A DNA stretch of 64,000 bases, taken from the IMG/VR virus record IMGVR_UViG_3300042483_000388. One strand, written 5' to 3'. Both the position numbers and the translations under genes were made by a program. The stretch comes from a virus (lineage: Duplodnaviria > Caudoviricetes). The notes under the pieces were generated by a model. That model ran no database searches and was not told the DNA's origin. It was given only the letters and a program-made list of their open reading frames with translations. Positions 1-64,000 of the stretch are shown piece after piece. Each line of letters begins with the position of its first letter. Within the stretch, counting starts at the first letter, position 1.

Positions 1-209
1 TTCCCACATTCTGTTGAAATGACTCCTGTTGATAATTTTTCTTTAAGCAACAGTAAGTCTAAATCAAAAATAAAACGAGAGTAACCGACTGGGGTTGATA
101 GACCACCATCACCATAATAAAGTTGAACTACGGGATTTCTACCAGTATTTACATAACTATTATAAACAATAGTGTTGTTTCTATTGAAGTAAGAATTATT
201 AGTTGACAT
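1..209 (-). CDS. Partial ORF running off the window start; probable virion structural protein
   Basis: My translation from ATG at 209: MSTNNSYFNRNNTIVYNSYVNTGRNPVVQLYYGDGG..., open to base 1. A TATTTATA motif lies at 222-229 on the minus strand. Confidence 0.6.
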   Translation of the reverse strand, partial: MSTNNSYFNRNNTIVYNSYVNTGRNPVVQLYYGDGGLSTPVGYSRFIFDLDLLLLKEKLSTGVISTECG

Positions 210-229
210 TTATGTTTTTATTATAAATA

Positions 230-1774
230 TCAATTAATTCGAATATATTGATTAAGAATTGAATTATCAGCATCTTGTAGGATTTTGTTTATCTGACTCA
301 ACTCCGTACCATCAACCCCTATTGGGATTGGCGCTTCATTTATATTATGAACATGCGAGGATAAAAACTTAACAATTAGTGTTAATAGTTTCATTAACTC
401 ATCCCCCCTAACCATAGGATCTGTATTTTGAAGTATGTTATCGGTAAAATACGGTTGATCAATACCATATAAAGTTTCTTTTGGTTCTAAAGTAATTTTA
501 GATTTTGACGGAATGTCCGATTTGTGAGATAATAAATAAACAAAATCCGCACCTATTGTCCCATAAGAAACTGGTGTTGGGGTGAACACACTTTGTTTTA
601 AAGTTGAGGTTTCCAATGTTAATTGTTGTCCAATAATATTCTTATCCCAAACAAGAACATTACCAGATTGTTCGTCAGATGGTAACAATTTAATTTTTTT
701 CTTGAAATTGGCAACCATATTATAATCTGTTGATCCTGATGAATCTAACTTATCTATGTTACCCTTAGAGGGTCTAAAATAGAATGGAAATTGATTTTCA
801 ATGTTGGTATTGTTTTGTGGTGGGTATTGATCATATCCGTTAATATTGATTTTACCGTCATTAACGCCATTTATAAATTGGTTAATTATTTTAACCCCAT
901 CATCTAATGTTTTTCCGGTAAATACTAAGGTATATTCTGGCGCTCCCTTATATTGGTCTAATGGTGTGTCCATTTCAATTACGGTTGATTGGGTTTCTGG
1001 TTTTGGTATTAATGAAAATAATTTAACATTACCATCATAAAACGTTGATCCGGTTATACCTCCACCAATAGTATTACCCGTAATTGTGCCCTCATTGGTT
1101 ATTTCCCACTCAATAAGTTTTTTAACTAATTTTGGTTTGTTTGAAAAAAACTTTTTAATAATGGGGTCTAATTCTTTTTTTTCTAAATCAAAGGTTGATA
1201 TCTGTAAGAAACTTCTATTTTGTCTTGGTGTTGGTAGATTAAACCCATCGGTTTGAGTTTCAACATTTTTACCAGATCTTACTAAAACTTCATTTGTTTT
1301 AACAATAACATCTGCGGTGCCTCGACCCAATAACGCATTATCTCCTGGCTCTGGATATATTCCCCTAACTTCAGCTTTCGTTTCAGTACTAATACGATCT
1401 TTTAAATCGTTTGCTTGTTTTAAGAATGAACCACTAGTTAACATAGATTCGGCATTGTGCCAGTCTTCAAAACTATTGTTTTGTGGTCTTGTTATTGGCC
1501 CTTGAATATAGAATTTATTATTATCTACTCTTTGTAGTTTGTTATAATAAAATATGTGGATATATTCATCAATTCTTGGAACCTGACTTATATAATAAGG
1601 TATTAATGGTAAATAAATTAATGGGTCTCTTTGTGTCCAAATATCCTTTTCCTCGTTCCAATCCTGAGGTAGTAAATCGGCCTCAATTTCTGTAACAGGT
1701 ACCGCCCTAACTCTACCCAACATTAATGGGTCTTGATTGTTAACTACGTAACCTTGAAATATTCCTTTACTCAT
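230..1774 (-). CDS. Baseplate central spike / hub protein (T4 gp5 / VgrG-like OB-fold N-terminus)
   Basis: N-terminal GYVVNNQDPLMLGRVRAV matches the gp5 OB-fold signature. The C-terminal SHVH resembles the HxH tip motif of phage spikes. Confidence 0.7.
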   Translation of the reverse strand: MSKGIFQGYVVNNQDPLMLGRVRAVPVTEIEADLLPQDWNEEKDIWTQRDPLIYLPLIPYYISQVPRIDEYIHIFYYNKLQRVDNNKFYIQGPITRPQNNSFEDWHNAESMLTSGSFLKQANDLKDRISTETKAEVRGIYPEPGDNALLGRGTADVIVKTNEVLVRSGKNVETQTDGFNLPTPRQNRSFLQISTFDLEKKELDPIIKKFFSNKPKLVKKLIEWEITNEGTITGNTIGGGITGSTFYDGNVKLFSLIPKPETQSTVIEMDTPLDQYKGAPEYTLVFTGKTLDDGVKIINQFINGVNDGKININGYDQYPPQNNTNIENQFPFYFRPSKGNIDKLDSSGSTDYNMVANFKKKIKLLPSDEQSGNVLVWDKNIIGQQLTLETSTLKQSVFTPTPVSYGTIGADFVYLLSHKSDIPSKSKITLEPKETLYGIDQPYFTDNILQNTDPMVRGDELMKLLTLIVKFLSSHVHNINEAPIPIGVDGTELSQINKILQDADNSILNQYIRIN

Positions 1775-2006
1775 TTCCCTTTAATCTAGATGTATATTCT
1801 TTATGTAATAAATTATATGTGTTTTCTAATTTATCTAAATGGTGAGTCAATTTAATAACTGTATTTTTCGCCATTTCAAAATCCTCTTTAATAAAGTCCA
1901 TAGCCAAGGTTAAATCTTTATTAGATCTTTCTTTATGTTCTTTAATTATTTGTAAAATTTCAACTGATTTTACTTTTTTTTCGTTAATACTAAATGAACT
2001 TTCCAT
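1767..2006 (-). CDS. Hypothetical protein (79 aa, coiled-coil-like)
   Basis: Clean ORF overlapping both neighbours in the operon; no motif recognised. Confidence 0.6.
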   Translation of the reverse strand: MESSFSINEKKVKSVEILQIIKEHKERSNKDLTLAMDFIKEDFEMAKNTVIKLTHHLDKLENTYNLLHKEYTSRLKGNE

Positions 2007-3912
2007 ATGCGTCTTTAGGTATTGTTATTCCCGCAGGAGTAATGGTTAATGGTCCGATACCAATTGCAACTTTTCCATTTTCAGAAATTTCTTTATCATT
2101 ACCATCAATCATTGCTTTTATTGATGCTAAGAACTTATTAGGACTACCATCCGGCATTGGACCTGTTGGGACACCTATTTCTTGTAAATTATTTATCGTA
2201 TTAAGAAATGATCTTGTTGGTGAATATCCATCAAGTAATTTTGATGACAATAACAAAGGTAATGGTAAATCACCGCCAGCGGCATTAATGGCATTTAATT
2301 TGTTCCTAACGGCCAAATTTAATAGTTGTAATAATTCGTCCAAAATACTTTTACATTCTCTAAAATCTTTTACCGTTATGATTAAACCTGAGATTACCCC
2401 AACAATAGATAAAATCATTTGATATTTCTTTTTTATTTTTTCTGTCGAAATATCCCCCAATAAAAGTTTAACTAATAGTTTAATTTCCTTTTTAAGTTCT
2501 TTGAATATCTCTTTGGTAAAAATCGCACCTATCTTACTTACAAATTCAACAAAGAACGATCTAAATAATTTGGCAAAATCTTCCAAATTACTCACTAATT
2601 TAGAAAAAGGCTGGTTCAATAATTCAGCAACAACCATTATTGGTAATACTGTTTTTGGGGAAAGAATTGTACTTATTAATGCCTTTACGAACTGCTCAAA
2701 AAATCCAGTATCTACAGACAATTTAAAAGTATCACTAACCGCAGGATATATAATACCTAAGGCCGCATTTATTTCATTAATATCACTAGTGTCTTCATTA
2801 AATGTTAAATTATCTAACGCAGTTAAAAGAGCCTCAACATTAAGAGGTTCTTTAACCATATCACAATCTTGAAATTCAATAACACCCCTTTTAATATCCG
2901 AAGTTTTTTGTTCTATAATTCTTAAATCTAAATCTGTAAACTCAAAAAATGAATTATCAATATTGTCATTTTCTGAAAGTTTTGATACTCCTGAAACATC
3001 TATCTCTTTATTTGAGTCATAACAAAGACCTAAAATTCTTTGCATAACTAATAATGATTTTTGTAATGACTCTAATTTTAAATTACCATCTCCTCTACCA
3101 AAAGAAATTGCTCCGGTAACATAGTCAGATAAATTAGTAAAAAAAGTCTTATAATCTAAAATATCAACCGTTGAATAGTAGTCATTTAAAAATTCATCAA
3201 TTACTGGTAAATTTTGTCTTGGTTTTAAATCAACTTTAAAAAAACTACCTTGTATTGGTTGTACAGTTATGGGATCAATATAACTTTCCACATAAGTCAT
3301 ATCAAATAAATTTTGAGCTGATTCTCCTATGTAGTTCGCACCGGCCACAGCACTATATGGTTGGTTTAAGTTTTGAGTTCTTTGATATAACTCTCTATTC
3401 ATTGAGAATGGATATTGGTTATATGATATTGGTTTTTTTTCGTAATATAATTTACCTATCCTATCATCAGTTGCCAATTCTAAAGACCCTAATAAATCTA
3501 CAGATTTTACCGGAACATAAACCGTTTGATTAAATGTGTATAATTGAACCCCCTCACAAGAAAGAGCCTTTTTAACTGAATCAATTAATAATGGTTTAAT
3601 TTGTGGTTTTAATGTCTTAAGTGAGTTTATGAATATTCTTTTGATTAACTTATCACTTTCTATTCCAGATCCCTTTAAATCTTTTAGTTGAGTTATTAAT
3701 TCGTCTAAAAAAGTTTTACTATTGGCCGTATGTTTTTTTCTTTTTTTTGTAAAATTAGAGAGTTGGTCAGACAAAAAATCGTTTGACGATTCTTGTGAAC
3801 TTCCGGCTTTTTTCTTTAATTGATCATATTGGGTTTTATACTCCTTATATGATTTATATACGGAAGTTTTATTTGCCGATTTTTTTAATTCTTCATTTAT
3901 ATCAACTGCCAT
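1990..3912 (-). CDS. Hypothetical protein (640 aa), possibly structural
   Basis: Long ORF co-oriented with the gp5-like gene; no motif recognised. Confidence 0.6.
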   Translation of the reverse strand: MAVDINEELKKSANKTSVYKSYKEYKTQYDQLKKKAGSSQESSNDFLSDQLSNFTKKRKKHTANSKTFLDELITQLKDLKGSGIESDKLIKRIFINSLKTLKPQIKPLLIDSVKKALSCEGVQLYTFNQTVYVPVKSVDLLGSLELATDDRIGKLYYEKKPISYNQYPFSMNRELYQRTQNLNQPYSAVAGANYIGESAQNLFDMTYVESYIDPITVQPIQGSFFKVDLKPRQNLPVIDEFLNDYYSTVDILDYKTFFTNLSDYVTGAISFGRGDGNLKLESLQKSLLVMQRILGLCYDSNKEIDVSGVSKLSENDNIDNSFFEFTDLDLRIIEQKTSDIKRGVIEFQDCDMVKEPLNVEALLTALDNLTFNEDTSDINEINAALGIIYPAVSDTFKLSVDTGFFEQFVKALISTILSPKTVLPIMVVAELLNQPFSKLVSNLEDFAKLFRSFFVEFVSKIGAIFTKEIFKELKKEIKLLVKLLLGDISTEKIKKKYQMILSIVGVISGLIITVKDFRECKSILDELLQLLNLAVRNKLNAINAAGGDLPLPLLLSSKLLDGYSPTRSFLNTINNLQEIGVPTGPMPDGSPNKFLASIKAMIDGNDKEISENGKVAIGIGPLTITPAGITIPKDAYGKFI

Positions 3913-3917
3913 ACAAC

Positions 3918-4289
3918 TTATTTTTTCATTTTATATGTGTTGTCCCCACTAGCGTCTTTTCTAATTAAATTTTGAATTGTTTCATCATCCATCTCAAGGT
4001 CTGAAAGGTTAAAATCTTCTTCTTTTTCGGTATTTTTCTGCCACATCTGTGATTGTAGTTTAGAAAGAGTCAATTTTTTATCAACACAATCATTTATTAT
4101 TTTTTGTTGTTTCTCAATCACAGGACCAATAAGAGTCATATCTTCAGGTTCTTTCATCATTGTCAACATTTTGTTTTGAATTCTAATTGCAGTATTCCTT
4201 TGTTCCACAAGCTCATTGTAGATTTCCTGCATTAAGGATAACATTGATTCTTTACTGAGATTTATTTCTTTCTTACGTGGTCTTGACAT
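3918..4289 (-). CDS. Hypothetical protein (123 aa)
   Basis: Clean ORF with TATTTATA at 4293-4300 immediately upstream. Confidence 0.6.
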   Translation of the reverse strand: MSRPRKKEINLSKESMLSLMQEIYNELVEQRNTAIRIQNKMLTMMKEPEDMTLIGPVIEKQQKIINDCVDKKLTLSKLQSQMWQKNTEKEEDFNLSDLEMDDETIQNLIRKDASGDNTYKMKK

Positions 4290-4300
4290 ATATATAAATA

Positions 4301-5044
4301 TTATTTTTTTAAAATTTCTTGAACCAAATCAAAATATAATTTTTTATATTTTTTAATCATAGTTCTTATCTCCTTAGTTGATAGATTTGTCATTTCCCTA
4401 AGTTCAAATAAAATAATATTTTTATTAAACTTATTATTGTTTGTGTCCGGAAAAATTGTTCCGTAATTCTCAAACAAATCATATATTGCAGACCCTAATT
4501 TGTGCTCTTGTTCGTCACAATCTTTTTGGTTTAAATTTTCCTTTAATCTTTGTAAAAATTTTTTAATAATATATTCAGAGTTTATTTCATCATTTTCTAT
4601 AATATAGGATAATTCTGGCCTATTTGATAAATCGGAAGATATATCTTCATAAGATATCTTTCTATTCATTTCTTTTTGATCTTTCATTATCTGACCCATA
4701 AGATAATTTTTACAAATAGTCCCAAAATATGAGTATGCCTTTTTTTCTTTTGAGGGCTTAAATTTGTCCATTTTTGTCATAAGAAAAGAATGTGTGTCGG
4801 CATGAATTTCTTCATAATTCATGTCTTTCCTATATAGTTTATACCTTCTAATAATTGAAGATATCATCTTATCTAAAGGGTCTTTTAAGAACTCATTATA
4901 TATTTTATTTCTTTCTCCGTTACTTTCTGTAACTAAAAATAATCTAACTGCGTCCTCTTCTCGCACATCAAAATAATTATTTGTTGTTGGTTTTCTACCT
5001 TTCTTTTTCTTTTCTATGGTTGGATCAATCTCAAGTTCTATCAT
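4301..5044 (-). CDS. Phage RNA polymerase sigma factor (T4 gp55-like late sigma candidate)
   Basis: NNYF near the N-terminus and FKPSKEKKAYSYFGTICKNYL resemble sigma region 2 of gp55-type proteins; helical and basic. Confidence 0.6.
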   Translation of the reverse strand: MIELEIDPTIEKKKKGRKPTTNNYFDVREEDAVRLFLVTESNGERNKIYNEFLKDPLDKMISSIIRRYKLYRKDMNYEEIHADTHSFLMTKMDKFKPSKEKKAYSYFGTICKNYLMGQIMKDQKEMNRKISYEDISSDLSNRPELSYIIENDEINSEYIIKKFLQRLKENLNQKDCDEQEHKLGSAIYDLFENYGTIFPDTNNNKFNKNIILFELREMTNLSTKEIRTMIKKYKKLYFDLVQEILKK

Positions 5045-5850
5045 TAAGCATTTTGTGGTTCATAATTTATGTCCCTTTGGGTGGTAAAAAAACATTCTTT
5101 TTTTGCTGATTCTATCCAGAATCTAGCTTCTTCTGAATCCATACTATTAGCACCATTTTTATAATTCCAAAAAATTGATCCTTCTCTTAAATTCATATGT
5201 TTGTAACCAATTTTTGGTATAGTTAAAATTTTTGCCGAATTATGTGTCATTCTTAAGAAAAGTTCATAACCAAACGTTAACTTTATATTTGATTTCATTT
5301 TACCAACTCTCTCATACATTTCTTTTTTAAAGACCATACCTGAAGTTTGGAAGTTTTGAAATGTTTGTAAAGTTTCGTTTGTTAAATACCCCATATCAGA
5401 TGAAATATTTGCTGCGAATGTAGCCTCATTTGTAAACCCAGCAAAAACTAATTTATCATCAACATCAACCACAATTGGTAAAAAAGCGTCAATATCTTTA
5501 TAGATGGACATATATTTATGTGCATTTTTAAACCAAATGTTTGAATACTCATCATCGAACTCTAAAATTGAACACCATTCTGATTTGGCTAATTCAACAC
5601 CCCTATTAACTTGATTTGCGAAATTTGGATCCTCAGTCCAAGACTCGAGAACAACGGTCAATCCGCTAAAATCGTAGGCATTTAAATGGTTAGTTAAGTA
5701 TGGTTCATCACCGTGAACAATAATAAGCTCGTCCGCATTTTTATGTTGATGTTGTACGGATTGAATAGCTCTCGAAAAGAAGTCTTCAAAACCAATGGCT
5801 TTACCTGATTTTATAGGTAATATAACTGAAATTGTATTTTTATTTTCCAT
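5044..5850 (-). CDS. Glycosyltransferase, GT2/GT-A fold
   Basis: ISVILPI start, VNRGVELAKSEWCSILEFDD (DxD-like motif), and YELFLRM. Confidence 0.8.
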   Translation of the reverse strand: MENKNTISVILPIKSGKAIGFEDFFSRAIQSVQHQHKNADELIIVHGDEPYLTNHLNAYDFSGLTVVLESWTEDPNFANQVNRGVELAKSEWCSILEFDDEYSNIWFKNAHKYMSIYKDIDAFLPIVVDVDDKLVFAGFTNEATFAANISSDMGYLTNETLQTFQNFQTSGMVFKKEMYERVGKMKSNIKLTFGYELFLRMTHNSAKILTIPKIGYKHMNLREGSIFWNYKNGANSMDSEEARFWIESAKKECFFTTQRDINYEPQNA

Positions 5851-5852
5851 AA

Positions 5853-6908
5853 TTAAATTGTTTCAAATTTAGATAGTTGATCTTCAAAAGAAGTAAGTCT
5901 TGTTGACATAAGGTTGTTAAAAAGGTCTGTAGTGTTTTTTTCAAAACTCGACAAAGAAGGTAAAGAATTTACAGTTTCTTCCATTTTACTATAAAGTTCT
6001 GGATTGATGTTATCCTCTAACCAATTTTGTATAAAATCAGAAAGTACATCGTTCAATATTGTTTTATTGTTAATCCAAATACCATTATTTTCATCCATCC
6101 ATTCAGGAACGATATCAGGAACCAAACCAATAACAGGAATACCCATCTTCATTGACTCGAGTGGGAAAGTTCCGTAAGAACTTGATTGGTCAATCCAAAT
6201 AGAAACAAAACTATCCTTCATGGCTTCTGCGAATTCTTTTTCGGTTAAACCTCTTAAATCTCTAAAAGTAATCCATCTATATTGTGGGAACTTAGAGTAG
6301 AAAGTTTTTATAAGATTAACAGTATCTCTCTGATCTCTTGTATGAACATTAACAATTGTCTTGGGTGGAAATTCGGCTTTTTTGAAATTATCCGAAATTG
6401 ATGGTTGTAAAACATCTACGGAGATTTGTCTCATGACACCATTTATATATTCTTTTTGTTTTTCTGAGGTTGTTATACATTTATGAAAACCTAATTGAGA
6501 CCATGTTTGTCCTGGTTGTAAGGTCTCAAAAATATGGTCATATGCTTGACACAAAACAATTTTACCACAAGGTAATTTTGTAATTTGATCCATAATGAAA
6601 CCATAAATTTCAGGAATAATAATAAGGTCATCTGGAGATATCTCCAAATTTGTCCCGTCGATTGACGTATGCGGCAATTCCATATATTCCTCACCCATCC
6701 AATCAGAAACACCAAAATACTCTGGTTTCTCATGTAGAATAATAGGGTTATACCCATCTTTTTTTAATGCCATGGCCATCTCATAAATGTATCTTACGGA
6801 TGCCTTCACATTTCCTTTAGTATCTTGTACCACAAAATACAATCTTGATTTCTTTTCTTTCATGTTAGAAATCGACAATTCTAATTTTTGAATTTGTTCT
6901 TCGTTCAT
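5853..6908 (-). CDS. Glycosyltransferase, GT-B fold (GT4-like)
   Basis: DLIIIPE and SSYGTFPLESMKMGIPVIG (E-x7-E-like GT4 C-terminal motif, degenerate). Confidence 0.7.
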   Translation of the reverse strand: MNEEQIQKLELSISNMKEKKSRLYFVVQDTKGNVKASVRYIYEMAMALKKDGYNPIILHEKPEYFGVSDWMGEEYMELPHTSIDGTNLEISPDDLIIIPEIYGFIMDQITKLPCGKIVLCQAYDHIFETLQPGQTWSQLGFHKCITTSEKQKEYINGVMRQISVDVLQPSISDNFKKAEFPPKTIVNVHTRDQRDTVNLIKTFYSKFPQYRWITFRDLRGLTEKEFAEAMKDSFVSIWIDQSSSYGTFPLESMKMGIPVIGLVPDIVPEWMDENNGIWINNKTILNDVLSDFIQNWLEDNINPELYSKMEETVNSLPSLSSFEKNTTDLFNNLMSTRLTSFEDQLSKFETI

Positions 6909-6915
6909 ACTTAAA

Positions 6916-7173
6916 TTATAGTTTATTTATTATTTTTTTTACCAATAATGAATTGAATGCAATTTTAAATGGGATTGAAACTTCATTACTTTTCATCCCT
7001 AAATTCTCGTCAACAATCTCATCTTCTGTTAATACAATATCTACCAACATTTTTATTAGTTCATATTTAACTAAATGAATTTGAGAATCACCACTCACAC
7101 TTTTTAACTCTACCTCTTTATCAACCTTATCGATATCAATGTAATAGTTTTGACCAAACGTACTAAACAACAT
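6916..7173 (-). CDS. Hypothetical protein (85 aa)
   Basis: ORF packed within the operon. Confidence 0.6.
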   Translation of the reverse strand: MLFSTFGQNYYIDIDKVDKEVELKSVSGDSQIHLVKYELIKMLVDIVLTEDEIVDENLGMKSNEVSIPFKIAFNSLLVKKIINKL

Positions 7174-7828
7174 GTTTTAGTTCTTTTATTAGTTTACCAA
7201 ATTCTGAAAGTGAAGTAATCTCATATTCAGAATTGATGTGTTTATTATACTCGGTGGTAAATTTAATGACCACCTTTCCTTCGTGTTTTTCTAATAGTAA
7301 GGTAGGATCCGCAGTAAGTAAAACATCTACTTGATCCCACATAGATTTTTTTGTAATTTCACTAAAGAAAAATACCTTTTCCAATAAACACCCAAATTTA
7401 GATAGGAAGAATAATGAGGATGGTTTTGATTTACCAATCTCACTTGACACAATCATTAATTCATTCTCATCTCTTAACTCAAGATACAAATCGTTTAACA
7501 TGTTAAATGTTGTCATCTCCGTTGATGGGGCGTGTCCGAATAATTCCATCGTATATTCCTCATACATAAATGAAAATAATTCCTCACTATTACGAAACGC
7601 AAAATGTTTGGTCAAGTCTAAAGAGTCAACGTCGGTTAGTTTTTTATATTCAAAAGGAATTACGTCGGACACCTCCAATTCAGTGTTTCCAGATATGTCC
7701 ACATTATATGTTTTACCTAAATACCCATCCGGATCACTTTCAATTAAGTGTTTTTCGTAAAGTTGTTCAAATTTGGTAATAGTATCCCTTAATACCCCAT
7801 TAATATCAATCCCTATTCTCTTTGTCAT
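7163..7828 (-). CDS. HAD-family 5'(3')-deoxyribonucleotidase-like protein
   Basis: RIGIDINGVLRD (motif I with DxN in place of DxD), IVSSE, and a C-terminal tail with KFTTEYNKH. Confidence 0.65.
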   Translation of the reverse strand: MTKRIGIDINGVLRDTITKFEQLYEKHLIESDPDGYLGKTYNVDISGNTELEVSDVIPFEYKKLTDVDSLDLTKHFAFRNSEELFSFMYEEYTMELFGHAPSTEMTTFNMLNDLYLELRDENELMIVSSEIGKSKPSSLFFLSKFGCLLEKVFFFSEITKKSMWDQVDVLLTADPTLLLEKHEGKVVIKFTTEYNKHINSEYEITSLSEFGKLIKELKHVV

Positions 7829-8552
7829 ATTCTGATAATATTTTAGTAATTAATGGGTTTCTAACGTTCTTAGCGTCCCTAAAATCATAAACACCAATGT
7901 CCGGAACATTACTGAATTTTTGTATTGCGTCGTATAGTCCTGATTGTTTTTTATCTTTATACCTATCCGTCTGCTCAAGATCACCAGATATAAAGAATTT
8001 ACTATTATACCCTATCCTTGTCAATAGTAGTTTCATTTGATTGGGGGTTGAATTTTGAGCCTCCTCAAAAATTAGGATTGAGTTGTCTATATTCATACCT
8101 CTCATATAGGCTAAAGCAAACACCTCAATAATTTCGGCCTTCTTTAATTCTTCCCTTGATTCTTTACCAATAATTTTATTTAATAAATAATAGGAGGGGA
8201 ATATATATGGATCCAATTTTTCTTCAAGACCTCCGGGAAGGCTACCTAATTTCTCTTCTGCCTCAACCGCCGGTCTAACAATTATTATTTTCTCATATGA
8301 GTTGTTTGTATCCACTAAAAGATCGACTGCCGCCTTCATTGCGATAAAACTCTTACCAACACCTGCAGGTCCCGAAGCAACCGTAATTTGATTATTCTTT
8401 AAAATGTTATAATAATCTTCTTGGTGTTCAGATAAAAATTTATTTTTTTGTTTCCGTTTAATTATTGAGTTAATTAAATCCTTTTTTGAAAAAGGTTTAG
8501 AATCTTTAGTCTCCAATTTAATTATTGGATCTGGTTTTTTTCTTATTGCCAT
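7806..8552 (-). CDS. phoH: PhoH-family ATPase
   Basis: GPAGVGKS Walker A, IIIVRPAVE, LGSLPG, LAYMRG, EEAQN, GDLEQTD and RNPLI. Confidence 0.95.
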   Translation of the reverse strand: MAIRKKPDPIIKLETKDSKPFSKKDLINSIIKRKQKNKFLSEHQEDYYNILKNNQITVASGPAGVGKSFIAMKAAVDLLVDTNNSYEKIIIVRPAVEAEEKLGSLPGGLEEKLDPYIFPSYYLLNKIIGKESREELKKAEIIEVFALAYMRGMNIDNSILIFEEAQNSTPNQMKLLLTRIGYNSKFFISGDLEQTDRYKDKKQSGLYDAIQKFSNVPDIGVYDFRDAKNVRNPLITKILSEYDKENRD

Positions 8553-8555
8553 ATT

Positions 8556-8999
8556 TTAATTAATAAATCTTTTTTTACTCTCACCATCATAGATTTTTTT
8601 TCTAAGGTTTGTTGTTGAGTAATTATGGTCACGTTTATTGTATATAATTCTAATCCCCCTCTTTTGACAAATACTTTTTCCCGTGTAGTCAATGTCTTTA
8701 TAATCCTCACCAATTATTCGGACATCTAAATCCAATGAACTAAAAAGTTCTTCTAACTCATCTTCAGTATTGTAGGGGATTATCTTATCAACATATTTAA
8801 CCGCATCCAATTGCAAGTATCTTTCTACAAGGGATTGGATTGGTTTATTTTTATCTTTTCTATCTATTGTAGGATCGTTCTGTAATGCACATATTAAATA
8901 ATCACAATGTTTTTTACATTCTTCTAACATAATGATATGTCCTGTATGTAGGAGATCAAAAGTACTACATGTTATTCCTACCGTTTTATTTTTTTCCAT
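8556..8999 (-). CDS. Cytidylyltransferase (TagD / glycerol-3-phosphate cytidylyltransferase-like)
   Basis: TCSTFDLLHTGH (HIGH motif), ERYLQL and RDHNYSTTNLR. Confidence 0.9.
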   Translation of the reverse strand: MEKNKTVGITCSTFDLLHTGHIIMLEECKKHCDYLICALQNDPTIDRKDKNKPIQSLVERYLQLDAVKYVDKIIPYNTEDELEELFSSLDLDVRIIGEDYKDIDYTGKSICQKRGIRIIYNKRDHNYSTTNLRKKIYDGESKKRFIN

Positions 9000-9966
9000 A
9001 ATATTCTAACCAATAATTTATCATTTCATCTAACATTGTTTCAAATGTATATTTTGGTTTCCATTTTAACTCATTTCTAAGTTTAGATGAATCACCTTTT
9101 AAATCATAAAGTTCCTCAGGTCTAAAATGTTTTTCATTGACTTCAATATAATTAGTAAAATCTAAACCTATTTTTGAAAATGTGTAGTCACATAAATCTT
9201 TTACTGAGTGAGATATACCGGTAGAGCACACATAATCATCTGGTTTGTCAGTTTGTAACATCATCCACATTGCTTCAACATAATCTTTAGCGTGACCCCA
9301 ATCTCTTGTAGCGTCTAAATTGCCTAAATATAACTTATCTTGTAACCCTAATTTAATTCTAACCGCAGCTTTTACGACTTTATTGGTTACGAAATTTGTC
9401 CCTCTTCTTGGTGATTCGTGGTTGAATAATATTCCATTCCATATTTTCATACCATAAGAGTTTCTATAATTTCTACAAATGTTGTATGAAAATACTTTAG
9501 CACAACCATATGGTGAGACCGGATTTAATTGTGTTGTTTCTCTTTGGAACCCGTCATCATCAATAGTATTACCAAACATTTCTGATGATGAAGCTTGATA
9601 AATTTTTATTTTTGTGTCAACTAATTTACATGCTTCTAAAACGTTTAATGTTCCTAAACCAGTTACATTTGCCGTATATATTGGTTGGTCAAAAGATATT
9701 CTAACGTGAGATTGTGCTGCCAAATTATAAACCTCTTGAGGTTTAATTTCACTAATTACTCTAATTATTGATGATAAGTCGGTTAGATCTGCGTAATGTA
9801 AATTTAATTTATCGAAAACACTATCTAATCTTGATGTTTGATTTTCAGATACCGAATTTCTTTTTAAAGTTCCATGAACTTCATACCCTTTTTCTAATAA
9901 TAACTCAGCAAGATATGATCCGTCTTGACCATTTATCCCTGTAATGAGTGCCACTTTTTTATCCAT
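8986..9966 (-). CDS. gmd: GDP-mannose 4,6-dehydratase
   Basis: ALITGINGQDGSYLAELLL, YNLAAQSHV, YQASSSEMFG, SPYGCAK, ILFNHESPRRG and RDWGHAKDYV. Confidence 0.97.
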   Translation of the reverse strand: MDKKVALITGINGQDGSYLAELLLEKGYEVHGTLKRNSVSENQTSRLDSVFDKLNLHYADLTDLSSIIRVISEIKPQEVYNLAAQSHVRISFDQPIYTANVTGLGTLNVLEACKLVDTKIKIYQASSSEMFGNTIDDDGFQRETTQLNPVSPYGCAKVFSYNICRNYRNSYGMKIWNGILFNHESPRRGTNFVTNKVVKAAVRIKLGLQDKLYLGNLDATRDWGHAKDYVEAMWMMLQTDKPDDYVCSTGISHSVKDLCDYTFSKIGLDFTNYIEVNEKHFRPEELYDLKGDSSKLRNELKWKPKYTFETMLDEMINYWLEYYGKK

Positions 9967-11107
9967 TTACGATATTTGTAATTATTTTAATTTGATCTTC
10001 AGTTAAATCTTGGTGGTTTGGTATATAAAACCCAAATTCATTAATTTTTTCACAATTTGGTAAACTAACTTTACCAAATCTTTCATACCACATTGGTTTT
10101 TTTGACATATCACCAGCAATCAAAGGTCTAACTTCAATTCCTTCTGACGTTAATCTATCAACTATTTCTTTTTTATTTTTGGACACAATAGGTAGTGCAA
10201 AATTTGAAACAAAATCACCCTCTCTCTCAAATAAATTTAATTCGTTAATCTTAATTAAATTATTATATTGTTTAAAATTAATGTTCCTTAATTTTGAATA
10301 GTTGTCTAATTTGTCCAATGATCTAATACCAATAAATGCCTGTAAATCAGTTGATCTTAAATTAAGTCCTGGTACGTAAAAATTATATAAAGAATCAAAA
10401 TCACTAACTGAGTATTTTTCCCTTAATTCTTTTTGTTTCCATTCAGGTAGATCCCTATCCCAACCGTGACTCCTCATCATTAGTAATAGGTGGTAAAAAT
10501 CCTCATCATTTGTGTTAATAAATCCACCCTCAATTGTACTTAAGTGATGACCAAAATACATTGAGAAAAATGATGCGAACCCAAATGAACCTAAATATTT
10601 TCCTTGGAATTTAGATCCCATACTTTCACAAACGTCCTCAAATAATATAACTTCGTATTTTTCACAAAGTGATAAAACTTTATCCATCTCAGGAACTAAA
10701 CCTAATGGGGAAACAAGTATCATAGATGAAGGATTATGGATTTTAAATAAATCTTCAAGGTAATTTAAGTCACACGATAAATCGGTTAAGTTACAATCAC
10801 ACATTATTGGTTCCATACCTAATAAAATTGGTGAACTAACGTCAGTTGCCCAACTCAAACTTGGGATAATAATCTTTTTATTTTTTATCTTTTTACTCTC
10901 GAGTAATGCCGCCAATGCCAATAGAATTGCTGACGATCCTGAGTTAACATAAACAGAATATTTTGTCCCTATTTTTTTTGCCCATTTAGATTCTAATTCC
11001 CAAGTCAAATCACCCTTAGTTAATCTTGGTATTTCTGATTGACTTAACCACTCAATCAAAGAATTAATATCATCTTTGTTTATGGTGTCACTTACTAATT
11101 TTATCAT
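9959..11107 (-). CDS. colD: PLP/PMP enzyme of the DegT/DnrJ family; ColD-like GDP-4-keto-6-deoxymannose 3-dehydratase
   Basis: VNSGSSA, EDVCESMG, SMYFGHHLSTIEGG (His at the usual Schiff-base Lys position), MRSHGWDRDLP and IEVRPLIAG. Confidence 0.75.
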   Translation of the reverse strand: MIKLVSDTINKDDINSLIEWLSQSEIPRLTKGDLTWELESKWAKKIGTKYSVYVNSGSSAILLALAALLESKKIKNKKIIIPSLSWATDVSSPILLGMEPIMCDCNLTDLSCDLNYLEDLFKIHNPSSMILVSPLGLVPEMDKVLSLCEKYEVILFEDVCESMGSKFQGKYLGSFGFASFFSMYFGHHLSTIEGGFINTNDEDFYHLLLMMRSHGWDRDLPEWKQKELREKYSVSDFDSLYNFYVPGLNLRSTDLQAFIGIRSLDKLDNYSKLRNINFKQYNNLIKINELNLFEREGDFVSNFALPIVSKNKKEIVDRLTSEGIEVRPLIAGDMSKKPMWYERFGKVSLPNCEKINEFGFYIPNHQDLTEDQIKIITNIVNG

Positions 11108-11178
11108 GATCTTTTTTTTATTAATCGTAATTGATGATTGATTTAAGTAAATTAAAGATAAATCTATTTTTTATTGTC

Positions 11179-11952
11179 TTAAACGTCTTCCCATGTGTGT
11201 AATGATATTGACACTGAATCATTATTTTTATAGTCATCTAAAATTTTAATAATTTCTTGTTCGGTATAATTTAAAGGATATGTCTTACCCATTAATGTTG
11301 TTTGTACGTTTTTTTCTATATGATACCCTAAATCATGTTTGAGGCACCAATTTGCATAACAATCTTGTTCAGTAGGGTAACTACTTAAATTAATGTTTTC
11401 ACATGCAACTTTAAAAAAATGATTAAAATTATCGTAATTTCCTAACATTTTTTTGGTTAGTCTTTTATCGTACATCATAAAATCAATTATAAATGAGTCA
11501 TCACCAACTCTTTCTAAATCAAACATTTTTTTACTAAAATTAAAATAAGGTTGATGATAATGAGAATGTTGGGGTGACATAAAAAATATTGGTTTATTAT
11601 CAGTTGTAAACAAATTAATAGGTTTTACAAAAAAGTTATCCGACTGTATGTCTAAATAATAGTTTTGTTCGGTTACATCTTGAAATAAGGCGATAAACGT
11701 TGCGAAACACCAATTTTTTCTATACGGGATATTATTTCTGTCACACCCTGGAAATACATCATCATCTTTAACTACCACAATTTTGTCTTCATAATCAGTG
11801 CCCTCAGGTTTATACCCGTCAGGATTTATTAAGAAGATTTTACTTGGTTGCGGATTTAAAAATTTTATCGAATTTATTACTAATTTTAATTTTACGTAAT
11901 CTTTCGTTCCTGATTTTATGGTAACATCATACTTATTTGATTCTTTCATCAA
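11179..11952 (-). CDS. Putative GT-A fold glycosyltransferase
   Basis: YYLDIQSDNFFVKPINLF followed by PTEQDCY; located inside the sugar cassette. Confidence 0.55.
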   Translation of the reverse strand: MMKESNKYDVTIKSGTKDYVKLKLVINSIKFLNPQPSKIFLINPDGYKPEGTDYEDKIVVVKDDDVFPGCDRNNIPYRKNWCFATFIALFQDVTEQNYYLDIQSDNFFVKPINLFTTDNKPIFFMSPQHSHYHQPYFNFSKKMFDLERVGDDSFIIDFMMYDKRLTKKMLGNYDNFNHFFKVACENINLSSYPTEQDCYANWCLKHDLGYHIEKNVQTTLMGKTYPLNYTEQEIIKILDDYKNNDSVSISLHTWEDV

Positions 11953-12871
11953 TTAAACTTATTTGTTTTTTATATTCTAACAATCCTTCAAATGTTTCTG
12001 GGGAAATATAGTTGATAATACTCATAGGGTTCTCCTTTAAATCTTTTAATAGATTTAAAGTGTGTACATTACCTAATATCTCGTCCTTAAAATCTTTTGT
12101 TTCATCATGAACATGTCTATCGTGTCTTACATCGACTTCAGTGTATACCATTTTAAATCCACAAGATTGGTTATAAAAAGATGCCCAAATATCTGTCATT
12201 CTTCCTGTTCTAGCCATCATAAAATATTCTTTGGATGCTTTTCTTGATAAAATAGTATTTTGTGAATTAAATGGTGAAAATGTGTTTGTTGAGATTGGGA
12301 AACCAATTTTTAAAAAGTCACATTTTGGTAAATGTTCCATCCTACAAATTGCATCAATATCTGGTTCATTATTCCAAAGACCTGATTGTACATCGGGTAT
12401 AACCACTTTTTTATTCATTACATATTCATTTCTATTTTTTAATAATTGTAATGGATATCCTCTATGCCACAATTGAGGGTAATTTGTATGGTAAAGAGGG
12501 TCAAAACATAATCTATTAGTTTCATAATGAAAAACTTCAACTTCCTTACCTATTAAAATATTTTTACCCCAATTTTCTAAAGGGACATTATCATCATCAA
12601 CAATAGCGATTAAATCGGCACCTCTTTCATATGCTTCTAACACACCTAAAGTTTTTCTTTCGGCGCAATTCCACCCAATAAGGTTACTTAAAGTTGGCCA
12701 TTTGGTACTTTGATATTCAATTGTTAAATAATCACAATTTATCTCATCATATAATTCTTTTGGTGTTTTAAGATCTCCAACAACAATAAAATCCCACCCT
12801 TCCATGTTTGAATACTTAATTGTTGCCTCAGTTGGTGCGCTTATAGTCGTTGTTACAATTATTTTTTTCAT
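11933..12871 (-). CDS. STELLO/DUF288-like glycosyltransferase
   Basis: IIVTTTI..PT, WDFIVVGDLKTP, IAIVDDDN, WHRGYPL, PFNSQNT and GRMTDIW. Confidence 0.8.
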   Translation of the reverse strand: MKKIIVTTTISAPTEATIKYSNMEGWDFIVVGDLKTPKELYDEINCDYLTIEYQSTKWPTLSNLIGWNCAERKTLGVLEAYERGADLIAIVDDDNVPLENWGKNILIGKEVEVFHYETNRLCFDPLYHTNYPQLWHRGYPLQLLKNRNEYVMNKKVVIPDVQSGLWNNEPDIDAICRMEHLPKCDFLKIGFPISTNTFSPFNSQNTILSRKASKEYFMMARTGRMTDIWASFYNQSCGFKMVYTEVDVRHDRHVHDETKDFKDEILGNVHTLNLLKDLKENPMSIINYISPETFEGLLEYKKQISLIDERIK

Positions 12872-13782
12872 AGTTCGTTTTTATAAGTATTATAATGACA
12901 TTTAATTCCTTCTTTTAAAGTTGTAAATTTATAATCAGGTATTAGTTTTCTAAACTTAGTAATATCCAAATCTTTCCTATATTGACCATTTGGTTTTGAT
13001 TTATCGTATCTTATCTCAAGTTTTGAGTTTGTTGCTTCTAAAGCAATTTCAGCAATTTGGTTAATTGTAATATTTTCCTCAGTTGCTAAATTAAATGATT
13101 CGGTTATATCTCTGTCAATAATTATTTTTATTATATTTGCAATATCATTTGCGTGTATAAATTGTCTTAGGGATTCTCCATTACCATATAAAGTTATATG
13201 ATCTTCATTATTTTTATTTGCTTCAAAAATTTTTTTAATAAGTGCTGTCACAAAATGACTTCTATTTTCGTCGTCTTTGTCTGATTCACCATATAAATTA
13301 CAAGGCGATATGTAACTATAATTGGTTTCATATTGTTCATTACAGGTGTCAATTTGAACCGCAAGAGATCTTTTTGCCATACCATATGAAAAGTTAGTTT
13401 TAGTTGGTGGTCCATTATGTAAAACATCCTCTTTCATAGGGTATTCATCCACTGTGTCAGGAAATATACAACTACTTAATACACCTAAAAATCTTTTTAC
13501 ACGATTAAGTCTTGCGTACTTAACCATTAATGTATTCATTAAAATATTGTCCTCAAAGTACTCTAAAGGGTGGTTAATATTATCAATTATTCCGCCTACC
13601 CTTGCGGCGAGATGTACCACATAGTCAGGTTCTAATTCTTTATATAATCGTATTACTTCCGATTCTAAAATTAAGTTATAATCTTTTGATGAAAGAAAAG
13701 TCGCATTTGGCATAATTTTTTTTAAGTGATTACCGACCAAACCAGAACCACCTGTTACTACTATTTTCATATTTTTATCCAA
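12868..13782 (-). CDS. fcl: GDP-L-fucose synthase / GDP-colitose reductase (Fcl/ColC family)
   Basis: VTGGSGLVG, HLAARVGGI, LSSCIFP, SYGMAKR (YxxxK), PCNLYG and RQFIHANDIA. Confidence 0.9.
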   Translation of the reverse strand: MDKNMKIVVTGGSGLVGNHLKKIMPNATFLSSKDYNLILESEVIRLYKELEPDYVVHLAARVGGIIDNINHPLEYFEDNILMNTLMVKYARLNRVKRFLGVLSSCIFPDTVDEYPMKEDVLHNGPPTKTNFSYGMAKRSLAVQIDTCNEQYETNYSYISPCNLYGESDKDDENRSHFVTALIKKIFEANKNNEDHITLYGNGESLRQFIHANDIANIIKIIIDRDITESFNLATEENITINQIAEIALEATNSKLEIRYDKSKPNGQYRKDLDITKFRKLIPDYKFTTLKEGIKCHYNTYKNEL

Positions 13783-14537
13783 TTATCACAATAAATATCA
13801 TTAGTGGGAACGTCCAATAATTTCCCAAACCAAATAGATGGTGATATTATTTTTTTATTTATGTTATTATTTAACCAAGCTCCCCACCAACTAAATGTTG
13901 AGTTTGATATTATATTATGATCACATAACGACATCATATATAAGTCATTAATATTACCTTCATTTTCAATATAATTGATGTTATTAAAATTTAAATTGTT
14001 TTTACACCAATTTATATCATCAGAAAAAATTGCAACATTTATATTGTTATTGTTTATTATGTCATAACCATCTTTATAATAATTAATTGTTTGTGTCGGG
14101 TGGTGATCTGGTAGGTTTAAATAATCACCTCTTCTAACATGAATACATAATGTCGGTTCATTTAAAAATATATATTTTTTAAAAAAATATTCTTTTAAAT
14201 TTTCAGGTATACTTAATTCTTCTCTAATTATTTTTTTGTTTTCCTTAAAATATTTTTCAGACTGCCAATAACCATCTAAATATGAGTTATCGTTAATTTC
14301 TTTGTATGTAAAATTGTCAATAACTCTGTTTAGTTGTGTATTATTTGTTGAGGAGTTAATTATTATATTTTTGAATTTATCTAATTCCATTCCTCGACTA
14401 TTCACATCAAAACTACTTTTACCAATATGTGTTAAATCAAAATAATATTCGGTATTGTATTTAATTGAAAGATTTCTAGTGACTGCCCATTGAAATAATT
14501 GATTACCCAACCCTCCTTGTAGTTTTGTTGTTATCAT
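13767..14537 (-). CDS. GT11 alpha-1,2-fucosyltransferase (or colitosyltransferase)
   Basis: GGLGNQLFQ, GYWQSEKYF, HVRRGDY and DLYMMSLCDHNIISNSTFSWWGAWL. Confidence 0.93.
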   Translation of the reverse strand: MITTKLQGGLGNQLFQWAVTRNLSIKYNTEYYFDLTHIGKSSFDVNSRGMELDKFKNIIINSSTNNTQLNRVIDNFTYKEINDNSYLDGYWQSEKYFKENKKIIREELSIPENLKEYFFKKYIFLNEPTLCIHVRRGDYLNLPDHHPTQTINYYKDGYDIINNNNINVAIFSDDINWCKNNLNFNNINYIENEGNINDLYMMSLCDHNIISNSTFSWWGAWLNNNINKKIISPSIWFGKLLDVPTNDIYCDNWIKI

Positions 14538-15184
14538 AATATTTTAGTTAAATCGTATTGTTTAGTGTTAAAATTACTATTACTATGTACTCTATGTAAC
14601 AATAAATTTTCTGGTATATTAAAAAATGTTTTATTATTTCTCATTAACCTTAACCAAAAATCATAATCCTCAATCCCGTCCAAATCCTCTCTCCACCCAT
14701 CAATTTCTAAAGAGTCTGATTTTTTAAAAATCGCACTAGTATTAGCAATTTGATTTACACCCAAAAATGAATTTTTCTTAATATCTTCATCTTGTGTTGA
14801 TAATAAAGGGGATCCTATGATAATATCGTTACTATCTATATAGTTAATAAAAGTTCCTATAACATCATAATTATTAATATAATTTAATTGTTTTTCTAAT
14901 TTAGTGGTAACCCAAATATCATCATCATCTTGTATGGCAATCCAACCATATTTTGATTCTATTAATAGTTTGTTTAATGTTTTTGATTTACCCTTTTCAT
15001 CACCGTAATCAAATATTCTAATTCTACCATCGTTAAATTTATTTACAATTTCTTTTGAGTTGTCTGTTGTACCATTAAACCCAATTAATAATTCAAAATC
15101 TTTAAAAGTCTGATTTAATATGGACTCAATTGATTTTTTAATAAATTTTTCACCGTTATATGTTGCTAGTAATATTGTTACCAT
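14534..15184 (-). CDS. GT2 glycosyltransferase
   Basis: TILLATYNGEKFI, IAIQDDDDIW and EDYDFWLR. Confidence 0.9.
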   Translation of the reverse strand: MVTILLATYNGEKFIKKSIESILNQTFKDFELLIGFNGTTDNSKEIVNKFNDGRIRIFDYGDEKGKSKTLNKLLIESKYGWIAIQDDDDIWVTTKLEKQLNYINNYDVIGTFINYIDSNDIIIGSPLLSTQDEDIKKNSFLGVNQIANTSAIFKKSDSLEIDGWREDLDGIEDYDFWLRLMRNNKTFFNIPENLLLHRVHSNSNFNTKQYDLTKIL

Positions 15185-15187
15185 AAC

Positions 15188-15886
15188 TTAATTTCTAAAA
15201 TATTCAAACCCACCATATTTTCGTTTATCTAAAAAAAATATTTTACTATGATCGTGTTTATGGTTTTCATCTGCGGCATAACCTAAAGGTAAAATTAATG
15301 TTGGTGTGTTATTTAAAAAATACCTATTTAAATGAGATTCATCGTGCCATATTGCAATAATACCATTTTTTAGGTCTTTATTGATGTTAGATTCAATCGT
15401 TCTTGATAGGTTTAAAAATTCGGAACTGATTCCACCAAAAAATCCACCACAAAAATATTGATTACTTTCCCCATTTGTAATGTATGCGGTGGAATTTGGG
15501 TTTCTTTCGGGTGTACCTTCACCATTCCCCAAATAAGGGTGTAACGTACCAATAATATTAGATAATATATCTTCAGGGTTTATCTGACCAACAAACAAAC
15601 TATCAGCGTCAATATAAAATGAATAATCATAATTAGAAATAATTTCCTCACATTCATTGAAAAATTTAAACCGGTGTAAGGTTGAGCTAGGCCAAGGGTT
15701 ATGATCCACTTTATGGATTATGTGATCACCCTCAATTTTAATGTCTTCTTGGTCCGTATGAATTAAATAAGTTTTACTAACACTTGGTAAAAAAAAATTT
15801 TCAATGGACGGTATTAACTTATCCAAAAAGAAAATGTATTTATTTGTTGCAATGATATTAACTACTATTTTTAAATTATTTTTCAT
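15188..15886 (-). CDS. GT6 glycosyltransferase (ABO blood-group transferase family)
   Basis: IATNKY, WPSSTLHRF, YIDAD (DxD), GTLHP, PERNPNSTAYI, YFCGGFFGG and WHDESHLNRYF. Confidence 0.9.
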   Translation of the reverse strand: MKNNLKIVVNIIATNKYIFFLDKLIPSIENFFLPSVSKTYLIHTDQEDIKIEGDHIIHKVDHNPWPSSTLHRFKFFNECEEIISNYDYSFYIDADSLFVGQINPEDILSNIIGTLHPYLGNGEGTPERNPNSTAYITNGESNQYFCGGFFGGISSEFLNLSRTIESNINKDLKNGIIAIWHDESHLNRYFLNNTPTLILPLGYAADENHKHDHSKIFFLDKRKYGGFEYFRN

Positions 15887-15910
15887 TATCAGTGTATGTT
15901 ATATTATTTA

Positions 15911-16540
15911 TTACTTTATCAACCATTTATAATCTGTGACCTTATTTTCTATATCGCTAAAACTAACTCTTTGGGTTGCAATTACAGGGTAAAAAGAATA
16001 AACATTTAATGATTTTTGTAATTCAGAATATATCACATCTAATGCGTTATCGTATTTTTTTAATCTTTCTAATATAACATTAAATGATTTTTTATTTATT
16101 GCAACACAGTGAGTGCTAAATGTGTTATGTAATTTGCAAACTTTTTCATTTACTATTAATGGAGGTTTTATTCCCATATGTGTATTATGGTTCCCACCAA
16201 AATATAACATATCCCAATCTTTTGGTAACATATTAAAATATTCGTCCATGTCCCCAACTTGTTTTTCAAACTCAACGTCGTCCTCTAATATTAATATTGA
16301 GTTATAACCATTTTGAATTGATTCCTCTAATATTTGTATGTTTGTTAAAACTAATGCCAACCTTGATGGTGTCATAAAACCTGATGAAGTTTGGGTTAAC
16401 TCTTTTCCGTCTACAGCTTTAAATCTATTAACGTTTGTTAGTTTGTTTTTTTCAAATTCAACAACACATTCACTCCACCTATCTGGTCTACGATCTAAAT
16501 TTACGCAATATGTTTTATCAAAAAATTCTGTTATTTTCAT
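15911..16540 (-). CDS. GT25 glycosyltransferase
   Basis: YCVNLDRRPDRW, RFKAVDG, ILILEDDVEF and WDMLYFG. Confidence 0.88.
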   Translation of the reverse strand: MKITEFFDKTYCVNLDRRPDRWSECVVEFEKNKLTNVNRFKAVDGKELTQTSSGFMTPSRLALVLTNIQILEESIQNGYNSILILEDDVEFEKQVGDMDEYFNMLPKDWDMLYFGGNHNTHMGIKPPLIVNEKVCKLHNTFSTHCVAINKKSFNVILERLKKYDNALDVIYSELQKSLNVYSFYPVIATQRVSFSDIENKVTDYKWLIK

Positions 16541-17100
16541 TAGTGTCTTACGTTATAATATACCTCAGGAGTAATAACCCAATTATCTGTTAATTTTTTT
16601 AACTTCATTAAAAAATCAAAGTCTTCTCCATCTCGATTATTATCAAATAATAAGTTATCAAATTTATTTTTGTAACAAAAAGATATTCCAACACGACCAA
16701 AAATAATGTCTTTAATTTTTTGTGGTGGTAACACCAAACCATTTTGATATTTCATTCTCCAAACAACAAAATCATTTTCTAAATATTTTTCACTTAGTGT
16801 TGAGATGTAATTTACGTCTATTGTGTCATCATCATCTAAAAATCCAATCCATTCTGTTTTAACCATTTTAATTCCTACGTTTCTAACCAAACCTGATTGA
16901 CCATTTGCCGGGCCAACCAAACCTGTTTTTGGTATCTCTAAAGTTTTTATTCTTTCGTCTTCAAATCCTTTCCCAACAACGCCATCATATAATATAATTG
17001 CGTTCCAATTTGGATTTGTTTGGTTTAATAACGAATCTACGGTTCTTGTGATTGTTGATCTGTTAAGTGAGGGGATAATAAATGTAATAAAAGGTTCCAT
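16540..17100 (-). CDS. GT2-like glycosyltransferase
   Basis: FIIPSLNR, RNVGI, WIGFLDDDD and EDFDFL. Confidence 0.8.
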   Translation of the reverse strand: MEPFITFIIPSLNRSTITRTVDSLLNQTNPNWNAIILYDGVVGKGFEDERIKTLEIPKTGLVGPANGQSGLVRNVGIKMVKTEWIGFLDDDDTIDVNYISTLSEKYLENDFVVWRMKYQNGLVLPPQKIKDIIFGRVGISFCYKNKFDNLLFDNNRDGEDFDFLMKLKKLTDNWVITPEVYYNVRH

Positions 17101-17101
17101 A

Positions 17102-18601
17102 CTAATTAGTAATTACTGTGTATTTTTTAAATTTTTCAAAATTTTCTTTAATAAATGGGTAAACATGTTCATTAAAATCTTGCATCATTTCTAGCTTATT
17201 GTTCTCAACTTCTCTTGTTTGAGATTCGTGGTGATAAGCAACACATTCTCCATTACAATAATTATAATACCCATTTTTTATAAGTTGTAAACCTAAAATC
17301 GCATCCTCATAACAATGTCTAAAGGACTCGTTAAAGCCACCCATAGTTTCAAAAACTTTTTTTCTTACCATCATTAACGCTGCGGTGTTTCCGCCAACCT
17401 CATCAATACCCGTATTAAATTTATAATATGTTTCCCTATTTAAATGGTCTAATGTATATGCCTTATGTTTTTGTCTCAGAATGATTGAAATACCATCGTG
17501 TTGTACTGTGTTGTTTGAAAAATGTAATCGACACCCAACGGTACCAACCCTATCTTTTGTTTTGAATGTTTTTAACATTCCTGAAATTACATCATTTAAT
17601 AACTCAATATCGTTATTACAGAATAATAAAAATTCATAATTGTTTGGTAAATTTTTTACGACATCATTATTTATTTTGGCATAATTGTAATAATCATATT
17701 CAATTAGAGTTATAGATTTAATATTTTCTTTAATCCAATTTTTTTCCTCATCTGTTGATCCTGTATCCGCAATAAAAATATCATATAGGTTTGAATCACA
17801 ATATTTGTGAATTGAGTCGACACATTCTTTTAACATCTCCACCTTACCTTTCGTTGGTATGATTACCGCAACTTTACCAACATTTTTTATTGGTTTGTAT
17901 TTTACTTGTGGAACATAAACTTCGGATGGTTTAAGATCCAATGGTAATACGTAACCCCACTTCTCAAGGAACTTTACCTTACTATCATAAAATTCTTTAT
18001 TTGGTTGACCAACAGATTCGTGAGTTATTTCAAATGATGAGGTTATACCTAATTTAACGTTATCCAAATAATTTGGCAAACAGAATAGGTGGTCGTAAAA
18101 GTGGAACTTACCAATCGTCTCATCAAAAGTATGTTTGATTTTTGTTTTATCAAATGCGATAAATAACCCATCAATTGTAACAACGGGAATTAAGAATGGT
18201 AATTTTGGTGAGTATTTGTTTATCCATTTTTTTTGACCTTCCGGATGGTGATAAACTTGACCCACCATTGTGTAGTGCATCCTATCCCAATAAACTCCAG
18301 TGTCAGGAAAATAACAAGATCCGGCTTTTCCAATTATACCGAATTCGGGGTTATTAGAAAAATCGTTTAACAATTTTTTGCCCCAATTTTTTTCAAGTTT
18401 TATATCATTATGACAACAAACAACAATATCATAAATTGATTCTGTAATCCCTGAATTATAAACACTAGATAAAGAATATTGGTTATGATTAACGTATTCT
18501 AAAATCTGAACATCTTTAACGCCAACGTTTTGTAACAAATGTTGTTTAAATTTGTTATTGTATTCTTGGTCCTTATGTGTTGAGTAAACTATTGTAATCA
18601 T
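17102..18601 (-). CDS. Two-domain glycosyltransferase (GT-A + GT2)
   Basis: Domain 1 has VCCHNDI, IDGLFIA and FHFYDH. Domain 2 has VIIPTK, LLFCNNDIE, GGFNESF..CYED and AYHHESQTR. Confidence 0.85.
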   Translation of the reverse strand: MITIVYSTHKDQEYNNKFKQHLLQNVGVKDVQILEYVNHNQYSLSSVYNSGITESIYDIVVCCHNDIKLEKNWGKKLLNDFSNNPEFGIIGKAGSCYFPDTGVYWDRMHYTMVGQVYHHPEGQKKWINKYSPKLPFLIPVVTIDGLFIAFDKTKIKHTFDETIGKFHFYDHLFCLPNYLDNVKLGITSSFEITHESVGQPNKEFYDSKVKFLEKWGYVLPLDLKPSEVYVPQVKYKPIKNVGKVAVIIPTKGKVEMLKECVDSIHKYCDSNLYDIFIADTGSTDEEKNWIKENIKSITLIEYDYYNYAKINNDVVKNLPNNYEFLLFCNNDIELLNDVISGMLKTFKTKDRVGTVGCRLHFSNNTVQHDGISIILRQKHKAYTLDHLNRETYYKFNTGIDEVGGNTAALMMVRKKVFETMGGFNESFRHCYEDAILGLQLIKNGYYNYCNGECVAYHHESQTREVENNKLEMMQDFNEHVYPFIKENFEKFKKYTVITN

Positions 18602-19203
18602 AAACCAGTACTTCCAAAACCTTTATCTTCCCTATCTTTGGGTGTTAATTCAACTTTCTCAATAAGGTTAACCCATTTTCCGGCAACAACTGGACATAAT
18701 ACAGCTTGTGCCACTTTTTGTCCTTTTTGTATTTTAATTCTATCTTTTGTTGTGTTAAATAAGATAACTTGTATCTCTCCGGTATAATTTTGATCTACGG
18801 TTCCCGGAGAATTTAAAACCATCAACCCTTGTTTTAACGCTAAACCACTTTTTGATCTTATTTGTATTTCATGTCCCTCAGGAATATCCAAATGTATCCC
18901 TGTTGGTATTAACTTTCTATCAAACCCAAATATCCAAATATCTTCTGAGGAACATAAATCCATACCAGAATCAGACTGATATGCGTATGATGGTGTTATG
19001 GCATCAGGATTTGATTTTCTATAACCTAAATCAAGTTGTGGGATGTAATTATCCATGTCGTCCTCCAAGTCTTTTAAATCAATACCGAAAGAGTCCATTA
19101 TTGTTTTGTAATCAATTTCACCATCATCAATATCGTCCATGTCATCTAATAATCTTATTAAACTATTAATGTCATCTTCATTTATATTTTCATCTTCTAT
19201 CAT
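18598..19203 (-). CDS. dut: Trimeric dUTPase with an acidic N-terminal extension
   Basis: DSGMDL, RSKSGLA, NSPGTVDQNYTGEI, KVAQAV and REDKGFGSTG. Confidence 0.95.
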   Translation of the reverse strand: MIEDENINEDDINSLIRLLDDMDDIDDGEIDYKTIMDSFGIDLKDLEDDMDNYIPQLDLGYRKSNPDAITPSYAYQSDSGMDLCSSEDIWIFGFDRKLIPTGIHLDIPEGHEIQIRSKSGLALKQGLMVLNSPGTVDQNYTGEIQVILFNTTKDRIKIQKGQKVAQAVLCPVVAGKWVNLIEKVELTPKDREDKGFGSTGL

Positions 19204-19922
19204 TGTAATGTTTTTAATTTCATTATTGTATCAATTAATACGTCAACATCTCGTTCACAATATTCCGAAATTTCTTTTAATCTATTATGGTCCCAATATG
19301 CGGCATGAACCATTCCACCATTAATTTCTCCGTCTTTTGGTGTTGGAATTTCTAAACAAGCACACATTAAATCTAATGACCCAATTGAGGTATATGATCC
19401 GTATTGCCAAATTTCCTTTGTGTCTATAGCTTTAACCTCCCAAGGCTTTGTATCATAAGATGGGAGAATCTTGGATGGCATAATTCCGTTTATAATCATT
19501 CGTTTTGCCAACATAGGGATATCAAAGTTTTTAAGGTTATGCCCACATAGGTAAAAATCTAATTTATGACAACGATCCAATAGGTTTCTTACATCAATAA
19601 GAAGTTTTTTCTCATCATTACCAGAGAATGTTTGTTTTTTAACGTCTCCGTTATCTAAAACAAATGCCATAGATACACATACAATTTTTGCAAACTCAGG
19701 AACTAATGCCGATCTTCGTTGAAATACCTCATCCATGTGTTCTTCAGTGGACATCATGTCAGTTATCTTGTCTTCGGGGAATCTTTTAAGAAACCAATCA
19801 AAGTATTTCTCAAATTGGTTTGATACAGTTGGGTTTGTTTCTCTACAACTTTGGTAGTCTTTACAACCACCAACTGTTTCAATGTCGATAAATAAAATTT
19901 TTGTTATTGGTATGTTAATCAT
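19200..19922 (-). CDS. Stand-alone DEDD 3'-5' exonuclease (PolB-exo2-like)
   Basis: LFIDIETV (ExoI), GHNLKNFDIP (ExoII) and YCERDV (ExoIII). Confidence 0.85.
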   Translation of the reverse strand: MINIPITKILFIDIETVGGCKDYQSCRETNPTVSNQFEKYFDWFLKRFPEDKITDMMSTEEHMDEVFQRRSALVPEFAKIVCVSMAFVLDNGDVKKQTFSGNDEKKLLIDVRNLLDRCHKLDFYLCGHNLKNFDIPMLAKRMIINGIMPSKILPSYDTKPWEVKAIDTKEIWQYGSYTSIGSLDLMCACLEIPTPKDGEINGGMVHAAYWDHNRLKEISEYCERDVDVLIDTIMKLKTLQ

Positions 19923-19925
19923 AAT

Positions 19926-21140
19926 TTAATTTATTAAGGATATGTAAAATTCCGCCCTATTTTTTGTCACAATATTAAGGTCATATTTGTCTTTTACCGT
20001 TTCATATAATCTCTCACCAAGATCGGTAATCATATTTGGATTTTCAACCAACTTTTTAATGTTTTTTGCCCAATCACTATGATTGTTAGTTTCGTTAACC
20101 AACAATGCGTTTCCATCGGTAAACTGACCTTTATCCAATGCGTGTTTCAAGTCAATGGTATAAGGTCCAACATTCGACGCAATTAACGCTTTCTTATAAA
20201 ATCCTGCTTCAATAACCTTCAATTGTGATTTCATTCTATTGAATATATGGTTTTTAATTGGTGCCAATGAAATGTCAAAGTTAGAATAGTTTCTAGCGTA
20301 TTGGTCAACAGGTCTCGTCCAAACTCTAACATAGTTTTCGTTTTGGATTGCCGGATAGTCCCCCTCTTCAAATTTGTCTAAGTAAATTTTATATTCTGGT
20401 GAGATAATTTTATAATCATTGGTAAAAATTTTCTCATACATTACCCAAACCGTTTCATTAGGTTTAATTGGTCTTTGTTTTTTTTCTCCAGTATCTTTAT
20501 TTAATTCGGTAATAACCCCACGAATATCAAATCCACAAATATAATATTGTAACTTATCTTGTATTTGCCCAAGTTTGTTGGTCATTCCATCTAATAACTT
20601 AAGATCGTGTAAGTGGGATGAACCACCCAACCAACCAACTCGTATCTTATCCGATTTTGGTGTGGGTTGATTAAACTGAGGTTCTGTTGGGTCAATTGCG
20701 TTAGGTAAAACAATAACATTCTTATTGATTTTTCTAATTTCGTTGGCAAATAAGTCAGTTGTTGTTGTAACATATGAACACTCCCTTAAATTGTTTACAA
20801 TTTTTGTATTCATATTTTGTTGTCTAATCAATTCATGAATAGGGTGTTCCTTTGTGGGAAGCCAATAGTCATCAATGTCACCAATAACGATAATACCCAT
20901 AGACTTTAACCTTTTTATAAGTTCAGGACATTCATCAATATTCCCAAAACTTCTATGGAAATGAACTATTTGGTATTTTTTCCAATAATTTATGTCATTA
21001 ATTTTTGGTTGGTAATCAATATCAACGTGAAAATCATTTGGATATAAATTTTGTAGTTTAACGTGGGGGTCTACAGATCTGAACTTTCCTACTCCCGACG
21101 TATCTGAGGGGAGACACAATACTTTAATTTTTTCTTTCAT
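19926..21140 (-). CDS. GT-B fold glycosyltransferase
   Basis: GVGKFR, DIDDYW, GWLGGSSH, DISLAP and KSQLKVIEAG...ASNVGPY. Confidence 0.85.
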   Translation of the reverse strand: MKEKIKVLCLPSDTSGVGKFRSVDPHVKLQNLYPNDFHVDIDYQPKINDINYWKKYQIVHFHRSFGNIDECPELIKRLKSMGIIVIGDIDDYWLPTKEHPIHELIRQQNMNTKIVNNLRECSYVTTTTDLFANEIRKINKNVIVLPNAIDPTEPQFNQPTPKSDKIRVGWLGGSSHLHDLKLLDGMTNKLGQIQDKLQYYICGFDIRGVITELNKDTGEKKQRPIKPNETVWVMYEKIFTNDYKIISPEYKIYLDKFEEGDYPAIQNENYVRVWTRPVDQYARNYSNFDISLAPIKNHIFNRMKSQLKVIEAGFYKKALIASNVGPYTIDLKHALDKGQFTDGNALLVNETNNHSDWAKNIKKLVENPNMITDLGERLYETVKDKYDLNIVTKNRAEFYISLIN

Positions 21141-21282
21141 ATTTTTTTATAATTTTTTTTAAATAGGTAAGATCATAAAAATCACTTTCCCACATTATTT
21201 CTAAAATATAACCTTTTTCTATTGTTAAGTCAATCTTGTTTTTATCATACTCCCATAATTCTTTTGCCGTCTTTTGTTTTTT
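21124..21282 (-). pseudogene. C-terminal remnant of a Vsr/PD-(D/E)XK-type free-standing endonuclease
   Basis: KTAKELWEYDKNKIDLTIEKGYILEIMWESDF resembles the 'WES/WED' C-terminus of Vsr-like phage endonucleases. The upstream part of the frame runs into a terminator and has no credible start. Confidence 0.5.
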
Positions 21283-21327
21283 AATTAAAAATAGACCAGT
21301 CTTATCAAAAGGTAAAAATATAAACAC

Positions 21328-21356
21328 AAAAAAAACCCCCACTTTAGATGGAGGTT
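21328..21356 (-). terminator. Rho-independent terminator
   Basis: Minus strand reads AACCTCCA-tctaaag-TGGGGGTT followed by a T run, just downstream of ORF 21377..22036. Confidence 0.7.
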
Positions 21357-21376
21357 ATAAGAAATTATAAAAAATA

Positions 21377-22036
21377 TTATTTTGCCATTTTCTTAACTTT
21401 CAGAACTTTACCTTCAAATAGGTGTTGTCCCACCCTGAATTTAAATAAATCACTACTTCTTGATTCAGATTCCACTAAAAGACCATTTTCTTTTAATACG
21501 TCTTCTACCGTTTCTCGAACAATATCTCTAATATCATTTGATGATAAACCAAGAGATGGTTGTTGTGTTTGTTGTTGAGGTTGTCTTTTTTGTATTTGTT
21601 CATTAACAATATCTCCCTTTGCGTTTGTTTTCATTAGTCGAGAAGCTTTCTCAACTAATTCGTCGGAAATTACACTTCCAGAACCCATACCCATTGTTGG
21701 TTGTTGTATTGGGTGTTCCATCATTAATCTTTTAATTTCATCTGGAAGCTTTGAGTTAGATATTCTATCTGCTGTTGGTGGGCCAGAATGTGATTGTGTT
21801 GGACGAGATTCTTGAGTTTCCTGTAAAAGATCGTTAGGTAAGTTGTAAGTCGCGTTCATAGGTTGAAAGTTCTCAACTCTTGGTGATGTATGGTTACTAT
21901 TATTAGATGATGCATTGTCATCTTGGCTTGAGTAATCCCCATCCATTGTTCCCTGTCCTCTACCCATATTGTTATGTTTTTCCATGATCTTCTTTGAGAC
22001 CATTAATCTTTGCATTAATTCGTTTTCTGATGTCAT
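21377..22036 (-). CDS. Hypothetical low-complexity protein (219 aa)
   Basis: Clean ORF, rich in Q/N/S, followed by a terminator. Confidence 0.7.
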   Translation of the reverse strand: MTSENELMQRLMVSKKIMEKHNNMGRGQGTMDGDYSSQDDNASSNNSNHTSPRVENFQPMNATYNLPNDLLQETQESRPTQSHSGPPTADRISNSKLPDEIKRLMMEHPIQQPTMGMGSGSVISDELVEKASRLMKTNAKGDIVNEQIQKRQPQQQTQQPSLGLSSNDIRDIVRETVEDVLKENGLLVESESRSSDLFKFRVGQHLFEGKVLKVKKMAK

Positions 22037-22055
22037 ATTATATTATATTTTTATT

Positions 22056-22436
22056 TCAAAAGACTGCGTTTATGAGAACCCTTGACATACTTTTATCCCC
22101 ATTTGGGTTATAGTTTGGTCTTGGGGTATCGAATATTTCAGTTGTTGGTCTAATAAACTGAGTTTTATCAATTCTAAACATTCTCCATCCAGGTAATGGT
22201 TTCTCACCCTTGTATGCTGTGTGAGATGCCCCCTCTTTATCCCAAGCTCGTAAAACAGGATTCCCACTTTTACTATAACCAAAACATACAGGTTCAATAA
22301 CCCTTAACCCTTTACCCCCTGGTTCATCACCATCGTAATAAATTGCACACACTCTTCTTTGCTTTATCGCATCAATAACTTGGTCTTTTGATGCTACTTC
22401 TAATATAAGACTATTGAGAGTGTTGTAAAGTTTCAT
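22056..22436 (-). CDS. Stand-alone WYL-domain protein
   Basis: AIKQRRVCAIYY, RVIEP, LRAW and WRMFRIDK are WYL signature elements; no HTH is attached. Confidence 0.75.
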   Translation of the reverse strand: MKLYNTLNSLILEVASKDQVIDAIKQRRVCAIYYDGDEPGGKGLRVIEPVCFGYSKSGNPVLRAWDKEGASHTAYKGEKPLPGWRMFRIDKTQFIRPTTEIFDTPRPNYNPNGDKSMSRVLINAVF

Positions 22437-22723
22437 TATGCTGATGGTGTTGTATATGGTTTGTCTGGTTGAAATTCATTAACTTTTATTTCACTTTTTC
22501 TTTCGGCAGCATCAATGGATGATCCCCCATTAACGGTGTCTAAAAAAACTCCCGTACCTTTTCCAAATTGATCTCCATCGGATATTGCGTCTTTATTTGT
22601 TGAGGAGTAAGGATTAACCGTTTTGTAATCATTTTTTACGATCAATCTTTTTCTTTGCGCATCGCCAATCGCAGTCAAATCGTTTTCTGGTTGGCTATAA
22701 TCTAGTCTTTCTATTTCCGGCAT
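22436..22723 (-). CDS. Hypothetical protein (95 aa)
   Basis: Translationally coupled ORF in the operon. Confidence 0.65.
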   Translation of the reverse strand: MPEIERLDYSQPENDLTAIGDAQRKRLIVKNDYKTVNPYSSTNKDAISDGDQFGKGTGVFLDTVNGGSSIDAAERKSEIKVNEFQPDKPYTTPSA

Positions 22724-22724
22724 C

Positions 22725-23195
22725 TTAAATTATTTGTTTTATTATTTGGTTTATTCTATCTAAGTCTTCTTTTATTCTAACATCTTGTGTAAAAGTGCTA
22801 TGGTCTTTTGATGGTCTTGCCATATCAGCCAACGGACCTAAATCATCGATAAGGTCATCGGTAACATCTGCTGGCATATATTCATTCTCAATCTCATTAT
22901 CAAAATTATCATTACGTCTTAAACCATCTATTGTGGTATCAACCCAATTTTTCATATAGTCAGCACCATTCAACGTAAATGGGGCATCAGTTTTGTCTCC
23001 AATATAATTATCAAACCAATGTTTTATTCTACCCAATTGTTGATAAGTTACATACCCACTATTCCTTAATTCCTCATTCCGTTTGTGACCTTCAATTGAT
23101 GCGTCGGAATTTGGGATATGTTCAAAACAAGTCTCTAAATACTCCAACATTTTATCGGGTATTTGAATCGTCTTACCATATAAACTACTATTCAC
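22725..23195 (-). CDS. Hypothetical protein (156 aa), possible head protein
   Basis: Clean ORF ending in IKEDLDRINQII. Confidence 0.6.
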   Translation of the reverse strand: MNSSLYGKTIQIPDKMLEYLETCFEHIPNSDASIEGHKRNEELRNSGYVTYQQLGRIKHWFDNYIGDKTDAPFTLNGADYMKNWVDTTIDGLRRNDNFDNEIENEYMPADVTDDLIDDLGPLADMARPSKDHSTFTQDVRIKEDLDRINQIIKQII

Positions 23196-24075
23196 CTTGA
23201 CTTAAGTGTTTTATTAATTTATTTAAGCTAATCCCCTCTTTTTCTGCAATTTTTTTAATTGACTCAATGTTTCTCATCAAAATTTTAGAAATGGGACTAT
23301 TATCTTCAGTTTCTTCTTTTGTTTTTTTAACTACGTCTTTGTTATTATTTTTTTTTGAAAGTAATATCTCATCTAACATATTATTCATTTTTTGTTTCTC
23401 TAATTCTGCCAATCTTTTTTTGGTGAAACAATTTTTACACTCCCCGTGTTCCTTTTCAATTTCAAGTTGTCTATCAAGTTTTGGGTCAAACCCAAAAACT
23501 TTACATCTTTCATCTCTTTCTAAATAATCTTCAACACCAAGTTCTTCCATTGATTCCATACATTCATTATATGTTCTATCATTTTCAGTCTCTTCTTTTG
23601 CAAATGCTCCTGACATATCTTCTTCATCTATAACAGGTTTGTCTTCTTTTGTTCCCTCATTCCAATAACCACGAATATATGGGAATTGATTTGACTTTGT
23701 CATTTTGGCCGTTTGGTCGGTAGTTTTTTTGGCAAGAACCCTTTGGTTTAATATTGGAATGTTTGAACTGATATAAGATCCATCAGCGTTAACTAGTTCA
23801 TCAATCTCTCCGTTTTGTTTTTTAGAATTCTTTTGTTTTGAATTAAGAATCATCGATATCCTTTCCTTTGACAATTTTTTACCTGATTTAAGAATTTTTA
23901 AAATAGTTTTTTTAATTTCTTCTTTTTGACTTTTATCAAACTTAATAACTTTATTATCTTTTCGTGATTCACTTATAGTATCTGATACGGAGTAATATAA
24001 TGAAAACATATCCTTCCCCTCTTTTAGGTAGAAGTAATAAGGTGACTCAAAATATTCTTTATTGAACTCAATCAT
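23188..24075 (-). CDS. Hypothetical charged protein (295 aa), possible head protein
   Basis: First gene of the minus-strand unit, with TATTTAT at 24092-24098 upstream. Confidence 0.6.
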   Translation of the reverse strand: MIEFNKEYFESPYYFYLKEGKDMFSLYYSVSDTISESRKDNKVIKFDKSQKEEIKKTILKILKSGKKLSKERISMILNSKQKNSKKQNGEIDELVNADGSYISSNIPILNQRVLAKKTTDQTAKMTKSNQFPYIRGYWNEGTKEDKPVIDEEDMSGAFAKEETENDRTYNECMESMEELGVEDYLERDERCKVFGFDPKLDRQLEIEKEHGECKNCFTKKRLAELEKQKMNNMLDEILLSKKNNNKDVVKKTKEETEDNSPISKILMRNIESIKKIAEKEGISLNKLIKHLSQGE

Positions 24076-24091
24076 AAAATTAGTTTTTACA

Positions 24092-24119
24092 ATAAATACT
24101 TTGATATGTTGTATTTATA
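24092..24119. promoter_or_regulatory. Back-to-back TATTTAT motifs at a divergent junction (putative late promoters)
   Basis: ATAAATA at 24092-24098 (minus strand, before 24075) and TATTTATA at 24112-24119 (plus strand, before 24130). Confidence 0.5.
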
Positions 24120-24129
24120 ATTAAAACAA

Positions 24130-26313
24130 ATGGCATACCAAAATATAAATCAGTATAATTACCCAAAACTTAAATTGAATGTCATTTATGATGGTCAGGA
24201 TATGTCTTTGGCATCTGATGAGGTGGATTTTAATCAAGAGGTTGTATTTTCGCCTTACTTAATTGCGGAAGGTGATGGTACAAGATTGCCGGTTTTTTTG
24301 GATTTAAACAACCCTCTTTCATCTCAGGGACTTACTTTAAATTATGGATCTTATAATCCTAACAATATTATTGTGTCGGAAAATTATTATGAGTATCCAG
24401 ATTTAAAATTAAATTGTTTTTCCGCTAGCACGACATGTGACATTGGTCTTACGGGTATTGATAATGGTTTAGTTAATCAAATTGAGGGTGAGACAATAAC
24501 TTTTACTAATGGTTTATTTTCCGATTATTTAAAGTTTAGTAGAGAGTATTTTGATAGAAGAATGAAATTTATTCAGGTGACAACCAACGTCCCACAAAAT
24601 CATAAGTTTTCTGGGGTTCCCGAATATACGTCCTACCAAATTGTATCAAAAGAAAATCCTCAGGTTGGTAAATATCACGAACTATATGGTGGATTCTATC
24701 AAGGGTTTTATAAGTTATTTGATTATGATTATGATATATTACCCGAAAGAATGAAAAAAGGTTGGTCTATTGAGTTATTATTAAAACCAAGGCTTTTTGA
24801 TGAATATACTCCACCTCCAGGATATACAACTTTAAATAGGATATACCCAAATAATAAGAACACATTCTTTTATATGGGAACAAGAGCTGAGAATAAATTT
24901 TATCATTATGCTGACGGATCACCAAAATGTGACCCAAGTTATACAAGAGTTACATCGGGATTAACAAATTGTTTTCAAACTTGCGCTTGTTGTAATTTAA
25001 CAATAACAAATAGCAGATGTATTTTTGTTTACCCACCAAGACCAAATAATGGTTTTTATAATCCATATGCAAATAATGGATGTAATGTTTGTAATAATGG
25101 TCAAACACAACAATATTGTGGATGTAGTTGTGGGGAAAACCCTTGTCTACCTTGTGGGTGGGAATGTAAAACACATATTTGTGATAACGTAATCCAACCA
25201 ACACCAACTCCAACACCAAGCCCAACACCAATAGTTCCGTGTGATGCACCCGTTACTCCCATCTGTACACCTACGTGTAGTAATTGTGCAAACAATGATT
25301 GTGATAGTTGTAACACTTGTGGATGTTGTCCTAGTTATGTTCCAACAGGATTTACATCAATAGAAAATACGTGTGAGGTAGACCCAAAAATGGACGCACT
25401 ATCTAACAATATTTCCATTAGATTATGTGGTGACCCTAAAAATCCTGGTATTGGTATTAGAGTTATTAAAATTACCGGATCGTGTGAAACAACAGGAACT
25501 TGTATAACGGGACAAACTTATGTTACCGGATATACAATACAGGATATTTGTACTCCACCAATATACCCTTATTGTTTATCGGTTAATCCTGCTTGGTTAG
25601 AGTTTGAACATTGGTTCCAAATAGATGTTGTTTGGGAAAGATATACATTCATTGATTATTGTGATTTAAGATGGTTCGGCGGTTTAGATGACATAACTAA
25701 AGTTAGGTATTTAGATTCTTTAGCGAACAACACCGTATCTCTTATAGAACCACCATACACTAATGGATTGGCAACACCAAAAACGGTAACAATTGTTGAG
25801 TTAAATCAAAAATGGTTGGACGACACAAAATTCAGGGAGGGTAGATTAAAAATATATATAAATGGTAAAATATTCTATGTTGTTGAAAACTTTGAGGAAG
25901 TTATTCCAAGGGGATTGGACACAGATAAAGAAAAACAAGTTGGGGTTCCGTTTAACATGTCTTGGGGTGGAGGAACTCAAGGTCTTCACGAAAACTTAAC
26001 ATTGTCAGCTTGTACCGCAACAACCATCGGAGAATTTATACAAGACCCGGAATGTTTCCCAGAAAATGTTTTAAGTTCAACAAGTTTAAATAGTTTAAAA
26101 ACTCACATCTTATTGGAAGAAAATTTTGGTGGAACATTTGATGGTGGTATTTCTCAGTTTAGATTCTACACTCAACCACTATCGTCACCTGAAGTTAAAC
26201 ATAATTTTAGTTTATTAAAAAATAAATTTATGATGTTTGATCCTGATTGTCCCGTTTGCGACACCTCAACTTGTGTTACTAACGATTTTACATATACAAT
26301 AATAAATGAATAA
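24130..26313 (+). CDS. Large structural protein with a ConA/LamG-like lectin fold, a Cys-rich insert and a Pro/Thr linker
   Basis: WSIELLL, FFYMGTRAENK, RLKIYINGK and GGISQFRFY..L are LamG-like elements; dense Cys cluster at about 24928-25380. Confidence 0.55.
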   Translation: MAYQNINQYNYPKLKLNVIYDGQDMSLASDEVDFNQEVVFSPYLIAEGDGTRLPVFLDLNNPLSSQGLTLNYGSYNPNNIIVSENYYEYPDLKLNCFSASTTCDIGLTGIDNGLVNQIEGETITFTNGLFSDYLKFSREYFDRRMKFIQVTTNVPQNHKFSGVPEYTSYQIVSKENPQVGKYHELYGGFYQGFYKLFDYDYDILPERMKKGWSIELLLKPRLFDEYTPPPGYTTLNRIYPNNKNTFFYMGTRAENKFYHYADGSPKCDPSYTRVTSGLTNCFQTCACCNLTITNSRCIFVYPPRPNNGFYNPYANNGCNVCNNGQTQQYCGCSCGENPCLPCGWECKTHICDNVIQPTPTPTPSPTPIVPCDAPVTPICTPTCSNCANNDCDSCNTCGCCPSYVPTGFTSIENTCEVDPKMDALSNNISIRLCGDPKNPGIGIRVIKITGSCETTGTCITGQTYVTGYTIQDICTPPIYPYCLSVNPAWLEFEHWFQIDVVWERYTFIDYCDLRWFGGLDDITKVRYLDSLANNTVSLIEPPYTNGLATPKTVTIVELNQKWLDDTKFREGRLKIYINGKIFYVVENFEEVIPRGLDTDKEKQVGVPFNMSWGGGTQGLHENLTLSACTATTIGEFIQDPECFPENVLSSTSLNSLKTHILLEENFGGTFDGGISQFRFYTQPLSSPEVKHNFSLLKNKFMMFDPDCPVCDTSTCVTNDFTYTIINE

Positions 26314-27546
26314 ATGAGTCAGAGTATAATAATTAATAGTGTTTTTTATGATGGTGAATTGGCCGAAGTGTTATTTACGCCCGACAATGATGATGTTGTT
26401 ATTAATTTTGAGGAAATATTATTGCCCTTTTTATTTGAACCAAATTTATTATACCCACCAAGAGAAATTTTTGGAACGTACACCATAAAACCTGTTTCAA
26501 CTAACTGCCCTTATTTTTTAAATGTTGTAAGACCAACACCAACACCAACACCGACAAATACCCCAACGCCTACACCAACACCTACACCGACTTCAACCGT
26601 TACTCCAACACCAACATTAGACCCTTGTAAACTTCCGAGTCCAACACCAACATCTACTTTAACACCGACACCAACTCCTACAATTAGTGTTACACCAACA
26701 CCAACACCAACTTGGAATGTATGTATAGAACCATTACCACCATTAGTCGTTACAATTTTATTGGAAATACTTCAAGGTTCTGTCATATTAAAAACTACAA
26801 TCACTTACAATAGATCATTAATAACTGACACATCAATTAAGTTTAATGCGATACTAACTACAAAAACAAATGAAAGAATTGTCATTCCAAAAGAAATTTT
26901 AATAAATGCGGGAACAAGTTTGGGGGTATTTGAAACAGTACTCGATATGGATTTTAATTCGTTATCAAATGTTGTGTTTATTGAAGATAGTCAAATTGAG
27001 GGTCATGATATTACTCCAAATTTTATAAAAGAAATAAAAAAACATTTACCACCAACTAACACTCCGACAAATACACCAACTCCAACACCAACAATAACTG
27101 CAACTTTGGGATCATCACCTACACCTACACCAACTAATACTCCAACTAATACTCCTACTAACACACCAACTAATACTCCTACTAACACACCAACACCAAC
27201 ACCAAGCACTACTACTATACCAAAAATATATTTTGGAAAATTAACAAACGCTAACTTCAATTCGGGAGATGAATTATTGTTGTCCACAATAGAAACATTA
27301 CAAACAATTAATTTACATTTGGAAATTGTTTCGGGATCGGGGTATGTTTATATTTTAATTCCAACGAATAGCGATCAACCTACAATGTTTAGAAATAGTG
27401 AATATGGTTGTAATGGCAATATAATTCCAATCATAACAAGACCAAATGTGAATATAGTTGACAATTTTGGCAATACTACTATTTATTCAATATATAGATC
27501 ATATGTTTCAACTTTTTCTAAAGTGGATGTATGGTTATGTGAATAA
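26314..27546 (+). CDS. Pro/Thr-repeat (mucin-like) structural protein
   Basis: Two PTPTPTNT tracts separate three small beta-rich domains. Confidence 0.7.
26533..26710 (+). repeat. PT-dipeptide coding repeat, tract 1
   Basis: Imperfect (CCAACA)n encoding [15 protein letters not shown]... Confidence 0.85.
27049..27215 (+). repeat. PT / PTNT coding repeat, tract 2
   Basis: Encodes [15 protein letters not shown]...[16 protein letters not shown]. Confidence 0.85.
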
Positions 27547-27567
27547 TAACATAATATGAATATTTAA

Positions 27568-28113
27568 ATGACCGATTTTAGTAACATCGGTGGGGTGGGG
27601 ATTATGGGCTTCATCTCCCCAATGAACACATTAGACAATTATGCCGTTATTGATCCTTTATATGGGGTCGATGGATTACGTAATGTTGACGAAGAATCGG
27701 ATTTAAATTCAATATCCTACGAAAGACGAAGACCTGGTATGATTGTCGGAACTGATGGAGGTTCTAAATTTTTCAAACTTAAAAATATTTTTTGGTCTTT
27801 TGAATTAACTGATTGGGAAGAAATCTTTTTTTTAAACACAACACAATTAAATTTCGTTCAAAATTTAATAACTAATTTTGTTAACCCACCTTCATTTGTC
27901 GATAGAGAATTAATGTTAGGGTCTATTGATGGCGTAAATAAAGAGTTTAAATTACAATTTACCCCCGAATTAAATTCGGAACACATATATTTAAACGGAC
28001 TTTTGCAAGATCAAGGCGAAAATAATGACTATACCATAAGTGGAAAAATAATAACCTTTAATATCTCTCCACAAATTTCAAGTAAAATAACATGTTCTTA
28101 TAGATTTTTTTAA
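27568..28113 (+). CDS. Small tail/fibre-associated protein
   Basis: ISYERRRPGMIV motif plus a C-terminal IDGVNKEF..YLNGLLQ..DYTISG..ITF domain common in fibre proteins. Confidence 0.6.
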   Translation: MTDFSNIGGVGIMGFISPMNTLDNYAVIDPLYGVDGLRNVDEESDLNSISYERRRPGMIVGTDGGSKFFKLKNIFWSFELTDWEEIFFLNTTQLNFVQNLITNFVNPPSFVDRELMLGSIDGVNKEFKLQFTPELNSEHIYLNGLLQDQGENNDYTISGKIITFNISPQISSKITCSYRFF

Positions 28114-28179
28114 AAAAAATAATATAAATGGTAAACAACTTGAAAAGTAAAGATACTTATATATAGAAAAAAAATAAAA

Positions 28180-28413
28180 ATGGAAAACGTAGAAAAATAC
28201 ACAACAAGTGACCTATACTTGGGAGCTTATTTAAAATTGAAGGGGTTTAAAATGTCGTTAGAAAAACTAAATAATAAATCAGGTTTTGTTTTTGATAAAA
28301 CAAAGGAATTGCAAACAGAAGTTAATAATTATTTAAATGAGATGGGATCGTGTGACCCACTATTATATACCAATTCTATTAAAAATTTAAAAAATTTACT
28401 ATATCATTTGTAA
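28180..28413 (+). CDS. DUF5659-like small protein
   Basis: YTTSDLYLGAYLKLKGF...GFVFD pattern. Confidence 0.55.
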   Translation: MENVEKYTTSDLYLGAYLKLKGFKMSLEKLNNKSGFVFDKTKELQTEVNNYLNEMGSCDPLLYTNSIKNLKNLLYHL

Positions 28414-28448
28414 AAAGTTTGTCTTTTTCAAATGTTGTAGATATTTAT

Positions 28449-28640
28449 CTATATATGTAAATTAATGTCGGTAATTCGACAATCTATTATTTATCTTCCC
28501 ATTTAAATTTATAAAAATATTTAGTGACTAATCATACAGATTAGTCAGGGCAATATGTTTATGTGTCATCCAACTCCCCTCAAGAGTTGAGGTGGAGGTG
28601 TAAAGAACACTTTTAATAAATAAATTAAAAATAAATTTTT
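28449..28640 (+). promoter_or_regulatory. Structured 5' leader with three hairpins
   Basis: TGTCG-N6-CGACA (28466-28481), a perfect 9-bp TGACTAATC/GATTAGTCA stem (28525-28547) and a CCTCAA-gag-TTGAGG stem with extensions (about 28563-28610), all following TATTTAT at 28442-28448. Confidence 0.4.
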
Positions 28641-31004
28641 ATGGCGACTACTAAAATAGTTTTAAATAATCAATCCGATTTGGTTCTAACTGGACCTACT
28701 ATTAGTTTACCAATAGGTATTGTTAAATCCGACATCCCATCTTTGGTTCAGGATCTTATTGGTCTTGGTGCTGCTGATGCTGCTGAAGCGGTTTCTCGTG
28801 CAAATGGAGACGTTGCTCTTCAGGCCGCATTGACACTTGCCGAAAACACATTAAACGCTGCCATTGTTTCTGGTGATGCCGCAGTAACTTCTGCATTAAA
28901 CGCATACAAGACGTTAAATGATGCTGCTCTCGCTTCTGAAGTAAGTTCAAGAAGTGCTGGTGATATCTCATTACAATCAGCTATCAATGCTGAGACATCT
29001 CGTGCAACTGCCGCTGAAGGTGTATTAACCACAGATTTAGGGGCTGAGGTAACTCGTGCGACTAACGCTGAAGGTGTTCTACAATCAAACATCAATACTG
29101 AACAGGCAAGAGCTGAGGCCGCTGAATTGTCAAACGCAAATGCAATCTCTACTGAAACACTTTCAAGAATTGCTGATGTAAACGCTGAACAACTCCGAGC
29201 TGAAACTGCAGAAAACCAATTGTCTGCTGATTTATCTACTGAGTCTGCAAATAGAGTGGCTGGTGACAGCGACAACTTGGCGGCAATAAACTTGGAAAAA
29301 GGAAGAATTGATGCTATCCTATTGGCCTCTGACGCAAACAAAGACAGCTTTGCTGAAATCGTTTCCTTAATCAACTCTGTTGATACAACAAATGATCAGG
29401 CTTTCGCTTCTTACGTTCTTTCTAATGATGCCTCTTTGGCTTCTGAGGTAACCGCTCGTGAATTTGGTGATTCAACTTTAACATCTAACTTGAATTCTGA
29501 AGTAATTCGTGCAACTGCTGCTGAGGGTGTATTAACCACAAACTTGTCTGCTGAGGTAACTCGTGCAACTGCTGCTGAGAGTTCATTAAGAAGTGACTTA
29601 ACTTCTGAGACAAATAACAGAACTTCCGCTGACTTAATGATCACAACTAATCTAAATGGTGAAATTGCTGATCGTATTGCTGGTGATGCAACTTTAACAA
29701 CCGACTTGGGTGCTGAAGTATCTCGTGCAACCCTTGCTGAAGGTGTATTAAGATCTGATTTAGCTGATGAAGTACAAGATCGTATGGATGCTGTAAGTGC
29801 TGAAGCAACTGCAAGAATTGCAGGTGATTCAACTTTAACAACCAACTTGGCTTCTGAAGTATCTCGTGCAACTGCGGCTGAAGGAGTAATCTCTTCTAAC
29901 TTGTCTGCTGAGGTAATTCGTGCAACTGGTGCTGAAGGTGTATTAGGTGGTCGAATTGATTCTGAAATATCTCGTGCAACAGGTGCTGAAGGAGTATTAA
30001 CTACTGATTTGGCTAATGAAGTACAAGATCGTATGGATGCTGTAAGTTCTGAAGAAACTGCAAGAATCGCAGGTGATTCAACTTTAACAATGGGCTTGGC
30101 TTCTGAAGTATCTCGTGCAACTCTTGCTGAGAATCAAATAAAATCTGACTTGATTGCTGAAGAATCTCGTGCAACTCTTGCTGAGAATCAAATAAAATCT
30201 GACTTGATCGCTGAAGAATCTCGTGCAACTGCTGCTGAAGTTGTTTTACAAACAAACATTAACACGGAAAAAGGAAGAATCGACGCAATACTTGACGGAT
30301 CAACTGTTAATTTAGATCAATTCTCTGAAATCGTTGCTTTTGTTAATGGTATTGATTTAACTAATGATAGTGATCTTCTTACTGCGGTTACGAACATAAA
30401 CACTTCAATTACTGCTGAGGTAACTCGTGCTGAAGGTGCTGAAGGTATGTTAGACGGTAAAATTTCAACTGAAAAATCAAGAGCTGAGGCTGCTGAGTTA
30501 GTATTAACTAATAATTTATCAAGTGAAGTTTCTCGTGCAATGCTTGCTGAAGGTGCATTATCTAATAGAATCAATTCTGAAGAAGAAGCTCGTATTGCGG
30601 CTGATGGTTTATTAGACGGTAGAATTTCTAATATCCTATCAAACACAGACCTTACTGCGACAGATTCATTTTCTGAGGTGGTTTCCAAAGTTAACAACGG
30701 ATTGTCTAGTGTTAACGGTAATGCTGATCTTTTTGTAAAGGCAAACCGACCAAGTATGATTGGATTTGCAGATAGCCCTGACGGAATCAAAACTCAATTT
30801 GACGCAAGTGTTGAATTTGGTACTGAGATTGTATTCTTAAATGGTTTAATGCAATTGGCGGGTGTAGGATTAGACTATGAAGTAATATCTAAGCCTTCAG
30901 GTTTATCGATTACATGGTTTAGATCTCCTTCGTTAAGTGACAAAATCAATATATATGGCGTACCTTCTGGTACATCAATTGGTTCAGTTCCAACAATTGG
31001 ATAA
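28641..31004 (+). CDS. Long coiled-coil fibre protein with about 18-residue repeats
   Basis: Recurrent AEVTRATAAEGVLTTNLS units, three D-x-F-x-E-(I/V)-V knuckle-like motifs and a C-terminal FLNGLMQ..DY domain. Confidence 0.75.
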   Translation: MATTKIVLNNQSDLVLTGPTISLPIGIVKSDIPSLVQDLIGLGAADAAEAVSRANGDVALQAALTLAENTLNAAIVSGDAAVTSALNAYKTLNDAALASEVSSRSAGDISLQSAINAETSRATAAEGVLTTDLGAEVTRATNAEGVLQSNINTEQARAEAAELSNANAISTETLSRIADVNAEQLRAETAENQLSADLSTESANRVAGDSDNLAAINLEKGRIDAILLASDANKDSFAEIVSLINSVDTTNDQAFASYVLSNDASLASEVTAREFGDSTLTSNLNSEVIRATAAEGVLTTNLSAEVTRATAAESSLRSDLTSETNNRTSADLMITTNLNGEIADRIAGDATLTTDLGAEVSRATLAEGVLRSDLADEVQDRMDAVSAEATARIAGDSTLTTNLASEVSRATAAEGVISSNLSAEVIRATGAEGVLGGRIDSEISRATGAEGVLTTDLANEVQDRMDAVSSEETARIAGDSTLTMGLASEVSRATLAENQIKSDLIAEESRATLAENQIKSDLIAEESRATAAEVVLQTNINTEKGRIDAILDGSTVNLDQFSEIVAFVNGIDLTNDSDLLTAVTNINTSITAEVTRAEGAEGMLDGKISTEKSRAEAAELVLTNNLSSEVSRAMLAEGALSNRINSEEEARIAADGLLDGRISNILSNTDLTATDSFSEVVSKVNNGLSSVNGNADLFVKANRPSMIGFADSPDGIKTQFDASVEFGTEIVFLNGLMQLAGVGLDYEVISKPSGLSITWFRSPSLSDKINIYGVPSGTSIGSVPTIG
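29763..30230 (+). repeat. Recent internal duplications in the fibre gene
   Basis: 111-bp near-identical direct repeat (29763-29873 vs 30012-30122) and a 54-bp tandem repeat (units starting at 30111, 30165 and 30219). Confidence 0.85.
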
Positions 31005-31020
31005 TATCTAATGGTTTAAC

Positions 31021-31054
31021 AAAAAAAAGGGGACTCTTAGGAGTCCCTTTTTTT
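31021..31054. terminator. Bidirectional Rho-independent terminator
   Basis: A8-G-GGGACTC-ttag-GAGTCCC-T7 between convergent genes. Confidence 0.9.
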
Positions 31055-31063
31055 ATTTAGTTA

Positions 31064-31618
31064 CTATTGATTTGTTTGATTTATGAATTTTTTTATTATT
31101 TCATCTTTTTCTTCTTGAGTTTCAGAATGAACCCATAACCATAAAAAAGAACCAGAGACTGGTTGTAATTCTTTTTTCTTTTCTTCTATTGTTTTTTGTA
31201 TCAATAATATTTCATTTTTTTCAAAATCTATTCCAATATTAATTTTTTTTGAAATTTTATATAATGTTAGAAGATCATTTTTTTCATAAGCAATTTGAGA
31301 TTCATTATACCATTTTATTCTTATTTGACTATTTGTTTTATCGGGATGACATTCTTTGGCGATAGATCTAAAAATTCTTTTAATTGTTTTTTCTTCTTCT
31401 GATGTCACCTCATATTGTTTGTCTTTTTTTTTATCAAAATGAGAACTTGTTTCACCTGTAATAATTGAAGGTGAATACCCTAACTTTGTTGCCTCTTCCA
31501 TAAACTGAGGGGTGTAGTAAGACGTAAACTCGTCCACGTATTCTTTTTCAGACTCCAAAAGGGTTAACTCCTTTAGATATAGGTCTAACTTCATTTTATT
31601 CAACTTACTTTTCGACAT
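31064..31618 (-). CDS. J-domain (DnaJ-like) protein
   Basis: IKRIFRSIAKECHPDK contains the HPD motif. Confidence 0.75.
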   Translation of the reverse strand: MSKSKLNKMKLDLYLKELTLLESEKEYVDEFTSYYTPQFMEEATKLGYSPSIITGETSSHFDKKKDKQYEVTSEEEKTIKRIFRSIAKECHPDKTNSQIRIKWYNESQIAYEKNDLLTLYKISKKINIGIDFEKNEILLIQKTIEEKKKELQPVSGSFLWLWVHSETQEEKDEIIKKFINQTNQ

Positions 31619-31738
31619 TACATATAAATATGTTTGAGTTTATATTTATATAAGACACTAATTTAAATCCAATTATAATTTTTGGTTTAGATAAAAGTGA
31701 TTAATAATTTTAGTTAACAGTAATATTTATAAAATAAG

Positions 31739-34700
31739 ATGCCAGTATATAATAGATTAACAGATAGGTCAAAAGTTTCGGCGGTTACGTTAAACGACAT
31801 TTTTCATGTTGTGGTTACTGGTGATACATCACAAAGTCCACAAGGTTCATCATATTATGCACCTTTAAGTGATTTACAAACAATATTAAGTGGGTCAACA
31901 GGACCAAGCGGTACCTCAGGTACAAGCGGAATAAATGGAACATCAGGGTCAAATGGAACTTCAGGAACAAATGGTACTAATGGAACTTCAGGAACAAATG
32001 GAACATCAGGAACCAATGGAACATCAGGAACCAATGGAACATCAGGAACCAATGGAACATCAGGAACCAATGGAACATCGGGTTCAAGTGGTACTAACGG
32101 AACGAATGGGACTAGCGGAACTTCAGGTACTTCAGGCACTAATGGTTCATCAGGTACTAATGGTTCATCAGGCACTAATGGTACGTCAGGCACTAATGGT
32201 TCATCAGGCACTAATGGTACGTCAGGTACTAATGGGACAAACGGAACATCAGGAACCTCTGGTTCAAGTGGGACATCAGGAACCTCGGGTTCAAGTGGTA
32301 CTAATGGTACGAGTGGGGTGAATGGTACTTCAGGTACTGACGGGACTTCTGGCACAAATGGTACGGACGGAACTAGTGGTACAAACGGAACAAGTGGAAC
32401 ATCTGGAACGAATGGAACGAATGGAACGAATGGGACAAGCGGCACAGATGGAACATCAGGAACAAATGGTACAAGCGGAACTAACGGAACTAGTGGTACA
32501 AACGGAACTTCAGGAACTAATGGAACTAATGGAACTAGTGGAACATCAGGGACAAACGGTACGAATGGAACATCAGGGACAAATGGTACTAGCGGTACCG
32601 ACGGAACATCAGGTACAAATGGAACTAGCGGTAGTTCAGGAACAAACGGAACATCAGGAACAAATGGAACTAGCGGTACTGATGGAACGAATGGCACATC
32701 GGGCACATCAGGAACTAATGGCACATCAGGAACTAATGGAACTAATGGGACAGATGGAACTAGTGGAACAAATGGGACTTCTGGAACTAATGGAACATCA
32801 GGGACTAATGGAACATCAGGGACTAATGGAACTAATGGAACTAATGGAACTAATGGGTCTTCGGGTTCAAGCGGAACTAATGGGACATCTGGTACTAACG
32901 GAACTTCGGGAACAGACGGAACTAGTGGAACTAATGGAACATCAGGATCAAGTGGTACAAATGGTACTAGCGGAACTAATGGGACTAGCGGAACTAATGG
33001 CACTAGCGGAACATCAGGATCAAGTGGTACGGACGGGACTTCAGGTACAAATGGAACTAGTGGAACTAACGGTACTTCGGGAACGGACGGGACTTCAGGT
33101 ACAAATGGAACTAGTGGAACTAACGGTACTTCGGGAACAGATGGGACATCAGGTACCAACGGAACATCAGGAACTAGCGGTACCGACGGAACATCAGGTA
33201 CAAATGGGACCAGCGGAACAAATGGAACTAGCGGTAGTTCAGGAACATCAGGAACAAACGGGACTTCAGGAACTAACGGAACATCAGGAACAAATGGTAC
33301 TGATGGTACATCGGGAACAAATGGGACTAGCGGTACTGATGGTACAAACGGAACTTCAGGAACAAATGGTACAAACGGAACTTCAGGGGCTAATGGATTT
33401 TCAACAGGTTTAGTTTATTATTTTAACCCTTCATCAGCATCTACAATTCCAACTTACTATGTTATGGATAGAAACATAGTGATAGGTGCCGGAACAACAT
33501 TAACTGCAACAGGGGGTGGAACACAACTAATAGGATCATTTTCAACAATTATTGGAGACCCTGGAATAACTACAATACCGTCAGGAAATTGGAACTTTGA
33601 GAATTACGTTGGTATGAGTTCCAATGGTGGTACTCCAAATTTATATGCTGATATATATATTAGAACAACAGGTGGTACTGAAACTTTAATTGGATCAAAT
33701 AGTGTATTACCCCACTCCATTACCGACGGTACGGTTGTGGAACTTTATTTATATTCGGTACCTGTATCCGCAACAACGGTAAATATTAATGATAGAATAG
33801 TCGTTAAGTTCTATGCAACCTCATTAGGTGGAAGAACAATGACTTGTTATTTTGAAGATGCGACAATTGCTCAGGTAACCACTTCATTATCACCATTTAT
33901 TGCGGGAACATCAGGTACAGATGGTACTTCAGGCACTAACGGTACTAGTGGTACAAATGGTACAAACGGAACTTCTGGGACTAATGGATCTAGCGGTACA
34001 AATGGAACTAACGGAACAAGTGGTACTAATGGAACCTCAGGAACTAATGGTACGGATGGTAGTTCGGGAACAAGCGGAACTTCAGGTTCATCAGGGACTA
34101 GTGGGACAAATGGAACAGATGGGTCTTCAGGTTCAAGCGGTAGCTCAGGCACTTCAGGATCTAATGGGTCTTCAGGAACAAGTGGTAGTAACGGAACAAA
34201 TGGAACGAATGGAACTTCAGGGACTAATGGAACAAACGGAACATCAGGGACTAATGGAACATCAGGAACAAATGGTACGAACGGGACTTCAGGTACAAAT
34301 GGAACTTCGGGAACAAATGGGACAAACGGAACATCAGGTACGAATGGTACTAGCGGTACTAGCGGAACTAACGGAACTAATGGAACTTCAGGTACAAATG
34401 GTACAAATGGTACGAGCGGGACCAACGGAACTTCAGGAACAAATGGTACAAATGGATCGTCAGGAACTAATGGAACTTCAGGTACAAACGGAACAAATGG
34501 AACTTCAGGTACTAATGGTACGAGCGGAACAAACGGAACAAGTGGATCATCACCTGCAGTACCAGGTTCAGATAATCAAGTTTTAACGTCAAACGGATCA
34601 GGAGGAATAGTTGCCGAATCTCTTTTAACATTTGATGGTACAAAATTAAGTGTATTGTATCAGGCTGGTGATGAAGGTGGGGAAATCCTATTAAACAAAC

Positions 34701-36910
34701 CTGTAACTAACACTACCATTTCAGGTACAGGGGTCACTTTTGACATATGGCAAGATAGAATTAGGTTTTTTGAACAAGGTGGTACTGCAAGAGGTGCGTT
34801 TCTTGACATAACCGCATGTGCTGCGGGTGTCGGTACAAATTTATTAACATCTGCCGGAACTTCAGGTACAAATGGAACTTCAGGAACGAATGGTACAAAC
34901 GGAACTTCAGGGACGAACGGTACTAATGGAACGTCGGGAACAAACGGTACGAATGGAACTAGCGGTACTAATGGAACATCAGGTACCAATGGAACAAATG
35001 GTACGTCGGGGACTAATGGAACATCAGGTACGAATGGGACTTCTGGAACTAGCGGAACTAATGGAACATCGGGAACTAACGGAACAAATGGTACTAGCGG
35101 AACAAACGGCACTAGCGGAACAAATGGAACTAATGGAACTTCAGGTACCAACGGCACTTCAGGAACAGATGGGACATCTGGTACTAACGGTACCAATGGA
35201 ACTTCAGGTACGGATGGAACTAGCGGAACATCAGGTACGGATGGAACTAGCGGAACATCAGGAACTAGTGGGGAAAACGGAATATCCGCAGGTCAAACAT
35301 ACTACTTCAATGAAAGTCAGAATAGTGATGTTTTAGGATATAAGGTATTATCAACAGAACCATCAACCGCATCAACACAAACAGTAACAACAAATTTATT
35401 AGGAATCCAACAAAACGTTTTAGTTTCTGATTACATAACACCACAATTAGGGTTTTCAGTTATTCCTGGTGGCGTACAAAGATTTCATTTACATTACTTA
35501 AAACCGGCAAGTAATGATGATATAGATGCATATGTTGAAATACAATTGGCAGATTCATCAGGAACAACTATAGGTCCAACAATAACTTCTAACATTTCAT
35601 TAATTGGTTGGGTTAGTGCGGTAATCCCTGTTGAAGTAAATGTAGATATAGTATTACCAACAACAACAATAGATCCAACAAATAGAATGATTGTTAGATT
35701 ATATTTGAGTAATAATGATGCAACGGCACATTCGGTGGTATATTATACTGAAGGTAATTCATATTATTCATTTGTTGTTACCTCAGTTGGCGCGATTGCC
35801 GGTACGTCAGGGACTTCAGGTACAAATGGAACCAGCGGTACTTCTGTTTCAGTTCCTGGATTAAACAATGAAGTTTTAACATCTGATGGATCAGGAGGTA
35901 TAGTTGCAGAAACTAATTTAATATTTAGTGGGTCACAATTATCCGTAACAGGTACGGTAGTAACTTATGGGTTTGCTCTTCCTAATATAGATACGTCAAC
36001 AGGATATTTAACCACATCAACACCTATGGTAACGTCTACTTCTATTGATTGGCTCAGTAGAATCGCCTATGATGTTTCTAGTACTTCAAGTATTAATTGG
36101 ACGAGTAGATATTTAACGGACTCATATCCTATTACTTCTGTTGATTGGGAAACTAAATATTTAAATGCGTATGACTTAACTACATCAGGGGCCACTCTTA
36201 GTGTTGATTGGAATTCTAGGTCATTATATTCATTTAGACCTCTTCCTATGCCAACTTCCACTCTTAGTGTGGATTGGCAGAATAGAACATTGAATGATAG
36301 TGGTGGTATTTCTTCAGTAGCATGGAGAGATCGCACCTTATACACACCTAATGGAACAACATCTTTAAATTGGACGGATGATACTTTTTTAGATTCAAAT
36401 GTTTATCAACGTGATTATAAATCTGCCGTTATACAAAACGCAGTATCAAATAACTATAACATTCCATATGGGTCATATTTAGGGGATGTAATTGAAGTAG
36501 ATGGTTCTACGACCTTTATGGATGCAGCAGTAACAGATGGAAATTTAGTTTATTTAGATACTAACGCCACTTGGTATCCTGTTAATCAAGCGGCAAGTGG
36601 GGCCACTTTCCTATTAGGTATTGCACATAACGTATATGCTCCTGGTGGAACAGGGTATGTTTTACTAGAAGGACATGTTGTAATTGATGATACATCATTC
36701 TCAGGACCAAATGTGCAAGGTGCGGATCATGGTTTACCAATATATATTAGAGATGGAACAACTCAGGGTCTTATGTCAACAGTCGTTCCTACTACGACTG
36801 GTGGACCAAATATAGTAAGAGTGTTAGGTCATTGTTACCAACAAAACTCAGGAACAGCAACACAATGGATGATGAAATTTAGACCATCAAATGATTGGAT
36901 AGAAATATAA
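31739..36910 (+). CDS. Collagen-like (Gly-X-Y) fibre protein, 1723 aa
   Basis: Four G-T-S/G-T-N/G-T-D/G-S-S tracts interleaved with duplicated globular domains, S(I/V)DW repeats and a C-terminal head domain. Confidence 0.85.
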   Translation: MPVYNRLTDRSKVSAVTLNDIFHVVVTGDTSQSPQGSSYYAPLSDLQTILSGSTGPSGTSGTSGINGTSGSNGTSGTNGTNGTSGTNGTSGTNGTSGTNGTSGTNGTSGTNGTSGSSGTNGTNGTSGTSGTSGTNGSSGTNGSSGTNGTSGTNGSSGTNGTSGTNGTNGTSGTSGSSGTSGTSGSSGTNGTSGVNGTSGTDGTSGTNGTDGTSGTNGTSGTSGTNGTNGTNGTSGTDGTSGTNGTSGTNGTSGTNGTSGTNGTNGTSGTSGTNGTNGTSGTNGTSGTDGTSGTNGTSGSSGTNGTSGTNGTSGTDGTNGTSGTSGTNGTSGTNGTNGTDGTSGTNGTSGTNGTSGTNGTSGTNGTNGTNGTNGSSGSSGTNGTSGTNGTSGTDGTSGTNGTSGSSGTNGTSGTNGTSGTNGTSGTSGSSGTDGTSGTNGTSGTNGTSGTDGTSGTNGTSGTNGTSGTDGTSGTNGTSGTSGTDGTSGTNGTSGTNGTSGSSGTSGTNGTSGTNGTSGTNGTDGTSGTNGTSGTDGTNGTSGTNGTNGTSGANGFSTGLVYYFNPSSASTIPTYYVMDRNIVIGAGTTLTATGGGTQLIGSFSTIIGDPGITTIPSGNWNFENYVGMSSNGGTPNLYADIYIRTTGGTETLIGSNSVLPHSITDGTVVELYLYSVPVSATTVNINDRIVVKFYATSLGGRTMTCYFEDATIAQVTTSLSPFIAGTSGTDGTSGTNGTSGTNGTNGTSGTNGSSGTNGTNGTSGTNGTSGTNGTDGSSGTSGTSGSSGTSGTNGTDGSSGSSGSSGTSGSNGSSGTSGSNGTNGTNGTSGTNGTNGTSGTNGTSGTNGTNGTSGTNGTSGTNGTNGTSGTNGTSGTSGTNGTNGTSGTNGTNGTSGTNGTSGTNGTNGSSGTNGTSGTNGTNGTSGTNGTSGTNGTSGSSPAVPGSDNQVLTSNGSGGIVAESLLTFDGTKLSVLYQAGDEGGEILLNKPVTNTTISGTGVTFDIWQDRIRFFEQGGTARGAFLDITACAAGVGTNLLTSAGTSGTNGTSGTNGTNGTSGTNGTNGTSGTNGTNGTSGTNGTSGTNGTNGTSGTNGTSGTNGTSGTSGTNGTSGTNGTNGTSGTNGTSGTNGTNGTSGTNGTSGTDGTSGTNGTNGTSGTDGTSGTSGTDGTSGTSGTSGENGISAGQTYYFNESQNSDVLGYKVLSTEPSTASTQTVTTNLLGIQQNVLVSDYITPQLGFSVIPGGVQRFHLHYLKPASNDDIDAYVEIQLADSSGTTIGPTITSNISLIGWVSAVIPVEVNVDIVLPTTTIDPTNRMIVRLYLSNNDATAHSVVYYTEGNSYYSFVVTSVGAIAGTSGTSGTNGTSGTSVSVPGLNNEVLTSDGSGGIVAETNLIFSGSQLSVTGTVVTYGFALPNIDTSTGYLTTSTPMVTSTSIDWLSRIAYDVSSTSSINWTSRYLTDSYPITSVDWETKYLNAYDLTTSGATLSVDWNSRSLYSFRPLPMPTSTLSVDWQNRTLNDSGGISSVAWRDRTLYTPNGTTSLNWTDDTFLDSNVYQRDYKSAVIQNAVSNNYNIPYGSYLGDVIEVDGSTTFMDAAVTDGNLVYLDTNATWYPVNQAASGATFLLGIAHNVYAPGGTGYVLLEGHVVIDDTSFSGPNVQGADHGLPIYIRDGTTQGLMSTVVPTTTGGPNIVRVLGHCYQQNSGTATQWMMKFRPSNDWIEI
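31892..33397 (+). repeat. Gly-X-Y coding repeat, tract 1 (9-bp periodicity)
   Basis: GGN-ACN-(TCA/AAT/AGC/GAT) units with synonymous variation; about 167 triplets estimated from tract length. Confidence 0.9.
33905..34546 (+). repeat. Gly-X-Y coding repeat, tract 2
   Basis: Same unit; about 71 triplets estimated from tract length. Confidence 0.9.
34856..35281 (+). repeat. Gly-X-Y coding repeat, tract 3
   Basis: Same unit; about 47 triplets estimated from tract length. Confidence 0.9.
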
Positions 36911-36911
36911 T

Positions 36912-37265
36912 ATGCCACCCCCATCAAGCAAAATATCAGGAATACCAGTAACATCCATAATTAATATGAAGAGTGTTAATGTAACATCTATTGTTTCAAT
37001 AGGTGGAGTATCTACATCAAATATTCCTGGATGGCCAAGTGGTAGTGGGTGCGAAACACTTATTTTAGGTTATGCTTCTGGTCCACCCCCTACACAGGCA
37101 TGTAGAAATAGAACAAATGAATACCAATTTGACTCTACTAATAGTATTTTATATGGTGTTGGAGAACCTTGCGGTGGCATACCAGCCCCTAACGGCTTTT
37201 ATTCTGATGGTAGGTCAATTTACACTTGGTTTGACGGAATATGGGGATTTGGGGGACCTTGTTAA
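36912..37265 (+). CDS. Small fibre-associated protein (117 aa)
   Basis: Starts 1 nt after the collagen-like gene; N-terminal KISGIPVTSIINM..SIVSIGGV repeat. Confidence 0.55.
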   Translation: MPPPSSKISGIPVTSIINMKSVNVTSIVSIGGVSTSNIPGWPSGSGCETLILGYASGPPPTQACRNRTNEYQFDSTNSILYGVGEPCGGIPAPNGFYSDGRSIYTWFDGIWGFGGPC

Positions 37266-37271
37266 TTTATA

Positions 37272-40196
37272 TTATCTGTTATCTATATAGATGATTACTT
37301 CACTATAGTATTCTATAAAATGATCATTCCATAGATCCCATTTAATATCTACACCATCTACGGAGAAAACTTGTATGTTATCAAATTGTGGAAAGATATT
37401 ATCTCTAAACCATCTGAACTTACATTTATGAAAACTATCATCATCTCTCATATGAAATTCCGTTACAATTTTTGGAATTGTTTTTAAAAACTCAATATTA
37501 CTTTGTTGGAACACATCGTATTCACCACCTTCACAATCACACTTTAAGAAATCTATTTTATCAATTCCGTTTTCATCTAAAAATTCTTTGAATGTAAATG
37601 TTGGAACACTCTCACTAACATTATCCCAAGTGATATGAATTTTCTTTTTATCTGTGATTGCCCCTTGAATAATTTTTACATTATCTTGACCAACATTTTT
37701 ATGAAGTATACCAACTTGGTATGATAATGGTTCCACAACATAACATTGTTTTGGATTCTTTGGTAAGATTTTATATGTGAACGGACCTAAGGACGCACCT
37801 AAATCAACAACAACATCACCTTCTTCAACTTCAAAATGTCTTTCATATGTATTATCTTCAAATATCTCTTTAATTGCAGCATCAACATACCAACCACTTT
37901 TTTTACCCCAGTCAAATTCAACCTCATCAAAATTTTCTTCCGTTACCCCTTCATTATTAATAATTCTATTTATTTGTTTAATTACCATATCAGAACTTAT
38001 TCGATTTGTACATTCAAACATTCGATCGGTATTTTTATGTAAAGGACACCAATTCCAGTCGCCAGCATCTAATCTTTCTGAATTAAAACATCCGTGACAA
38101 ACACTTTCATTAATAACTCTATATGTGTCTAAAGTTGTTTCTGCCCATTTCTCACTAAACCCTGAAATCAAAACAATAGGTAATTTACAAGCCCAAGCCA
38201 ACCAAGATAAACCAGACCCTAAACCAATAAAAAACTCACAACTTGATAGGTCATTAATAACTTCTTGTAGGTTTCCTCCTTTATAAATTGTTACGCCTTC
38301 AGGATAATGGTTACCCATATAGCCATCACCTTCTTTAGAATAGACCATGCATTCATATCCCAAATTATTAAGATGATCTATAACCGCTTGCCAAGCGTCA
38401 GGATTATTCCAATACTTTGCCTGTGCCGTAGAATGAAAACCAATACCCACTTTTTTCTTTTTAGGTGTGTTAGGTAATTTTAATAGTGGTCTAACTTCTT
38501 CATAATCTAAACCTAATATATCCGTTGCCGTTTTTTGTAATGGCATTTTTTTAAAATCAAATGGGTGTTTGTTTGCGTCAAATTTACCATCTTCATTATA
38601 AAACCAACCTAAATTATATTGTGCGTGTATGTTTGGTATTAATTCGCCAGGTTCAACAAACTCAATTTCAGGATACTGATCTTTAAACAAACTATTAAGG
38701 AATGTCGATACTATCGGTTTGCAACCATGTTTTTTTCTAAATACCTCACAATAAGGAACCCAAGCCATTGTATCACCTAATGATTTTGATCCGAATGAAA
38801 TATATACTCTCTTATCTTTTAGATCTAATGTCTCATCATAAATTACTTCACCATTTTCTTCAACTGTTGTTCTCCATTTAATGAAATATTCTTTATTTAA
38901 TTTAACCCAACTATTAATTGACAATTCATTTTGATATGATATTTCATTTTTATCATCATAATATTTAATATTCAATTTGTTTTCTGTGGTTCCTTGTATT
39001 TCAAAATAAGGTTGGGTAACATAATGTCTAACAAAGGTATAATCTTTGGTTAAAGGTTTGTTTTGGGTAATGTTTATATTTGTAACTGCGTTATAAAAAT
39101 TCAATAAATCTTCACCAAATGTATCATCAGGTAATATTTTATAAACGTCCTTATTTTCAATAAGTTCAACCAATTGTTTTGATATGTTTTTAACATCACC
39201 TTCTATTGGTGTTATATATCCGTCAAACATACCCATGTATTGTGGTAAATCTCTTGCAAGGATTTTCATTCCATAGTTGATTGATTCTCTAACAACCAAC
39301 GGATTACATTCCCAAGTTGAGTTAAACATTAAAACATCGCAAGCCGTCATGAATTTCTCAACGTCAGATCGTTCCCCCCATACTTTAACATTAGAAGGAA
39401 GGTCTTTCATAATAGGACCCCAATAGTCTTCAAAGTTTGGAGCTTGGTTCCCAATAAAATGAAATTCAATATCTGAGTTTGATTCAATTAATTCTTTTGC
39501 AACCTCAACACCTTCACCTTGATTTTTACCACTTGTCCATAACCCAACATTAAGTACGTGAGTTTTAAACATATCCAAACCAAGTTCATTTCTTACTTTA
39601 ATTTTTTCAATAAGTGGTACTTGATTAAAATCACCATAGATTTCATTCTCCTCTAAAATTTTAGTTACCTTATTCTCAATTGGGTATAACGATAAAAACT
39701 TAATTGGTGTTTCATTTAAAAACGTTTCCTTTAAATGATAAGGGGTAACAAAACAATATGCCTCAGGATTGAATTTTTTATGTGTTTGCGGATTAAACCA
39801 AACATTATGACAAGTCTCAACCATTTTCCAAGTCCTATCATTTGAATAAAGTTGATTTAACAATGGTAGCGGAATTTTATTAAAACTTTCAAACCCTTCA
39901 ACCATCTCTTCTGAATGGACAATATCAATATGATTGTTTTTAATAATATCAATTAACTCATATTTTCTTTTTGTGTTACTTGTATCCCCTAAACTAAAAA
40001 AATGACCTTCACCCAATATATCAATTATTTTATCTCGTTGAACAACATATGTATTACTAAACTGAGAATACTCAACCAAAAAGATTTCAATTTGGTCTTT
40101 GAATTTTTGAAGTTCTTGAATTCTTTTTAATACGAATTGGGGTTGTCCTCCAGTTGAAAGATGAGGTGTAAGATATAATAGTTTAATTTTTTTCAT
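37272..40196 (-). CDS. Three-domain protein: GT4-like + TibC/AAH-type protein O-heptosyltransferase + FkbM methyltransferase
   Basis: N-terminal YLTPHLSTGGQPQ..DVLMFNSTWECNPLVVRE; middle SLGDTMAW..FFIGLGSGLSWLAW..LISGFS..CHGCFN..CPLH..FEC; C-terminal VVVDLGASLG..VEP..IDFLKCDCEGGEY. Start taken at MKKIK (40196). Confidence 0.8.
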   Translation of the reverse strand: MKKIKLLYLTPHLSTGGQPQFVLKRIQELQKFKDQIEIFLVEYSQFSNTYVVQRDKIIDILGEGHFFSLGDTSNTKRKYELIDIIKNNHIDIVHSEEMVEGFESFNKIPLPLLNQLYSNDRTWKMVETCHNVWFNPQTHKKFNPEAYCFVTPYHLKETFLNETPIKFLSLYPIENKVTKILEENEIYGDFNQVPLIEKIKVRNELGLDMFKTHVLNVGLWTSGKNQGEGVEVAKELIESNSDIEFHFIGNQAPNFEDYWGPIMKDLPSNVKVWGERSDVEKFMTACDVLMFNSTWECNPLVVRESINYGMKILARDLPQYMGMFDGYITPIEGDVKNISKQLVELIENKDVYKILPDDTFGEDLLNFYNAVTNINITQNKPLTKDYTFVRHYVTQPYFEIQGTTENKLNIKYYDDKNEISYQNELSINSWVKLNKEYFIKWRTTVEENGEVIYDETLDLKDKRVYISFGSKSLGDTMAWVPYCEVFRKKHGCKPIVSTFLNSLFKDQYPEIEFVEPGELIPNIHAQYNLGWFYNEDGKFDANKHPFDFKKMPLQKTATDILGLDYEEVRPLLKLPNTPKKKKVGIGFHSTAQAKYWNNPDAWQAVIDHLNNLGYECMVYSKEGDGYMGNHYPEGVTIYKGGNLQEVINDLSSCEFFIGLGSGLSWLAWACKLPIVLISGFSEKWAETTLDTYRVINESVCHGCFNSERLDAGDWNWCPLHKNTDRMFECTNRISSDMVIKQINRIINNEGVTEENFDEVEFDWGKKSGWYVDAAIKEIFEDNTYERHFEVEEGDVVVDLGASLGPFTYKILPKNPKQCYVVEPLSYQVGILHKNVGQDNVKIIQGAITDKKKIHITWDNVSESVPTFTFKEFLDENGIDKIDFLKCDCEGGEYDVFQQSNIEFLKTIPKIVTEFHMRDDDSFHKCKFRWFRDNIFPQFDNIQVFSVDGVDIKWDLWNDHFIEYYSEVIIYIDNR

Positions 40197-40247
40197 ACTA
40201 TAAAAATAAAACATACATTTTAATTGTGAAGTTCATATCATTATAGA

Positions 40248-41195
40248 ATGAAAGATGTTTGTGTTGATGTGTTAGGATGTAGATCGTTAGGGGATACCTT
40301 AGCCGTTACACCAACTTTAAGAAAACTTTATAATTCTTACGGTAAAAAAATATCTGTCGCAACTCATCACCCCGAAATTTTTAAAAACAATCCTTACGTA
40401 GATAATATTTTTAATGAAATTACAGACGACATTAAAAATGATTATGAAGTATTTGAATCCTTTAATATTGGATACCACCCAAACGGTGTTTGTTATAAAC
40501 ATAACGCAATGGATATTAGACAATTTCATGCGGTTAATTTAGGGTTTATGTTGACCAGAGATGAAATGTCAATGGACTATTTTCCTGATGAGGTAGAATT
40601 AATTGAGGGGTTACCTGAAAAATATGTTTTAATTCACCCCGTTCAAAATTGGAATTCAAGAACATGGGATGAAAAAAAATGGCAAATGTTAACAAAACTC
40701 TTAAATGAAAGAGGTATTGCCGTTATTTCTGTTGGAAAAGATTCATCAGAACTTGGTGGTTCAAATGTGGATAAACCCGTTTTTAATTTTAATATTGATA
40801 TTGGTTTGAATTTAATGAACCAAACAACCTTATCTCAAACATGGTGGCTAATTAATAGTGCAATGTGTTTCATTACTATGGATTCAGGATTACTTCATTT
40901 AGCAGGAACAACAGACTCAGAAATAATCCAACTTGGAAGTTCAATACATCCTCAATTTAGAGCACCATATAGAAAAAATAATCAAGGTCATAAATACCAT
41001 TATGTTCTTGGTGGTTGTGGTTTACATTGTGCATCAGATATTAAATACGGAGTTAAAGAATGGAAATCAATACAAGGTATACCATCACTCGTTAATTGTT
41101 TAGAAAGAAAAGAAACATTTGAATGTCACCCCAACCCAATTATTATTTATAATAAAGTTTTGGAAATATTAGATTTAGAATATTTATGTAGATAA
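40248..41195 (+). CDS. GT9-like (heptosyltransferase-like) glycosyltransferase
   Basis: SLGDTLAVTPTLRKL, VLIHP, RTW, FITMDSGLLHLAG and a Cys-rich C-terminus. Confidence 0.85.
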   Translation: MKDVCVDVLGCRSLGDTLAVTPTLRKLYNSYGKKISVATHHPEIFKNNPYVDNIFNEITDDIKNDYEVFESFNIGYHPNGVCYKHNAMDIRQFHAVNLGFMLTRDEMSMDYFPDEVELIEGLPEKYVLIHPVQNWNSRTWDEKKWQMLTKLLNERGIAVISVGKDSSELGGSNVDKPVFNFNIDIGLNLMNQTTLSQTWWLINSAMCFITMDSGLLHLAGTTDSEIIQLGSSIHPQFRAPYRKNNQGHKYHYVLGGCGLHCASDIKYGVKEWKSIQGIPSLVNCLERKETFECHPNPIIIYNKVLEILDLEYLCR

Positions 41196-41210
41196 TCACA
41201 TTTTAATTAC

Positions 41211-41510
41211 ATGGCAAACCAAATTCAAATAAATTCAATATCTGGAACTTCACCATTTGATATCTATGTATGTGATGTAACCATATCGTATTGTTTTTTT
41301 GTTTCAGGAATCACCACAACACCATATACGTTTAATGTTCCTCCACCTTTAGAGTCTATAACACCAATTATTTTAAAAATTATAGATGCTAATGATTGTG
41401 AAAAAATATTCTTACTATCTTGTGGGGAAATATACGGAAAAGAATTTGAAGGTTTTGAAGTATTTTTATTTCAAGACTCATCAATTTTTTTATTCGAAGG
41501 TCCTCCTTAA
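41211..41510 (+). CDS. Small beta-rich protein (99 aa), possibly structural
   Basis: Clean ORF preceded by TATTTAT. Confidence 0.55.
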   Translation: MANQIQINSISGTSPFDIYVCDVTISYCFFVSGITTTPYTFNVPPPLESITPIILKIIDANDCEKIFLLSCGEIYGKEFEGFEVFLFQDSSIFLFEGPP

Positions 41511-41565
41511 ACTATTAATATTCATATTTTTTTCTTTTCTATTATTATTATGGAAATAACCAAAT

Positions 41566-42810
41566 ATGAATACAATATTTATACAAATCGCCTCCTATCG
41601 TGATCCCCAACTTAGTTTAACAATCTCAGATTGCATTAAGAACTCTAAATACCCCAAAAATTTGGTATTTGGTATTTGTAATCAATATCACCCTGACGAT
41701 GAATTTAATATTGATGAATATCAGAATGACAAAAGATTTAGAATTGAAAATGTTTTATATTCAGATTCTAAAGGGGCTTGTTGGGCTCGTAACTTATTAC
41801 AACAAAGATATAGTGGAGAAACTTACACATTACAAATAGATTCTCATATGAGATTTTCTCCCGATTGGGACATTGAGATGATTAAAATGGTTAAACAACT
41901 TCAAAAGAAAGGACATAAAAAACCTTTATTAACGGGTTATGTTTCATCATTTGATCCCGAAAATGATCCACAGGGAAGAGTAAATGAACCATGGAGAATG
42001 TCTTTTGATAGATTTACACCTGAAGGTGTTGTGTTCTTTTTACCTGAGGTTATCCCTGGATGGAAAAAATTAAAAGAACCTATCCCTTCCAGATTCTATT
42101 CCGCACATTTTTGTTTTACATTGGGGCAATTTGTCAATGAAGTCCAACACGACAAAGATTATTATTTTCACGGAGAAGAAATTTCTATTGGCGTAAGATC
42201 CTTCACATATGGGTATGATTTATTTCATCCTCACAAAGTTTTAATTTGGCACGAATATACTCGAAAAAACAGAACAAAAAGTTGGGATGACGATAAAGAT
42301 TGGCATAAGAAAAACACAGCTTGTCATATAAAGAACAGACAACTTCTTGGTGTTGATGGAGAAGTTTATGATGGAGACTACTCACAATACTTTGGTAATG
42401 AAAGAACCATTAGAGATTACGAAAGATATTCCGGAATTTTATTTTCTAAAAGAGCTGTTCAACAAGATACTTTAGATAAGAAATACCCACCCAACGATTA
42501 CCCATATTCGTCCGAAACAGAATGGATTAATTCTTTTGCCACAATATTTAAACATTGTATAGACATAAATTTAAATAGTGTTCCAGAAACAGATTATGAT
42601 TTTTGGGTTGTTGCCTTCCATAACGCAAAAGATGAAACAATATATAGACAAGATGCTGACGCAAACGAAATTTTAAGAATAAAAAATGATCCCGATGGAT
42701 ATGGAAAAATATGGAGAGAGTTTAATGCAACCGAAATACCAAAATATTGGGTGGTATGGCCACACTCCATATCTAAAGACTGGTGTGAAAGAATAGTAGG
42801 TAATTTATGA
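41566..42810 (+). CDS. GT60/Gnt1-like polypeptide GlcNAc-transferase
   Basis: TIFIQIASYRDP, GACWARN, LQIDSHMRF (DxH), SAHFCF and FHGEEISIGVRSFTYGYDLFHP. Confidence 0.8.
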   Translation: MNTIFIQIASYRDPQLSLTISDCIKNSKYPKNLVFGICNQYHPDDEFNIDEYQNDKRFRIENVLYSDSKGACWARNLLQQRYSGETYTLQIDSHMRFSPDWDIEMIKMVKQLQKKGHKKPLLTGYVSSFDPENDPQGRVNEPWRMSFDRFTPEGVVFFLPEVIPGWKKLKEPIPSRFYSAHFCFTLGQFVNEVQHDKDYYFHGEEISIGVRSFTYGYDLFHPHKVLIWHEYTRKNRTKSWDDDKDWHKKNTACHIKNRQLLGVDGEVYDGDYSQYFGNERTIRDYERYSGILFSKRAVQQDTLDKKYPPNDYPYSSETEWINSFATIFKHCIDINLNSVPETDYDFWVVAFHNAKDETIYRQDADANEILRIKNDPDGYGKIWREFNATEIPKYWVVWPHSISKDWCERIVGNL

Positions 42811-44474
42811 TAACATTAGTAACGGGTTTATGGGACATAGGTAGAGGTGACCTTAGTGAAGGTTGGTCAAGATCGTACCAACATTATCTTAATAAGTTTG
42901 AGGACTTACTTAAGGTAGAGAACAATTTAATCATCTTTGGTGATGAGGAATTAGAAAAGTTTGTTAAAGAGAGACGACAAGACCACAACACCCAATTTAT
43001 TGTTAGAGACTTAACTTGGTTTAAAAATAATGAATTTTATAATCAAATACAATCAATAAGGACAAACCCAAAATGGTATAATCTTGCGGGGTGGTTAACG
43101 GACTCAACTCAAGCAAAATTGGAAATGTATAATCCATTGGTTATGTCAAAAATGTTTATCCTTCACGACGCTTTGCTCTTGGATAAGTTTGTCTCAGAAA
43201 AACTATATTGGATTGATGCTGGATTATCAAATACTGTTAATTTAGGTTATTTCACAAAAGACAATGTATTACCAAATATCGATAATCTTTTTGATAAGTT
43301 CACGTTTATTTGTTTTCCATATCAAGCCAACACAGAGATACACGGATTTGATATTAAACAAATGGATAAATACACTAGAGATAGAGTTGATAAAGTTTGT
43401 CGTGGAGGTTTCTTTGGTGGACCAATTGAGGACATAAGACAAATGAATACCTTGTATTATAATTTAATTAAAGATACATTATCAAAAGGTTTAATGGGAA
43501 CAGAAGAAAGTTTATTCTCAATTCTATTATATAACAACCCAACCTTAATTGATTATGTTGAAATAAATGGTGACGGATTATTGTATAAGTTTTTTGAAGA
43601 TGTTAAAAACAATGATGTAAAAATCAAAACAATTTCAAGACCGAACGAAGTTATTAAGAAAACAAATGGTGGTGTTGGTTTATATGTTATAACATTTAAC
43701 AGCCCAAAACAATTTGAAACCTTAATTAAAAGTATGTTAGATTATGATCCGGACTTTATTAATAAGACAAAGAAGTTTTTATTGGATAACTCCACAGACC
43801 TATCAACAACTCCGAGATATAAAGAATTGTGTGAAGAGTATAACTTTGAACATATTAAGAAAGATAATATAGGTATTACTGGTGGTAGAGTGTTTGTTGC
43901 CGAACATTTTGATGAAACTGATTTGGACTTTTATTTTTTCTACGAAGACGACATGCTATTTTATTCAAAACCAAACTCAAAATGTAAGAACGGATTTAGC
44001 AGAAATTGTGATAAATTATATGACAAAGCTCTTCATATTATGAAGAAAGAGGAATTAGATTTTCTCAAGTTAAACTTTACGGAATTTTTTGGTTCGCACG
44101 AAAAACAGTGGTCGTGGTATAACGTGAGCAATGAATTTAGAAAAGAACATTGGCCGTTTAATCAAAACTTGCCGGTGCAAGGTCAAGACCCAAACTCACC
44201 AAATTTAGAATTTAAAAACATTAAATCACATAATGGGTTATCATATGCGACTGGTGAAATCTTTTTAAGCAATTGGCCGATCGTGTTAAATAGAGACGGC
44301 AATTACAAATGTTATTTAGAAACAAAATTTGCCCATCCTCACGAACAAACGGTGATGAGTCAATGTTATCAAGAAACCGTTAAGGGTAGAGTTAAGTCGG
44401 CAGTTTTATTACTTACACCAACAGAACACAACCGTTTCGATTTTTATGAGGCACATTTGAGAAAAGAATGTTAA
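42807..44474 (+). CDS. HtrL/WlaTC-family glycosyltransferase fused to a second GT-A-like domain
   Basis: TLVTGLWDIGR, YWIDAG, RGGFFGG and MGTEESLFS in the first domain; FYEDDM in the second. Confidence 0.7.
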   Translation: MITLVTGLWDIGRGDLSEGWSRSYQHYLNKFEDLLKVENNLIIFGDEELEKFVKERRQDHNTQFIVRDLTWFKNNEFYNQIQSIRTNPKWYNLAGWLTDSTQAKLEMYNPLVMSKMFILHDALLLDKFVSEKLYWIDAGLSNTVNLGYFTKDNVLPNIDNLFDKFTFICFPYQANTEIHGFDIKQMDKYTRDRVDKVCRGGFFGGPIEDIRQMNTLYYNLIKDTLSKGLMGTEESLFSILLYNNPTLIDYVEINGDGLLYKFFEDVKNNDVKIKTISRPNEVIKKTNGGVGLYVITFNSPKQFETLIKSMLDYDPDFINKTKKFLLDNSTDLSTTPRYKELCEEYNFEHIKKDNIGITGGRVFVAEHFDETDLDFYFFYEDDMLFYSKPNSKCKNGFSRNCDKLYDKALHIMKKEELDFLKLNFTEFFGSHEKQWSWYNVSNEFRKEHWPFNQNLPVQGQDPNSPNLEFKNIKSHNGLSYATGEIFLSNWPIVLNRDGNYKCYLETKFAHPHEQTVMSQCYQETVKGRVKSAVLLLTPTEHNRFDFYEAHLRKEC

Positions 44475-44502
44475 ACCCCAGTATTTATTGTTAAACTAAT
44501 TG

Positions 44503-45555
44503 ATGGAATGGTTTATTAAGAAAGGAGCGACGCTTCCTACATTAAAATTAAATATATTTAAAGACGGTAGAAGCGATTATAATAGATCTATGAAAGATCT
44601 AAATCAAGATGATATATTCTTTTCTATGGTTAATACCGAAACAGATATCCCAAGAATAACATCAAGACCGGCAGGTGTTATGGAAAAACCAAACATTGAC
44701 CCAACTTTAGAACCGGATTACTACGTTTACTATCAGTTCACACCTTTTGATACCAAAGTTGTTGGCAGATATAAAGCACAATTTTTAATTAGAAACCAAA
44801 CTGGTGTTTTGGTTTTACCATTAAATGATGAACTATATATAAATGTTACGGATAGTTTCATTATTGACGACTTACCATATGTTAGTTGTTATGTGGTTGA
44901 CTTTCCTTGTTGTGTTGGTTCAGGAGGTGTTAATCCAGGACCAGGTCCAGGTCCTTTCCCAACAACAACGACCACAACAATAATACCATATACAACCACT
45001 TCAACAACAAGTATACCATATACAACCACTTCAACAACTTTAGGTCCTGAACCAACAGCATATACAGAATGGGTTATATCGTTTGGGACACCATCTTCAA
45101 CAAATGCGTGCTCTGAGTCGGGCGAATATGTTACCGCATACACACCTGTAATGTCTGCATTAACAATAGGTCAAACCCTTTGGGCGACACCAGAATTCAA
45201 TACATACGCTTTTGGGACTAATGGTTCTTGGTTTAAAATTCTAAAAAGAAATGGATTGTCTTATTCACCAAATACTGTTATATATGTTGGTCAATATAGT
45301 TTACTATTCGGTAATTACACTCAAGTAATTTATTCACATGAGTGTGGAACTTCATTTCCTTGTAAATGTTTTACATATACTAAAACACAAAATAATCTGT
45401 TTAATTCGTTATATGTTAATTGCAATGGTAATATTGTAGGTATAACTTTACCTTTTAATGGATCTCAAACTTTCTGTGCGGCCTTTACACAACCGTATGA
45501 TTATATATCTGTAACGGGCGGAAATAACAACTGTGTTGGTGGTATTTGTCCTTAA
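44503..45555 (+). CDS. BppU-like N-terminal domain protein with a Thr-rich linker
   Basis: FIKKGATLPTLKL..VYYQF..DT..GRYKAQF domain, then PGPGP-TTTTTT..TTTSTT, then a Cys-containing C-terminus. Confidence 0.55.
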   Translation: MEWFIKKGATLPTLKLNIFKDGRSDYNRSMKDLNQDDIFFSMVNTETDIPRITSRPAGVMEKPNIDPTLEPDYYVYYQFTPFDTKVVGRYKAQFLIRNQTGVLVLPLNDELYINVTDSFIIDDLPYVSCYVVDFPCCVGSGGVNPGPGPGPFPTTTTTTIIPYTTTSTTSIPYTTTSTTLGPEPTAYTEWVISFGTPSSTNACSESGEYVTAYTPVMSALTIGQTLWATPEFNTYAFGTNGSWFKILKRNGLSYSPNTVIYVGQYSLLFGNYTQVIYSHECGTSFPCKCFTYTKTQNNLFNSLYVNCNGNIVGITLPFNGSQTFCAAFTQPYDYISVTGGNNNCVGGICP

Positions 45556-45593
45556 CTAAAATCACAACTAAAGTATTTATAAATAAAGTATTG

Positions 45594-46025
45594 ATGGAAT
45601 TTTTCATAGGACAAAACGCAACTCTCCCCCTTTTAAAGTTACAGGTCGTTAAAGATGGTAACAACGACTATGACGATATGATGCAGTTTATTGAGAGATC
45701 TACAATATTTTTCTCAATGGTTAACATAGAAACAGGAATACCAAAGATAATGACTAAATCGGCCGGATTTGTCGAAAAACTTGATATGAACCCAAATGCA
45801 AGTCCAGAATATTATGTTTATTATAGATTTACAAAAAATGATACAAGTAAGGTGGGAAGATATGAAGGTCAGTTTTTATTTAGAAATGACACAGGAACAT
45901 TGGTATTACCGATTAGAGAACAATTATTTATTAATATAAGTGAAAGTTATTTGTCAGACGATATAGAACATAATAATTGTTATACCTTAGAGTTCCCTTG
46001 TTGTATTCCACCCCCAATTCTATAA
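45594..46025 (+). CDS. Paralog of the preceding BppU-like domain
   Basis: FFIGQNATLPLLKL..YYVYYRF..DT.KVGRYEGQF..GTLVLPI..FPCC. ATG at 45594 follows TATTTATA. Confidence 0.6.
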   Translation: MEFFIGQNATLPLLKLQVVKDGNNDYDDMMQFIERSTIFFSMVNIETGIPKIMTKSAGFVEKLDMNPNASPEYYVYYRFTKNDTSKVGRYEGQFLFRNDTGTLVLPIREQLFINISESYLSDDIEHNNCYTLEFPCCIPPPIL

Positions 46026-46134
46026 CCTACTATTTCCATATTTAATTGATTGATATATTCAAATTCCTTGACTATATTTATTAATGAAGGTGAATGTCGT
46101 TATACACGACAGCCAATGAACCACACTAATTATT

Positions 46135-48921
46135 ATGATATCACAAGAAGAAATTAAGAGTTTCCTTGAGGGCAATGACCCAGAGGAACATATCGTAGCG
46201 ATAGAATACGATTACCAATCAGACCACATTTTTAAAATAAAAGAAGTTCCCGGTAAAGGAAAATCAATTAACAGAGACACATTTATTGCCTTTGCTTGGG
46301 TTGGTGACCTACACGGACTTAATTTTTATTCTGGGTCCAAAGAACAACAGAAAGAAGCAATGTCCAAATACGGTATCATAATTGATAAATTAAGAACCGA
46401 TGGTAATGAACGATTGGAGAATGGTTTAACATTTCTTGTTAAGTCTCTAAAAGGATATAGAACCCTTATTCAGTTCTTCCGTGATGGAGGAATTGACCCA
46501 TGGGGTGAAAGCGCTAAAGATAGAATAATGTTATTGTCACCTGTAGAACAATACTTGGTCTCAAAGGAAAAACGATTGTTTAAAGGATTTGATGAATATA
46601 ATGACATTACTAGACTTGTATTTGACCTTGAGACTACCGCCTTAGAACCAAAGGACGGTCGTATCTTTATGATTGGGATCAAAACAAACAAGGGGTTTAT
46701 GAAAGTAATTGAATGTAAAGATCCCGATGAAGAAAGAAGAGGTCTTGTTGAGTTCTTTAGAACCATAGATGAGATTAAACCGTCAATTATTTCAGGATAC
46801 AACTCAGCAAACTTTGACTGGTTTTGGATATTTGAGAGATGTAAGGCGCTTAATTTGGATATTAAGAAGATTGCCACACCAATGATACCAAAGAAAACAA
46901 TCTCACAAAGGGAATCTATGTTAAAGTTGGCAAACGAAGTTGAGATGTTTAACCAAGTTAAAATGTGGGGTTACAACGTAATTGATATTATTCACTCCGT
47001 TCGTAGAGCTCAAGCAATTAACTCAAACATTAAAGAGGCAGGTCTAAAGTATATTACAAAATTTATTGAAGCCGAATCTGCCGATCGTATATATATTGAC
47101 CACACTAAAATTGGGTCGATGTATGCCGAAAAAGAGGATTATTGGTTAAATACTCAAAATGGTAACTATAAGAAAGTTGGGTTAGATTCAAAAATTGATG
47201 AGGTATGCGTAAGAAGAGGAGACATTTACATTAAAACAACTGGTGATAATATCGTTGAGCAATATCTTGAGGATGACCTTGACGAAACTCTATTGGTGGA
47301 TGACGAATTCAACCAAGCAACATTCCTATTAGCATCATTAGTTCCAACAACATATGAAAGAGCATCAACAATTGGAACAGCCACTCTTTGGAAAATGGTA
47401 ATGTTGGCTTGGTCATATAAGCATGGGTTAGCGATACCACAGAAAAAAGAAAAAAGAAACTTTGTTGGTGGATTATCTAGATTATTAAAAGTAGGGTATT
47501 CTAAGAACGTATTAAAGCTCGATTACTCCTCACTATACCCTTCTATTCAGTTAGTTCACGACGTGTTCCCTGAGTGTGATATAACGGGGTCAATGAAGGG
47601 GTTTTTAACTTACTTCCGGAATTCTCGTATTATGTATAAGAATTTATCTGCAGAATATAAGACAATTGATAAGAAGAAATCAACATCGTATGATCGTAAA
47701 CAATTGCCAATTAAGATTTTTATTAACGCATTCTTCGGATCATTATCGGCACCACATGTATTTCCTTGGGGTGACATTGATAAGGGAGAACAAATAACCT
47801 GCACGGGTAGACAATACTTAAGACAAATGTTAAAGTTCTTTAGTAAAAAGGGGTATAGTCCTCTAGTATGTGACACGGATGGTATGAACTTCTCATTACC
47901 TGATGGGGGTGTTGATGATAGAACATATGTTGGGAAAGGGTTAAATTGGTTAGTTAAAGAAGGTAAAGAATATAGTGGTTATGATGCCGATGTTGCCGAG
48001 TTTAATGATTTATTTATGAAAGGTGAGATGGGTCTTGATTGTGATGGAACTTGGGATTCTTGTATTAACTTGGCTCGTAAGAACTATGCAACGATGGAAC
48101 ACAATGGTAAAGTTAAATTAACGGGTAATAGTATTAAGTCCAAAAAAATGCCAAAATACATTGAGAAGTTTTTGGATAAGGGAGTTAAACAATTACTTAG
48201 AGGTGAGGGAAAAGAATTTATTGATTGGTATTATGAATACATCCAAAAGATATTTGACCTAAGAGTTCCGTTGGCAGAGATTGCATCAAAAGCAAGAGTT
48301 AAAATAAGTGTTGAGGATTACATTAAACGCAGTAAACAAACAACAAAGTCGGGAAGTTTAATGTCAAGACAGGCTCATATGGAACTTATCATTAGAGATG
48401 GGATACAATCTAATCTTGGTGATGTAATCTTATATGTGAACAATGGAAATAAGGCGTCTCATGGTGATGTTCAGAAAATAAATGAAAAAATGCCAAAAAA
48501 AGAAGTGGATTTATTTTTTGAGGAACATGGTAGTAAACCTATTTTGGGGTCTCACATCCAATTAAATTGTTATCGTATTGAACCTTCTGATTTAGAAAAC
48601 AATCCTGAAATGTTAGGTGAATACAACATCCAACGAGCAATTGCAACATTCAATAAACGAGTGGAACCATTGTTAATCGTATTTGATGATGAGGTTAGAG
48701 ATACATTATTGGTTAAAAATCCAGAGGATAGAAGTTTTTATACTTCAGGTCAATGTAAATTAATTAATGGTAAACCATTCAGTCCTGAAGATCAAGATGA
48801 TATTTATGAAAACTTAATCAAAATGGAACAAGGTGAGATTGATTTTTGGGATTCTGTGGGTGTTGATCCTAATTATATTTATGAATTAGCTGAAACAGGG
48901 TGGGAAGAACATATTAACTGA
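46135..48921 (+). CDS. polB: Family B DNA polymerase
   Basis: FDLETT (ExoI), GYNSANFD (ExoII), LDYSSLYPSI (motif A), KIFINAFFG (motif B) and DTDG (motif C). Confidence 0.95.
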   Translation: MISQEEIKSFLEGNDPEEHIVAIEYDYQSDHIFKIKEVPGKGKSINRDTFIAFAWVGDLHGLNFYSGSKEQQKEAMSKYGIIIDKLRTDGNERLENGLTFLVKSLKGYRTLIQFFRDGGIDPWGESAKDRIMLLSPVEQYLVSKEKRLFKGFDEYNDITRLVFDLETTALEPKDGRIFMIGIKTNKGFMKVIECKDPDEERRGLVEFFRTIDEIKPSIISGYNSANFDWFWIFERCKALNLDIKKIATPMIPKKTISQRESMLKLANEVEMFNQVKMWGYNVIDIIHSVRRAQAINSNIKEAGLKYITKFIEAESADRIYIDHTKIGSMYAEKEDYWLNTQNGNYKKVGLDSKIDEVCVRRGDIYIKTTGDNIVEQYLEDDLDETLLVDDEFNQATFLLASLVPTTYERASTIGTATLWKMVMLAWSYKHGLAIPQKKEKRNFVGGLSRLLKVGYSKNVLKLDYSSLYPSIQLVHDVFPECDITGSMKGFLTYFRNSRIMYKNLSAEYKTIDKKKSTSYDRKQLPIKIFINAFFGSLSAPHVFPWGDIDKGEQITCTGRQYLRQMLKFFSKKGYSPLVCDTDGMNFSLPDGGVDDRTYVGKGLNWLVKEGKEYSGYDADVAEFNDLFMKGEMGLDCDGTWDSCINLARKNYATMEHNGKVKLTGNSIKSKKMPKYIEKFLDKGVKQLLRGEGKEFIDWYYEYIQKIFDLRVPLAEIASKARVKISVEDYIKRSKQTTKSGSLMSRQAHMELIIRDGIQSNLGDVILYVNNGNKASHGDVQKINEKMPKKEVDLFFEEHGSKPILGSHIQLNCYRIEPSDLENNPEMLGEYNIQRAIATFNKRVEPLLIVFDDEVRDTLLVKNPEDRSFYTSGQCKLINGKPFSPEDQDDIYENLIKMEQGEIDFWDSVGVDPNYIYELAETGWEEHIN

Positions 48922-48924
48922 GTT

Positions 48925-49272
48925 TTACCCAACCTTCATACCATCACTTGATAGTATCATCCAAATTCCCTGAACGTGTTGTAATTCAACACAAGCACCC
49001 CTATCTATAGCAATTTCATCCCAATCTTCGTCAATACGATTTAAGTCTGGAATAATAATACAATTTGTTAAAGTTTTAATTTTAATTTTATCTGTTGTTG
49101 TGGAATCTAATTTTATTTTACAAGTATTAACATCTCTAACAATAATTAGAGTTTCTCCACGAGTAGAATAAAAATCATCACTAACAACTATGGTTTCAAA
49201 AGTATCTAACACTAAAGACCTGTCTCCTCTAAATACGGTTTTTCTAATTGGTTTTTCTCTAACTATTGGCAT
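48925..49272 (-). CDS. Hypothetical beta-rich protein (115 aa)
   Basis: ORF directly downstream of the neck gene. Confidence 0.6.
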   Translation of the reverse strand: MPIVREKPIRKTVFRGDRSLVLDTFETIVVSDDFYSTRGETLIIVRDVNTCKIKLDSTTTDKIKIKTLTNCIIIPDLNRIDEDWDEIAIDRGACVELQHVQGIWMILSSDGMKVG

Positions 49273-49276
49273 AAAA

Positions 49277-50407
49277 TTAAATTACATATATCTGTCTTGG
49301 CATTGCCCTAAATTTCAGTTGTTTGTTTAGGTTTTCGGCAAGTAAGGCCTCTCTTTCCATAACCTTTTCTGGTTTAAGTCTTGTTAATCTTCCTTCAGGT
49401 CCAATAAGTTCGTCAATTAATTTTGTCTTTTCGTCTTTAGCTTCAGTTGCAAGTGCCGCATAATCCATAGTTAAATCACCACCATCGGCAGTTTTTAAGT
49501 TTCCACTAAACTTACCACGAACTCTTGATAATGTTTCTTTACAATAGGCAATAAACCACCTTCTTATCCAAACCTGAGCCGGATTATTTAACTTATACCA
49601 ACTTAATTTATCAAATGGAACGTCAGATGGTAATTTAATAATGTCGGGGTTATCAGCCAAACATTTGTCCCTATCTCCCTGACCTAAGTCATAATACCAA
49701 TACCAAACTCTACCTTTCATTAATTCCGCACTACCAAAATCAAATCTACCACCCGGTGTATTTAAAAGATGTAATGCCTTTTTACCTTCAGGTAAAGCGG
49801 TAATGTAATATGTTAAATCGCCTCGTAAAACTCTTTTTTGTATGTTAATCTCTTGCATTCTTAACAACATATCAAACACAGGTGTTAAGAAATAATTTAC
49901 TCCTGAATTACCCATTTGAGCAAGTCCACCACCACCACCAAGACCAGTTCCTTCACCGACACCACCAAAACCACCAACCCCAAAGATTGCATTATCTAAG
50001 GTTGATTGGGTAAACCATAACACTTCGTTAATTTCACGACCTGCGGGTATTTCATATATTTGTTGATTTTTAACCAACTGCACATAATCTTTTTTAATTA
50101 CCCAATCACCACCAGCTTGTAAACCAACAATTTTTGAGTATGCGTAAGTATATCTGTCTTCATAATTTAGACTTTTAGTTAAGAACGCTCTTGAGAGAGA
50201 TTGTGTATCCAAATTAAGGTTATCTAACGCTGTCCATTGAGCTTCAATTAACCAATCCTGAACATATTGTGAGTAGTCGTCTATTGAGAATTCCAATAAT
50301 GTGTCCATCATTTCATCTTCTAATTCAACGGATCTTAAAGGGGCACCCAATAAGTGTCTAATCTTTTGATAAAGTTTACTTCTTTCCGGTTCGTTTATAA
50401 TTGACAT
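49277..50407 (-). CDS. Neck protein / head-tail adaptor (T4 gp13-like)
   Basis: LGAPLRSVELEDEM..SIDDY N-terminus and WIRRWFIAYCKETLSRVRGKFSG C-terminus. Confidence 0.75.
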   Translation of the reverse strand: MSIINEPERSKLYQKIRHLLGAPLRSVELEDEMMDTLLEFSIDDYSQYVQDWLIEAQWTALDNLNLDTQSLSRAFLTKSLNYEDRYTYAYSKIVGLQAGGDWVIKKDYVQLVKNQQIYEIPAGREINEVLWFTQSTLDNAIFGVGGFGGVGEGTGLGGGGGLAQMGNSGVNYFLTPVFDMLLRMQEINIQKRVLRGDLTYYITALPEGKKALHLLNTPGGRFDFGSAELMKGRVWYWYYDLGQGDRDKCLADNPDIIKLPSDVPFDKLSWYKLNNPAQVWIRRWFIAYCKETLSRVRGKFSGNLKTADGGDLTMDYAALATEAKDEKTKLIDELIGPEGRLTRLKPEKVMEREALLAENLNKQLKFRAMPRQIYVI

Positions 50408-50449
50408 AAGACTTTTTTAATATAAATATCTTTATAATTAATTTCTTAA

Positions 50450-52660
50450 CTATTGACAGATAACCTTACCCTTTAAGGTTGGTGGTACTTGTAGTTCAAT
50501 TGGTTCTAAAATGTCTTTATCAACAAATTTATACGCATTTATTTTTGTGTATTTGGGATCTATTCTAAACCTTATGGATAATCTTTTTTCGTCACAACCT
50601 CTTTGACCTTTATTAGACCAATAAAGTTCTATGAATTCTGTAGGTATTAAAATATTGTTTTCATAAAAAATCCCCGACATTTTACTTTTTACCTTTTGTA
50701 AAAAATTTTCAGACAATTGATTTTTTTCTAACCATATAAAGATTCTTTCTATTAACTTATTATATAATTCAATATATGCCGGTTTTTGATTAAGTATTGA
50801 ACTCTCCTTAAAAATTGAAAAGAATTCAGATAAATAACTATCAATAAATGGGTCCATTTTTTTAACCTCAAAAAAAGAACCTTTAGGATAAATAACATTT
50901 CCTTCTTCATCTTTAAAGTCTGACTTACTTTCTAAATCTGCCTTTATGTAATGTGACCCACTTTTAAATGAATTTGATAAACAATTAGTTATCCTAAAAA
51001 AATGGTAGTTTATTGTTTCTTGACCCGATTGAATTTTAACTAATGTATCAAATAATTTTTCTTTTGCGTCATCAGAACAAGCGTAATTTAATTGCAATCT
51101 TGTTGATTTTTTATTGAAGAAATCCCCAACAAATCTATTTTCGTATTTTTGATGTTCCAAGTATCTTGCGTTACGCAAAAGAGAATCTAAATTTTCTGGT
51201 GCTATGGAAGTATTTTTTTGTTTTTTTAAAACTCTAAAAGTTTCTGTTTCATTAAAATTTTTATCTTTTATAAAATCAGAAATTAATTCTAAAAAGTTTA
51301 TAGTTTTTTCTTGGTTTTGTAATGAAAGATTTATAATTTGAGGGAATGTCCCAACAATCTTCTTACTAAAAAAATTATCTAACATTAGTATGGAATGTTC
51401 TAATCTTTGAATAAGATTTTGATCTGTAAGTGTGTCTCTAAAAGCTTTAAGTTTACAAAACGGAGAGTCGTTAATTTTTTTTAATTCGGTATATTCACAC
51501 AAATAGGTTATTTTCGATTGTTGTCTTAATGCAATCTCATTTATCTTAACTATTCTAGATTCTTTTAATGGTTTGTTTTTTGTTCTTAACACATAAAGTT
51601 GGTTAACAAATTCCCAATTAACACTATCCCAAAACTTTTTAATATATTCATCTCTTTTGTTTTGATATTTTAAATAGTAAGCGTGTTCCCAAACATCAAG
51701 ACCAAGAAGTGGATATCCACCACCTTTAACTATATTCATTAATGGATTGTCCTGATTTGGTGTGGACATAATTTTTAACTCATTATTTTTTGATAAATAT
51801 AACCAAGCCCATCCAGAACCAAAACGTTCTTTTGCTGCTTCATTAAACTCATCCTTCATTTTTTTTATGTTTCCAAAATCCAATGTAATTTTTTTTAGAA
51901 TATCCCCTTTAGGAAGTTGTTTCTTTGGTGAGAGCATTTTCCAAAACAATGCGTGATTAAAAGCACCACCCGCATTATTTCTAACTTTGTCATCAAACTT
52001 ACTAATTGTTTTAATTATTTCTTCTAACTCTATATCACCATCTTTGTTTTTCAAAGCGTCATTTAATTTTTTAACATAACCCTTATAGTGTTTGTTATAG
52101 TGAATGTCCATAGTTTTGGAGTCTATGAACTTACTTAATGACGAATAAGAATAAGGTAATTTTTCAATACCGATTTTTTTCATTTCAAGAATTAAGTTTT
52201 CCTTAACCCCACCTTTTTCTATTAATAAAAGTTGTTCATTAATAATTCCCAACCTTTTTTTAATTCCTTTATCCTCAAACATCATATCTCGGATTTCGGG
52301 AAATTTCTTTTCAAACATTTTAATTAATTGACCAGCAAATGCGTTTGCTTCATCTTCATTTTTACCTCCAATATCTGGACCATGTTCTCTGTTTAATATT
52401 GTTAATTGGTATTCGTGAACCCACTCGTGAGCTAAAGTTCTTAATATATCACGATTAAGTCGTCCTTTTGATAGTATTTTTAATGTTGAATCCATTGTCC
52501 TACTTCCTGTGGACATTTCACTATCTCTAACCCCTAAAAAATTAATTTTTAAATCATTCCTTAATGGGTATTTTGTTTGTAAGAATGCGATAAATTTCTT
52601 GGTAAGAACTTTATCTTCCTTGGTCATATCGCATTTTATATGTTTGATCGAAACTTTCAT
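50450..52660 (-). CDS. sod: Fusion of a HExxH zincin-like domain, an Fe/Mn superoxide dismutase and an unknown C-terminal domain
   Basis: LAHEWVHEYQ..EDEANAFAG; then LPYSY..HYNKHYKGY..GGAFNHALFW..FGSGWAWL..PNQDNP..DVWEHAYY; then about 350 aa unrecognised. Confidence 0.85.
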   Translation of the reverse strand: MKVSIKHIKCDMTKEDKVLTKKFIAFLQTKYPLRNDLKINFLGVRDSEMSTGSRTMDSTLKILSKGRLNRDILRTLAHEWVHEYQLTILNREHGPDIGGKNEDEANAFAGQLIKMFEKKFPEIRDMMFEDKGIKKRLGIINEQLLLIEKGGVKENLILEMKKIGIEKLPYSYSSLSKFIDSKTMDIHYNKHYKGYVKKLNDALKNKDGDIELEEIIKTISKFDDKVRNNAGGAFNHALFWKMLSPKKQLPKGDILKKITLDFGNIKKMKDEFNEAAKERFGSGWAWLYLSKNNELKIMSTPNQDNPLMNIVKGGGYPLLGLDVWEHAYYLKYQNKRDEYIKKFWDSVNWEFVNQLYVLRTKNKPLKESRIVKINEIALRQQSKITYLCEYTELKKINDSPFCKLKAFRDTLTDQNLIQRLEHSILMLDNFFSKKIVGTFPQIINLSLQNQEKTINFLELISDFIKDKNFNETETFRVLKKQKNTSIAPENLDSLLRNARYLEHQKYENRFVGDFFNKKSTRLQLNYACSDDAKEKLFDTLVKIQSGQETINYHFFRITNCLSNSFKSGSHYIKADLESKSDFKDEEGNVIYPKGSFFEVKKMDPFIDSYLSEFFSIFKESSILNQKPAYIELYNKLIERIFIWLEKNQLSENFLQKVKSKMSGIFYENNILIPTEFIELYWSNKGQRGCDEKRLSIRFRIDPKYTKINAYKFVDKDILEPIELQVPPTLKGKVICQ

Positions 52661-52680
52661 TATTGATAAATATCAAGAAT

Positions 52681-54444
52681 TTAGTATTTCACCGAATGTA
52701 TCTTATTAAGAATAAGTTCAACAATATCTCCCTTTTCATCTAAGTCATCACCCATAACGGTATTGATGTTTTTTTTCTTATCATTTACCATATCATATAT
52801 GACGCTCTCAATTGAGTTAATAAATAATGGATAATAAATTGATACAGAATTATTTTGACCATATCTGTAAGCCCTATCTTCCCCTTGAGCTAGATCGCCA
52901 GGAACAAACGATAGGTCATTCATAATTACGGCTTCAGCAGCAGTTAAAGTAATTCCTACTCCGGCAGCTTTTAAATTTCCAACAAAAACATTTATTTTAT
53001 CGTTCTCTTGGAATTGGTCAACCGCATGTTGTCGTTGTGGTTTTGAAGTTGATCCGTCTAATCTCACGGCTTGTTTTCCAAAATGGTCGGCAATTTTATT
53101 TAATGTGTCGGTAAAATTGGTAAATATAATAACTTTTTTCCCCTGTTCTATAATATTTTCGGCTAACTCAATAGTGTCGTTTATTTTTTCTTCGGCAATC
53201 ACTTGACGAACTTTCATTAACTTACTAAACTGAACCGTTAATGAACTACTCTCGTTTGGATTTTTATTATACCATTCATAATATTCCCCCATCAATCCTT
53301 CATAAAGTTTTGATTTTAATTTTAGGTAAACTGGTGTTATAATTTTTTCTGGTAAGTCTAAAACTTCTGTCTTTAATCTTCTTAATACTTGTCGAGAAGT
53401 TCTATCTCTTAACTCTTCTAAATTGGTTGCTCCGGCAACATTCCATATTTTTCTTTTTCCGGCAGTAAATTGGTAACCACCACAATATCGTATTGCATAT
53501 GCCATCCAGTTTTGTGATACGGGACTATCAATTATTGATAACAGGTTGAAATAATTCATTGGTCTATTTGTCATCGGCGTTCCTGTTAATAACCATACTC
53601 TTTTACAATTTTTCGTAAACGAATTAACTAATTTGGATCGTATGCTTGTTCCGTTAGAAACATAGTGAGCCTCATCTAAAATTATGAGGTCAAAATTTCC
53701 TTGGCTTATCAATGAGTTATCTTTATCCTTTATATCATAAAAGTTTTTTAGGATATCATAATTTATGATAACAAAATCGTGTTCGGTTGAAAACTTTTTT
53801 CCCTCAGCAATATAAACTGAACGATCCGTATAGTTCTCAATCTCACGTTGCCAGTTAATTTTTAAAGATGCGGGACAAACAATTAAAATCTTTTTTACGT
53901 TACACTCTAAAGCGGCGATAATGGTTGCGGTTGTTTTACCCAATCCCATATCGTCCGCAAGAATAAATCTTTTTGAACCGGCAAGTTTTTCTATTGCCTC
54001 TTTTTGGTGAGATAATGGGGGTCTGTGATCGTATTTGGAATAATCAACCTCAACTCTTTCAACATTATGTGTTTTAATTATGGAAGATTTAGGAACCCAA
54101 AACTCTGTTAATGGATCTTTTTCAAAGAACTTACCCCATATATGATACGACTTTTCCTTTTCTACTAATAATTTTTCAATATAAATTTTTTCAGGAGTTT
54201 CCAATAGGTATCTCTCTTCTGCAAACTTTTTTGCGAAGTATGTGTCTAAGTCAACCCATTTACGAGCAACTTTTGGAGTTGTATTATAATAGTTAACGAT
54301 ATAGTCTGATTGTGACCTTGTTGGGTAAAACTTTTTTGAACTTAGTTTTTTATTTTGCAAATATAGGATGTGGTTATTTGCCCCACTATATGAGTCTAAC
54401 AAATCGAGAGCTCTATTCTCTATGATTGATTGGACATTTTCCAA
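52681..54444 (-). CDS. SNF2-family (HARP/SMARCAL1-like) helicase
   Basis: LADDMGLGKT, IVCPASLKINW, DEAH, LTGTP, RRLK, VIIFTNF and QGEDRAYRYGQ. Confidence 0.93.
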   Translation of the reverse strand: MENVQSIIENRALDLLDSYSGANNHILYLQNKKLSSKKFYPTRSQSDYIVNYYNTTPKVARKWVDLDTYFAKKFAEERYLLETPEKIYIEKLLVEKEKSYHIWGKFFEKDPLTEFWVPKSSIIKTHNVERVEVDYSKYDHRPPLSHQKEAIEKLAGSKRFILADDMGLGKTTATIIAALECNVKKILIVCPASLKINWQREIENYTDRSVYIAEGKKFSTEHDFVIINYDILKNFYDIKDKDNSLISQGNFDLIILDEAHYVSNGTSIRSKLVNSFTKNCKRVWLLTGTPMTNRPMNYFNLLSIIDSPVSQNWMAYAIRYCGGYQFTAGKRKIWNVAGATNLEELRDRTSRQVLRRLKTEVLDLPEKIITPVYLKLKSKLYEGLMGEYYEWYNKNPNESSSLTVQFSKLMKVRQVIAEEKINDTIELAENIIEQGKKVIIFTNFTDTLNKIADHFGKQAVRLDGSTSKPQRQHAVDQFQENDKINVFVGNLKAAGVGITLTAAEAVIMNDLSFVPGDLAQGEDRAYRYGQNNSVSIYYPLFINSIESVIYDMVNDKKKNINTVMGDDLDEKGDIVELILNKIHSVKY

Positions 54445-54489
54445 ATTCTTTTTTTATAATAATAACTAATAAATATATATTTATCAATA

Positions 54490-55452
54490 ATGAATAAGTT
54501 TGAATTATATGGATTATTTTGTCCCGACACAGATCAATTAAAATATATTGGTATAACAAAAAATGGATTACAAAAAAGATTAAAAAACCATTTAAAAAAA
54601 CCAACAAATAAATTTATTTCAAAATGGTTCAGTTCTTTGAGTGATGAGAATAAAATCCCAATAATTAGACAAATAAAAGAATGTAATACCTACGATGATT
54701 TACTACAATCTGAAATATATGAAATTTCAAAATATAGAAAATTAAACTTTGATTTATATAATCTTACCGACGGTGGAGATATCAATCCTATGTTGGGTAA
54801 AACACATAGTGAAGAATCTAAAAAAAAAATATCTCTAATACATAAAGGTAAAAAATTATCAGAAGACGAAAAGTTAAAAAGAAAAGAACGCATCAAAGAA
54901 TTATGGTCAGATACAGAGTGGTCAGAAAAAATTAAGAAAAAAATGAGTGATAACACCAAAGGAGAAAAAAATCCTAACTGGAGAGGTGGTTTTAGAAATT
55001 TAACTTGTTTGTGTGGTAATAAAAAAAACCATTATTCTAAAACTTGTTTGAAATGTAGGGATTGTTATGGTAAAAAAAATAATTTTTTTAATAAAAAACA
55101 TAGTAAAGAAACCTTATCAATTTTAGCGGAAAAAAGTAAAAAGTTTGGTAATGAAAATCCTAATTTTAAATATGATATTAAAAGTGATGAACTATATGAT
55201 TTATATGTTGTAAAAAATAAAACCATAATTGAAATTAGTAATTTATTTAATTGTCATATAAACACAATAAATAAAAAATTGAGACAATATAAAATATATA
55301 AACCAAAATCTAATATTTATAATTTAGTGGTTGATGAGATAAAAAATCATTTAATAAATGAATTAAATTATGTTCAGATTGGTAAAATCTATGGTTGTAG
55401 TAATAAAATCATACATAAATTTGTAAAAAAAAATAACATATATGTCAAATAG
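54490..55452 (+). mobile_element. Free-standing GIY-YIG homing endonuclease with NUMOD3-like repeats
   Basis: LYGLFCP..KYIGIT..RLKNH, YNLTDGG, and MLGKTHSEESKKKIS and FFNKKHSKET repeats; overlaps the start of the next gene. Confidence 0.85.
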
Positions 55453-55957
55453 TAATGTGCCAATAAATAGACTTGGTAAATTTTTTTCTCAAAATGATTT
55501 TTTTTTAGAGGTTAATCTTGGTATGGAATGGATTGTAGGTGATATGAACTTCACTTGTGTCCTTTATCGTGTTGATAGAAACAAAACACCGATAGATGAT
55601 GTTTATGGTGAAGCTCTAACAGACGGGATAAATTTTTTACCTCCAGTTGAGTTTAACGCTTTAGTTGGTATTGCGGTACCTGAAAATAAAATGGTCGGAT
55701 CATCCCGTATAGATCAGTTTGAACCTGGAAACATTACGATTTCAGTTTACTTAAAAACGTTGGAAGACCTCAATATTGATGTTGATTTTGGTGATTATAT
55801 TGGGTATTACGACACTGAAAACTTTGTTAGATATTATAGCGTTGTTAATGATGGTCGTGTGACTTCCGACTTAAAACATACATATAAAGGCTATAAACCA
55901 TTCTATCGCACTATCATTGCGGCACCTGTCGGACCAAATGAATTTAAAGGATTATAA
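55442..55957 (+). CDS. Neck / head-closure protein (T4 gp14-like)
   Basis: VLYRVD..IDDVYGEA..F..PVE motif; positioned before the terminator and sheath genes. Confidence 0.65.
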   Translation: MSNSNVPINRLGKFFSQNDFFLEVNLGMEWIVGDMNFTCVLYRVDRNKTPIDDVYGEALTDGINFLPPVEFNALVGIAVPENKMVGSSRIDQFEPGNITISVYLKTLEDLNIDVDFGDYIGYYDTENFVRYYSVVNDGRVTSDLKHTYKGYKPFYRTIIAAPVGPNEFKGL

Positions 55958-55967
55958 AATATAGAAA

Positions 55968-57011
55968 ATGGCATTACCAAAAAACCATACCGTTAAACCA
56001 TCGATACCATTAACGTATCCAAAAATACTTCACCAAAGAAGAGAAGAATTAGCTGAAATGATTTCTAAGGATGGAACTTACCTTCCTAAATCTTTATTAC
56101 ATGCTGACTTGGATCGTGGGTTTTTAGATTTTGTTCGTGATAAGTTGGGGATTACAACGGAAGGTAAAGTAGTTCCTGTTGTTGACATTTTAATAACAAC
56201 CCAAAATTGGGAACAATTTGTTAAAACTTGGGATTACCAAAATATAGATAAGAATGTTGAACCACCATTTATTACAACAATTAGAGTTCCGGAGGTTAAA
56301 TACGGAAATAATCCAGCCGTAATATATAATATTCCAAATAGAAAAATGTATTATTATATGGAAGTTCCTACTTGGGATGGTAACCGACATGGTGCCGACA
56401 TATATAAAATACCACAACCAATCCCTGTTGATATAAAATATTCTGTTGTAATTGTTTGTAATAGAATGAGAGAAATAAATTCGTTTAATAAAAAAGTTAT
56501 TGAAACATTTGCCTCAAAACAGGCATATCAAAATATTAAAGGACATTATATTCCTATTATTAACGATAGTATGACAGACGAATCGGCTTTAGATTTAGAA
56601 AAAAGAAAATATTATATTCAAAAATACGAATTTACAATGATGGGGTTCTTATTAGATGAGGACGAGTTTGAGGTATATCCAGCATTATCAAGAACCTTTC
56701 AAATGTTTGAGGTGGACCAAACACCGGTTAAAAGACCAACAAAAAAATCTATACCTATTATACCACCAAAACTTACGTTATCTTATAATGTTGGGGTCAC
56801 TTCTGAAGAACATTTTTATGAATATACTTGTAATGTCACTGCGTTTGAAACTAATAATGTTACGTCTTATCAGGTTTATATTAACGACGATTTTTATGGT
56901 AATGATGTGTTCACAATTCAAATAAACACTGGAGATGTTCTCCGTATTGATATTATTCCTATTGATGTCAACGAACCTTCCAGTATTTTGTTTAGTGAAT
57001 CACTAATTTAG
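55968..57011 (+). CDS. Tail terminator / sheath stabiliser (T4 gp15-like)
   Basis: PIPVDIKYSV..REIN and YIQKYEFTMMGFL; located between neck and sheath genes. Confidence 0.6.
   Translation: MALPKNHTVKPSIPLTYPKILHQRREELAEMISKDGTYLPKSLLHADLDRGFLDFVRDKLGITTEGKVVPVVDILITTQNWEQFVKTWDYQNIDKNVEPPFITTIRVPEVKYGNNPAVIYNIPNRKMYYYMEVPTWDGNRHGADIYKIPQPIPVDIKYSVVIVCNRMREINSFNKKVIETFASKQAYQNIKGHYIPIINDSMTDESALDLEKRKYYIQKYEFTMMGFLLDEDEFEVYPALSRTFQMFEVDQTPVKRPTKKSIPIIPPKLTLSYNVGVTSEEHFYEYTCNVTAFETNNVTSYQVYINDDFYGNDVFTIQINTGDVLRIDIIPIDVNEPSSILFSESLI

Positions 57012-64000: not shown

Follow-up and report, generated by a model that had tools for sequence, protein, structure and literature searches.

A GT11-GT2-GT6 cassette in the glycan island of a lake-water jumbo phage and its candidate blood-group-A-like, colitose-substituted product

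Background

In a 64 kb stretch of viral DNA (the whole of the sequence analysed here, hereafter the window), a GT11 and a GT6 glycosyltransferase gene are separated by a single GT2 gene and lie beside genes for GDP-fucose or GDP-colitose synthesis. Do these enzymes follow the logic by which H antigen is converted to A or B antigen, and which sugars would they join? An initial sequence-only reading saw this logic encoded by a phage and proposed that its product could be an A/B-like or a colitose-substituted epitope, serving as molecular mimicry against grazers, lectins or competing phage receptors. We revisit these suggestions using the enzymes themselves, their relatives and the genes that surround them.

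Setting of the cassette

The window comes from a T4-like jumbo phage of lake water that has not been cultured. Its tail sheath has T4-like matches, all of them distant, and a 20 kb megablast against GenBank phages gave no match. All 20 DNA datasets found to contain the cassette are lake-water runs, flagged as possible sources and read here as habitat evidence only; no RNA dataset is listed as carrying it.

The cassette consists of a 256-aa GT11 (13767-14537; PF01531, 9.4e-28), a 216-aa GT2 (14534-15184; PF00535, 4.8e-22) and a minimal 232-aa GT6 of the DXD type (15188-15886; PF03414, 3.3e-34), all on the minus strand, as is every other gene of the island given coordinates below. ORFs, with coordinates identical to those of the sequence-only reading, Pfam scores and motifs agree on a GT11 and a GT6 split by one GT2. 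Neighbours within the cassette share 4 nt or sit 3 nt apart, and the 3' neighbour of GT11, an Fcl/ColC-like gene, overlaps it by 16 nt. Directly upstream of GT6 is a GT25-like glycosyltransferase (15911-16540; PF01755, 8.2e-8, 32.8 bits against a cut-off of 24), for which no sequence relatives were found in the PDB, followed by a 186-aa GT2 and a 499-aa double GT2 of the same island (16540-18601; PF00535 and PF13712). On the other side, two proteins provide leads only. A 257-aa DUF6492-like protein (11179-11952), itself lacking a Pfam match, resembles mostly viral clusters with PF20102 (DUF6492). A 312-aa STELLO/RGP (GT75)-like protein (11933-12871), with neither a Pfam nor an NCBIfam match, was placed by a feature search against viral clusters (0.97-0.99) in which just 10-48% of members have PF03385 or PF03214; it is possibly a further glycosyltransferase.

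Altogether the cassette is part of ~17 tightly packed co-directional genes running from 21140 down to 7163 and including about 9-10 glycosyltransferase domains, grouped with genes of nucleotide metabolism (exonuclease, dUTPase, PhoH) and not with structural genes. In relatives at 77-80% identity the order GT6-GT2-(218 aa)-GT11-ColC-ColD-Gmd-PhoH is retained. The island in which the cassette sits is a hypervariable glycan locus of this jumbo-phage lineage.

The GT6 enzyme

The GT6 product scores 118.5 bits against PF03414 (cut-off 25) and 177.4 bits against the NCBIfam subfamily model NF041524, under its cut-off of 250, and is therefore a family member outside that curated bacterial subfamily. 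Its best solved match is BoGT6a of Bacteroides ovatus (4ayj, 7e-34), with human GTA/GTB at about 4e-28. The AF2 model (pLDDT 91.7) superposes on BoGT6a 4cj8 with a TM score of 0.92 and an rmsd of 1.9 A, and on GTA/GTB and alpha3GalT with TM scores of 0.81-0.90, so that the modelled protein has a GT-A fold with GT6 topology. Judged from these matches, it is a predicted soluble, retaining alpha1,3-Gal/GalNAc-transferase homologous to the ABO enzymes.

Its catalytic residues are intact. The DxD motif and the WHDESHLNRY segment noticed at the outset correspond to D93-A-D95 and to residues 180-189, respectively. D93-A-D95 aligns opposite N95-A-N97 of BoGT6a and D211-V-D213 of GTA, and the DxD is present by alignment in 34/37 viral loci, 63/80 bacterial loci and 120/120 metagenome proteins, which assigns the phage enzyme to the predicted metal-dependent (DXD) subgroup. 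The region of the catalytic Glu is present as W180-H181-D182-E183 (E303 in GTA, E192 in BoGT6a). Relatives conserve D93/D95, H116, Y144, W180, E183, K221 and R231; of 237 aligned sequences, 236 have E183 and W180, the exception being a gap, and 3 lack K221.

The closest bacterial homologues, at about 40-45% identity, come from Chlamydiae and Dependentiae. PaGT6 of Parachlamydia acanthamoebae, a bacterial enzyme that like the phage GT6 has a DXD and is similar in size to the GT6 of the cyanophage P-SSM2, is the only characterised minimal GT6 of this type; it needs Mg or Mn, uses GalNAc as its donor sugar and accepts only H-type acceptors, transferring GalNAc onto H trisaccharide and 2'-fucosyllactose and being inactive on LacNAc (Thiyagarajan et al. 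2012, PMC3516806). BoGT6a (4ayj, 4ayl, 4cj8), which makes A antigen from 2'-fucosyllactose, is 33-34% identical to the phage enzyme and shares with it the catalytic Glu, the acceptor His/Thr/Tyr/Trp and the C-terminal Lys and Arg, but it is a metal-independent NXN enzyme where the phage has DAD, and has Gly at A2 where the phage has Tyr.

This A2 difference bears on the acceptor. Enzymes of the A/B type are distinguished from alpha3GalT by His rather than Gln at A1, a small residue rather than Trp at A7, and Gly or Ser rather than Trp at A2, which lies in an H-P-G-F loop (PMC3516806). The fucosyl-acceptor residues of the phage GT6 are H116 (A1), T125, Y144, W180, E183, L219 (A7) and K221; the A1 His, the A7 Leu (not Trp) and the Thr, Tyr and Trp match those of enzymes acting on 2'-fucosyl-Gal, residues that, like the Glu and the C-terminal Lys/Arg, are linked to such acceptors by published structures of BoGT6a and GTA, but A2 is neither Gly nor Ser: it is Tyr, in H-P-Y-L-G, within a loop 3 residues shorter than in BoGT6a or GTA. 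The closest relatives have His at A2, and most other viral and bacterial relatives Gly or Cys. Because of the Tyr and the shortened loop, the acceptor could differ from that of the characterised enzymes. In the donor pocket, Cys and Gly occupy the positions of GTA 266 and 268, the Gly being found in 221 of 237 aligned relatives and also in GTA and BoGT6a; this pair favours GalNAc, and with it an A-like over a B-like product.

Linkage of GT6, GT11 and GT2

Of 24 GT6-anchored viral loci, 19 have a same-strand GT11 no more than 10 kb away (20/25 by HMM); the background rate, taken from Gmd-anchored loci, is 37 of 79 (Fisher p = 0.009, for loci that are not phylogenetically independent). Since GT11 occurs in about 50% of such islands anyway, the enrichment near GT6 is modest. 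In the reverse direction GT6 is found in just 4 of 80 GT11-anchored loci, an asymmetry expected if GT6 needs the GT11 product. The dependence is not strict, as the flanks of 5/25 viral and 44/80 bacterial GT6 loci have no GT11.

These same counts could be read differently, with GT6 and GT11 catalysing independent steps on different residues of an oligosaccharide of ~8-10 sugars and co-occurring through shared island membership. The number of glycosyltransferase domains in the island is in keeping with such a product, about half of such islands have GT11 without GT6, the acceptor loop is atypical in this GT6 subclade, and alpha3GalT, iGb3S and Forssman synthase all use non-fucosylated acceptors (PMC3516806). 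We nevertheless consider independent action quite unlikely, given the one-sided dependence of GT6 on GT11 and A1 and A7 residues of the fucosyl type (His not Gln, Leu not Trp); moreover, all bacterial GT6 assays that we found in the literature were on a 2'-fucosylated acceptor, and PaGT6, the sole enzyme also tried on an unfucosylated one, was inactive there.

The GT2 gene that separates the pair is itself associated with GT6. With a threshold of 100 bits, its orthologues turn up in 7 of 26 GT6 loci and in 1 of 159 loci lacking GT6 (p = 3.6e-6), and the protein is 69% identical to its counterpart in the huge phage LR745206.1. Among solved structures it is closest to the C-terminal GT2 domain of the chondroitin synthase K4CP (1.7e-14). 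By family and distribution, the 216-aa GT2 is a putative inverting beta-glycosyltransferase and a specific companion of GT6. The K4CP match gives no pointer to the sugar that it transfers.

GT11 and the supply of its donor

The GT11 product scores 97.7 bits against PF01531 (cut-off 23.9) and carries the motifs GGLGNQLFQ, HVRRGDY and STFSWWGAWL, the residues H133-V-R135-R136-G-D-Y139 being invariant in relatives, the nearest of which (locus L108) is 69% identical. It has no NCBIfam match and no PDB match by sequence. Each of the top 35 fold matches to its AF2 model (pLDDT 93.6) is a GDP-fucose transferase (NodZ, FUT8, AtFUT1, POFUT1/2), which assigns the model a GT-B-like fucosyltransferase fold. 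These features point to a GDP-deoxyhexose alpha1,2-transferase, either fucosyl- or colitosyl-. As the sequence-only reading noted, the use of colitose by WbgN-type GT11 enzymes is published: GDP-colitose is the natural donor and GDP-fucose is tolerated (PMC12723683). In the GT11 tree the presence of ColD is clustered, yet 28 changes are needed to explain it, and the 7-row clade of the cassette GT11 is mixed.

The adjoining genes also bear on the donor. The GDP-fucose/colitose genes named in the sequence-only reading all give strong family matches: a GDP-mannose 4,6-dehydratase, Gmd (8986-9966; PF16363, 7e-123; TIGR01472, 413.7 bits against a cut-off of 415); a ColD-like GDP-4-keto-6-deoxy-D-mannose 3-dehydratase, a His-type PLP/PMP enzyme (9959-11107); and a putative ColC-type GDP-4-keto-(3,)6-deoxymannose 3,5-epimerase/4-reductase of the Fcl family (12868-13782; PDB GDP-L-fucose synthases, 9e-53). 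The ColD-like protein matches PDB 2gms at 5.3e-56 versus 8.5e-26 for perosamine synthase and keeps the equivalent of 2gms His188 ('...FGHHLSTIEGG'), a position marked by the H188N mutant entry 3b8x; all 81 ColD relatives in the fetched loci have His at this PLP-lysine position. The reductase scores 190.8 bits against the NCBIfam Fcl model, whose cut-off is 500, and belongs to a 24-row clade with a support of 100; in 23 of these rows the locus also has a His-type ColD. No second Fcl was found among the ORFs scanned in the window. Together, Gmd, the His-type ColD and the ColC-type reductase form what their sequences predict to be a GDP-colitose route. Since the phage would make its own activated sugar as GDP-colitose, some intermediate other than true H antigen is the likelier one.

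GT11 might still draw on GDP-fucose to make Fuc-alpha1,2-Gal, which GT6 would extend to an authentic A/B trisaccharide, the chemistry known from E. coli O86 and Bacteroides ovatus. Most GT11 enzymes characterised so far transfer fucose, and GDP-fucose is tolerated by WbgN; many viral loci with GT6 and GT11 have Gmd and an Fcl-like gene without ColD; and ColC-type enzymes, as Fcl homologues, might also reduce the un-dehydrated intermediate. What makes an authentic A/B antigen unlikely in our view is that a His-type ColD is encoded between Gmd and the reductase, that the clade of this reductase is ColD-linked in all but one of its rows, and that the scanned ORFs of the window include no other Fcl.

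The proposed cap

Taken together, these observations lead us to prefer a reading in which a colitose supply feeds GT11 and then GT6 acts to complete a branched, A-like cap, and we put its probability at a little over one half (roughly 0.55). The data directly support that the enzymes belong to their families, keep their catalytic residues and match the family folds in their models, and that the genes are coupled and are linked across viral contigs; in which order the enzymes act, with which donor sugars and to what product we infer as follows. Gmd, the His-type ColD and the ColC-type reductase would act in turn to yield GDP-L-colitose, possibly with some GDP-fucose. GT11 would transfer the deoxyhexose alpha1,2 onto a beta-galactoside, which the middle GT2 or the upstream GT25 may provide. 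The metal-dependent, DXD-type GT6 would then add alpha1,3-GalNAc (Gal being less likely) to the same galactose, giving a branched terminal cap GalNAc-alpha1,3-(Col/Fuc-alpha1,2)-Gal-beta-R. Such a cap would be blood-group-A-like rather than the true antigen, probably with colitose replacing fucose. We sought a ColD-specific signature among the GT6 pocket residues and found none, and the literature that we searched holds no demonstration of a GT6 using a 3-deoxy-fucose branch.

The epitope first proposed for this locus is thus narrowed. An A-like or colitose-substituted structure is supported by the intact GT11 and GT6, by the fucosyl-acceptor residues and by the rarity of viral GT6 without GT11, but the ColD route disfavours true H antigen as the intermediate and the Cys/Gly pair disfavours a B-type product. 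The suggested role in mimicry is speculative.

Target of the glycan

Zero transmembrane segments are predicted in the island proteins. The Pfam matches of the scanned window ORFs include no phosphoglycosyl transferase, flippase, polymerase or ligase, and a search for the four Pfam families PF02397, PF00953, PF04932 and PF01943 found none of them in five records of related phages, of which two are 100% complete. Soluble enzymes and the lack of lipid-carrier export genes suggest that the glycan is assembled in the cytoplasm, with either a lipid-linked precursor from the host or a phage protein itself as its acceptor.

The first of these routes would take the glycan to the host envelope (LPS, capsule or S-layer), where it could, for example, block superinfection or progeny adsorption. 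This is the standard interpretation of P-SSM2-type clusters (PMC9602691). It agrees with the setting of the island beside exonuclease, dUTPase and PhoH and away from structural genes, and with a sigma70-like and a terminator-like site near 21200-21350, before the block, both of which are consensus matches only and of a kind occurring at chance-level frequency. The T4 late-promoter word TATAAATA occurs 18 times against 14.6 expected, which is no enrichment. Since no gene for initiation, flipping, polymerisation or ligation was found in the scanned window ORFs or the five relatives, the steps after the cytoplasmic ones would need host supply, and the lytic time frame is short. We hold to an envelope target only tentatively.

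Alternatively, virion proteins (fibres or Thr/Pro-rich tracts) might be modified in the cytoplasm to give a variable phage glycan coat. In favour of this, every island enzyme has a predicted soluble form and no lipid-carrier export genes were found in the lineage; the window also encodes a 1723-aa collagen-like protein, beside which lie GT9/GT4/methyltransferase fusions and a gene of PF11397 (protein O-GlcNAc-transferase family, 8e-65). The GT6 island, however, lies 16-26 kb from the structural genes, on the opposite strand, and neither GT11 nor GT6 is known to prime glycans on proteins, which would leave the start of the chain to another enzyme. A virion target seems doubtful. The most specific form of the idea, which we think improbable, is that GalNAc-alpha1,3-(colitose-alpha1,2)-Gal, a 3-deoxy-fucose analogue of the A determinant undescribed in nature, would be made in the cytoplasm and placed on virion proteins (the collagen-like fibre or Thr/Pro-rich tracts), the dUTPase-PhoH island serving as a phage 'serotype' locus that diversifies the sugar coat.

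Known systems

The pairing of GT11 and GT6 is not new to phages: both have been annotated since 2005 in P-SSM2, a T4-like Prochlorococcus phage, and they are adjacent in many cyanophages, with dozens of cyanomyoviruses carrying the pair. The 'LPS' cluster of P-SSM2 comprises PSSM2_265 (GT11), PSSM2_268 (GT6) and PSSM2_271 (GT25), and equivalent clusters are found in P-SSM5, S-CAM9, Bellamy, ACG-2014f, S-8S53/55, B3/B23 and DSL-LC03. As in the lake phage, a minimal DXD GT6 (41% identical) lies within a few genes of a same-strand GT11, alongside GT2, GT25 and sugar-nucleotide epimerase/dehydratase genes. The P-SSM2-type phages differ in having marine cyanobacterial hosts, whereas ours is a lake-water jumbo phage; P-SSM2 itself has no ColD-type colitose route in the stretch examined, two hypothetical genes rather than the 216-aa GT2 between GT11 and GT6, and Ala instead of Cys at the 266-equivalent of its GT6. 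Phage GT6 enzymes with a DXD are already in the literature; in what we searched, we found no discussion of the GT11 and GT6 pair in phages.

Two E. coli O-antigen systems each resemble part of the proposed pathway. In O86, WbnJ (a GT2), WbnK (a GT11) and WbnI add beta-Gal, alpha1,2-Fuc and alpha1,3-Gal in sequence to form a B-like unit, and thus draw on the same three CAZy families (GT2, GT11 and GT6). However, O86 uses fucose, WbnI is a Gal-transferase, and its assembly on undecaprenyl-PP depends on WecA, Wzx and Wzy, which are all absent from the window and the related phages. In O55, a His-type ColD (WbdK, 2gms, His188) is paired with the GT11 WbgN, which places colitose alpha1,2 on Gal, but there is no GT6 and no further alpha1,3 substitution. 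The lake phage contributes a supply of colitose, a GT2 found in company with GT6, a modified acceptor loop, and the occurrence of the island in a lineage without lipid-carrier export genes.

Conclusions

Glycan clusters are common in aquatic phages, and those of the GT6/GT11 type are without biochemical characterisation. If the predicted chemistry is true, the cassette would provide compact, soluble enzymes of 232 and 256 residues for making A-type or colitose-substituted determinants in vitro. The lineage would in addition offer natural variants of the island, differing in the presence of GT6 and of ColD, in which the function of phage glycans can be probed. For the biology of these phages, the value of the locus lies in the link to colitose, in the GT2 that co-travels with GT6, and in the hint of a glycan that may bypass lipid-carrier export.

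Results

The window derives from an uncultured tailed phage, with genes for a tail tube, a tail sheath (57292-60645), baseplate proteins, a family-B DNA polymerase, PhoH and dUTPase and a GC content of about 30%; no GenBank phage is close to it at the DNA level. Elsewhere it encodes a 736-aa protein (50450-52660) in which complete N and C domains of an Fe/Mn superoxide dismutase (residues 166-354) are embedded in unmatched sequence. The cassette was found in lake-water metagenomes, which as possible source samples speak to habitat only. It belongs to a minus-strand block of about 17 genes, running from 21140 down to 7163, that overlap or are separated by at most 71 nt. In order of transcription, the block opens with a GT4-like gene, an exonuclease, dUTPase, a double GT2, a GT2 and a GT25-like gene, followed by GT6 (15188-15886), a 216-aa GT2 (14534-15184) and GT11 (13767-14537). 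Next come an Fcl/ColC-like reductase and two proteins whose STELLO/RGP-like and DUF6492-like matches are leads only, and the block closes with a ColD-like enzyme, Gmd, a cytidylyltransferase-like protein and PhoH. The coordinates, gene order and motifs that the sequence-only reading had assigned to GT11, GT2 and GT6 all proved right when checked on the open reading frames. The penultimate gene (8556-8999, between Gmd and PhoH) encodes a 147-aa cytidylyl/adenylyl-transferase-like protein whose best NCBIfam matches, RfaE domain II and glycerol-3-phosphate cytidylyltransferase, are both far under their cut-offs, and which might serve to activate another sugar or a polyol.

The backbone from exonuclease and dUTPase to Gmd and PhoH is common to about 40 loci of jumbo phages (records of 144-321 kb). 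Across these loci, which include the comparison loci L108, L116, L135/L137 and L008, the dUTPase-PhoH interval (7806-19203 in the window) is a hypervariable glycan island of 5.7-14.8 kb whose GT11, ColD and GT2 content differs from contig to contig, so that it behaves like an O-antigen locus. Most of the island loci carry GT11 and about half carry ColD; GT6 occurs in only one other contig of this set, and is thus a rare addition to the island.

The GT11 protein matches PF01531 (9.4e-28) with the HxRRGDY and SWWGAWL motifs intact, and the top 35 fold matches of its model (pLDDT 93.6) are all GDP-fucose-dependent transferases. The DegT-family protein matches ColD of E. coli O55 far better than perosamine synthase (5e-56 versus 8.5e-26) and keeps the His that stands in for the PLP lysine in ColD, as do all 81 relatives from the fetched loci. 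The Fcl-like reductase belongs to a clade with good support, in which 23 of the 24 sequences derive from loci with a His-type ColD. Together, Gmd, ColD and the ColC-type reductase are predicted to form a GDP-colitose route. WbgN, the GT11 of E. coli O55, has GDP-colitose as its natural donor and tolerates GDP-fucose (PMC12723683). Given this precedent and the adjoining route, the deoxyhexose transferred by the phage GT11 is more likely to be colitose than fucose; the GT11 tree and the GT6 pocket residues gave no independent signal on this choice.

The GT6 protein matches PF03414 (3.3e-34). Among solved structures it is closest to BoGT6a of Bacteroides ovatus (7e-34), then to the human blood-group transferases GTA and GTB (~4e-28) and to alpha3GalT (~1e-21). 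Superposition of its AlphaFold model (35 homologues, pLDDT 91.7) on BoGT6a gives a TM-score of 0.92 and an rmsd of 1.9 A. At the site of the BoGT6a N-A-N it has D93-A-D95, the DXD metal-binding motif of vertebrate, phage and Parachlamydia GT6 enzymes (PMC3516806, PMC3961637). Thiyagarajan et al. (PMC3516806) list which residues take part in 2'-fucosyllactose binding and by which ones fucosyl-acceptor enzymes differ from alpha3GalT. Against this list, the phage enzyme has His rather than Gln at acceptor position A1 and Leu rather than Trp at A7, and also keeps the listed Thr, Tyr, Trp, catalytic Glu and C-terminal Lys and Arg; of 237 relatives aligned from viruses, metagenomes and bacteria, most share the acceptor-list residues. 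Position A2 departs, being Tyr118 in the phage enzyme, His in its nearest relatives and Gly or Cys in GTA, BoGT6a and most relatives, and the surrounding loop is three residues shorter. The two positions that separate the human A from the B transferase are Cys and Gly in the phage enzyme. Gly at the second position, conserved in 221 of the 237 relatives, is shared with the GalNAc-transferases GTA and BoGT6a, which argues, only by analogy, for UDP-GalNAc as the donor.

Viral contigs also carry the metal-independent type of GT6: in two IMG/VR loci, L017 and L018, the gene encodes NXN in place of DXD, with Gln/Cys at the donor positions. The closest bacterial homologues (~40-45% identity; loci L193-L272) are concentrated in two groups of intracellular protist associates, Dependentiae/Babeliales and Chlamydiae (Parachlamydiaceae, Simkaniaceae), with others in Bacteroidota, Melainabacteria and Verrucomicrobiota. 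Because 63 of the 80 bacterial loci are of the DXD type, this form can no longer be called rare in bacteria.

GT11 lies within 10 kb of GT6, always on the same strand, in 19 of 24 GT6-anchored IMG/VR loci (20 of 25 by profile search), compared with 37 of 79 Gmd-anchored loci (Fisher p = 0.009), a modest enrichment among loci that are not independent. Conversely, only 4 of 80 GT11-anchored loci contain GT6. GT6 is thus seldom seen without GT11, while GT11 is usually seen without GT6, an imbalance to be anticipated if the substrate of GT6 is the GT11 product. In bacterial genomes, 36 of the 80 GT6 loci have GT11 within 8 kb.

The 216-aa GT2 is a tighter companion of GT6 than GT11 is, with orthologues in 7 of 26 GT6 loci versus 1 of 159 others (p = 3.6e-6). 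It is also conserved more than its GT6 (69% versus 49% identity in the 634-kb phage LR745206.1). Copies, which include those in comparison loci L001 (13361-14011) and L188 (10691-11341), are almost confined to GT6-bearing loci. The order GT6-GT2-(218 aa)-GT11-ColC-ColD-Gmd-PhoH is kept in contigs of several samples, with GT6 77-80% identical. In L191 (8576-10187; GT6 80% identical) two tandem GT11 paralogues follow GT2, and a hexapeptide acyltransferase, a short DegT fragment and an epimerase take the place of ColC/ColD/Gmd downstream. About six viral contigs, but none of the 80 bacterial loci, were seen to combine ColD with GT11 and GT6.

Discussion

No island protein has a predicted transmembrane segment, and Pfam scans of open reading frames in the window turned up no gene for an initiating phosphoglycosyl transferase, flippase, polymerase or ligase. 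PF02397, PF00953, PF04932 and PF01943 were also absent from five records of related phages, including two complete genomes, in a search in which control genomes score. The glycan would thus either reach the host envelope through host machinery, as cyanophage 'LPS genes' are usually interpreted, or be attached to phage proteins in the cytoplasm; we consider the two targets about equally likely. The window also encodes a 1723-aa collagen-like protein (Pfam Collagen, 1.6e-117) in a stretch of 41-44% GC, with GT9/GT4/methyltransferase fusions and a PF11397 gene of the protein-O-GlcNAc-transferase family on its flanks. This protein and its adjoining glycosylation genes occupy 31739-36910 and 37272-44474; the neighbours include a 980-aa GT4+GT9+FkbM-methyltransferase fusion, a GT9, an HtrL/YibB-domain protein and the PF11397 'GlcNAc' gene (GT60-type, 8e-65).

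The GT11 and GT6 pair is already known in phages. In Prochlorococcus phage P-SSM2 (GenBank, 2005), an annotated GT11 (PSSM2_265) and an annotated GT6 (PSSM2_268) have two genes between them, and GT2 and GT25 genes lie next to them. A tblastn search matched GT6 to 72 phage records and GT11 to 99; most are cyanomyoviruses, and the two genes are often neighbours. Phage DXD-type GT6 is mentioned in PMC3516806 and PMC3961637, both of which report many such genes in marine metagenomes. Among the papers searched, none sets out the H-to-A logic for phages.

The sequence-only reading had taken the pair as the logic that leads from H antigen to A/B antigen, with a product that could be A/B-like or colitose-substituted and used for molecular mimicry. 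Its observation is confirmed and its interpretation partly supported: mimicry as the purpose of the glycan is speculation, and the proposed chemistry, in which GT6 would work on the product of GT11, is well motivated. Particular to the window are the colitose route beside the pair, a GT2 conserved as its partner, the changed acceptor loop in this GT6 subclade, and a lineage that lacks lipid-carrier genes.

Follow-up and report, generated by a model that had tools for sequence, protein, structure and literature searches.

A collagen-like fibre gene beside a TibC/AAH-type fusion enzyme in a jumbo phage: a candidate module for O-glycosylation of the phage's own fibres

The window analysed here is a 64,000-nt stretch of phage DNA (IMG/VR record IMGVR_UViG_3300042483_000388; Duplodnaviria, Caudoviricetes) in which the gene for a collagen-like fibre protein, P0001, lies among genes for glycosyltransferases (GTs) and enzymes of sugar metabolism (Table 1). 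All genes named in an initial annotation of this DNA were recovered where it had placed them, and its designation of the phage as a jumbo phage agrees with relatives of 274-373 kb. The accompanying label "T4-like" was not upheld, as a T4-type replication and structural core was not found: PolB, ~23% identical to Salinibacter phage polymerases, has its best tblastn matches in Salinibacter and Nostoc phages (22-30%), the tail sheath has its best match in Microcystis phage Mel-JY01 (33%), and resemblance to the T4-type sheath is limited to the sheath C-terminal domain. The annotation had also counted about 15 GT genes in the window; approximately 15 GT domains are indeed present, but these are spread over 13 genes.

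Table 1. Features of the fibre and glycosyltransferase region, in window coordinates
Feature	Coordinates	Strand	Evidence or content
Upstream sugar cassette	5044..21140	-	GT2, PhoH, nucleotidyltransferase, GDP-mannose dehydratase, aminotransferase, GDP-fucose-synthase-like, GT11, GT2, GT6, GT25, GT2, double GT2, dUTPase, exonuclease, GT4-like
P0126, 787 aa, alanine-rich repeats, read as coiled coil	28641..31004	+	tblastn: annotated Vibrio phage tail fiber proteins; phrog_13589 E 1e-42
P0001, collagen-like fibre protein, 1723 aa	31739..36910	+	Pfam Collagen E 1.6e-117 in 12 stretches
P0001 collagen block I, residues 52-555, 168 triplets (G-T-S, G-T-N, G-S-S, G-T-D)	31892..33403	+	regex scan
P0001 collagen block II, residues 723-938, 72 triplets	33905..34552	+	triplet scan
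P0001 collagen block III, residues 1040-1183, 48 triplets	34856..35287	+	triplet scan
P0001 C-terminal globular domain, ~residues 1570-1723	36446..36907	+	AF2 model pLDDT 83.6; predicted fold like trimeric phage capsid decoration/cement proteins
117-aa ORF directly 3' of P0001 gene	36912..37265	+	no Pfam/PHROG match
P0002, 980-aa fusion, convergent to P0001 gene	37272..40214	-	GT4 + BAHT + FkbM
P0002 FkbM-family SAM methyltransferase, residues 793-980 (FkbM at 793-926)	37272..37838	-	PF05050, TIGR01444
P0002 BAHT (TibC/AAH-type protein O-heptosyltransferase), residues 416-756	37947..38969	-	TIGR04414; TibC 4rap
P0002 GT4 (GT-B, 'group 1'), residues 1-400, GT4 at 207-356	39015..40214	-	PF00534 33 bits, PF13692 33 bits
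P0005, GT9-like, 315 aa	40248..41195	+	PF01075 56 bits
99-aa ORF	41211..41510	+	kept in 33 related loci; no family match
P0003, GT60-family glycosyltransferase	41566..42810	+	PF11397 220 bits vs cut-off 21, E 8.2e-65; phrog_24687 E 1.7e-157
P0004, HtrL/YibB-like N-terminal domain, GT-A fold	42807..44474	+	PF09612 65.5 bits vs 24.1

P0001 opens with a conserved 51-aa head, followed by collagen block I, a globular domain, block II, a connector and block III, and then by a second globular domain, a short collagen stretch, a connector, beta-strand repeats and the C-terminal domain. Specifically, a regex scan found 293 G-X-Y triplets (residues 52-555, 723-938, 1040-1183 and 1355-1369), mostly GTS (124) and GTN (118) with GSS (21) and GTD (19), with long uninterrupted Gly-X-Y runs as in collagen, the longest of 168 triplets. 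The protein also carries 133 N-x-S/T sequons. Stabilisers of the triple helix of the Pro/Hyp or charge-pair kind are absent from the repeat, which has 1 Pro in 879 residues and no Lys, and in the structure model the repeat has a pLDDT of ~30. Long antisense ORFs within the gene were set aside as artefacts of the repeat.

The predicted C-terminus of P0001 resembles the capsid decoration/cement (beta-tulip) type. A sequence-family search with this domain gave no match, and in VIA-align the best 12 matches, at Z 9.2-6.6, all fall on capsid decoration proteins, HFTV1 and Pam3 cement proteins giving the Z of 9.2. The alignments cover 98-129 residues, and at least 114 in 11 of the 12. The gp8.5 base of the phi29 head fibre gives Z 5.1. 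The likeness to decoration proteins is one of predicted fold only, at 12-15% identity, and the same fold also terminates many 'tail fiber-like' proteins in BFVD. The domain stands at the C-terminus of 755 sequence clusters, and collagen ORFs of related phages end in diverged copies of it.

The TibC/AAH-like fusion reported within 0.4 kb of the collagen gene, P0002, ends 362 nt from it. That its gene lies on the minus strand, convergent with the gene for P0001, had not been remarked upon previously. The TibC/AAH-like identity is borne out by NCBIfam TIGR04414 (283.1 bits against an equivalog cut-off of 200, residues 416-751) and by a phmmer match to TibC 4rap (E 6.8e-69), and that of the FkbM methylase by PF05050 (42.8 bits vs 22.7) and TIGR01444 (57.7 bits vs 37.7). 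In TibC, Asp110 is the catalytic base, Thr226 and Lys230 contact the beta-phosphate and Trp305 binds the sugar (PMC4358343); the equivalent residues of P0002 (D481, T596, K600 and W671) are invariant in 82 phage homologues, as are the cysteines of the iron finger (Cys339/342/358/370 in TibC; C706, C709, C723 and C735 in P0002; 82/82). The invariance of catalytic base and of phosphate- and sugar-binding residues across 82 sequences argues that catalysis has been kept. Not kept is Arg286, which contacts adenine N1 of ADP-heptose and whose replacement by alanine cripples TibC (PMC4358343): the position is Val652 in P0002 and V, L, I or T in 81 of 82 homologues. Pro300 is likewise replaced, by Gly in P0002 and by Gly, Ala or Ser across the phage homologues. 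The loss of the ADP-contacting Arg leaves the donor sugar, and even the activity, of the phage BAHT uncertain, and the sugar moved need not be heptose. Of five relatives, a single one was found to carry GmhA-like and heptose-kinase-like genes. The BAHT alignment begins at TibC residue 61 (model position 31), within the N-terminal beta-barrel of TibC (residues 1-97), and the homologue in Mel-JY01, in which the GT4, BAHT and FkbM modules are also fused, in a different order, spans model positions 9-373.

Beyond P0002, the GT9-like, GT60-like and HtrL-like assignments were each recovered by Pfam (PF01075, PF11397 and PF09612). P0005 has a BAHT-like SLGD catalytic motif, a BLASTP match to the BAHT domain (E 1e-5), and a D16 and four-Cys cluster (C257/C261/C284/C293) that are invariant in 24 homologues. 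The N-terminal domain of P0004 aligns with LARGE1, BoGT6a, GTB and LgtC at a VIA Z of ~11, and its top AFDB Swiss-Prot match is E. coli HtrL (E 8e-14); against the NCBIfam HtrL/YibB equivalog it scores 76 bits, below the cut-off of 265. In P0003, D92-S93-H94 is invariant in eight homologues, down to 43% identity, and has the form of the GT-A D-x-H motif; from what holds generally for GT27 and GT60, we take this D-S-H to be a metal site. No sequence match to P0003 was found among solved structures, profile search included. The GT60 enzymes characterised so far transfer alpha-GlcNAc to polypeptides and in this way initiate mucin-type O-glycans on domains rich in Ser/Thr (PMC8724618, PMC9472816). 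The initial claim that protein-glycosylating families are present therefore holds, since characterised BAHT (TibC/AAH) and GT60 pp-alpha-GlcNAc transferase members all act on polypeptides. The "small structural genes" said to be interleaved here are the 117-aa and 99-aa ORFs, for which that label is unsupported as neither has a family match; the former has a homologue in only one related locus, and the latter, in several of its 33 loci, is the immediate 5' neighbour of a small collagen gene.

Upstream of P0001, the position and tail-fibre matches of P0126 suggest a fibre gene module. The reported GDP-deoxyhexose pathway is represented in the window by a GDP-mannose 4,6-dehydratase and a GDP-fucose-synthase-like epimerase, in addition to a DegT aminotransferase and a small nucleotidyltransferase, and the genes of the upstream cassette likely encode donor and extension enzymes. 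The centre of this cassette shows no DNA-level conservation in relatives. Finally, PT/poly-Thr tracts are present, as noted earlier, in four proteins: the tail sheath and those of 727, 410 and 351 aa.

A check of co-occurrence, proposed together with the initial annotation, was positive: across many diverged phage genomes, and in several layouts, BAHT adjoins a collagen ORF rich in Ser, Thr and Asn. BAHT was found on 290 IMG/VR contigs, among them complete genomes (288 and 373 kb). The contigs form 41 lineages (95% clusters), 29 of them with at least 5 kb of flank. In ~19 of these 29, a collagen ORF that is S/T/N-rich and reaches up to 3395 aa lies within 5 kb of BAHT, and the adjacency persists down to ~50% BAHT identity. 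At least five arrangements occur. The two genes may be convergent, convergent with inserts, or on the same strand with collagen upstream; elsewhere collagen lies directly downstream of a stand-alone BAHT (lineages L069 and L073), and in the cultured phage Mel-JY01 the order is collagen, structural protein, fusion. In a further lineage (L030), a 444-aa collagen gene, whose N-terminal ~52 residues are about the same as those of P0001, is nested in a GT operon between GT60 and GT9. Seven lineages have no collagen ORF within 10 kb of BAHT; in one of these (G008) collagen genes lie 19-30 kb or more away. An 85%-complete genome (G009) has no collagen gene, and many collagen-fibre loci have no BAHT within 10 kb. 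As the sampled genomes are related, part of the BAHT-collagen linkage is inherited gene order. Fibre-gene neighbourhoods are also hot spots for accessory genes. No comparable conserved linkage to a PT-tract gene was seen. With respect to a lipid-linked route, no GT of the window has a predicted transmembrane helix, and searches of five relatives (four near-complete genomes and Mel-JY01) gave no phosphoglycosyltransferase, Wzy/ligase or Wzx. The spread of BAHT in IMG/VR, its linkage to collagen, the Mel-JY01 and nested arrangements, and the missing lipid-linked machinery are new here.

The recurrence of the collagen/GT pairing in many related phages suggests that this phage probably sugar-coats its own fibres. 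The account to which we incline, if by a modest degree, is that the phage encodes in this region a module for O-glycosylation of proteins in the cytoplasm, directed mainly at its own Ser/Thr-rich, proline-free collagen-like virion fibres (P0001 here, smaller paralogues in relatives). Domain identities, conserved catalytic residues, gene linkage and the absence of lipid-carrier machinery carry this account, and the earlier self-glycosylation interpretation is to that extent partly supported; the support does not extend to its glycans on virions, to tail proteins or PT tracts as acceptors, to its ordered scheme of initiation, extension and capping, or to a shield. Counting against the account are the replaced Arg286, the beta-helical rather than collagen acceptors known for TibC, the lineages and loci in which BAHT and collagen lie apart, and the relatedness and hot-spot setting of the sampled loci. 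Acceptor, sugar, order of steps and role of the glycan would be as follows. In the 980-aa fusion, BAHT would act first and set a sugar on the hydroxyl of Ser (or Thr) in the G-T-S/G-S-S repeats, probably while the trimer folds or earlier still. The fused GT4 would add a second sugar, on which the fused FkbM would set an O-methyl group. The GT9-like, GT60 and HtrL-like enzymes may start further glycans or lengthen existing ones, with Thr or the PT tracts of other virion proteins as possible sites, and the variable upstream cassette would supply GDP-deoxyhexose and amino-sugar donors as well as more extension GTs. If so, the particle would carry long sugar-coated fibres, and dense glycosylation would stabilise and hydrate a proline-less triple helix. 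As a precedent, glycosylated Thr replaces hydroxyproline as stabiliser of the collagen helix, and the BclA collagen is glycosylated (PMC11923368).

An alternative that we consider unlikely, yet foremost among those weighed, is that phage proteins are glycosylated with a main acceptor other than collagen, be it the PT/poly-Thr tracts (sheath, 410-, 727- and 351-aa proteins) or P0126, adjacency then reflecting inherited order or a hot spot. The tracts are real in four proteins, tail sheath included, GT60 enzymes classically work on Thr-rich mucin-like tracts, and the known TibC acceptors are folded beta-helical autotransporter repeats rather than collagen (PMC4358343). Additionally, some BAHT lineages have no nearby collagen gene, and in phage XacN1 the GT60 and GT9 genes lie near baseplate genes, a giant non-collagen ORF there having a short C-terminal Pro/Ser/Thr-rich tract. 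Against this, adjacency to collagen is kept through five arrangements and to ~50% BAHT identity, with one collagen gene inside a GT operon, and no such linkage to a PT-tract gene was seen.

Improbable, in our view, is the proposal that the GTs remodel host envelope glycans or host surface proteins during infection, for instance LPS, capsule, S-layer or autotransporters, perhaps for superinfection exclusion or to reduce sticking of progeny to debris. Such proposals are common for cyanophage LPS-type genes. In its content (GDP-sugar enzymes, GT2, GT11, GT6, GT25) the upstream cassette is O-antigen-like, with a centre that is variable as in O-antigen loci; the HtrL and GT9 family names come from LPS core genes, and peripheral GTs of lipid-linked pathways likewise lack transmembrane helices. 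However, with priming phosphoglycosyltransferase, flippase, polymerase and ligase not found in the five relatives, all membrane steps would fall to the host, the BAHT and GT60 families modify polypeptides directly, and the cluster is linked to fibre genes rather than to early genes.

It is more doubtful still that the BAHT-like domain serves as an iron-finger scaffold, without catalysis or with another mode of action, the G-T-S repeat being some other glycine-rich fold and the locus having no link to glycosylation. An iron-finger scaffold role has reportedly been argued for Burkholderia BimC, and the lost ADP-contacting Arg, the near-absence of proline from the P0001 repeats and their low pLDDT are points in favour; the invariant catalytic base and phosphate-/sugar-binding residues, and the fusion of BAHT to a second GT and a methyltransferase, speak against it. 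Glycosylation of hypermodified phage DNA bases as a guard against restriction is very improbable: it is a common role of phage GTs and the upstream block includes a dUTPase/dCTP-deaminase-like gene, but we know of no DNA base glycosyltransferase family among BAHT, GT60, GT9, GT11, GT6, GT25, GT2 and GT4, no base hydroxymethylase was seen within the window, and BAHT scores above the cut-off of a curated protein-O-glycosyltransferase model.

Glycosylation of the phage's own fibres, as favoured here, has counterparts in several known systems. Mycobacteriophages O-glycosylate their own virion proteins with phage GTs encoded near structural genes (Freeman et al. 2023, cited in PMC12619734); there the acceptors are the C-terminal tails of capsid and tail-tube subunits, the GTs are few and are not known to include BAHT or GT60, and the genomes are small siphovirus genomes with no known collagen-like fibre. 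Similarly, giant viruses glycosylate virion proteins with virus-encoded, host-independent enzymes: A064R of PBCV-1 joins two GT (rhamnosyltransferase) domains and a sugar O-methyltransferase in one polypeptide, and low-proline collagen-like proteins of Mimivirus are modified by the viral enzyme L230 (PMC9614988). These systems are eukaryotic, involve N-glycans on capsid protein or Glc on hydroxylysine, and use enzymes with no sequence relationship to those of the phage. Two further parallels are cited in PMC11923368. In Riftia cuticle collagen and in (Gly-Pro-Thr(Gal))10 peptides, glycosylated hydroxy-amino acids take over the stabilising role of hydroxyproline; this animal collagen has Thr in Y and contains proline, whereas P0001 has Thr in X, Ser/Asn/Asp in Y and almost no proline. 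BclA of the Bacillus anthracis exosporium is a Thr-rich microbial collagen-like filament that has a trimeric domain at its C-terminus and bears, on its repeats, O-linked oligosaccharides with a modified terminal sugar, where for P0001 a glycan is proposed; BclA is a spore rather than a virion protein, its Gly-Pro-Thr repeats are far shorter, and its transferases are unrelated to BAHT. Another counterpart is the TibC/AAH family of bacterial autotransporter heptosyltransferases (BAHT), dodecameric-ring enzymes that transfer heptose to Ser and act on TibA/AIDA-I (PMC4358343). The phage BAHT differs in being phage-encoded and fused to GT4 and FkbM, in the replaced Arg286, the Gly at Pro300 and an only partly alignable N-terminal barrel, and in that the putative acceptor next door is a collagen-like repeat and not a beta-helix. 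Homology covers the catalytic core (E 7e-69; TIGR04414 cut-off exceeded), and the catalytic Asp, the Thr/Lys at the beta-phosphate, the Trp that binds sugar and the four-Cys iron finger are kept. Both are, by prediction in the case of the phage, soluble cytoplasmic enzymes that load Ser residues of a long, repetitive surface protein, the product of a neighbouring gene, with many sugars.

All five genes named in the initial annotation were found where it had placed them (see the table), and its account of the cluster was confirmed overall, with corrections as to strand, phage lineage and small ORFs. The collagen-like protein P0001 contains, by script count, 293 G-X-Y triplets in four blocks (GTS 124, GTN 118, GSS 21, GTD 19), a single proline, and 133 N-x-S/T sequons, the last present because the GTN-GTS pattern creates them automatically. 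Between the blocks lie a pair of related globular domains and a pair of related connectors. At the collagen helix rise of 0.286 nm per residue, the repeats would span approximately 250 nm if folded as a collagen helix. A 117-aa ORF lies 3' of P0001, followed by the 980-aa fusion gene which, being on the opposite strand, converges with P0001. Elsewhere, the window holds GT2, GT11, GT6, GT25 and GT4-like genes together with genes for a GDP-mannose 4,6-dehydratase, a GDP-fucose-synthase-like epimerase, a DegT aminotransferase and a small nucleotidyltransferase; the count of about 15 GT genes proposed initially holds for GT domains, but these are distributed over 13 genes. PT or poly-Thr tracts were indeed found, the sheath being one of the four proteins that carry them.

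Features discussed in the text, with window positions unless another record is named
Feature	Coordinates	Strand	Remarks
P0001, collagen-like protein, 1723 aa	31739-36910	+	Pfam Collagen, E 1.6e-117
Fusion protein, 980 aa	37272-40214	-	Pfam: GT4, GT9-like, FkbM domains
GT9-like protein, 315 aa	40248-41195	+	Pfam
99-aa ORF		+	between GT9-like and GT60 genes
GT60/PF11397 protein, 414 aa	41566-42810	+	220 bits
HtrL-like protein, 555 aa	42807-44474	+	Pfam
Sugar cassette, centre	~10000-17500	-	aminotransferase, two unknown ORFs, Fcl-like, GT11, GT2, GT6, GT25, GT2
351-aa ORF	44500-45555	+	poly-Thr tract, residues 152-183
159-aa ORF	45546-46025	+
736-aa protein	50450-52660	-	Fe/Mn superoxide dismutase domain, residues 166-354
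320-aa ORF	54490-55452	+	NUMOD3 motif (homing-endonuclease type)
Tail sheath, 1117 aa	57292-60645	+	Pro/Thr/Ser tract, residues 289-330
RTATTTATW, examples	24111, 31723, 44481, 46074, 57252, 61627	+
RTATTTATW, examples	24091, 31623, 50421, 54468	-
G002, heptose-7-phosphate-kinase-like gene	39139-40074		301 bits, just under cut-off
G002, GmhA-like SIS gene	118722-119126
Mel-JY01 (PP395634; L081, 1-3052), collagen frame	2-3052	+	globular C-terminus; open at record start
Mel-JY01, annotated hypothetical proteins	1-651, 739-2298	-	Pro/Val/Glu-rich, antisense
XacN1 (AP018399; L082/L083), GT60 region	196000-232500

The best-supported reading of this cluster is one in which the phage would glycosylate its own collagen-like fibre, the BAHT domain of the 980-aa fusion starting the glycan, the GT4 domain extending it and the FkbM domain methylating it. 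That the middle of the fusion is a genuine TibC/AAH homologue is indicated by sequence comparison, both with TibC itself (E 6.8e-69; phmmer, PDB sequences) and with the NCBIfam equivalog model TIGR04414 (283 bits, cut-off 200). Residue roles were transferred through alignment from the TibC structure paper, in which Asp110 is the catalytic base and Thr226, Lys230 and Trp305 bind phosphate and sugar (PMC4358343). Each of these residues (TibC numbering) is conserved in the phage domain, as are the four iron-finger cysteines, and all are invariant in 82 phage homologues. Donor-determining positions have changed: TibC Arg286, which hydrogen-bonds adenine N1 and thereby explains ADP specificity, is replaced by Val in the window and by V/L/I/T in 81 of the 82 homologues, and Pro300, which sets heptose C6 stereoselectivity, by Gly, Ala or Ser (PMC4358343). 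With both consistently replaced, the domain is best regarded as a putative BAHT-family protein O-glycosyltransferase, called to family only and with no donor named.

GmhA-like and heptose-kinase-like genes occur in one of five relatives, a 373-kb genome (G002, IMGVR_UViG_3300042558_004148) that alone carries a heptose-7-phosphate-kinase-like gene together with a GmhA-like SIS gene, which hints that at least one lineage may make NDP-heptose itself. The 147-aa nucleotidyltransferase of the window could not be assigned as a heptose-1-P adenylyltransferase, scoring 81 bits against a cut-off of 181 and a close 70 bits as a glycerol-3-P cytidylyltransferase. Complex prediction for the BAHT domain and the first segment of collagen scored 0.01, which has no bearing either way.

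Genomic support for the fibre as acceptor comes from BAHT relatives, found in 290 IMG/VR contigs and in more than 3500 entries of the protein database. When 80 fetched loci were dereplicated to 41 lineages and scanned for G-X-Y runs in every frame, the co-occurrence proposed in the initial annotation was borne out: among the 29 lineages having 5 kb or more of flank, approximately 19 carry a Ser/Thr/Asn-rich collagen ORF no further than 5 kb from BAHT, counts that are not independent because the genomes are related. The stronger argument is that adjacency persists where the genes have been rearranged. Specifically, the two genes may be convergent and abutting, as in the window, convergent with inserted genes, or on the same strand with the collagen upstream, and in a further arrangement the collagen lies directly 3' of a stand-alone BAHT gene (383-388 aa). 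Collagen ORFs of this type reach 3395 aa in relatives' genomes, and in five of these genomes (220-373 kb; CheckV 75-100% complete) the main collagen ORF is approximately 10 kb or less from BAHT. In one locus (L030), a 444-aa collagen gene whose first 52 residues are nearly identical to those of P0001 is embedded in the GT operon, with GT60 on one side and GT9 on the other. In Mel-JY01, a cultured Microcystis phage, a BAHT domain 50% identical to that of the window belongs to a fusion ordered GT4, FkbM, BAHT, and a GTS/GSS collagen ORF, at least 1016 aa long, is found 1.7 kb 5' of this fusion on the same strand. GenBank annotates two antisense frames over this collagen ORF, probably a wrong-strand call.

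In seven lineages, neither collagen nor any other S/T-rich ORF occurs within 10 kb of BAHT; among these, collagen lies 19-30 kb or more away in one genome and 10.5 kb away in another, one has collagen only at the contig end, and one 85%-complete genome is without any. The reverse test, from fibre connector to BAHT, covered at least 38 fibre loci and returned many without BAHT within 10 kb, a result that is noisy since many loci are incomplete and the word GTNGTNGT saturated the scan.

Alternatives to direct transfer onto the fibre were also considered. N-glycosylation of the 133 N-G-T/S sequons was rejected, the window containing no HMW1C/GT41-type enzyme and the sequons being a by-product of the repeat. 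Lipid-linked assembly would call for genes that were sought and not found: four near-complete relatives and Mel-JY01 contain no Bac_transf/WecA-type priming transferase, Wzy/ligase or Wzx flippase, whereas control genomes did give matches, and no transmembrane segment is predicted for any GT in the window. Together these absences favour sequential cytoplasmic transfer onto a soluble acceptor, with which the use of host machinery remains compatible. In addition, none of five related genomes matches the centre of the upstream sugar cassette at DNA level, while both flanks match at 66-77%; the centre behaves as a variable, O-antigen-like cassette, the pattern expected of a diversifying surface glycan.

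Further enzymes of the cluster may also act on protein. The SLGD catalytic motif of the BAHT domain recurs in the GT9-like protein; Asp16 within this motif is invariant in 24 homologues, as are cysteines 257, 261, 284 and 293, which form a cluster at the C-terminal position equivalent to that of BAHT. Given the common motif and equivalent cluster, this protein could represent a second BAHT-like enzyme, minimal and without the barrel but with a metal finger of its own. The GT60 members characterised so far transfer alpha-GlcNAc to polypeptides and so initiate mucin-type O-glycans (PMC8724618, PMC9472816). The GT60 protein (full-length phrog_24687) has an invariant D-S-H motif and no PDB sequence match, profile search included, and its relatives in cultured phages are confined to the jumbo phages XacN1, Xoo-sp13, CM1 and RAS14. 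The XacN1 homologue, 44% identical, stands beside a carbamoyltransferase; at a distance of approximately 9 kb are a GT9 gene, baseplate wedge genes and a non-collagen ORF of 3313 aa with a short Pro/Ser/Thr-rich tract near its C-terminus. The HtrL-like protein likewise has no PDB sequence match; its domain model adopts a GT-A fold (Z ~11 to LARGE1, BoGT6a, GTB and LgtC), the best Swiss-Prot model being E. coli HtrL. Its C-terminal half (residues 285-555), with no family match and a poor model (pLDDT under 50), is highly conserved among relatives, contains an E-D-D motif and may be a second transferase domain.

P0001 is taken to be a virion fibre, with roughly even chances of its belonging to the head or to the tail. 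Searches of its non-collagen domains against PHROG and Pfam returned only collagen-driven 'tail fiber' families. Just 5' lies P0126, a 787-aa protein matching annotated tail fibre proteins, with alanine-rich repeats read as a coiled coil. The last 300 residues of P0001 form a domain that is C-terminal in 755 protein clusters of many different lengths; diverged copies (28-31% identity) close the collagen ORFs in several relatives. A common N-terminal head combined with C-termini that differ, as seen here, is the usual pattern of tail fibres. The AF2 model of residues 1500-1723 (pLDDT 83.6) consists of beta-strand repeats and then a globular domain whose closest solved structures are all phage capsid decoration/cement proteins: exhaustive VIA-align ranked HFTV1, Pam3, BB1, Adjutor, FCWL1, XM1, Sf11 and TW1 highest (Z 9.2-6.6), the phi29 head-fibre base reached Z 5.1, and Foldseek also placed capsid chains first, at a weak E of ~1e-3. 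In BFVD, many proteins labelled as tail-fibre-like or as collagen terminate in the fold of this globular domain. The modelled fold suggests a head fibre.

Taken together, these data partly support the phage glycocalyx envisaged in the initial annotation: protein glycosylation by the cluster is likely on sequence grounds and the fibre is a plausible acceptor with genomic support, but 'T4-like' does not stand. To our knowledge, BAHT enzymes have otherwise been described solely as partners of bacterial virulence autotransporters, and virion glycosylation in tailed phages has so far been documented for a few mycobacteriophages. No paper connecting BAHT with phages, or describing dedicated GTs for collagen-like phage fibres, was found in the literature searched. 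Precedents exist in PBCV-1 A064R, a viral GT-GT-methyltransferase polypeptide, and Mimivirus L230, for glycosylation of viral collagen (PMC9614988). BclA is a bacterial collagen that carries glycans, and it is established for Riftia collagen and model peptides that glycosylated Thr stabilises the helix in place of hydroxyproline (PMC11923368). The known phage case is mycobacteriophage virion glycosylation, cited in the 'moraphage' paper, where GTs appear only as generic orthogroups (PMC12619734).

A more far-reaching combination, which we consider unlikely as a whole, would make glycosylation structurally required for folding, in the way that glycosylated Thr serves Riftia collagen: a TibC-type enzyme would coat the Ser/Thr residues of each triplet in a proline-free collagen, yielding sugar-clad fibres of ~0.25 micrometre here and up to ~0.8 in relatives, anchored to the capsid by the decoration-protein-like C-terminus and forming, across a widespread freshwater jumbo-phage clade, a Mimivirus-fibril-like 'glycocalyx' diversified by the variable sugar cassette. 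Were self-glycosylation true, a large, environmentally common jumbo-phage clade (hundreds of contigs and a cultured Microcystis phage) would coat giant collagen-like fibres via a BAHT-GT4-methylase enzyme, and BAHT biology would gain a new acceptor class and probably a new donor sugar. It would also offer a natural test of glycosylation replacing proline in collagen folding, and glycan coats would shape adsorption, stability, or grazing/immune avoidance in large aquatic phages. Mel-JY01 and co-expression in E. coli make the idea directly testable.

The source of the window (64 kb, ~30% G+C) is an uncultured large myovirus with no near-identical DNA in the phage collection. Its sheath is closest to those of Mel-JY01 (33%) and of a metagenomic phage of 484 kb, the family-B polymerase shares only ~23% identity with those of Salinibacter phages, and close IMG/VR relatives are contigs of 274-373 kb, two with terminal repeats; for these reasons 'jumbo' is a fair label and 'T4-like' is not. 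The sheath is unusually long, its 42-residue Pro/Thr/Ser tract lying in an N-terminal extension. In the 736-aa protein, a complete superoxide dismutase domain is flanked by N- and C-terminal regions without assignment, and the 320-aa NUMOD3 ORF lies between the SNF2 helicase gene and tail genes. The adjacent 351-aa and 159-aa ORFs have similar N-termini and no family match, and both are kept in 17 related loci. Lastly, RTATTTATW is a candidate promoter element, more than half of its copies lying in short intergenic gaps, in the right orientation, just 5' of gene starts (fibre, sheath, PolB, helicase). Common to the regions upstream of fibre, sheath and PolB genes alike and not enriched overall (22 copies in the window, 17 +/- 4 expected), it is uninformative on timing.

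Follow-up and report, generated by a model that had tools for sequence, protein, structure and literature searches.

A TibC/Aah-type domain fused to GT4 and FkbM domains in a phage belongs to a sister clade linked to collagen-like neighbors

What would a tailed phage modify with an enzyme that joins three glycan-building domains in one polypeptide and is encoded beside a long Ser/Thr-rich fiber gene, and with which sugar? This question is raised by a locus in a 64,000-nucleotide stretch of viral DNA (IMG/VR record IMGVR_UViG_3300042483_000388; hereafter the window). The initial annotation had proposed a GT4 domain, a TibC/AAH-type protein O-heptosyltransferase and a FkbM methyltransferase in a single chain, and this arrangement was borne out: positions 37272..40214 on the minus strand form one intact ORF of 980 aa, or 974 aa from the second ATG (Met7, 40196), in which all three domains score above their family cut-offs. 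Either start (40214 or 40196) is possible because most homologues (975 aa) begin at the Met7 equivalent. The AlphaFold2 model of the 980-aa protein (mean pLDDT 90.9) resolves into three domains, namely GT4 (residues 1-380, more closely ~8-380), TibC/Aah-type (390-755) and FkbM (765-980). The 120 best database homologues of the fusion protein share 76-92% identity with it and are mostly 973-990 aa long, with a GT4 Pfam match in 111 and a FkbM match in 118 of them. Among 61 representatives a GT4 domain was fused to the TibC-like domain in 31 and a methyltransferase in 17. A megablast of the fusion gene against isolated phages gave no match; the protein-level search returned five records only, comprising Microcystis phage Mel-JY01 (48%), three uncultured phages of 636-735 kb and one FkbM-only match. 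Scanning for promoters and terminators yielded signals at the level of shuffled sequence.

The two flanking domains were confirmed as well. Judged by sequence and predicted structure, residues ~8-380 (39075..40193, minus strand) are a CAZy GT4 retaining glycosyltransferase domain with a GT-B fold, a Glycos_transf_1 C-lobe (Pfam Glycos_transf_1 4.8e-8, 33.2 bits, cut-off 26.4; Glyco_trans_1_4 9.7e-8) and an E-x7-E motif (E302/E310), and Foldseek matched the domain to the retaining GT4 enzymes BshA, PimB', MshA and WaaG (E ~1e-12). Residues 765-980 (37275..37922, minus strand) are a predicted SAM-dependent methyltransferase of the FkbM family by family cut-off (TIGR01444 1.7e-15, 57.7 bits against 37.7) and by a Rossmann SAM-binding motif (VVDLGASLG at 802-810), with further matches to Pfam Methyltransf_21 (PF05050 family, 7.8e-11) and to a PHROG methyltransferase (2e-7).

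The middle domain, earlier placed at about 37960-39010, spans residues 390-755 (37950..39047, minus strand), and the motifs quoted for it were all recovered (SLGDTMAW at 478, GLGSGLSWLAW at 664, LISGFS at 682, CHGC at 706, WCP at 722 and FEC at 733). Its proposed TibC/AAH type was upheld by the NCBIfam model TIGR04414 (hepto_Aah_TibC; E 3e-84; 283.1 bits where the curated equivalog cut-off is 200, covering model positions 31-374 of 374), by a sequence match to the TibC chains 4rap/4rb4 (E 7e-69) and by a Foldseek match of the predicted model to TibC (E 1.6e-37, TM 0.85 by target, ~380-390 columns at 36-39% identity). In the predicted model the domain has the fold of the TibC protomer, a BAHT-like GT9 layout of an N-terminal beta-barrel (392-462), a GT-B catalytic domain with its lobes, a thumb in the form of a beta-hairpin and an inserted four-Cys finger. 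Kinship with LPS heptosyltransferases, named in the initial annotation as the result that would speak against it, was not seen: the models TIGR02193, TIGR02195 and TIGR02201 gave at most 18 bits on this domain against cut-offs of 135-185, the best being TIGR02193 (heptosyltransferase I) with 18.1 against 185.3, and membership of that group was ruled out by comparison with the 283 bits on TIGR04414. PHROGs held no family for the TibC-like domain, nor for the fiber domains described below.

Residues required by TibC in mutagenesis include the catalytic base D110, T226 and K230, which bind the beta-phosphate, and W305, which binds the heptose O4 (PMC4358343). In the alignment all four are kept in the phage domain (D481, T596, K600 and W671), and the D, K and W of this catalytic and ligand set are invariant across 146 cluster representatives. 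The iron-finger cysteines 339, 342, 358 and 370 of TibC, which likewise proved necessary in mutagenesis, correspond to C706, C709, C723 and C735 and occur in ~95% of relatives, and the four-Cys (1Fe-0S) iron finger is thus retained as a predicted motif. TibC assembles into a dodecameric ring held together by contacts of its thumb and finger (PMC4358343); in the phage domain the thumb tip F265/V266 is replaced by Y632/M633, which is still hydrophobic, and F368 is matched by F733. A complex prediction with two copies of residues 385-760 scored 0.01, a value that has no bearing on oligomerization either way. Two other positions were altered, the adenine-contact Arg286 of TibC being Val652 and the stereo-selector Pro300 (Ser in Aah) being G666.

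The relationship to classical TibC/Aah was examined in an unrooted tree of 91 non-redundant TibC-type domains, whose bacterial members were the best 80 of at least 589. The family is abundant in tailed phages, where more than 4,600 relatives of the lengths searched group at 50% identity into ~1,450 clusters. A single branch (bootstrap 100, SH-aLRT 100) splits 26 classical domains from 65 that include the phage domain. The phage enzyme, of TibC/Aah type by family model, is therefore found in a sister clade of classical TibC/Aah with another class of partner and not within the TibC/AAH clade, which qualifies the initial annotation. The classical side holds a TibC orthologue (L134, 507 bits to 4rb4) and all seven giant downstream ORFs, of which four were scanned; each of these carries AIDA adhesin repeats, and two also ESPR and AC_1. 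The side with the phage holds all 31 collagen-like neighbors, including those of two-gene modules on bacterial chromosomes. One change explains the neighbor label. An autotransporter was sought in the window and none was found, AIDA-type neighbors being confined to the classical side; the neighbor of the fusion is a collagen-like fiber. Arg at the TibC-286 position was present in 26/26 classical domains, in 9/65 of the clade containing the phage and in 0/31 of those linked to a collagen-like gene, a pattern that contains only two to three independent contrasts between Arg loss and collagen neighbor, too few for significance. What is new here is this sister clade of the TibC family, on whose side all Gly-Thr-Ser collagen-like neighbors fall.

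The Ser/Thr-rich fiber reported next to the fusion proved to be real. It is encoded convergently at 31739..36910 (plus strand) and comprises 1723 aa, with G-X-Y runs at residues 52-555, 723-938, 1040-1183 and 1355-1369; globular domains separate the runs, and the C-terminal domain is unique. The 879 residues in these runs have Thr in 89% of X positions and Ser (50%) or Asn (42%) at Y; the triplets contain one Pro, one Glu and no Lys in total, and no Lys/Glu pairs. There are 124 T-S-G sites, and the target Ser contexts of TibC are N-S-G and T-S-A. The N-terminal 55 residues are kept in nine related loci and the C-terminal 330 in none. Between fiber and fusion lies a small plus-strand ORF (36912..37265, 117 aa) with no family match, present in one of 79 related loci. 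The window also encodes other repeat-rich structural proteins, among them a 787-aa Ala/Ser/Thr-rich repeat protein at 28641-31004.

That this fiber is the acceptor, as proposed earlier, gains from a neighborhood conserved in phages and independently in bacteria, and the acceptor role itself is read from that neighborhood. A collagen-like ORF lies within 10 kb in 48 of the 79 related IMG/VR loci, most of the others ending early on that side, and in nearly all of these loci, including those whose enzymes share as little as 42% identity, the triplets have Thr/Ser at X and Ser/Asn/Asp at Y; other triplets appear at a few distant related loci only. On a 2.67-Mb Methylococcales contig a stand-alone 375-aa homologue adjoins a (GTS)n protein with a signal peptide among lgt, thyA, ppa and phoA, and similar pairs of enzyme and (GTS)n-type protein occur in other Methylococcales and in one Pseudobdellovibrionaceae MAG. 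Several observations count against the fiber: of some 20 non-redundant phage groups whose flanks are complete, about six lack a collagen-like gene within 10 kb, some bacterial partner proteins are almost pure (GTT)n, and classical TibC acts on a folded beta-helix substrate and modifies Ser, not Thr. Taken together, the sequences suggest that the TibC branch of this phage acts on collagen-like proteins of Gly-Thr-Ser type that lack proline, the adjacent fiber being one of them.

Further transferases are encoded on the other side of the fusion. A small divergent GT9 paralogue (40248..41195, plus strand, 315 aa), transcribed divergently from the fusion, carries an SLGD motif and is rich in Cys at its C-terminus; it matches Pfam Glyco_transf_9 (3.5e-15), gives weak matches to heptosyltransferases II/III and TIGR04414, and is 24% identical to the TibC-like domain. 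By tblastn it was detected in 54 of the 79 related loci, in 46 as a separate upstream gene (48-94% identity), while in the remaining eight the match (23-24% identity) falls on the TibC-like match itself. It is followed by a GT60-type enzyme (41566..42810, plus strand; Pfam GlcNAc 8.2e-65, PF11397, in 26/79 loci) from what we take to be the Skp1/mucin-type polypeptide GlcNAc-transferase family of CAZy, which could be a second candidate protein O-glycosyltransferase and might be the real initiator on Thr, and by an HtrL/YibB-like protein of the conserved cassette (42807..44474, plus strand, 555 aa; Pfam HtrL_YibB 7.6e-18, in 18/79 loci). At least ten other glycosyltransferase genes as well as GDP-sugar pathway genes are present in the window.

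We regard heptosylation, extension and methylation of the adjacent fiber as the best explanation of the locus as a whole and hold it with moderate confidence. From the domain identities, conserved residues, clade position and neighborhood described above, we infer acceptor, sugar, order of steps and structural role as follows. The fusion would act in the cytoplasm as a three-domain enzyme, encoded by a large freshwater (lake) myophage that is uncultured. During infection its TibC-like domain would transfer the sugar of a nucleotide sugar, most likely manno-heptose and probably from the host LPS precursor pool, to Ser, possibly Thr, in the Gly-Thr-Ser/Gly-Thr-Asn triplets of the fiber; the fused GT4 domain would add a second sugar, the FkbM domain would O-methylate the glycan, and the neighboring transferases (small GT9, GT60 and HtrL-like) may add further sugars, so that the fiber is glycosylated before its assembly into the virion. 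Because the fiber lacks proline and Lys/Glu pairs, the glycans may also stabilize or solubilize its triple helix; (Gly-Pro-Thr)10 is triple-helical only once its Thr is glycosylated (PMC11923368).

The choice of donor is the part of this scheme with the most serious competitor. Classical TibC draws on the LPS precursor pool of the host, so the lack of a heptose pathway in the window, on which ADP-heptose had been doubted, is weak ground for that doubt; the doubt itself is backed by the change of Arg286 to Val652. Enzyme and fiber could thus act as proposed with CDP-, UDP- or GDP-heptose or another sugar as donor, which we consider possible without thinking it probable. In TibC, Arg286 forms a hydrogen bond with adenine N1, a contact to which the specificity for ADP was ascribed and which was also called weak, and the R286A exchange abolished or largely diminished activity (PMC4358343). 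Donor binding probably differs from that of TibC, since Val652 takes the place of a residue present in all classical domains and in none of the collagen-linked ones. CDP- and UDP-heptose exist with physiological roles that are not known, and heptose-pathway enzymes without known purpose occur in viruses (PMC11573728). A search for heptose-pathway genes in 15 related IMG/VR records detected GmhA in two related phages, one of which (G002) has, in addition, a kinase of the HldE type (301 bits) as well as a nucleotidyltransferase, while GmhA, kinase and GmhB were sought and not found in the near-complete close relatives G001 and G006 (99% complete). The window has GDP-sugar enzymes and a small nucleotidyltransferase (8556..8999, minus strand, 147 aa) akin to RfaE domain II (rfaE_dom_II 81 bits, cut-off 181.5) and to cytidylyltransferases. 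This protein is possibly a heptose-1-phosphate nucleotidyltransferase; it was dropped as a heptose-pathway gene, being equally close to glycerol-3-P cytidylyltransferase (70 bits) and ethanolamine-P cytidylyltransferase, and its nearest solved structures belong to these two enzymes. It reads HNYSTT and so lacks the Arg of (F/L)xxGRSTT, the motif that marks promiscuous heptose nucleotidyltransferases (PMC11573728), which speaks against a donor other than ADP-heptose, as do the invariant phosphate ligands and heptose O4 ligand Trp and the weakness ascribed to the Arg286 contact. The bacterial two-gene modules point the same way, for they carry no donor-synthesis genes and must use a common host metabolite, which in Gram-negatives would be ADP-heptose. 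A bolder extension, which we offer as a doubtful one, is that the collagen-linked clade forms a distinct class that hyper-glycosylates proline-free Gly-Thr-Ser triple-helix proteins of phages and bacteria via a nucleotide-heptose other than the adenine form (CDP-/UDP-heptose), the coat enabling a fiber without proline and charge to fold.

Whatever the donor, the enzyme might instead glycosylate other virion or host proteins, with its adjacency to the fiber reflecting a clustering of late, structural and variable genes. In several related phages the fusion indeed lies beside tail sheath and tube genes or other transferases, and a collagen-like gene is absent from the surrounding 10 kb, the window holds other repeat-rich structural proteins (such as that at 28641-31004), and the neighbor in Mel-JY01 is a Ser-rich, non-collagen 'structural protein'. 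We find this unlikely, however, because the pairing recurs across 42-94% enzyme identity, is present in bacterial chromosomes where phage gene order cannot explain it, and leaves every collagen-like neighbor to the same side of a single branch with full support. Synthesis of a non-protein glycan as part of a large sugar island of the phage seems very improbable; the product could be a lipid-linked oligosaccharide or altered LPS or capsule of the host, and the GT9 domain would heptosylate a sugar as WaaC/WaaF do. In its favor, GT9 enzymes are most familiar from synthesis of the LPS core, the LPS-core gene cluster of E. coli encodes the HtrL/YibB family represented in the cassette, and the window is rich in other glycosyltransferase and GDP-sugar genes, but the LPS models stay far below their cut-offs where the protein-specific TibC/Aah model does not, the beta-barrel, thumb and Cys4 finger that bind the protein substrate in TibC are retained, and no membrane segment or lipid-carrier enzyme was found beside the fusion gene.

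Heptosylation of the fiber thus remains our preferred reading. To our knowledge, protein O-heptosylation has been known only from Gram-negative autotransporter adhesins, and a literature search covering part of the journals found nothing relevant on phage TibC-type heptosyltransferases, on a pairing of collagen-like proteins with heptosyltransferases or on Mel-JY01. The present data extend the TibC family to tailed phages and to a second proposed class of substrate, collagen-like G-T-S proteins, and outline a candidate route by which uncultured jumbo phages may sugar-coat their fibers. Such a coat, if true, would matter for recognizing the host, for resisting proteases and for adsorption in lakes. 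A simple handle on donor specificity is given by the adenine-contact Arg, whose loss is specific to the clade, and the two-gene bacterial modules are a minimal, phage-free system for the question of fiber glycosylation. The locus also touches on what viral heptose-pathway genes and CDP-/UDP-heptose are for (PMC11573728); a donor of that kind would, if true, give these metabolites and genes their first physiological role.

Among known systems the closest are TibC of ETEC and Aah of DAEC (BAHT, CAZy GT9, PDB 4RAP/4RB4), which have the same barrel, GT-B core, thumb, four-Cys finger, catalytic Asp and ligands and are likewise cytoplasmic enzymes encoded beside the gene of a long, Ser-rich, repetitive surface fiber. 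The phage enzyme differs from them in its sister clade, in a collagen-like G-T-S partner instead of an AIDA-type beta-helical autotransporter, in Val for Arg286 and Gly at the Pro300 position, in the fused GT4 and FkbM domains and in being encoded by a phage. WaaC, WaaF and WaaQ share the GT9 family and the GT-B fold and use ADP-heptose donors, and the small GT9 (40248-41195) is about equally similar to them and to TibC; they lack the barrel, thumb and Cys4 insert that mark TibC and the fusion's domain, and on the latter their models score at most 18 bits. BclA, from the exosporium of Bacillus anthracis/cereus, has GPT-type triplets with proline, and its rhamnose/anthrose-based glycans are built by unrelated enzymes; we know of no GT9/TibC-type enzyme in BclA glycosylation. 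It resembles the proposed product in being a Thr-triplet collagen-like filament that is heavily O-glycosylated, its collagen-like region bearing O-linked oligosaccharides whose terminal sugars are methylated (PMC6222408, PMC7793302; Daubenspeck 2004 as cited in PMC11923368). In mycobacteriophages, according to Freeman et al. 2023 as cited in PMC12619734, phage glycosyltransferases decorate the phage's own structural proteins, as proposed here; those enzymes are of other families and act on tags at the C-termini of capsid and tail-tube subunits, as shown experimentally, whereas here hundreds of fiber repeats would be involved. Finally, in Riftia cuticle collagen and galactosylated (Gly-Pro-Thr)10 a sugar on Thr replaces hydroxyproline in stabilizing the triple helix (PMC11923368). 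Although these molecules are animal or synthetic, carry galactose on Thr at Y and are unrelated to the phage enzymes, stabilization of this kind would explain on structural grounds why a glycosyltransferase is paired with a proline-free G-T-S fiber.

The fusion gene (window 37272-40214, minus strand) is one open reading frame of 980 codons. The initial annotation had ended it at 40196; the 37272 end stands, and 40196 corresponds to a second ATG (Met7) within an ORF that reaches 40214. Since homologues of the fusion protein are mostly 975 aa long and begin at the Met equivalent to Met7, either start is possible. An AlphaFold2 model built with 61 homologues as input (mean pLDDT 90.9) comprised a GT-B fold (residues 1-380), a beta-barrel plus GT-B fold (390-755) and a Rossmann methyltransferase (765-980), all separate from one another. 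The N-terminal domain was of the GT4 type, with an E-x7-E motif and BshA, PimB', MshA and WaaG as nearest folds, and the C-terminal domain exceeded the curated cut-off of the FkbM methyltransferase family. The middle domain scored 283 bits against TIGR04414 (curated cut-off 200), the NCBIfam equivalog model for autotransporter strand-loop-strand O-heptosyltransferases, matched TibC (4RAP/4RB4) by sequence at E 7e-69 and was predicted to share the TibC fold, barrel included (TM 0.85, 36-39% identity). With all three domains identified, the initial placement of a TibC/AAH-type domain between a GT4 domain and an FkbM methyltransferase is borne out, and the motifs it had quoted were all recovered at the positions it had assigned to them. 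LPS heptosyltransferase models reached at most 18 bits; given the strong TIGR04414 and TibC matches, a grouping with the LPS enzymes, which had been named as the case against this identity, does not arise.

The source is a large uncultured myophage with a G+C content of about 31% in the window, where a 1117-aa tail sheath, a gp19-type tube, a T4-type baseplate protein, PolB, an SNF2 helicase and PhoH are also encoded, as well as many glycosyltransferases and GDP-sugar enzymes that form a long island. Contigs of 270-390 kb from IMG/VR and JGI represent its close relatives. A word-indexed search retrieved 4,632 relatives (539-1715 aa), the best 120 of which are 76-92% identical and nearly all have matching GT4 and FkbM Pfam hits, many of these 120 being labelled 'autotransporter strand-loop-strand O-heptosyltransferase' by the JGI pipeline. 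Exhaustive HMMER searching of 1.84 billion cluster representatives gave 1,452 clusters with E <= 1e-3, of which 758 had E <= 1e-30; the best 150 were mostly multidomain proteins of 500-2000 aa. Among 61 representatives the TibC-like domain was joined to GT4 in 31 and to a methyltransferase in 17 (FkbM 12, Methyltransf_24 three, TylF one, DUF6165 one). No PHROGs family was found for the domain, and our literature search turned up no published description of a TibC homologue from a phage.

The fusion gene converges on the gene of a 1723-aa collagen-like fibre (window 31739-36910, plus strand), 879 residues of which lie within four G-X-Y runs (G293, T262, S173, N125, D19, one Pro, one Glu and no Lys). 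Thr fills X in 89% of the triplets, and Y is taken by Ser (50%) or Asn (42%), so that the adjacent Ser/Thr-rich fibre described in the initial annotation is indeed present. Relatives share its N-terminal 55 residues, and none shares the C-terminal 330, as would be expected of a fibre whose anchor is conserved and whose tip varies. The fibre contains 124 T-S-G sites. It also has 125 N-G-[ST] sequons, which arise where a G-T-N triplet precedes G-T-S or another G-T-N; this sequon is the motif used by cytoplasmic HMW1C-type N-glycosyltransferases, none of which was recognised in the window. In a 280-kb relative (L001:13610-16153) the last ~120 residues of the collagen-like ORF are encoded by the same repeat DNA in a different reading frame, with a separate 233-aa ORF after it; the cause is either a misassembled repeat or a genuine frameshift. 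A 787-aa protein of degenerate Ala/Ser/Thr-rich repeats such as SRATAAEGVL (window 28641-31004), whose sole match was the unknown-function phrog_13589, is probably another fibre; a strong bidirectional terminator-like hairpin (31023-31054) follows its gene.

A collagen-like ORF was located within 10 kb of the enzyme gene in 48 of 79 related viral loci, most of the others ending short on that side, and in about 14 of the 20 non-redundant groups with full flanks. In almost all loci these ORFs have Thr or Ser at X and Ser, Asn or Asp at Y, across enzyme identities from 42% to 94%; in exceptional loci (e.g. L048-50, L067-72 and L077-79) the enzyme gene adjoins tail sheath genes or other transferases. 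In the cultured cyanophage Mel-JY01 of Microcystis (L002:3065-8430; PP395634.1), a 1226-aa protein has 'methyltransferase FkbM' as its sole annotation; over its C-terminal 350 residues it shares 48% identity with the TibC-like domain. Its gene directly follows that of a 'structural protein' rich in Ser and is 3 kb away from that of a 640-aa 'cytidylyltransferase like protein', and this phage is a possible experimental system.

When prokaryotes were scanned with one genome for each species, at least 589 bacterial relatives were found. An unrooted maximum likelihood tree (IQ-TREE, LG+G4) was calculated for the TibC-like domain as extracted from the phage loci, the window and the best 80 of these bacterial loci, with 91 rows left after removal of those >=90% identical; the bacterial rows are those that resemble the phage profile most, and phage DNA may have been mis-binned into some of the MAG contigs. 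A single branch (ultrafast bootstrap 100, SH-aLRT 100) parted the rows into 26 and 65. The 26-row, classical side comprised Enterobacteriaceae, Burkholderiaceae, Oxalobacter, Lentisphaerota and Negativicutes, with a TibC orthologue (L134, 507 bits). All seven giant ORFs that directly follow an enzyme gene are on this side, and the four that were scanned had AIDA adhesin repeats, two of them ESPR and AC_1 as well. The 65-row side held all phages, Methylococcales and Bdellovibrionota as well as Bacteroidota, Ignavibacteriota and other MAGs, and with them all 31 collagen-like neighbours and zero autotransporters, so that one change on the tree explains the neighbour label. On a 2.67-Mb Methylococcales contig (L092:7887-9981) a stand-alone 375-aa homologue adjoins a signal-peptide protein with a pure (GTS)n tract; the pair is set among housekeeping genes, its flanks carrying lgt, thyA, ppa and a gene for an alkaline phosphatase. 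Similar pairs with (GTS/GTT)n partners were found in other Methylococcales and a Pseudobdellovibrionaceae MAG, the minimal chromosomal pairs of a stand-alone TibC-like gene and a secreted (GTS)n/(GTT)n protein including L099:6781-9032 and L096:7854-11545. Because the pairing recurs in these phage-independent bacterial cases, guilt by association makes the fibre the likely acceptor of the fusion enzyme.

The functional residues of TibC (Yao et al., eLife 2014, PMC4358343) were transferred to the fusion protein via a HMMER alignment. Counterparts were present for the catalytic base Asp110 (D481), the beta-phosphate ligands Thr226 and Lys230 (T596 and K600), the heptose O4 ligand Trp305 (W671), the iron-finger residues Cys339/342/358/370 (C706/709/723/735, a putative finger) and the interface residue Phe368 (F733), and the thumb tip Phe265/Val266 remained hydrophobic (Y632/M633). 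Two positions differed, namely Pro300 (Ser in Aah), which selects D,D- versus L,D-heptose and is replaced by Gly666, and Arg286, which hydrogen-bonds adenine N1 and is replaced by Val652. According to the authors the Arg286 contact is the basis of TibC's ADP-over-GDP specificity, and its alanine mutant was among those with activity abolished or largely diminished (PMC4358343). Arg occupied this position in all 26 classical rows, in nine of the 65 rows of the phage-containing clade and in none of the 31 collagen-linked rows (V 20, L 4, I 3, T 3, A 1). The nine Arg-retaining rows branch early, and none of the seven with full flanks had a collagen-like neighbour, the flanks of L105 and L118 being too short to judge. 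As only two or three independent events relate Arg loss to the collagen neighbour, the loss is a clade character and no statistical correlation. The absence of Arg286, following the clade split, does mean that donor recognition in the TibC-like domain is unlike that of TibC.

As initially noted, no heptose pathway was apparent in the window, where neither GmhA nor an HldE-type kinase nor GmhB was found. A 147-aa nucleotidyltransferase encoded between PhoH and GDP-mannose 4,6-dehydratase (window 8556-8999) was rejected as a heptose-pathway gene: its best NCBIfam match, RfaE domain II, reached 81 bits against a cut-off of 181.5, glycerol-3-P and ethanolamine-P cytidylyltransferases were about as close, and it has no equivalent of the Arg in GRSTT, a motif reported for promiscuous heptose nucleotidyltransferases (PMC11573728). 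GmhA was detected in two of 15 related phage records, both of them from jumbo phages (179-188 bits; G002:C1:118794-119264 and G007:C1:88560-89015), the former also encoding an HldE-type kinase (301 bits; 39139-40074) and a nucleotidyltransferase (317253-317645), dispersed over the genome. GmhB was absent from the five records searched, and GmhA from both 99%-complete close relatives (G001 and G006), of which G001, the one checked for all four genes, has a nucleotidyltransferase at most. The bacterial two-gene modules contain no donor-synthesis genes, which points to a common host metabolite as donor, with ADP-heptose as the obvious candidate in Gram-negative hosts. That the transferred sugar is a heptose appears reasonably probable; ADP as the donor nucleotide is uncertain.

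The opposite flank of the fusion gene carries a conserved cassette of a small GT9, a 99-aa ORF, a GT60-type protein and an HtrL-like protein. The small GT9 (315 aa, window 40248-41195), a separate upstream gene in 46 of the 79 loci, is distantly paralogous to the TibC-like domain (24% identity). It too has an SLGD motif and ends in a Cys-rich stretch (CGLHC...NC...FEC), but it is without the beta-barrel; it may be a second heptosyltransferase working on the glycan. The GT60-type protein (window 41566-42810) matched Pfam PF11397 (E 8e-65), the family of the Skp1 hydroxyproline and trypanosome mucin polypeptide GlcNAc-transferases, and is another candidate in the cassette for initiating O-glycans on protein.

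We infer an order in which the TibC-like domain would act first by attaching a sugar to the Ser residues in the fibre's T-S-G sites, the GT4 domain would extend the glycan and the FkbM domain would methylate a sugar hydroxyl. The Ser residues modified by TibC stand in N-S-G and T-S-A contexts, and Thr is left unmodified; in the fibre Thr may be used as well, because some bacterial partners are nearly pure (GTT)n. Other glycans may be added or started by the GT9, GT60 and HtrL-like enzymes of the cassette. Lys-Gly-Glu/Asp pairs stabilise other collagen-like helices, and the fibre triplets are without such pairs and, with a single Pro, essentially without proline. As glycosylated Thr can stand in for hydroxyproline in triple helices (PMC11923368), we hypothesise by analogy that the sugars may be structurally required, beyond decoration.

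Experimental precedent for phage virion glycosylation is provided by mycobacteriophages (Freeman 2023, as cited in PMC12619734) and precedent for glycosylated collagen-like filaments by BclA (PMC6222408, PMC7793302), but the combination seen in the window is present in neither and was absent from the literature searched, the coverage of which was partial. With TibC and Aah the middle domain shares the sequence, fold and catalytic features of the family; it differs from them in having neither Arg286 nor an autotransporter partner and in falling outside the classical clade, and on these three features it is no plain TibC/Aah member.
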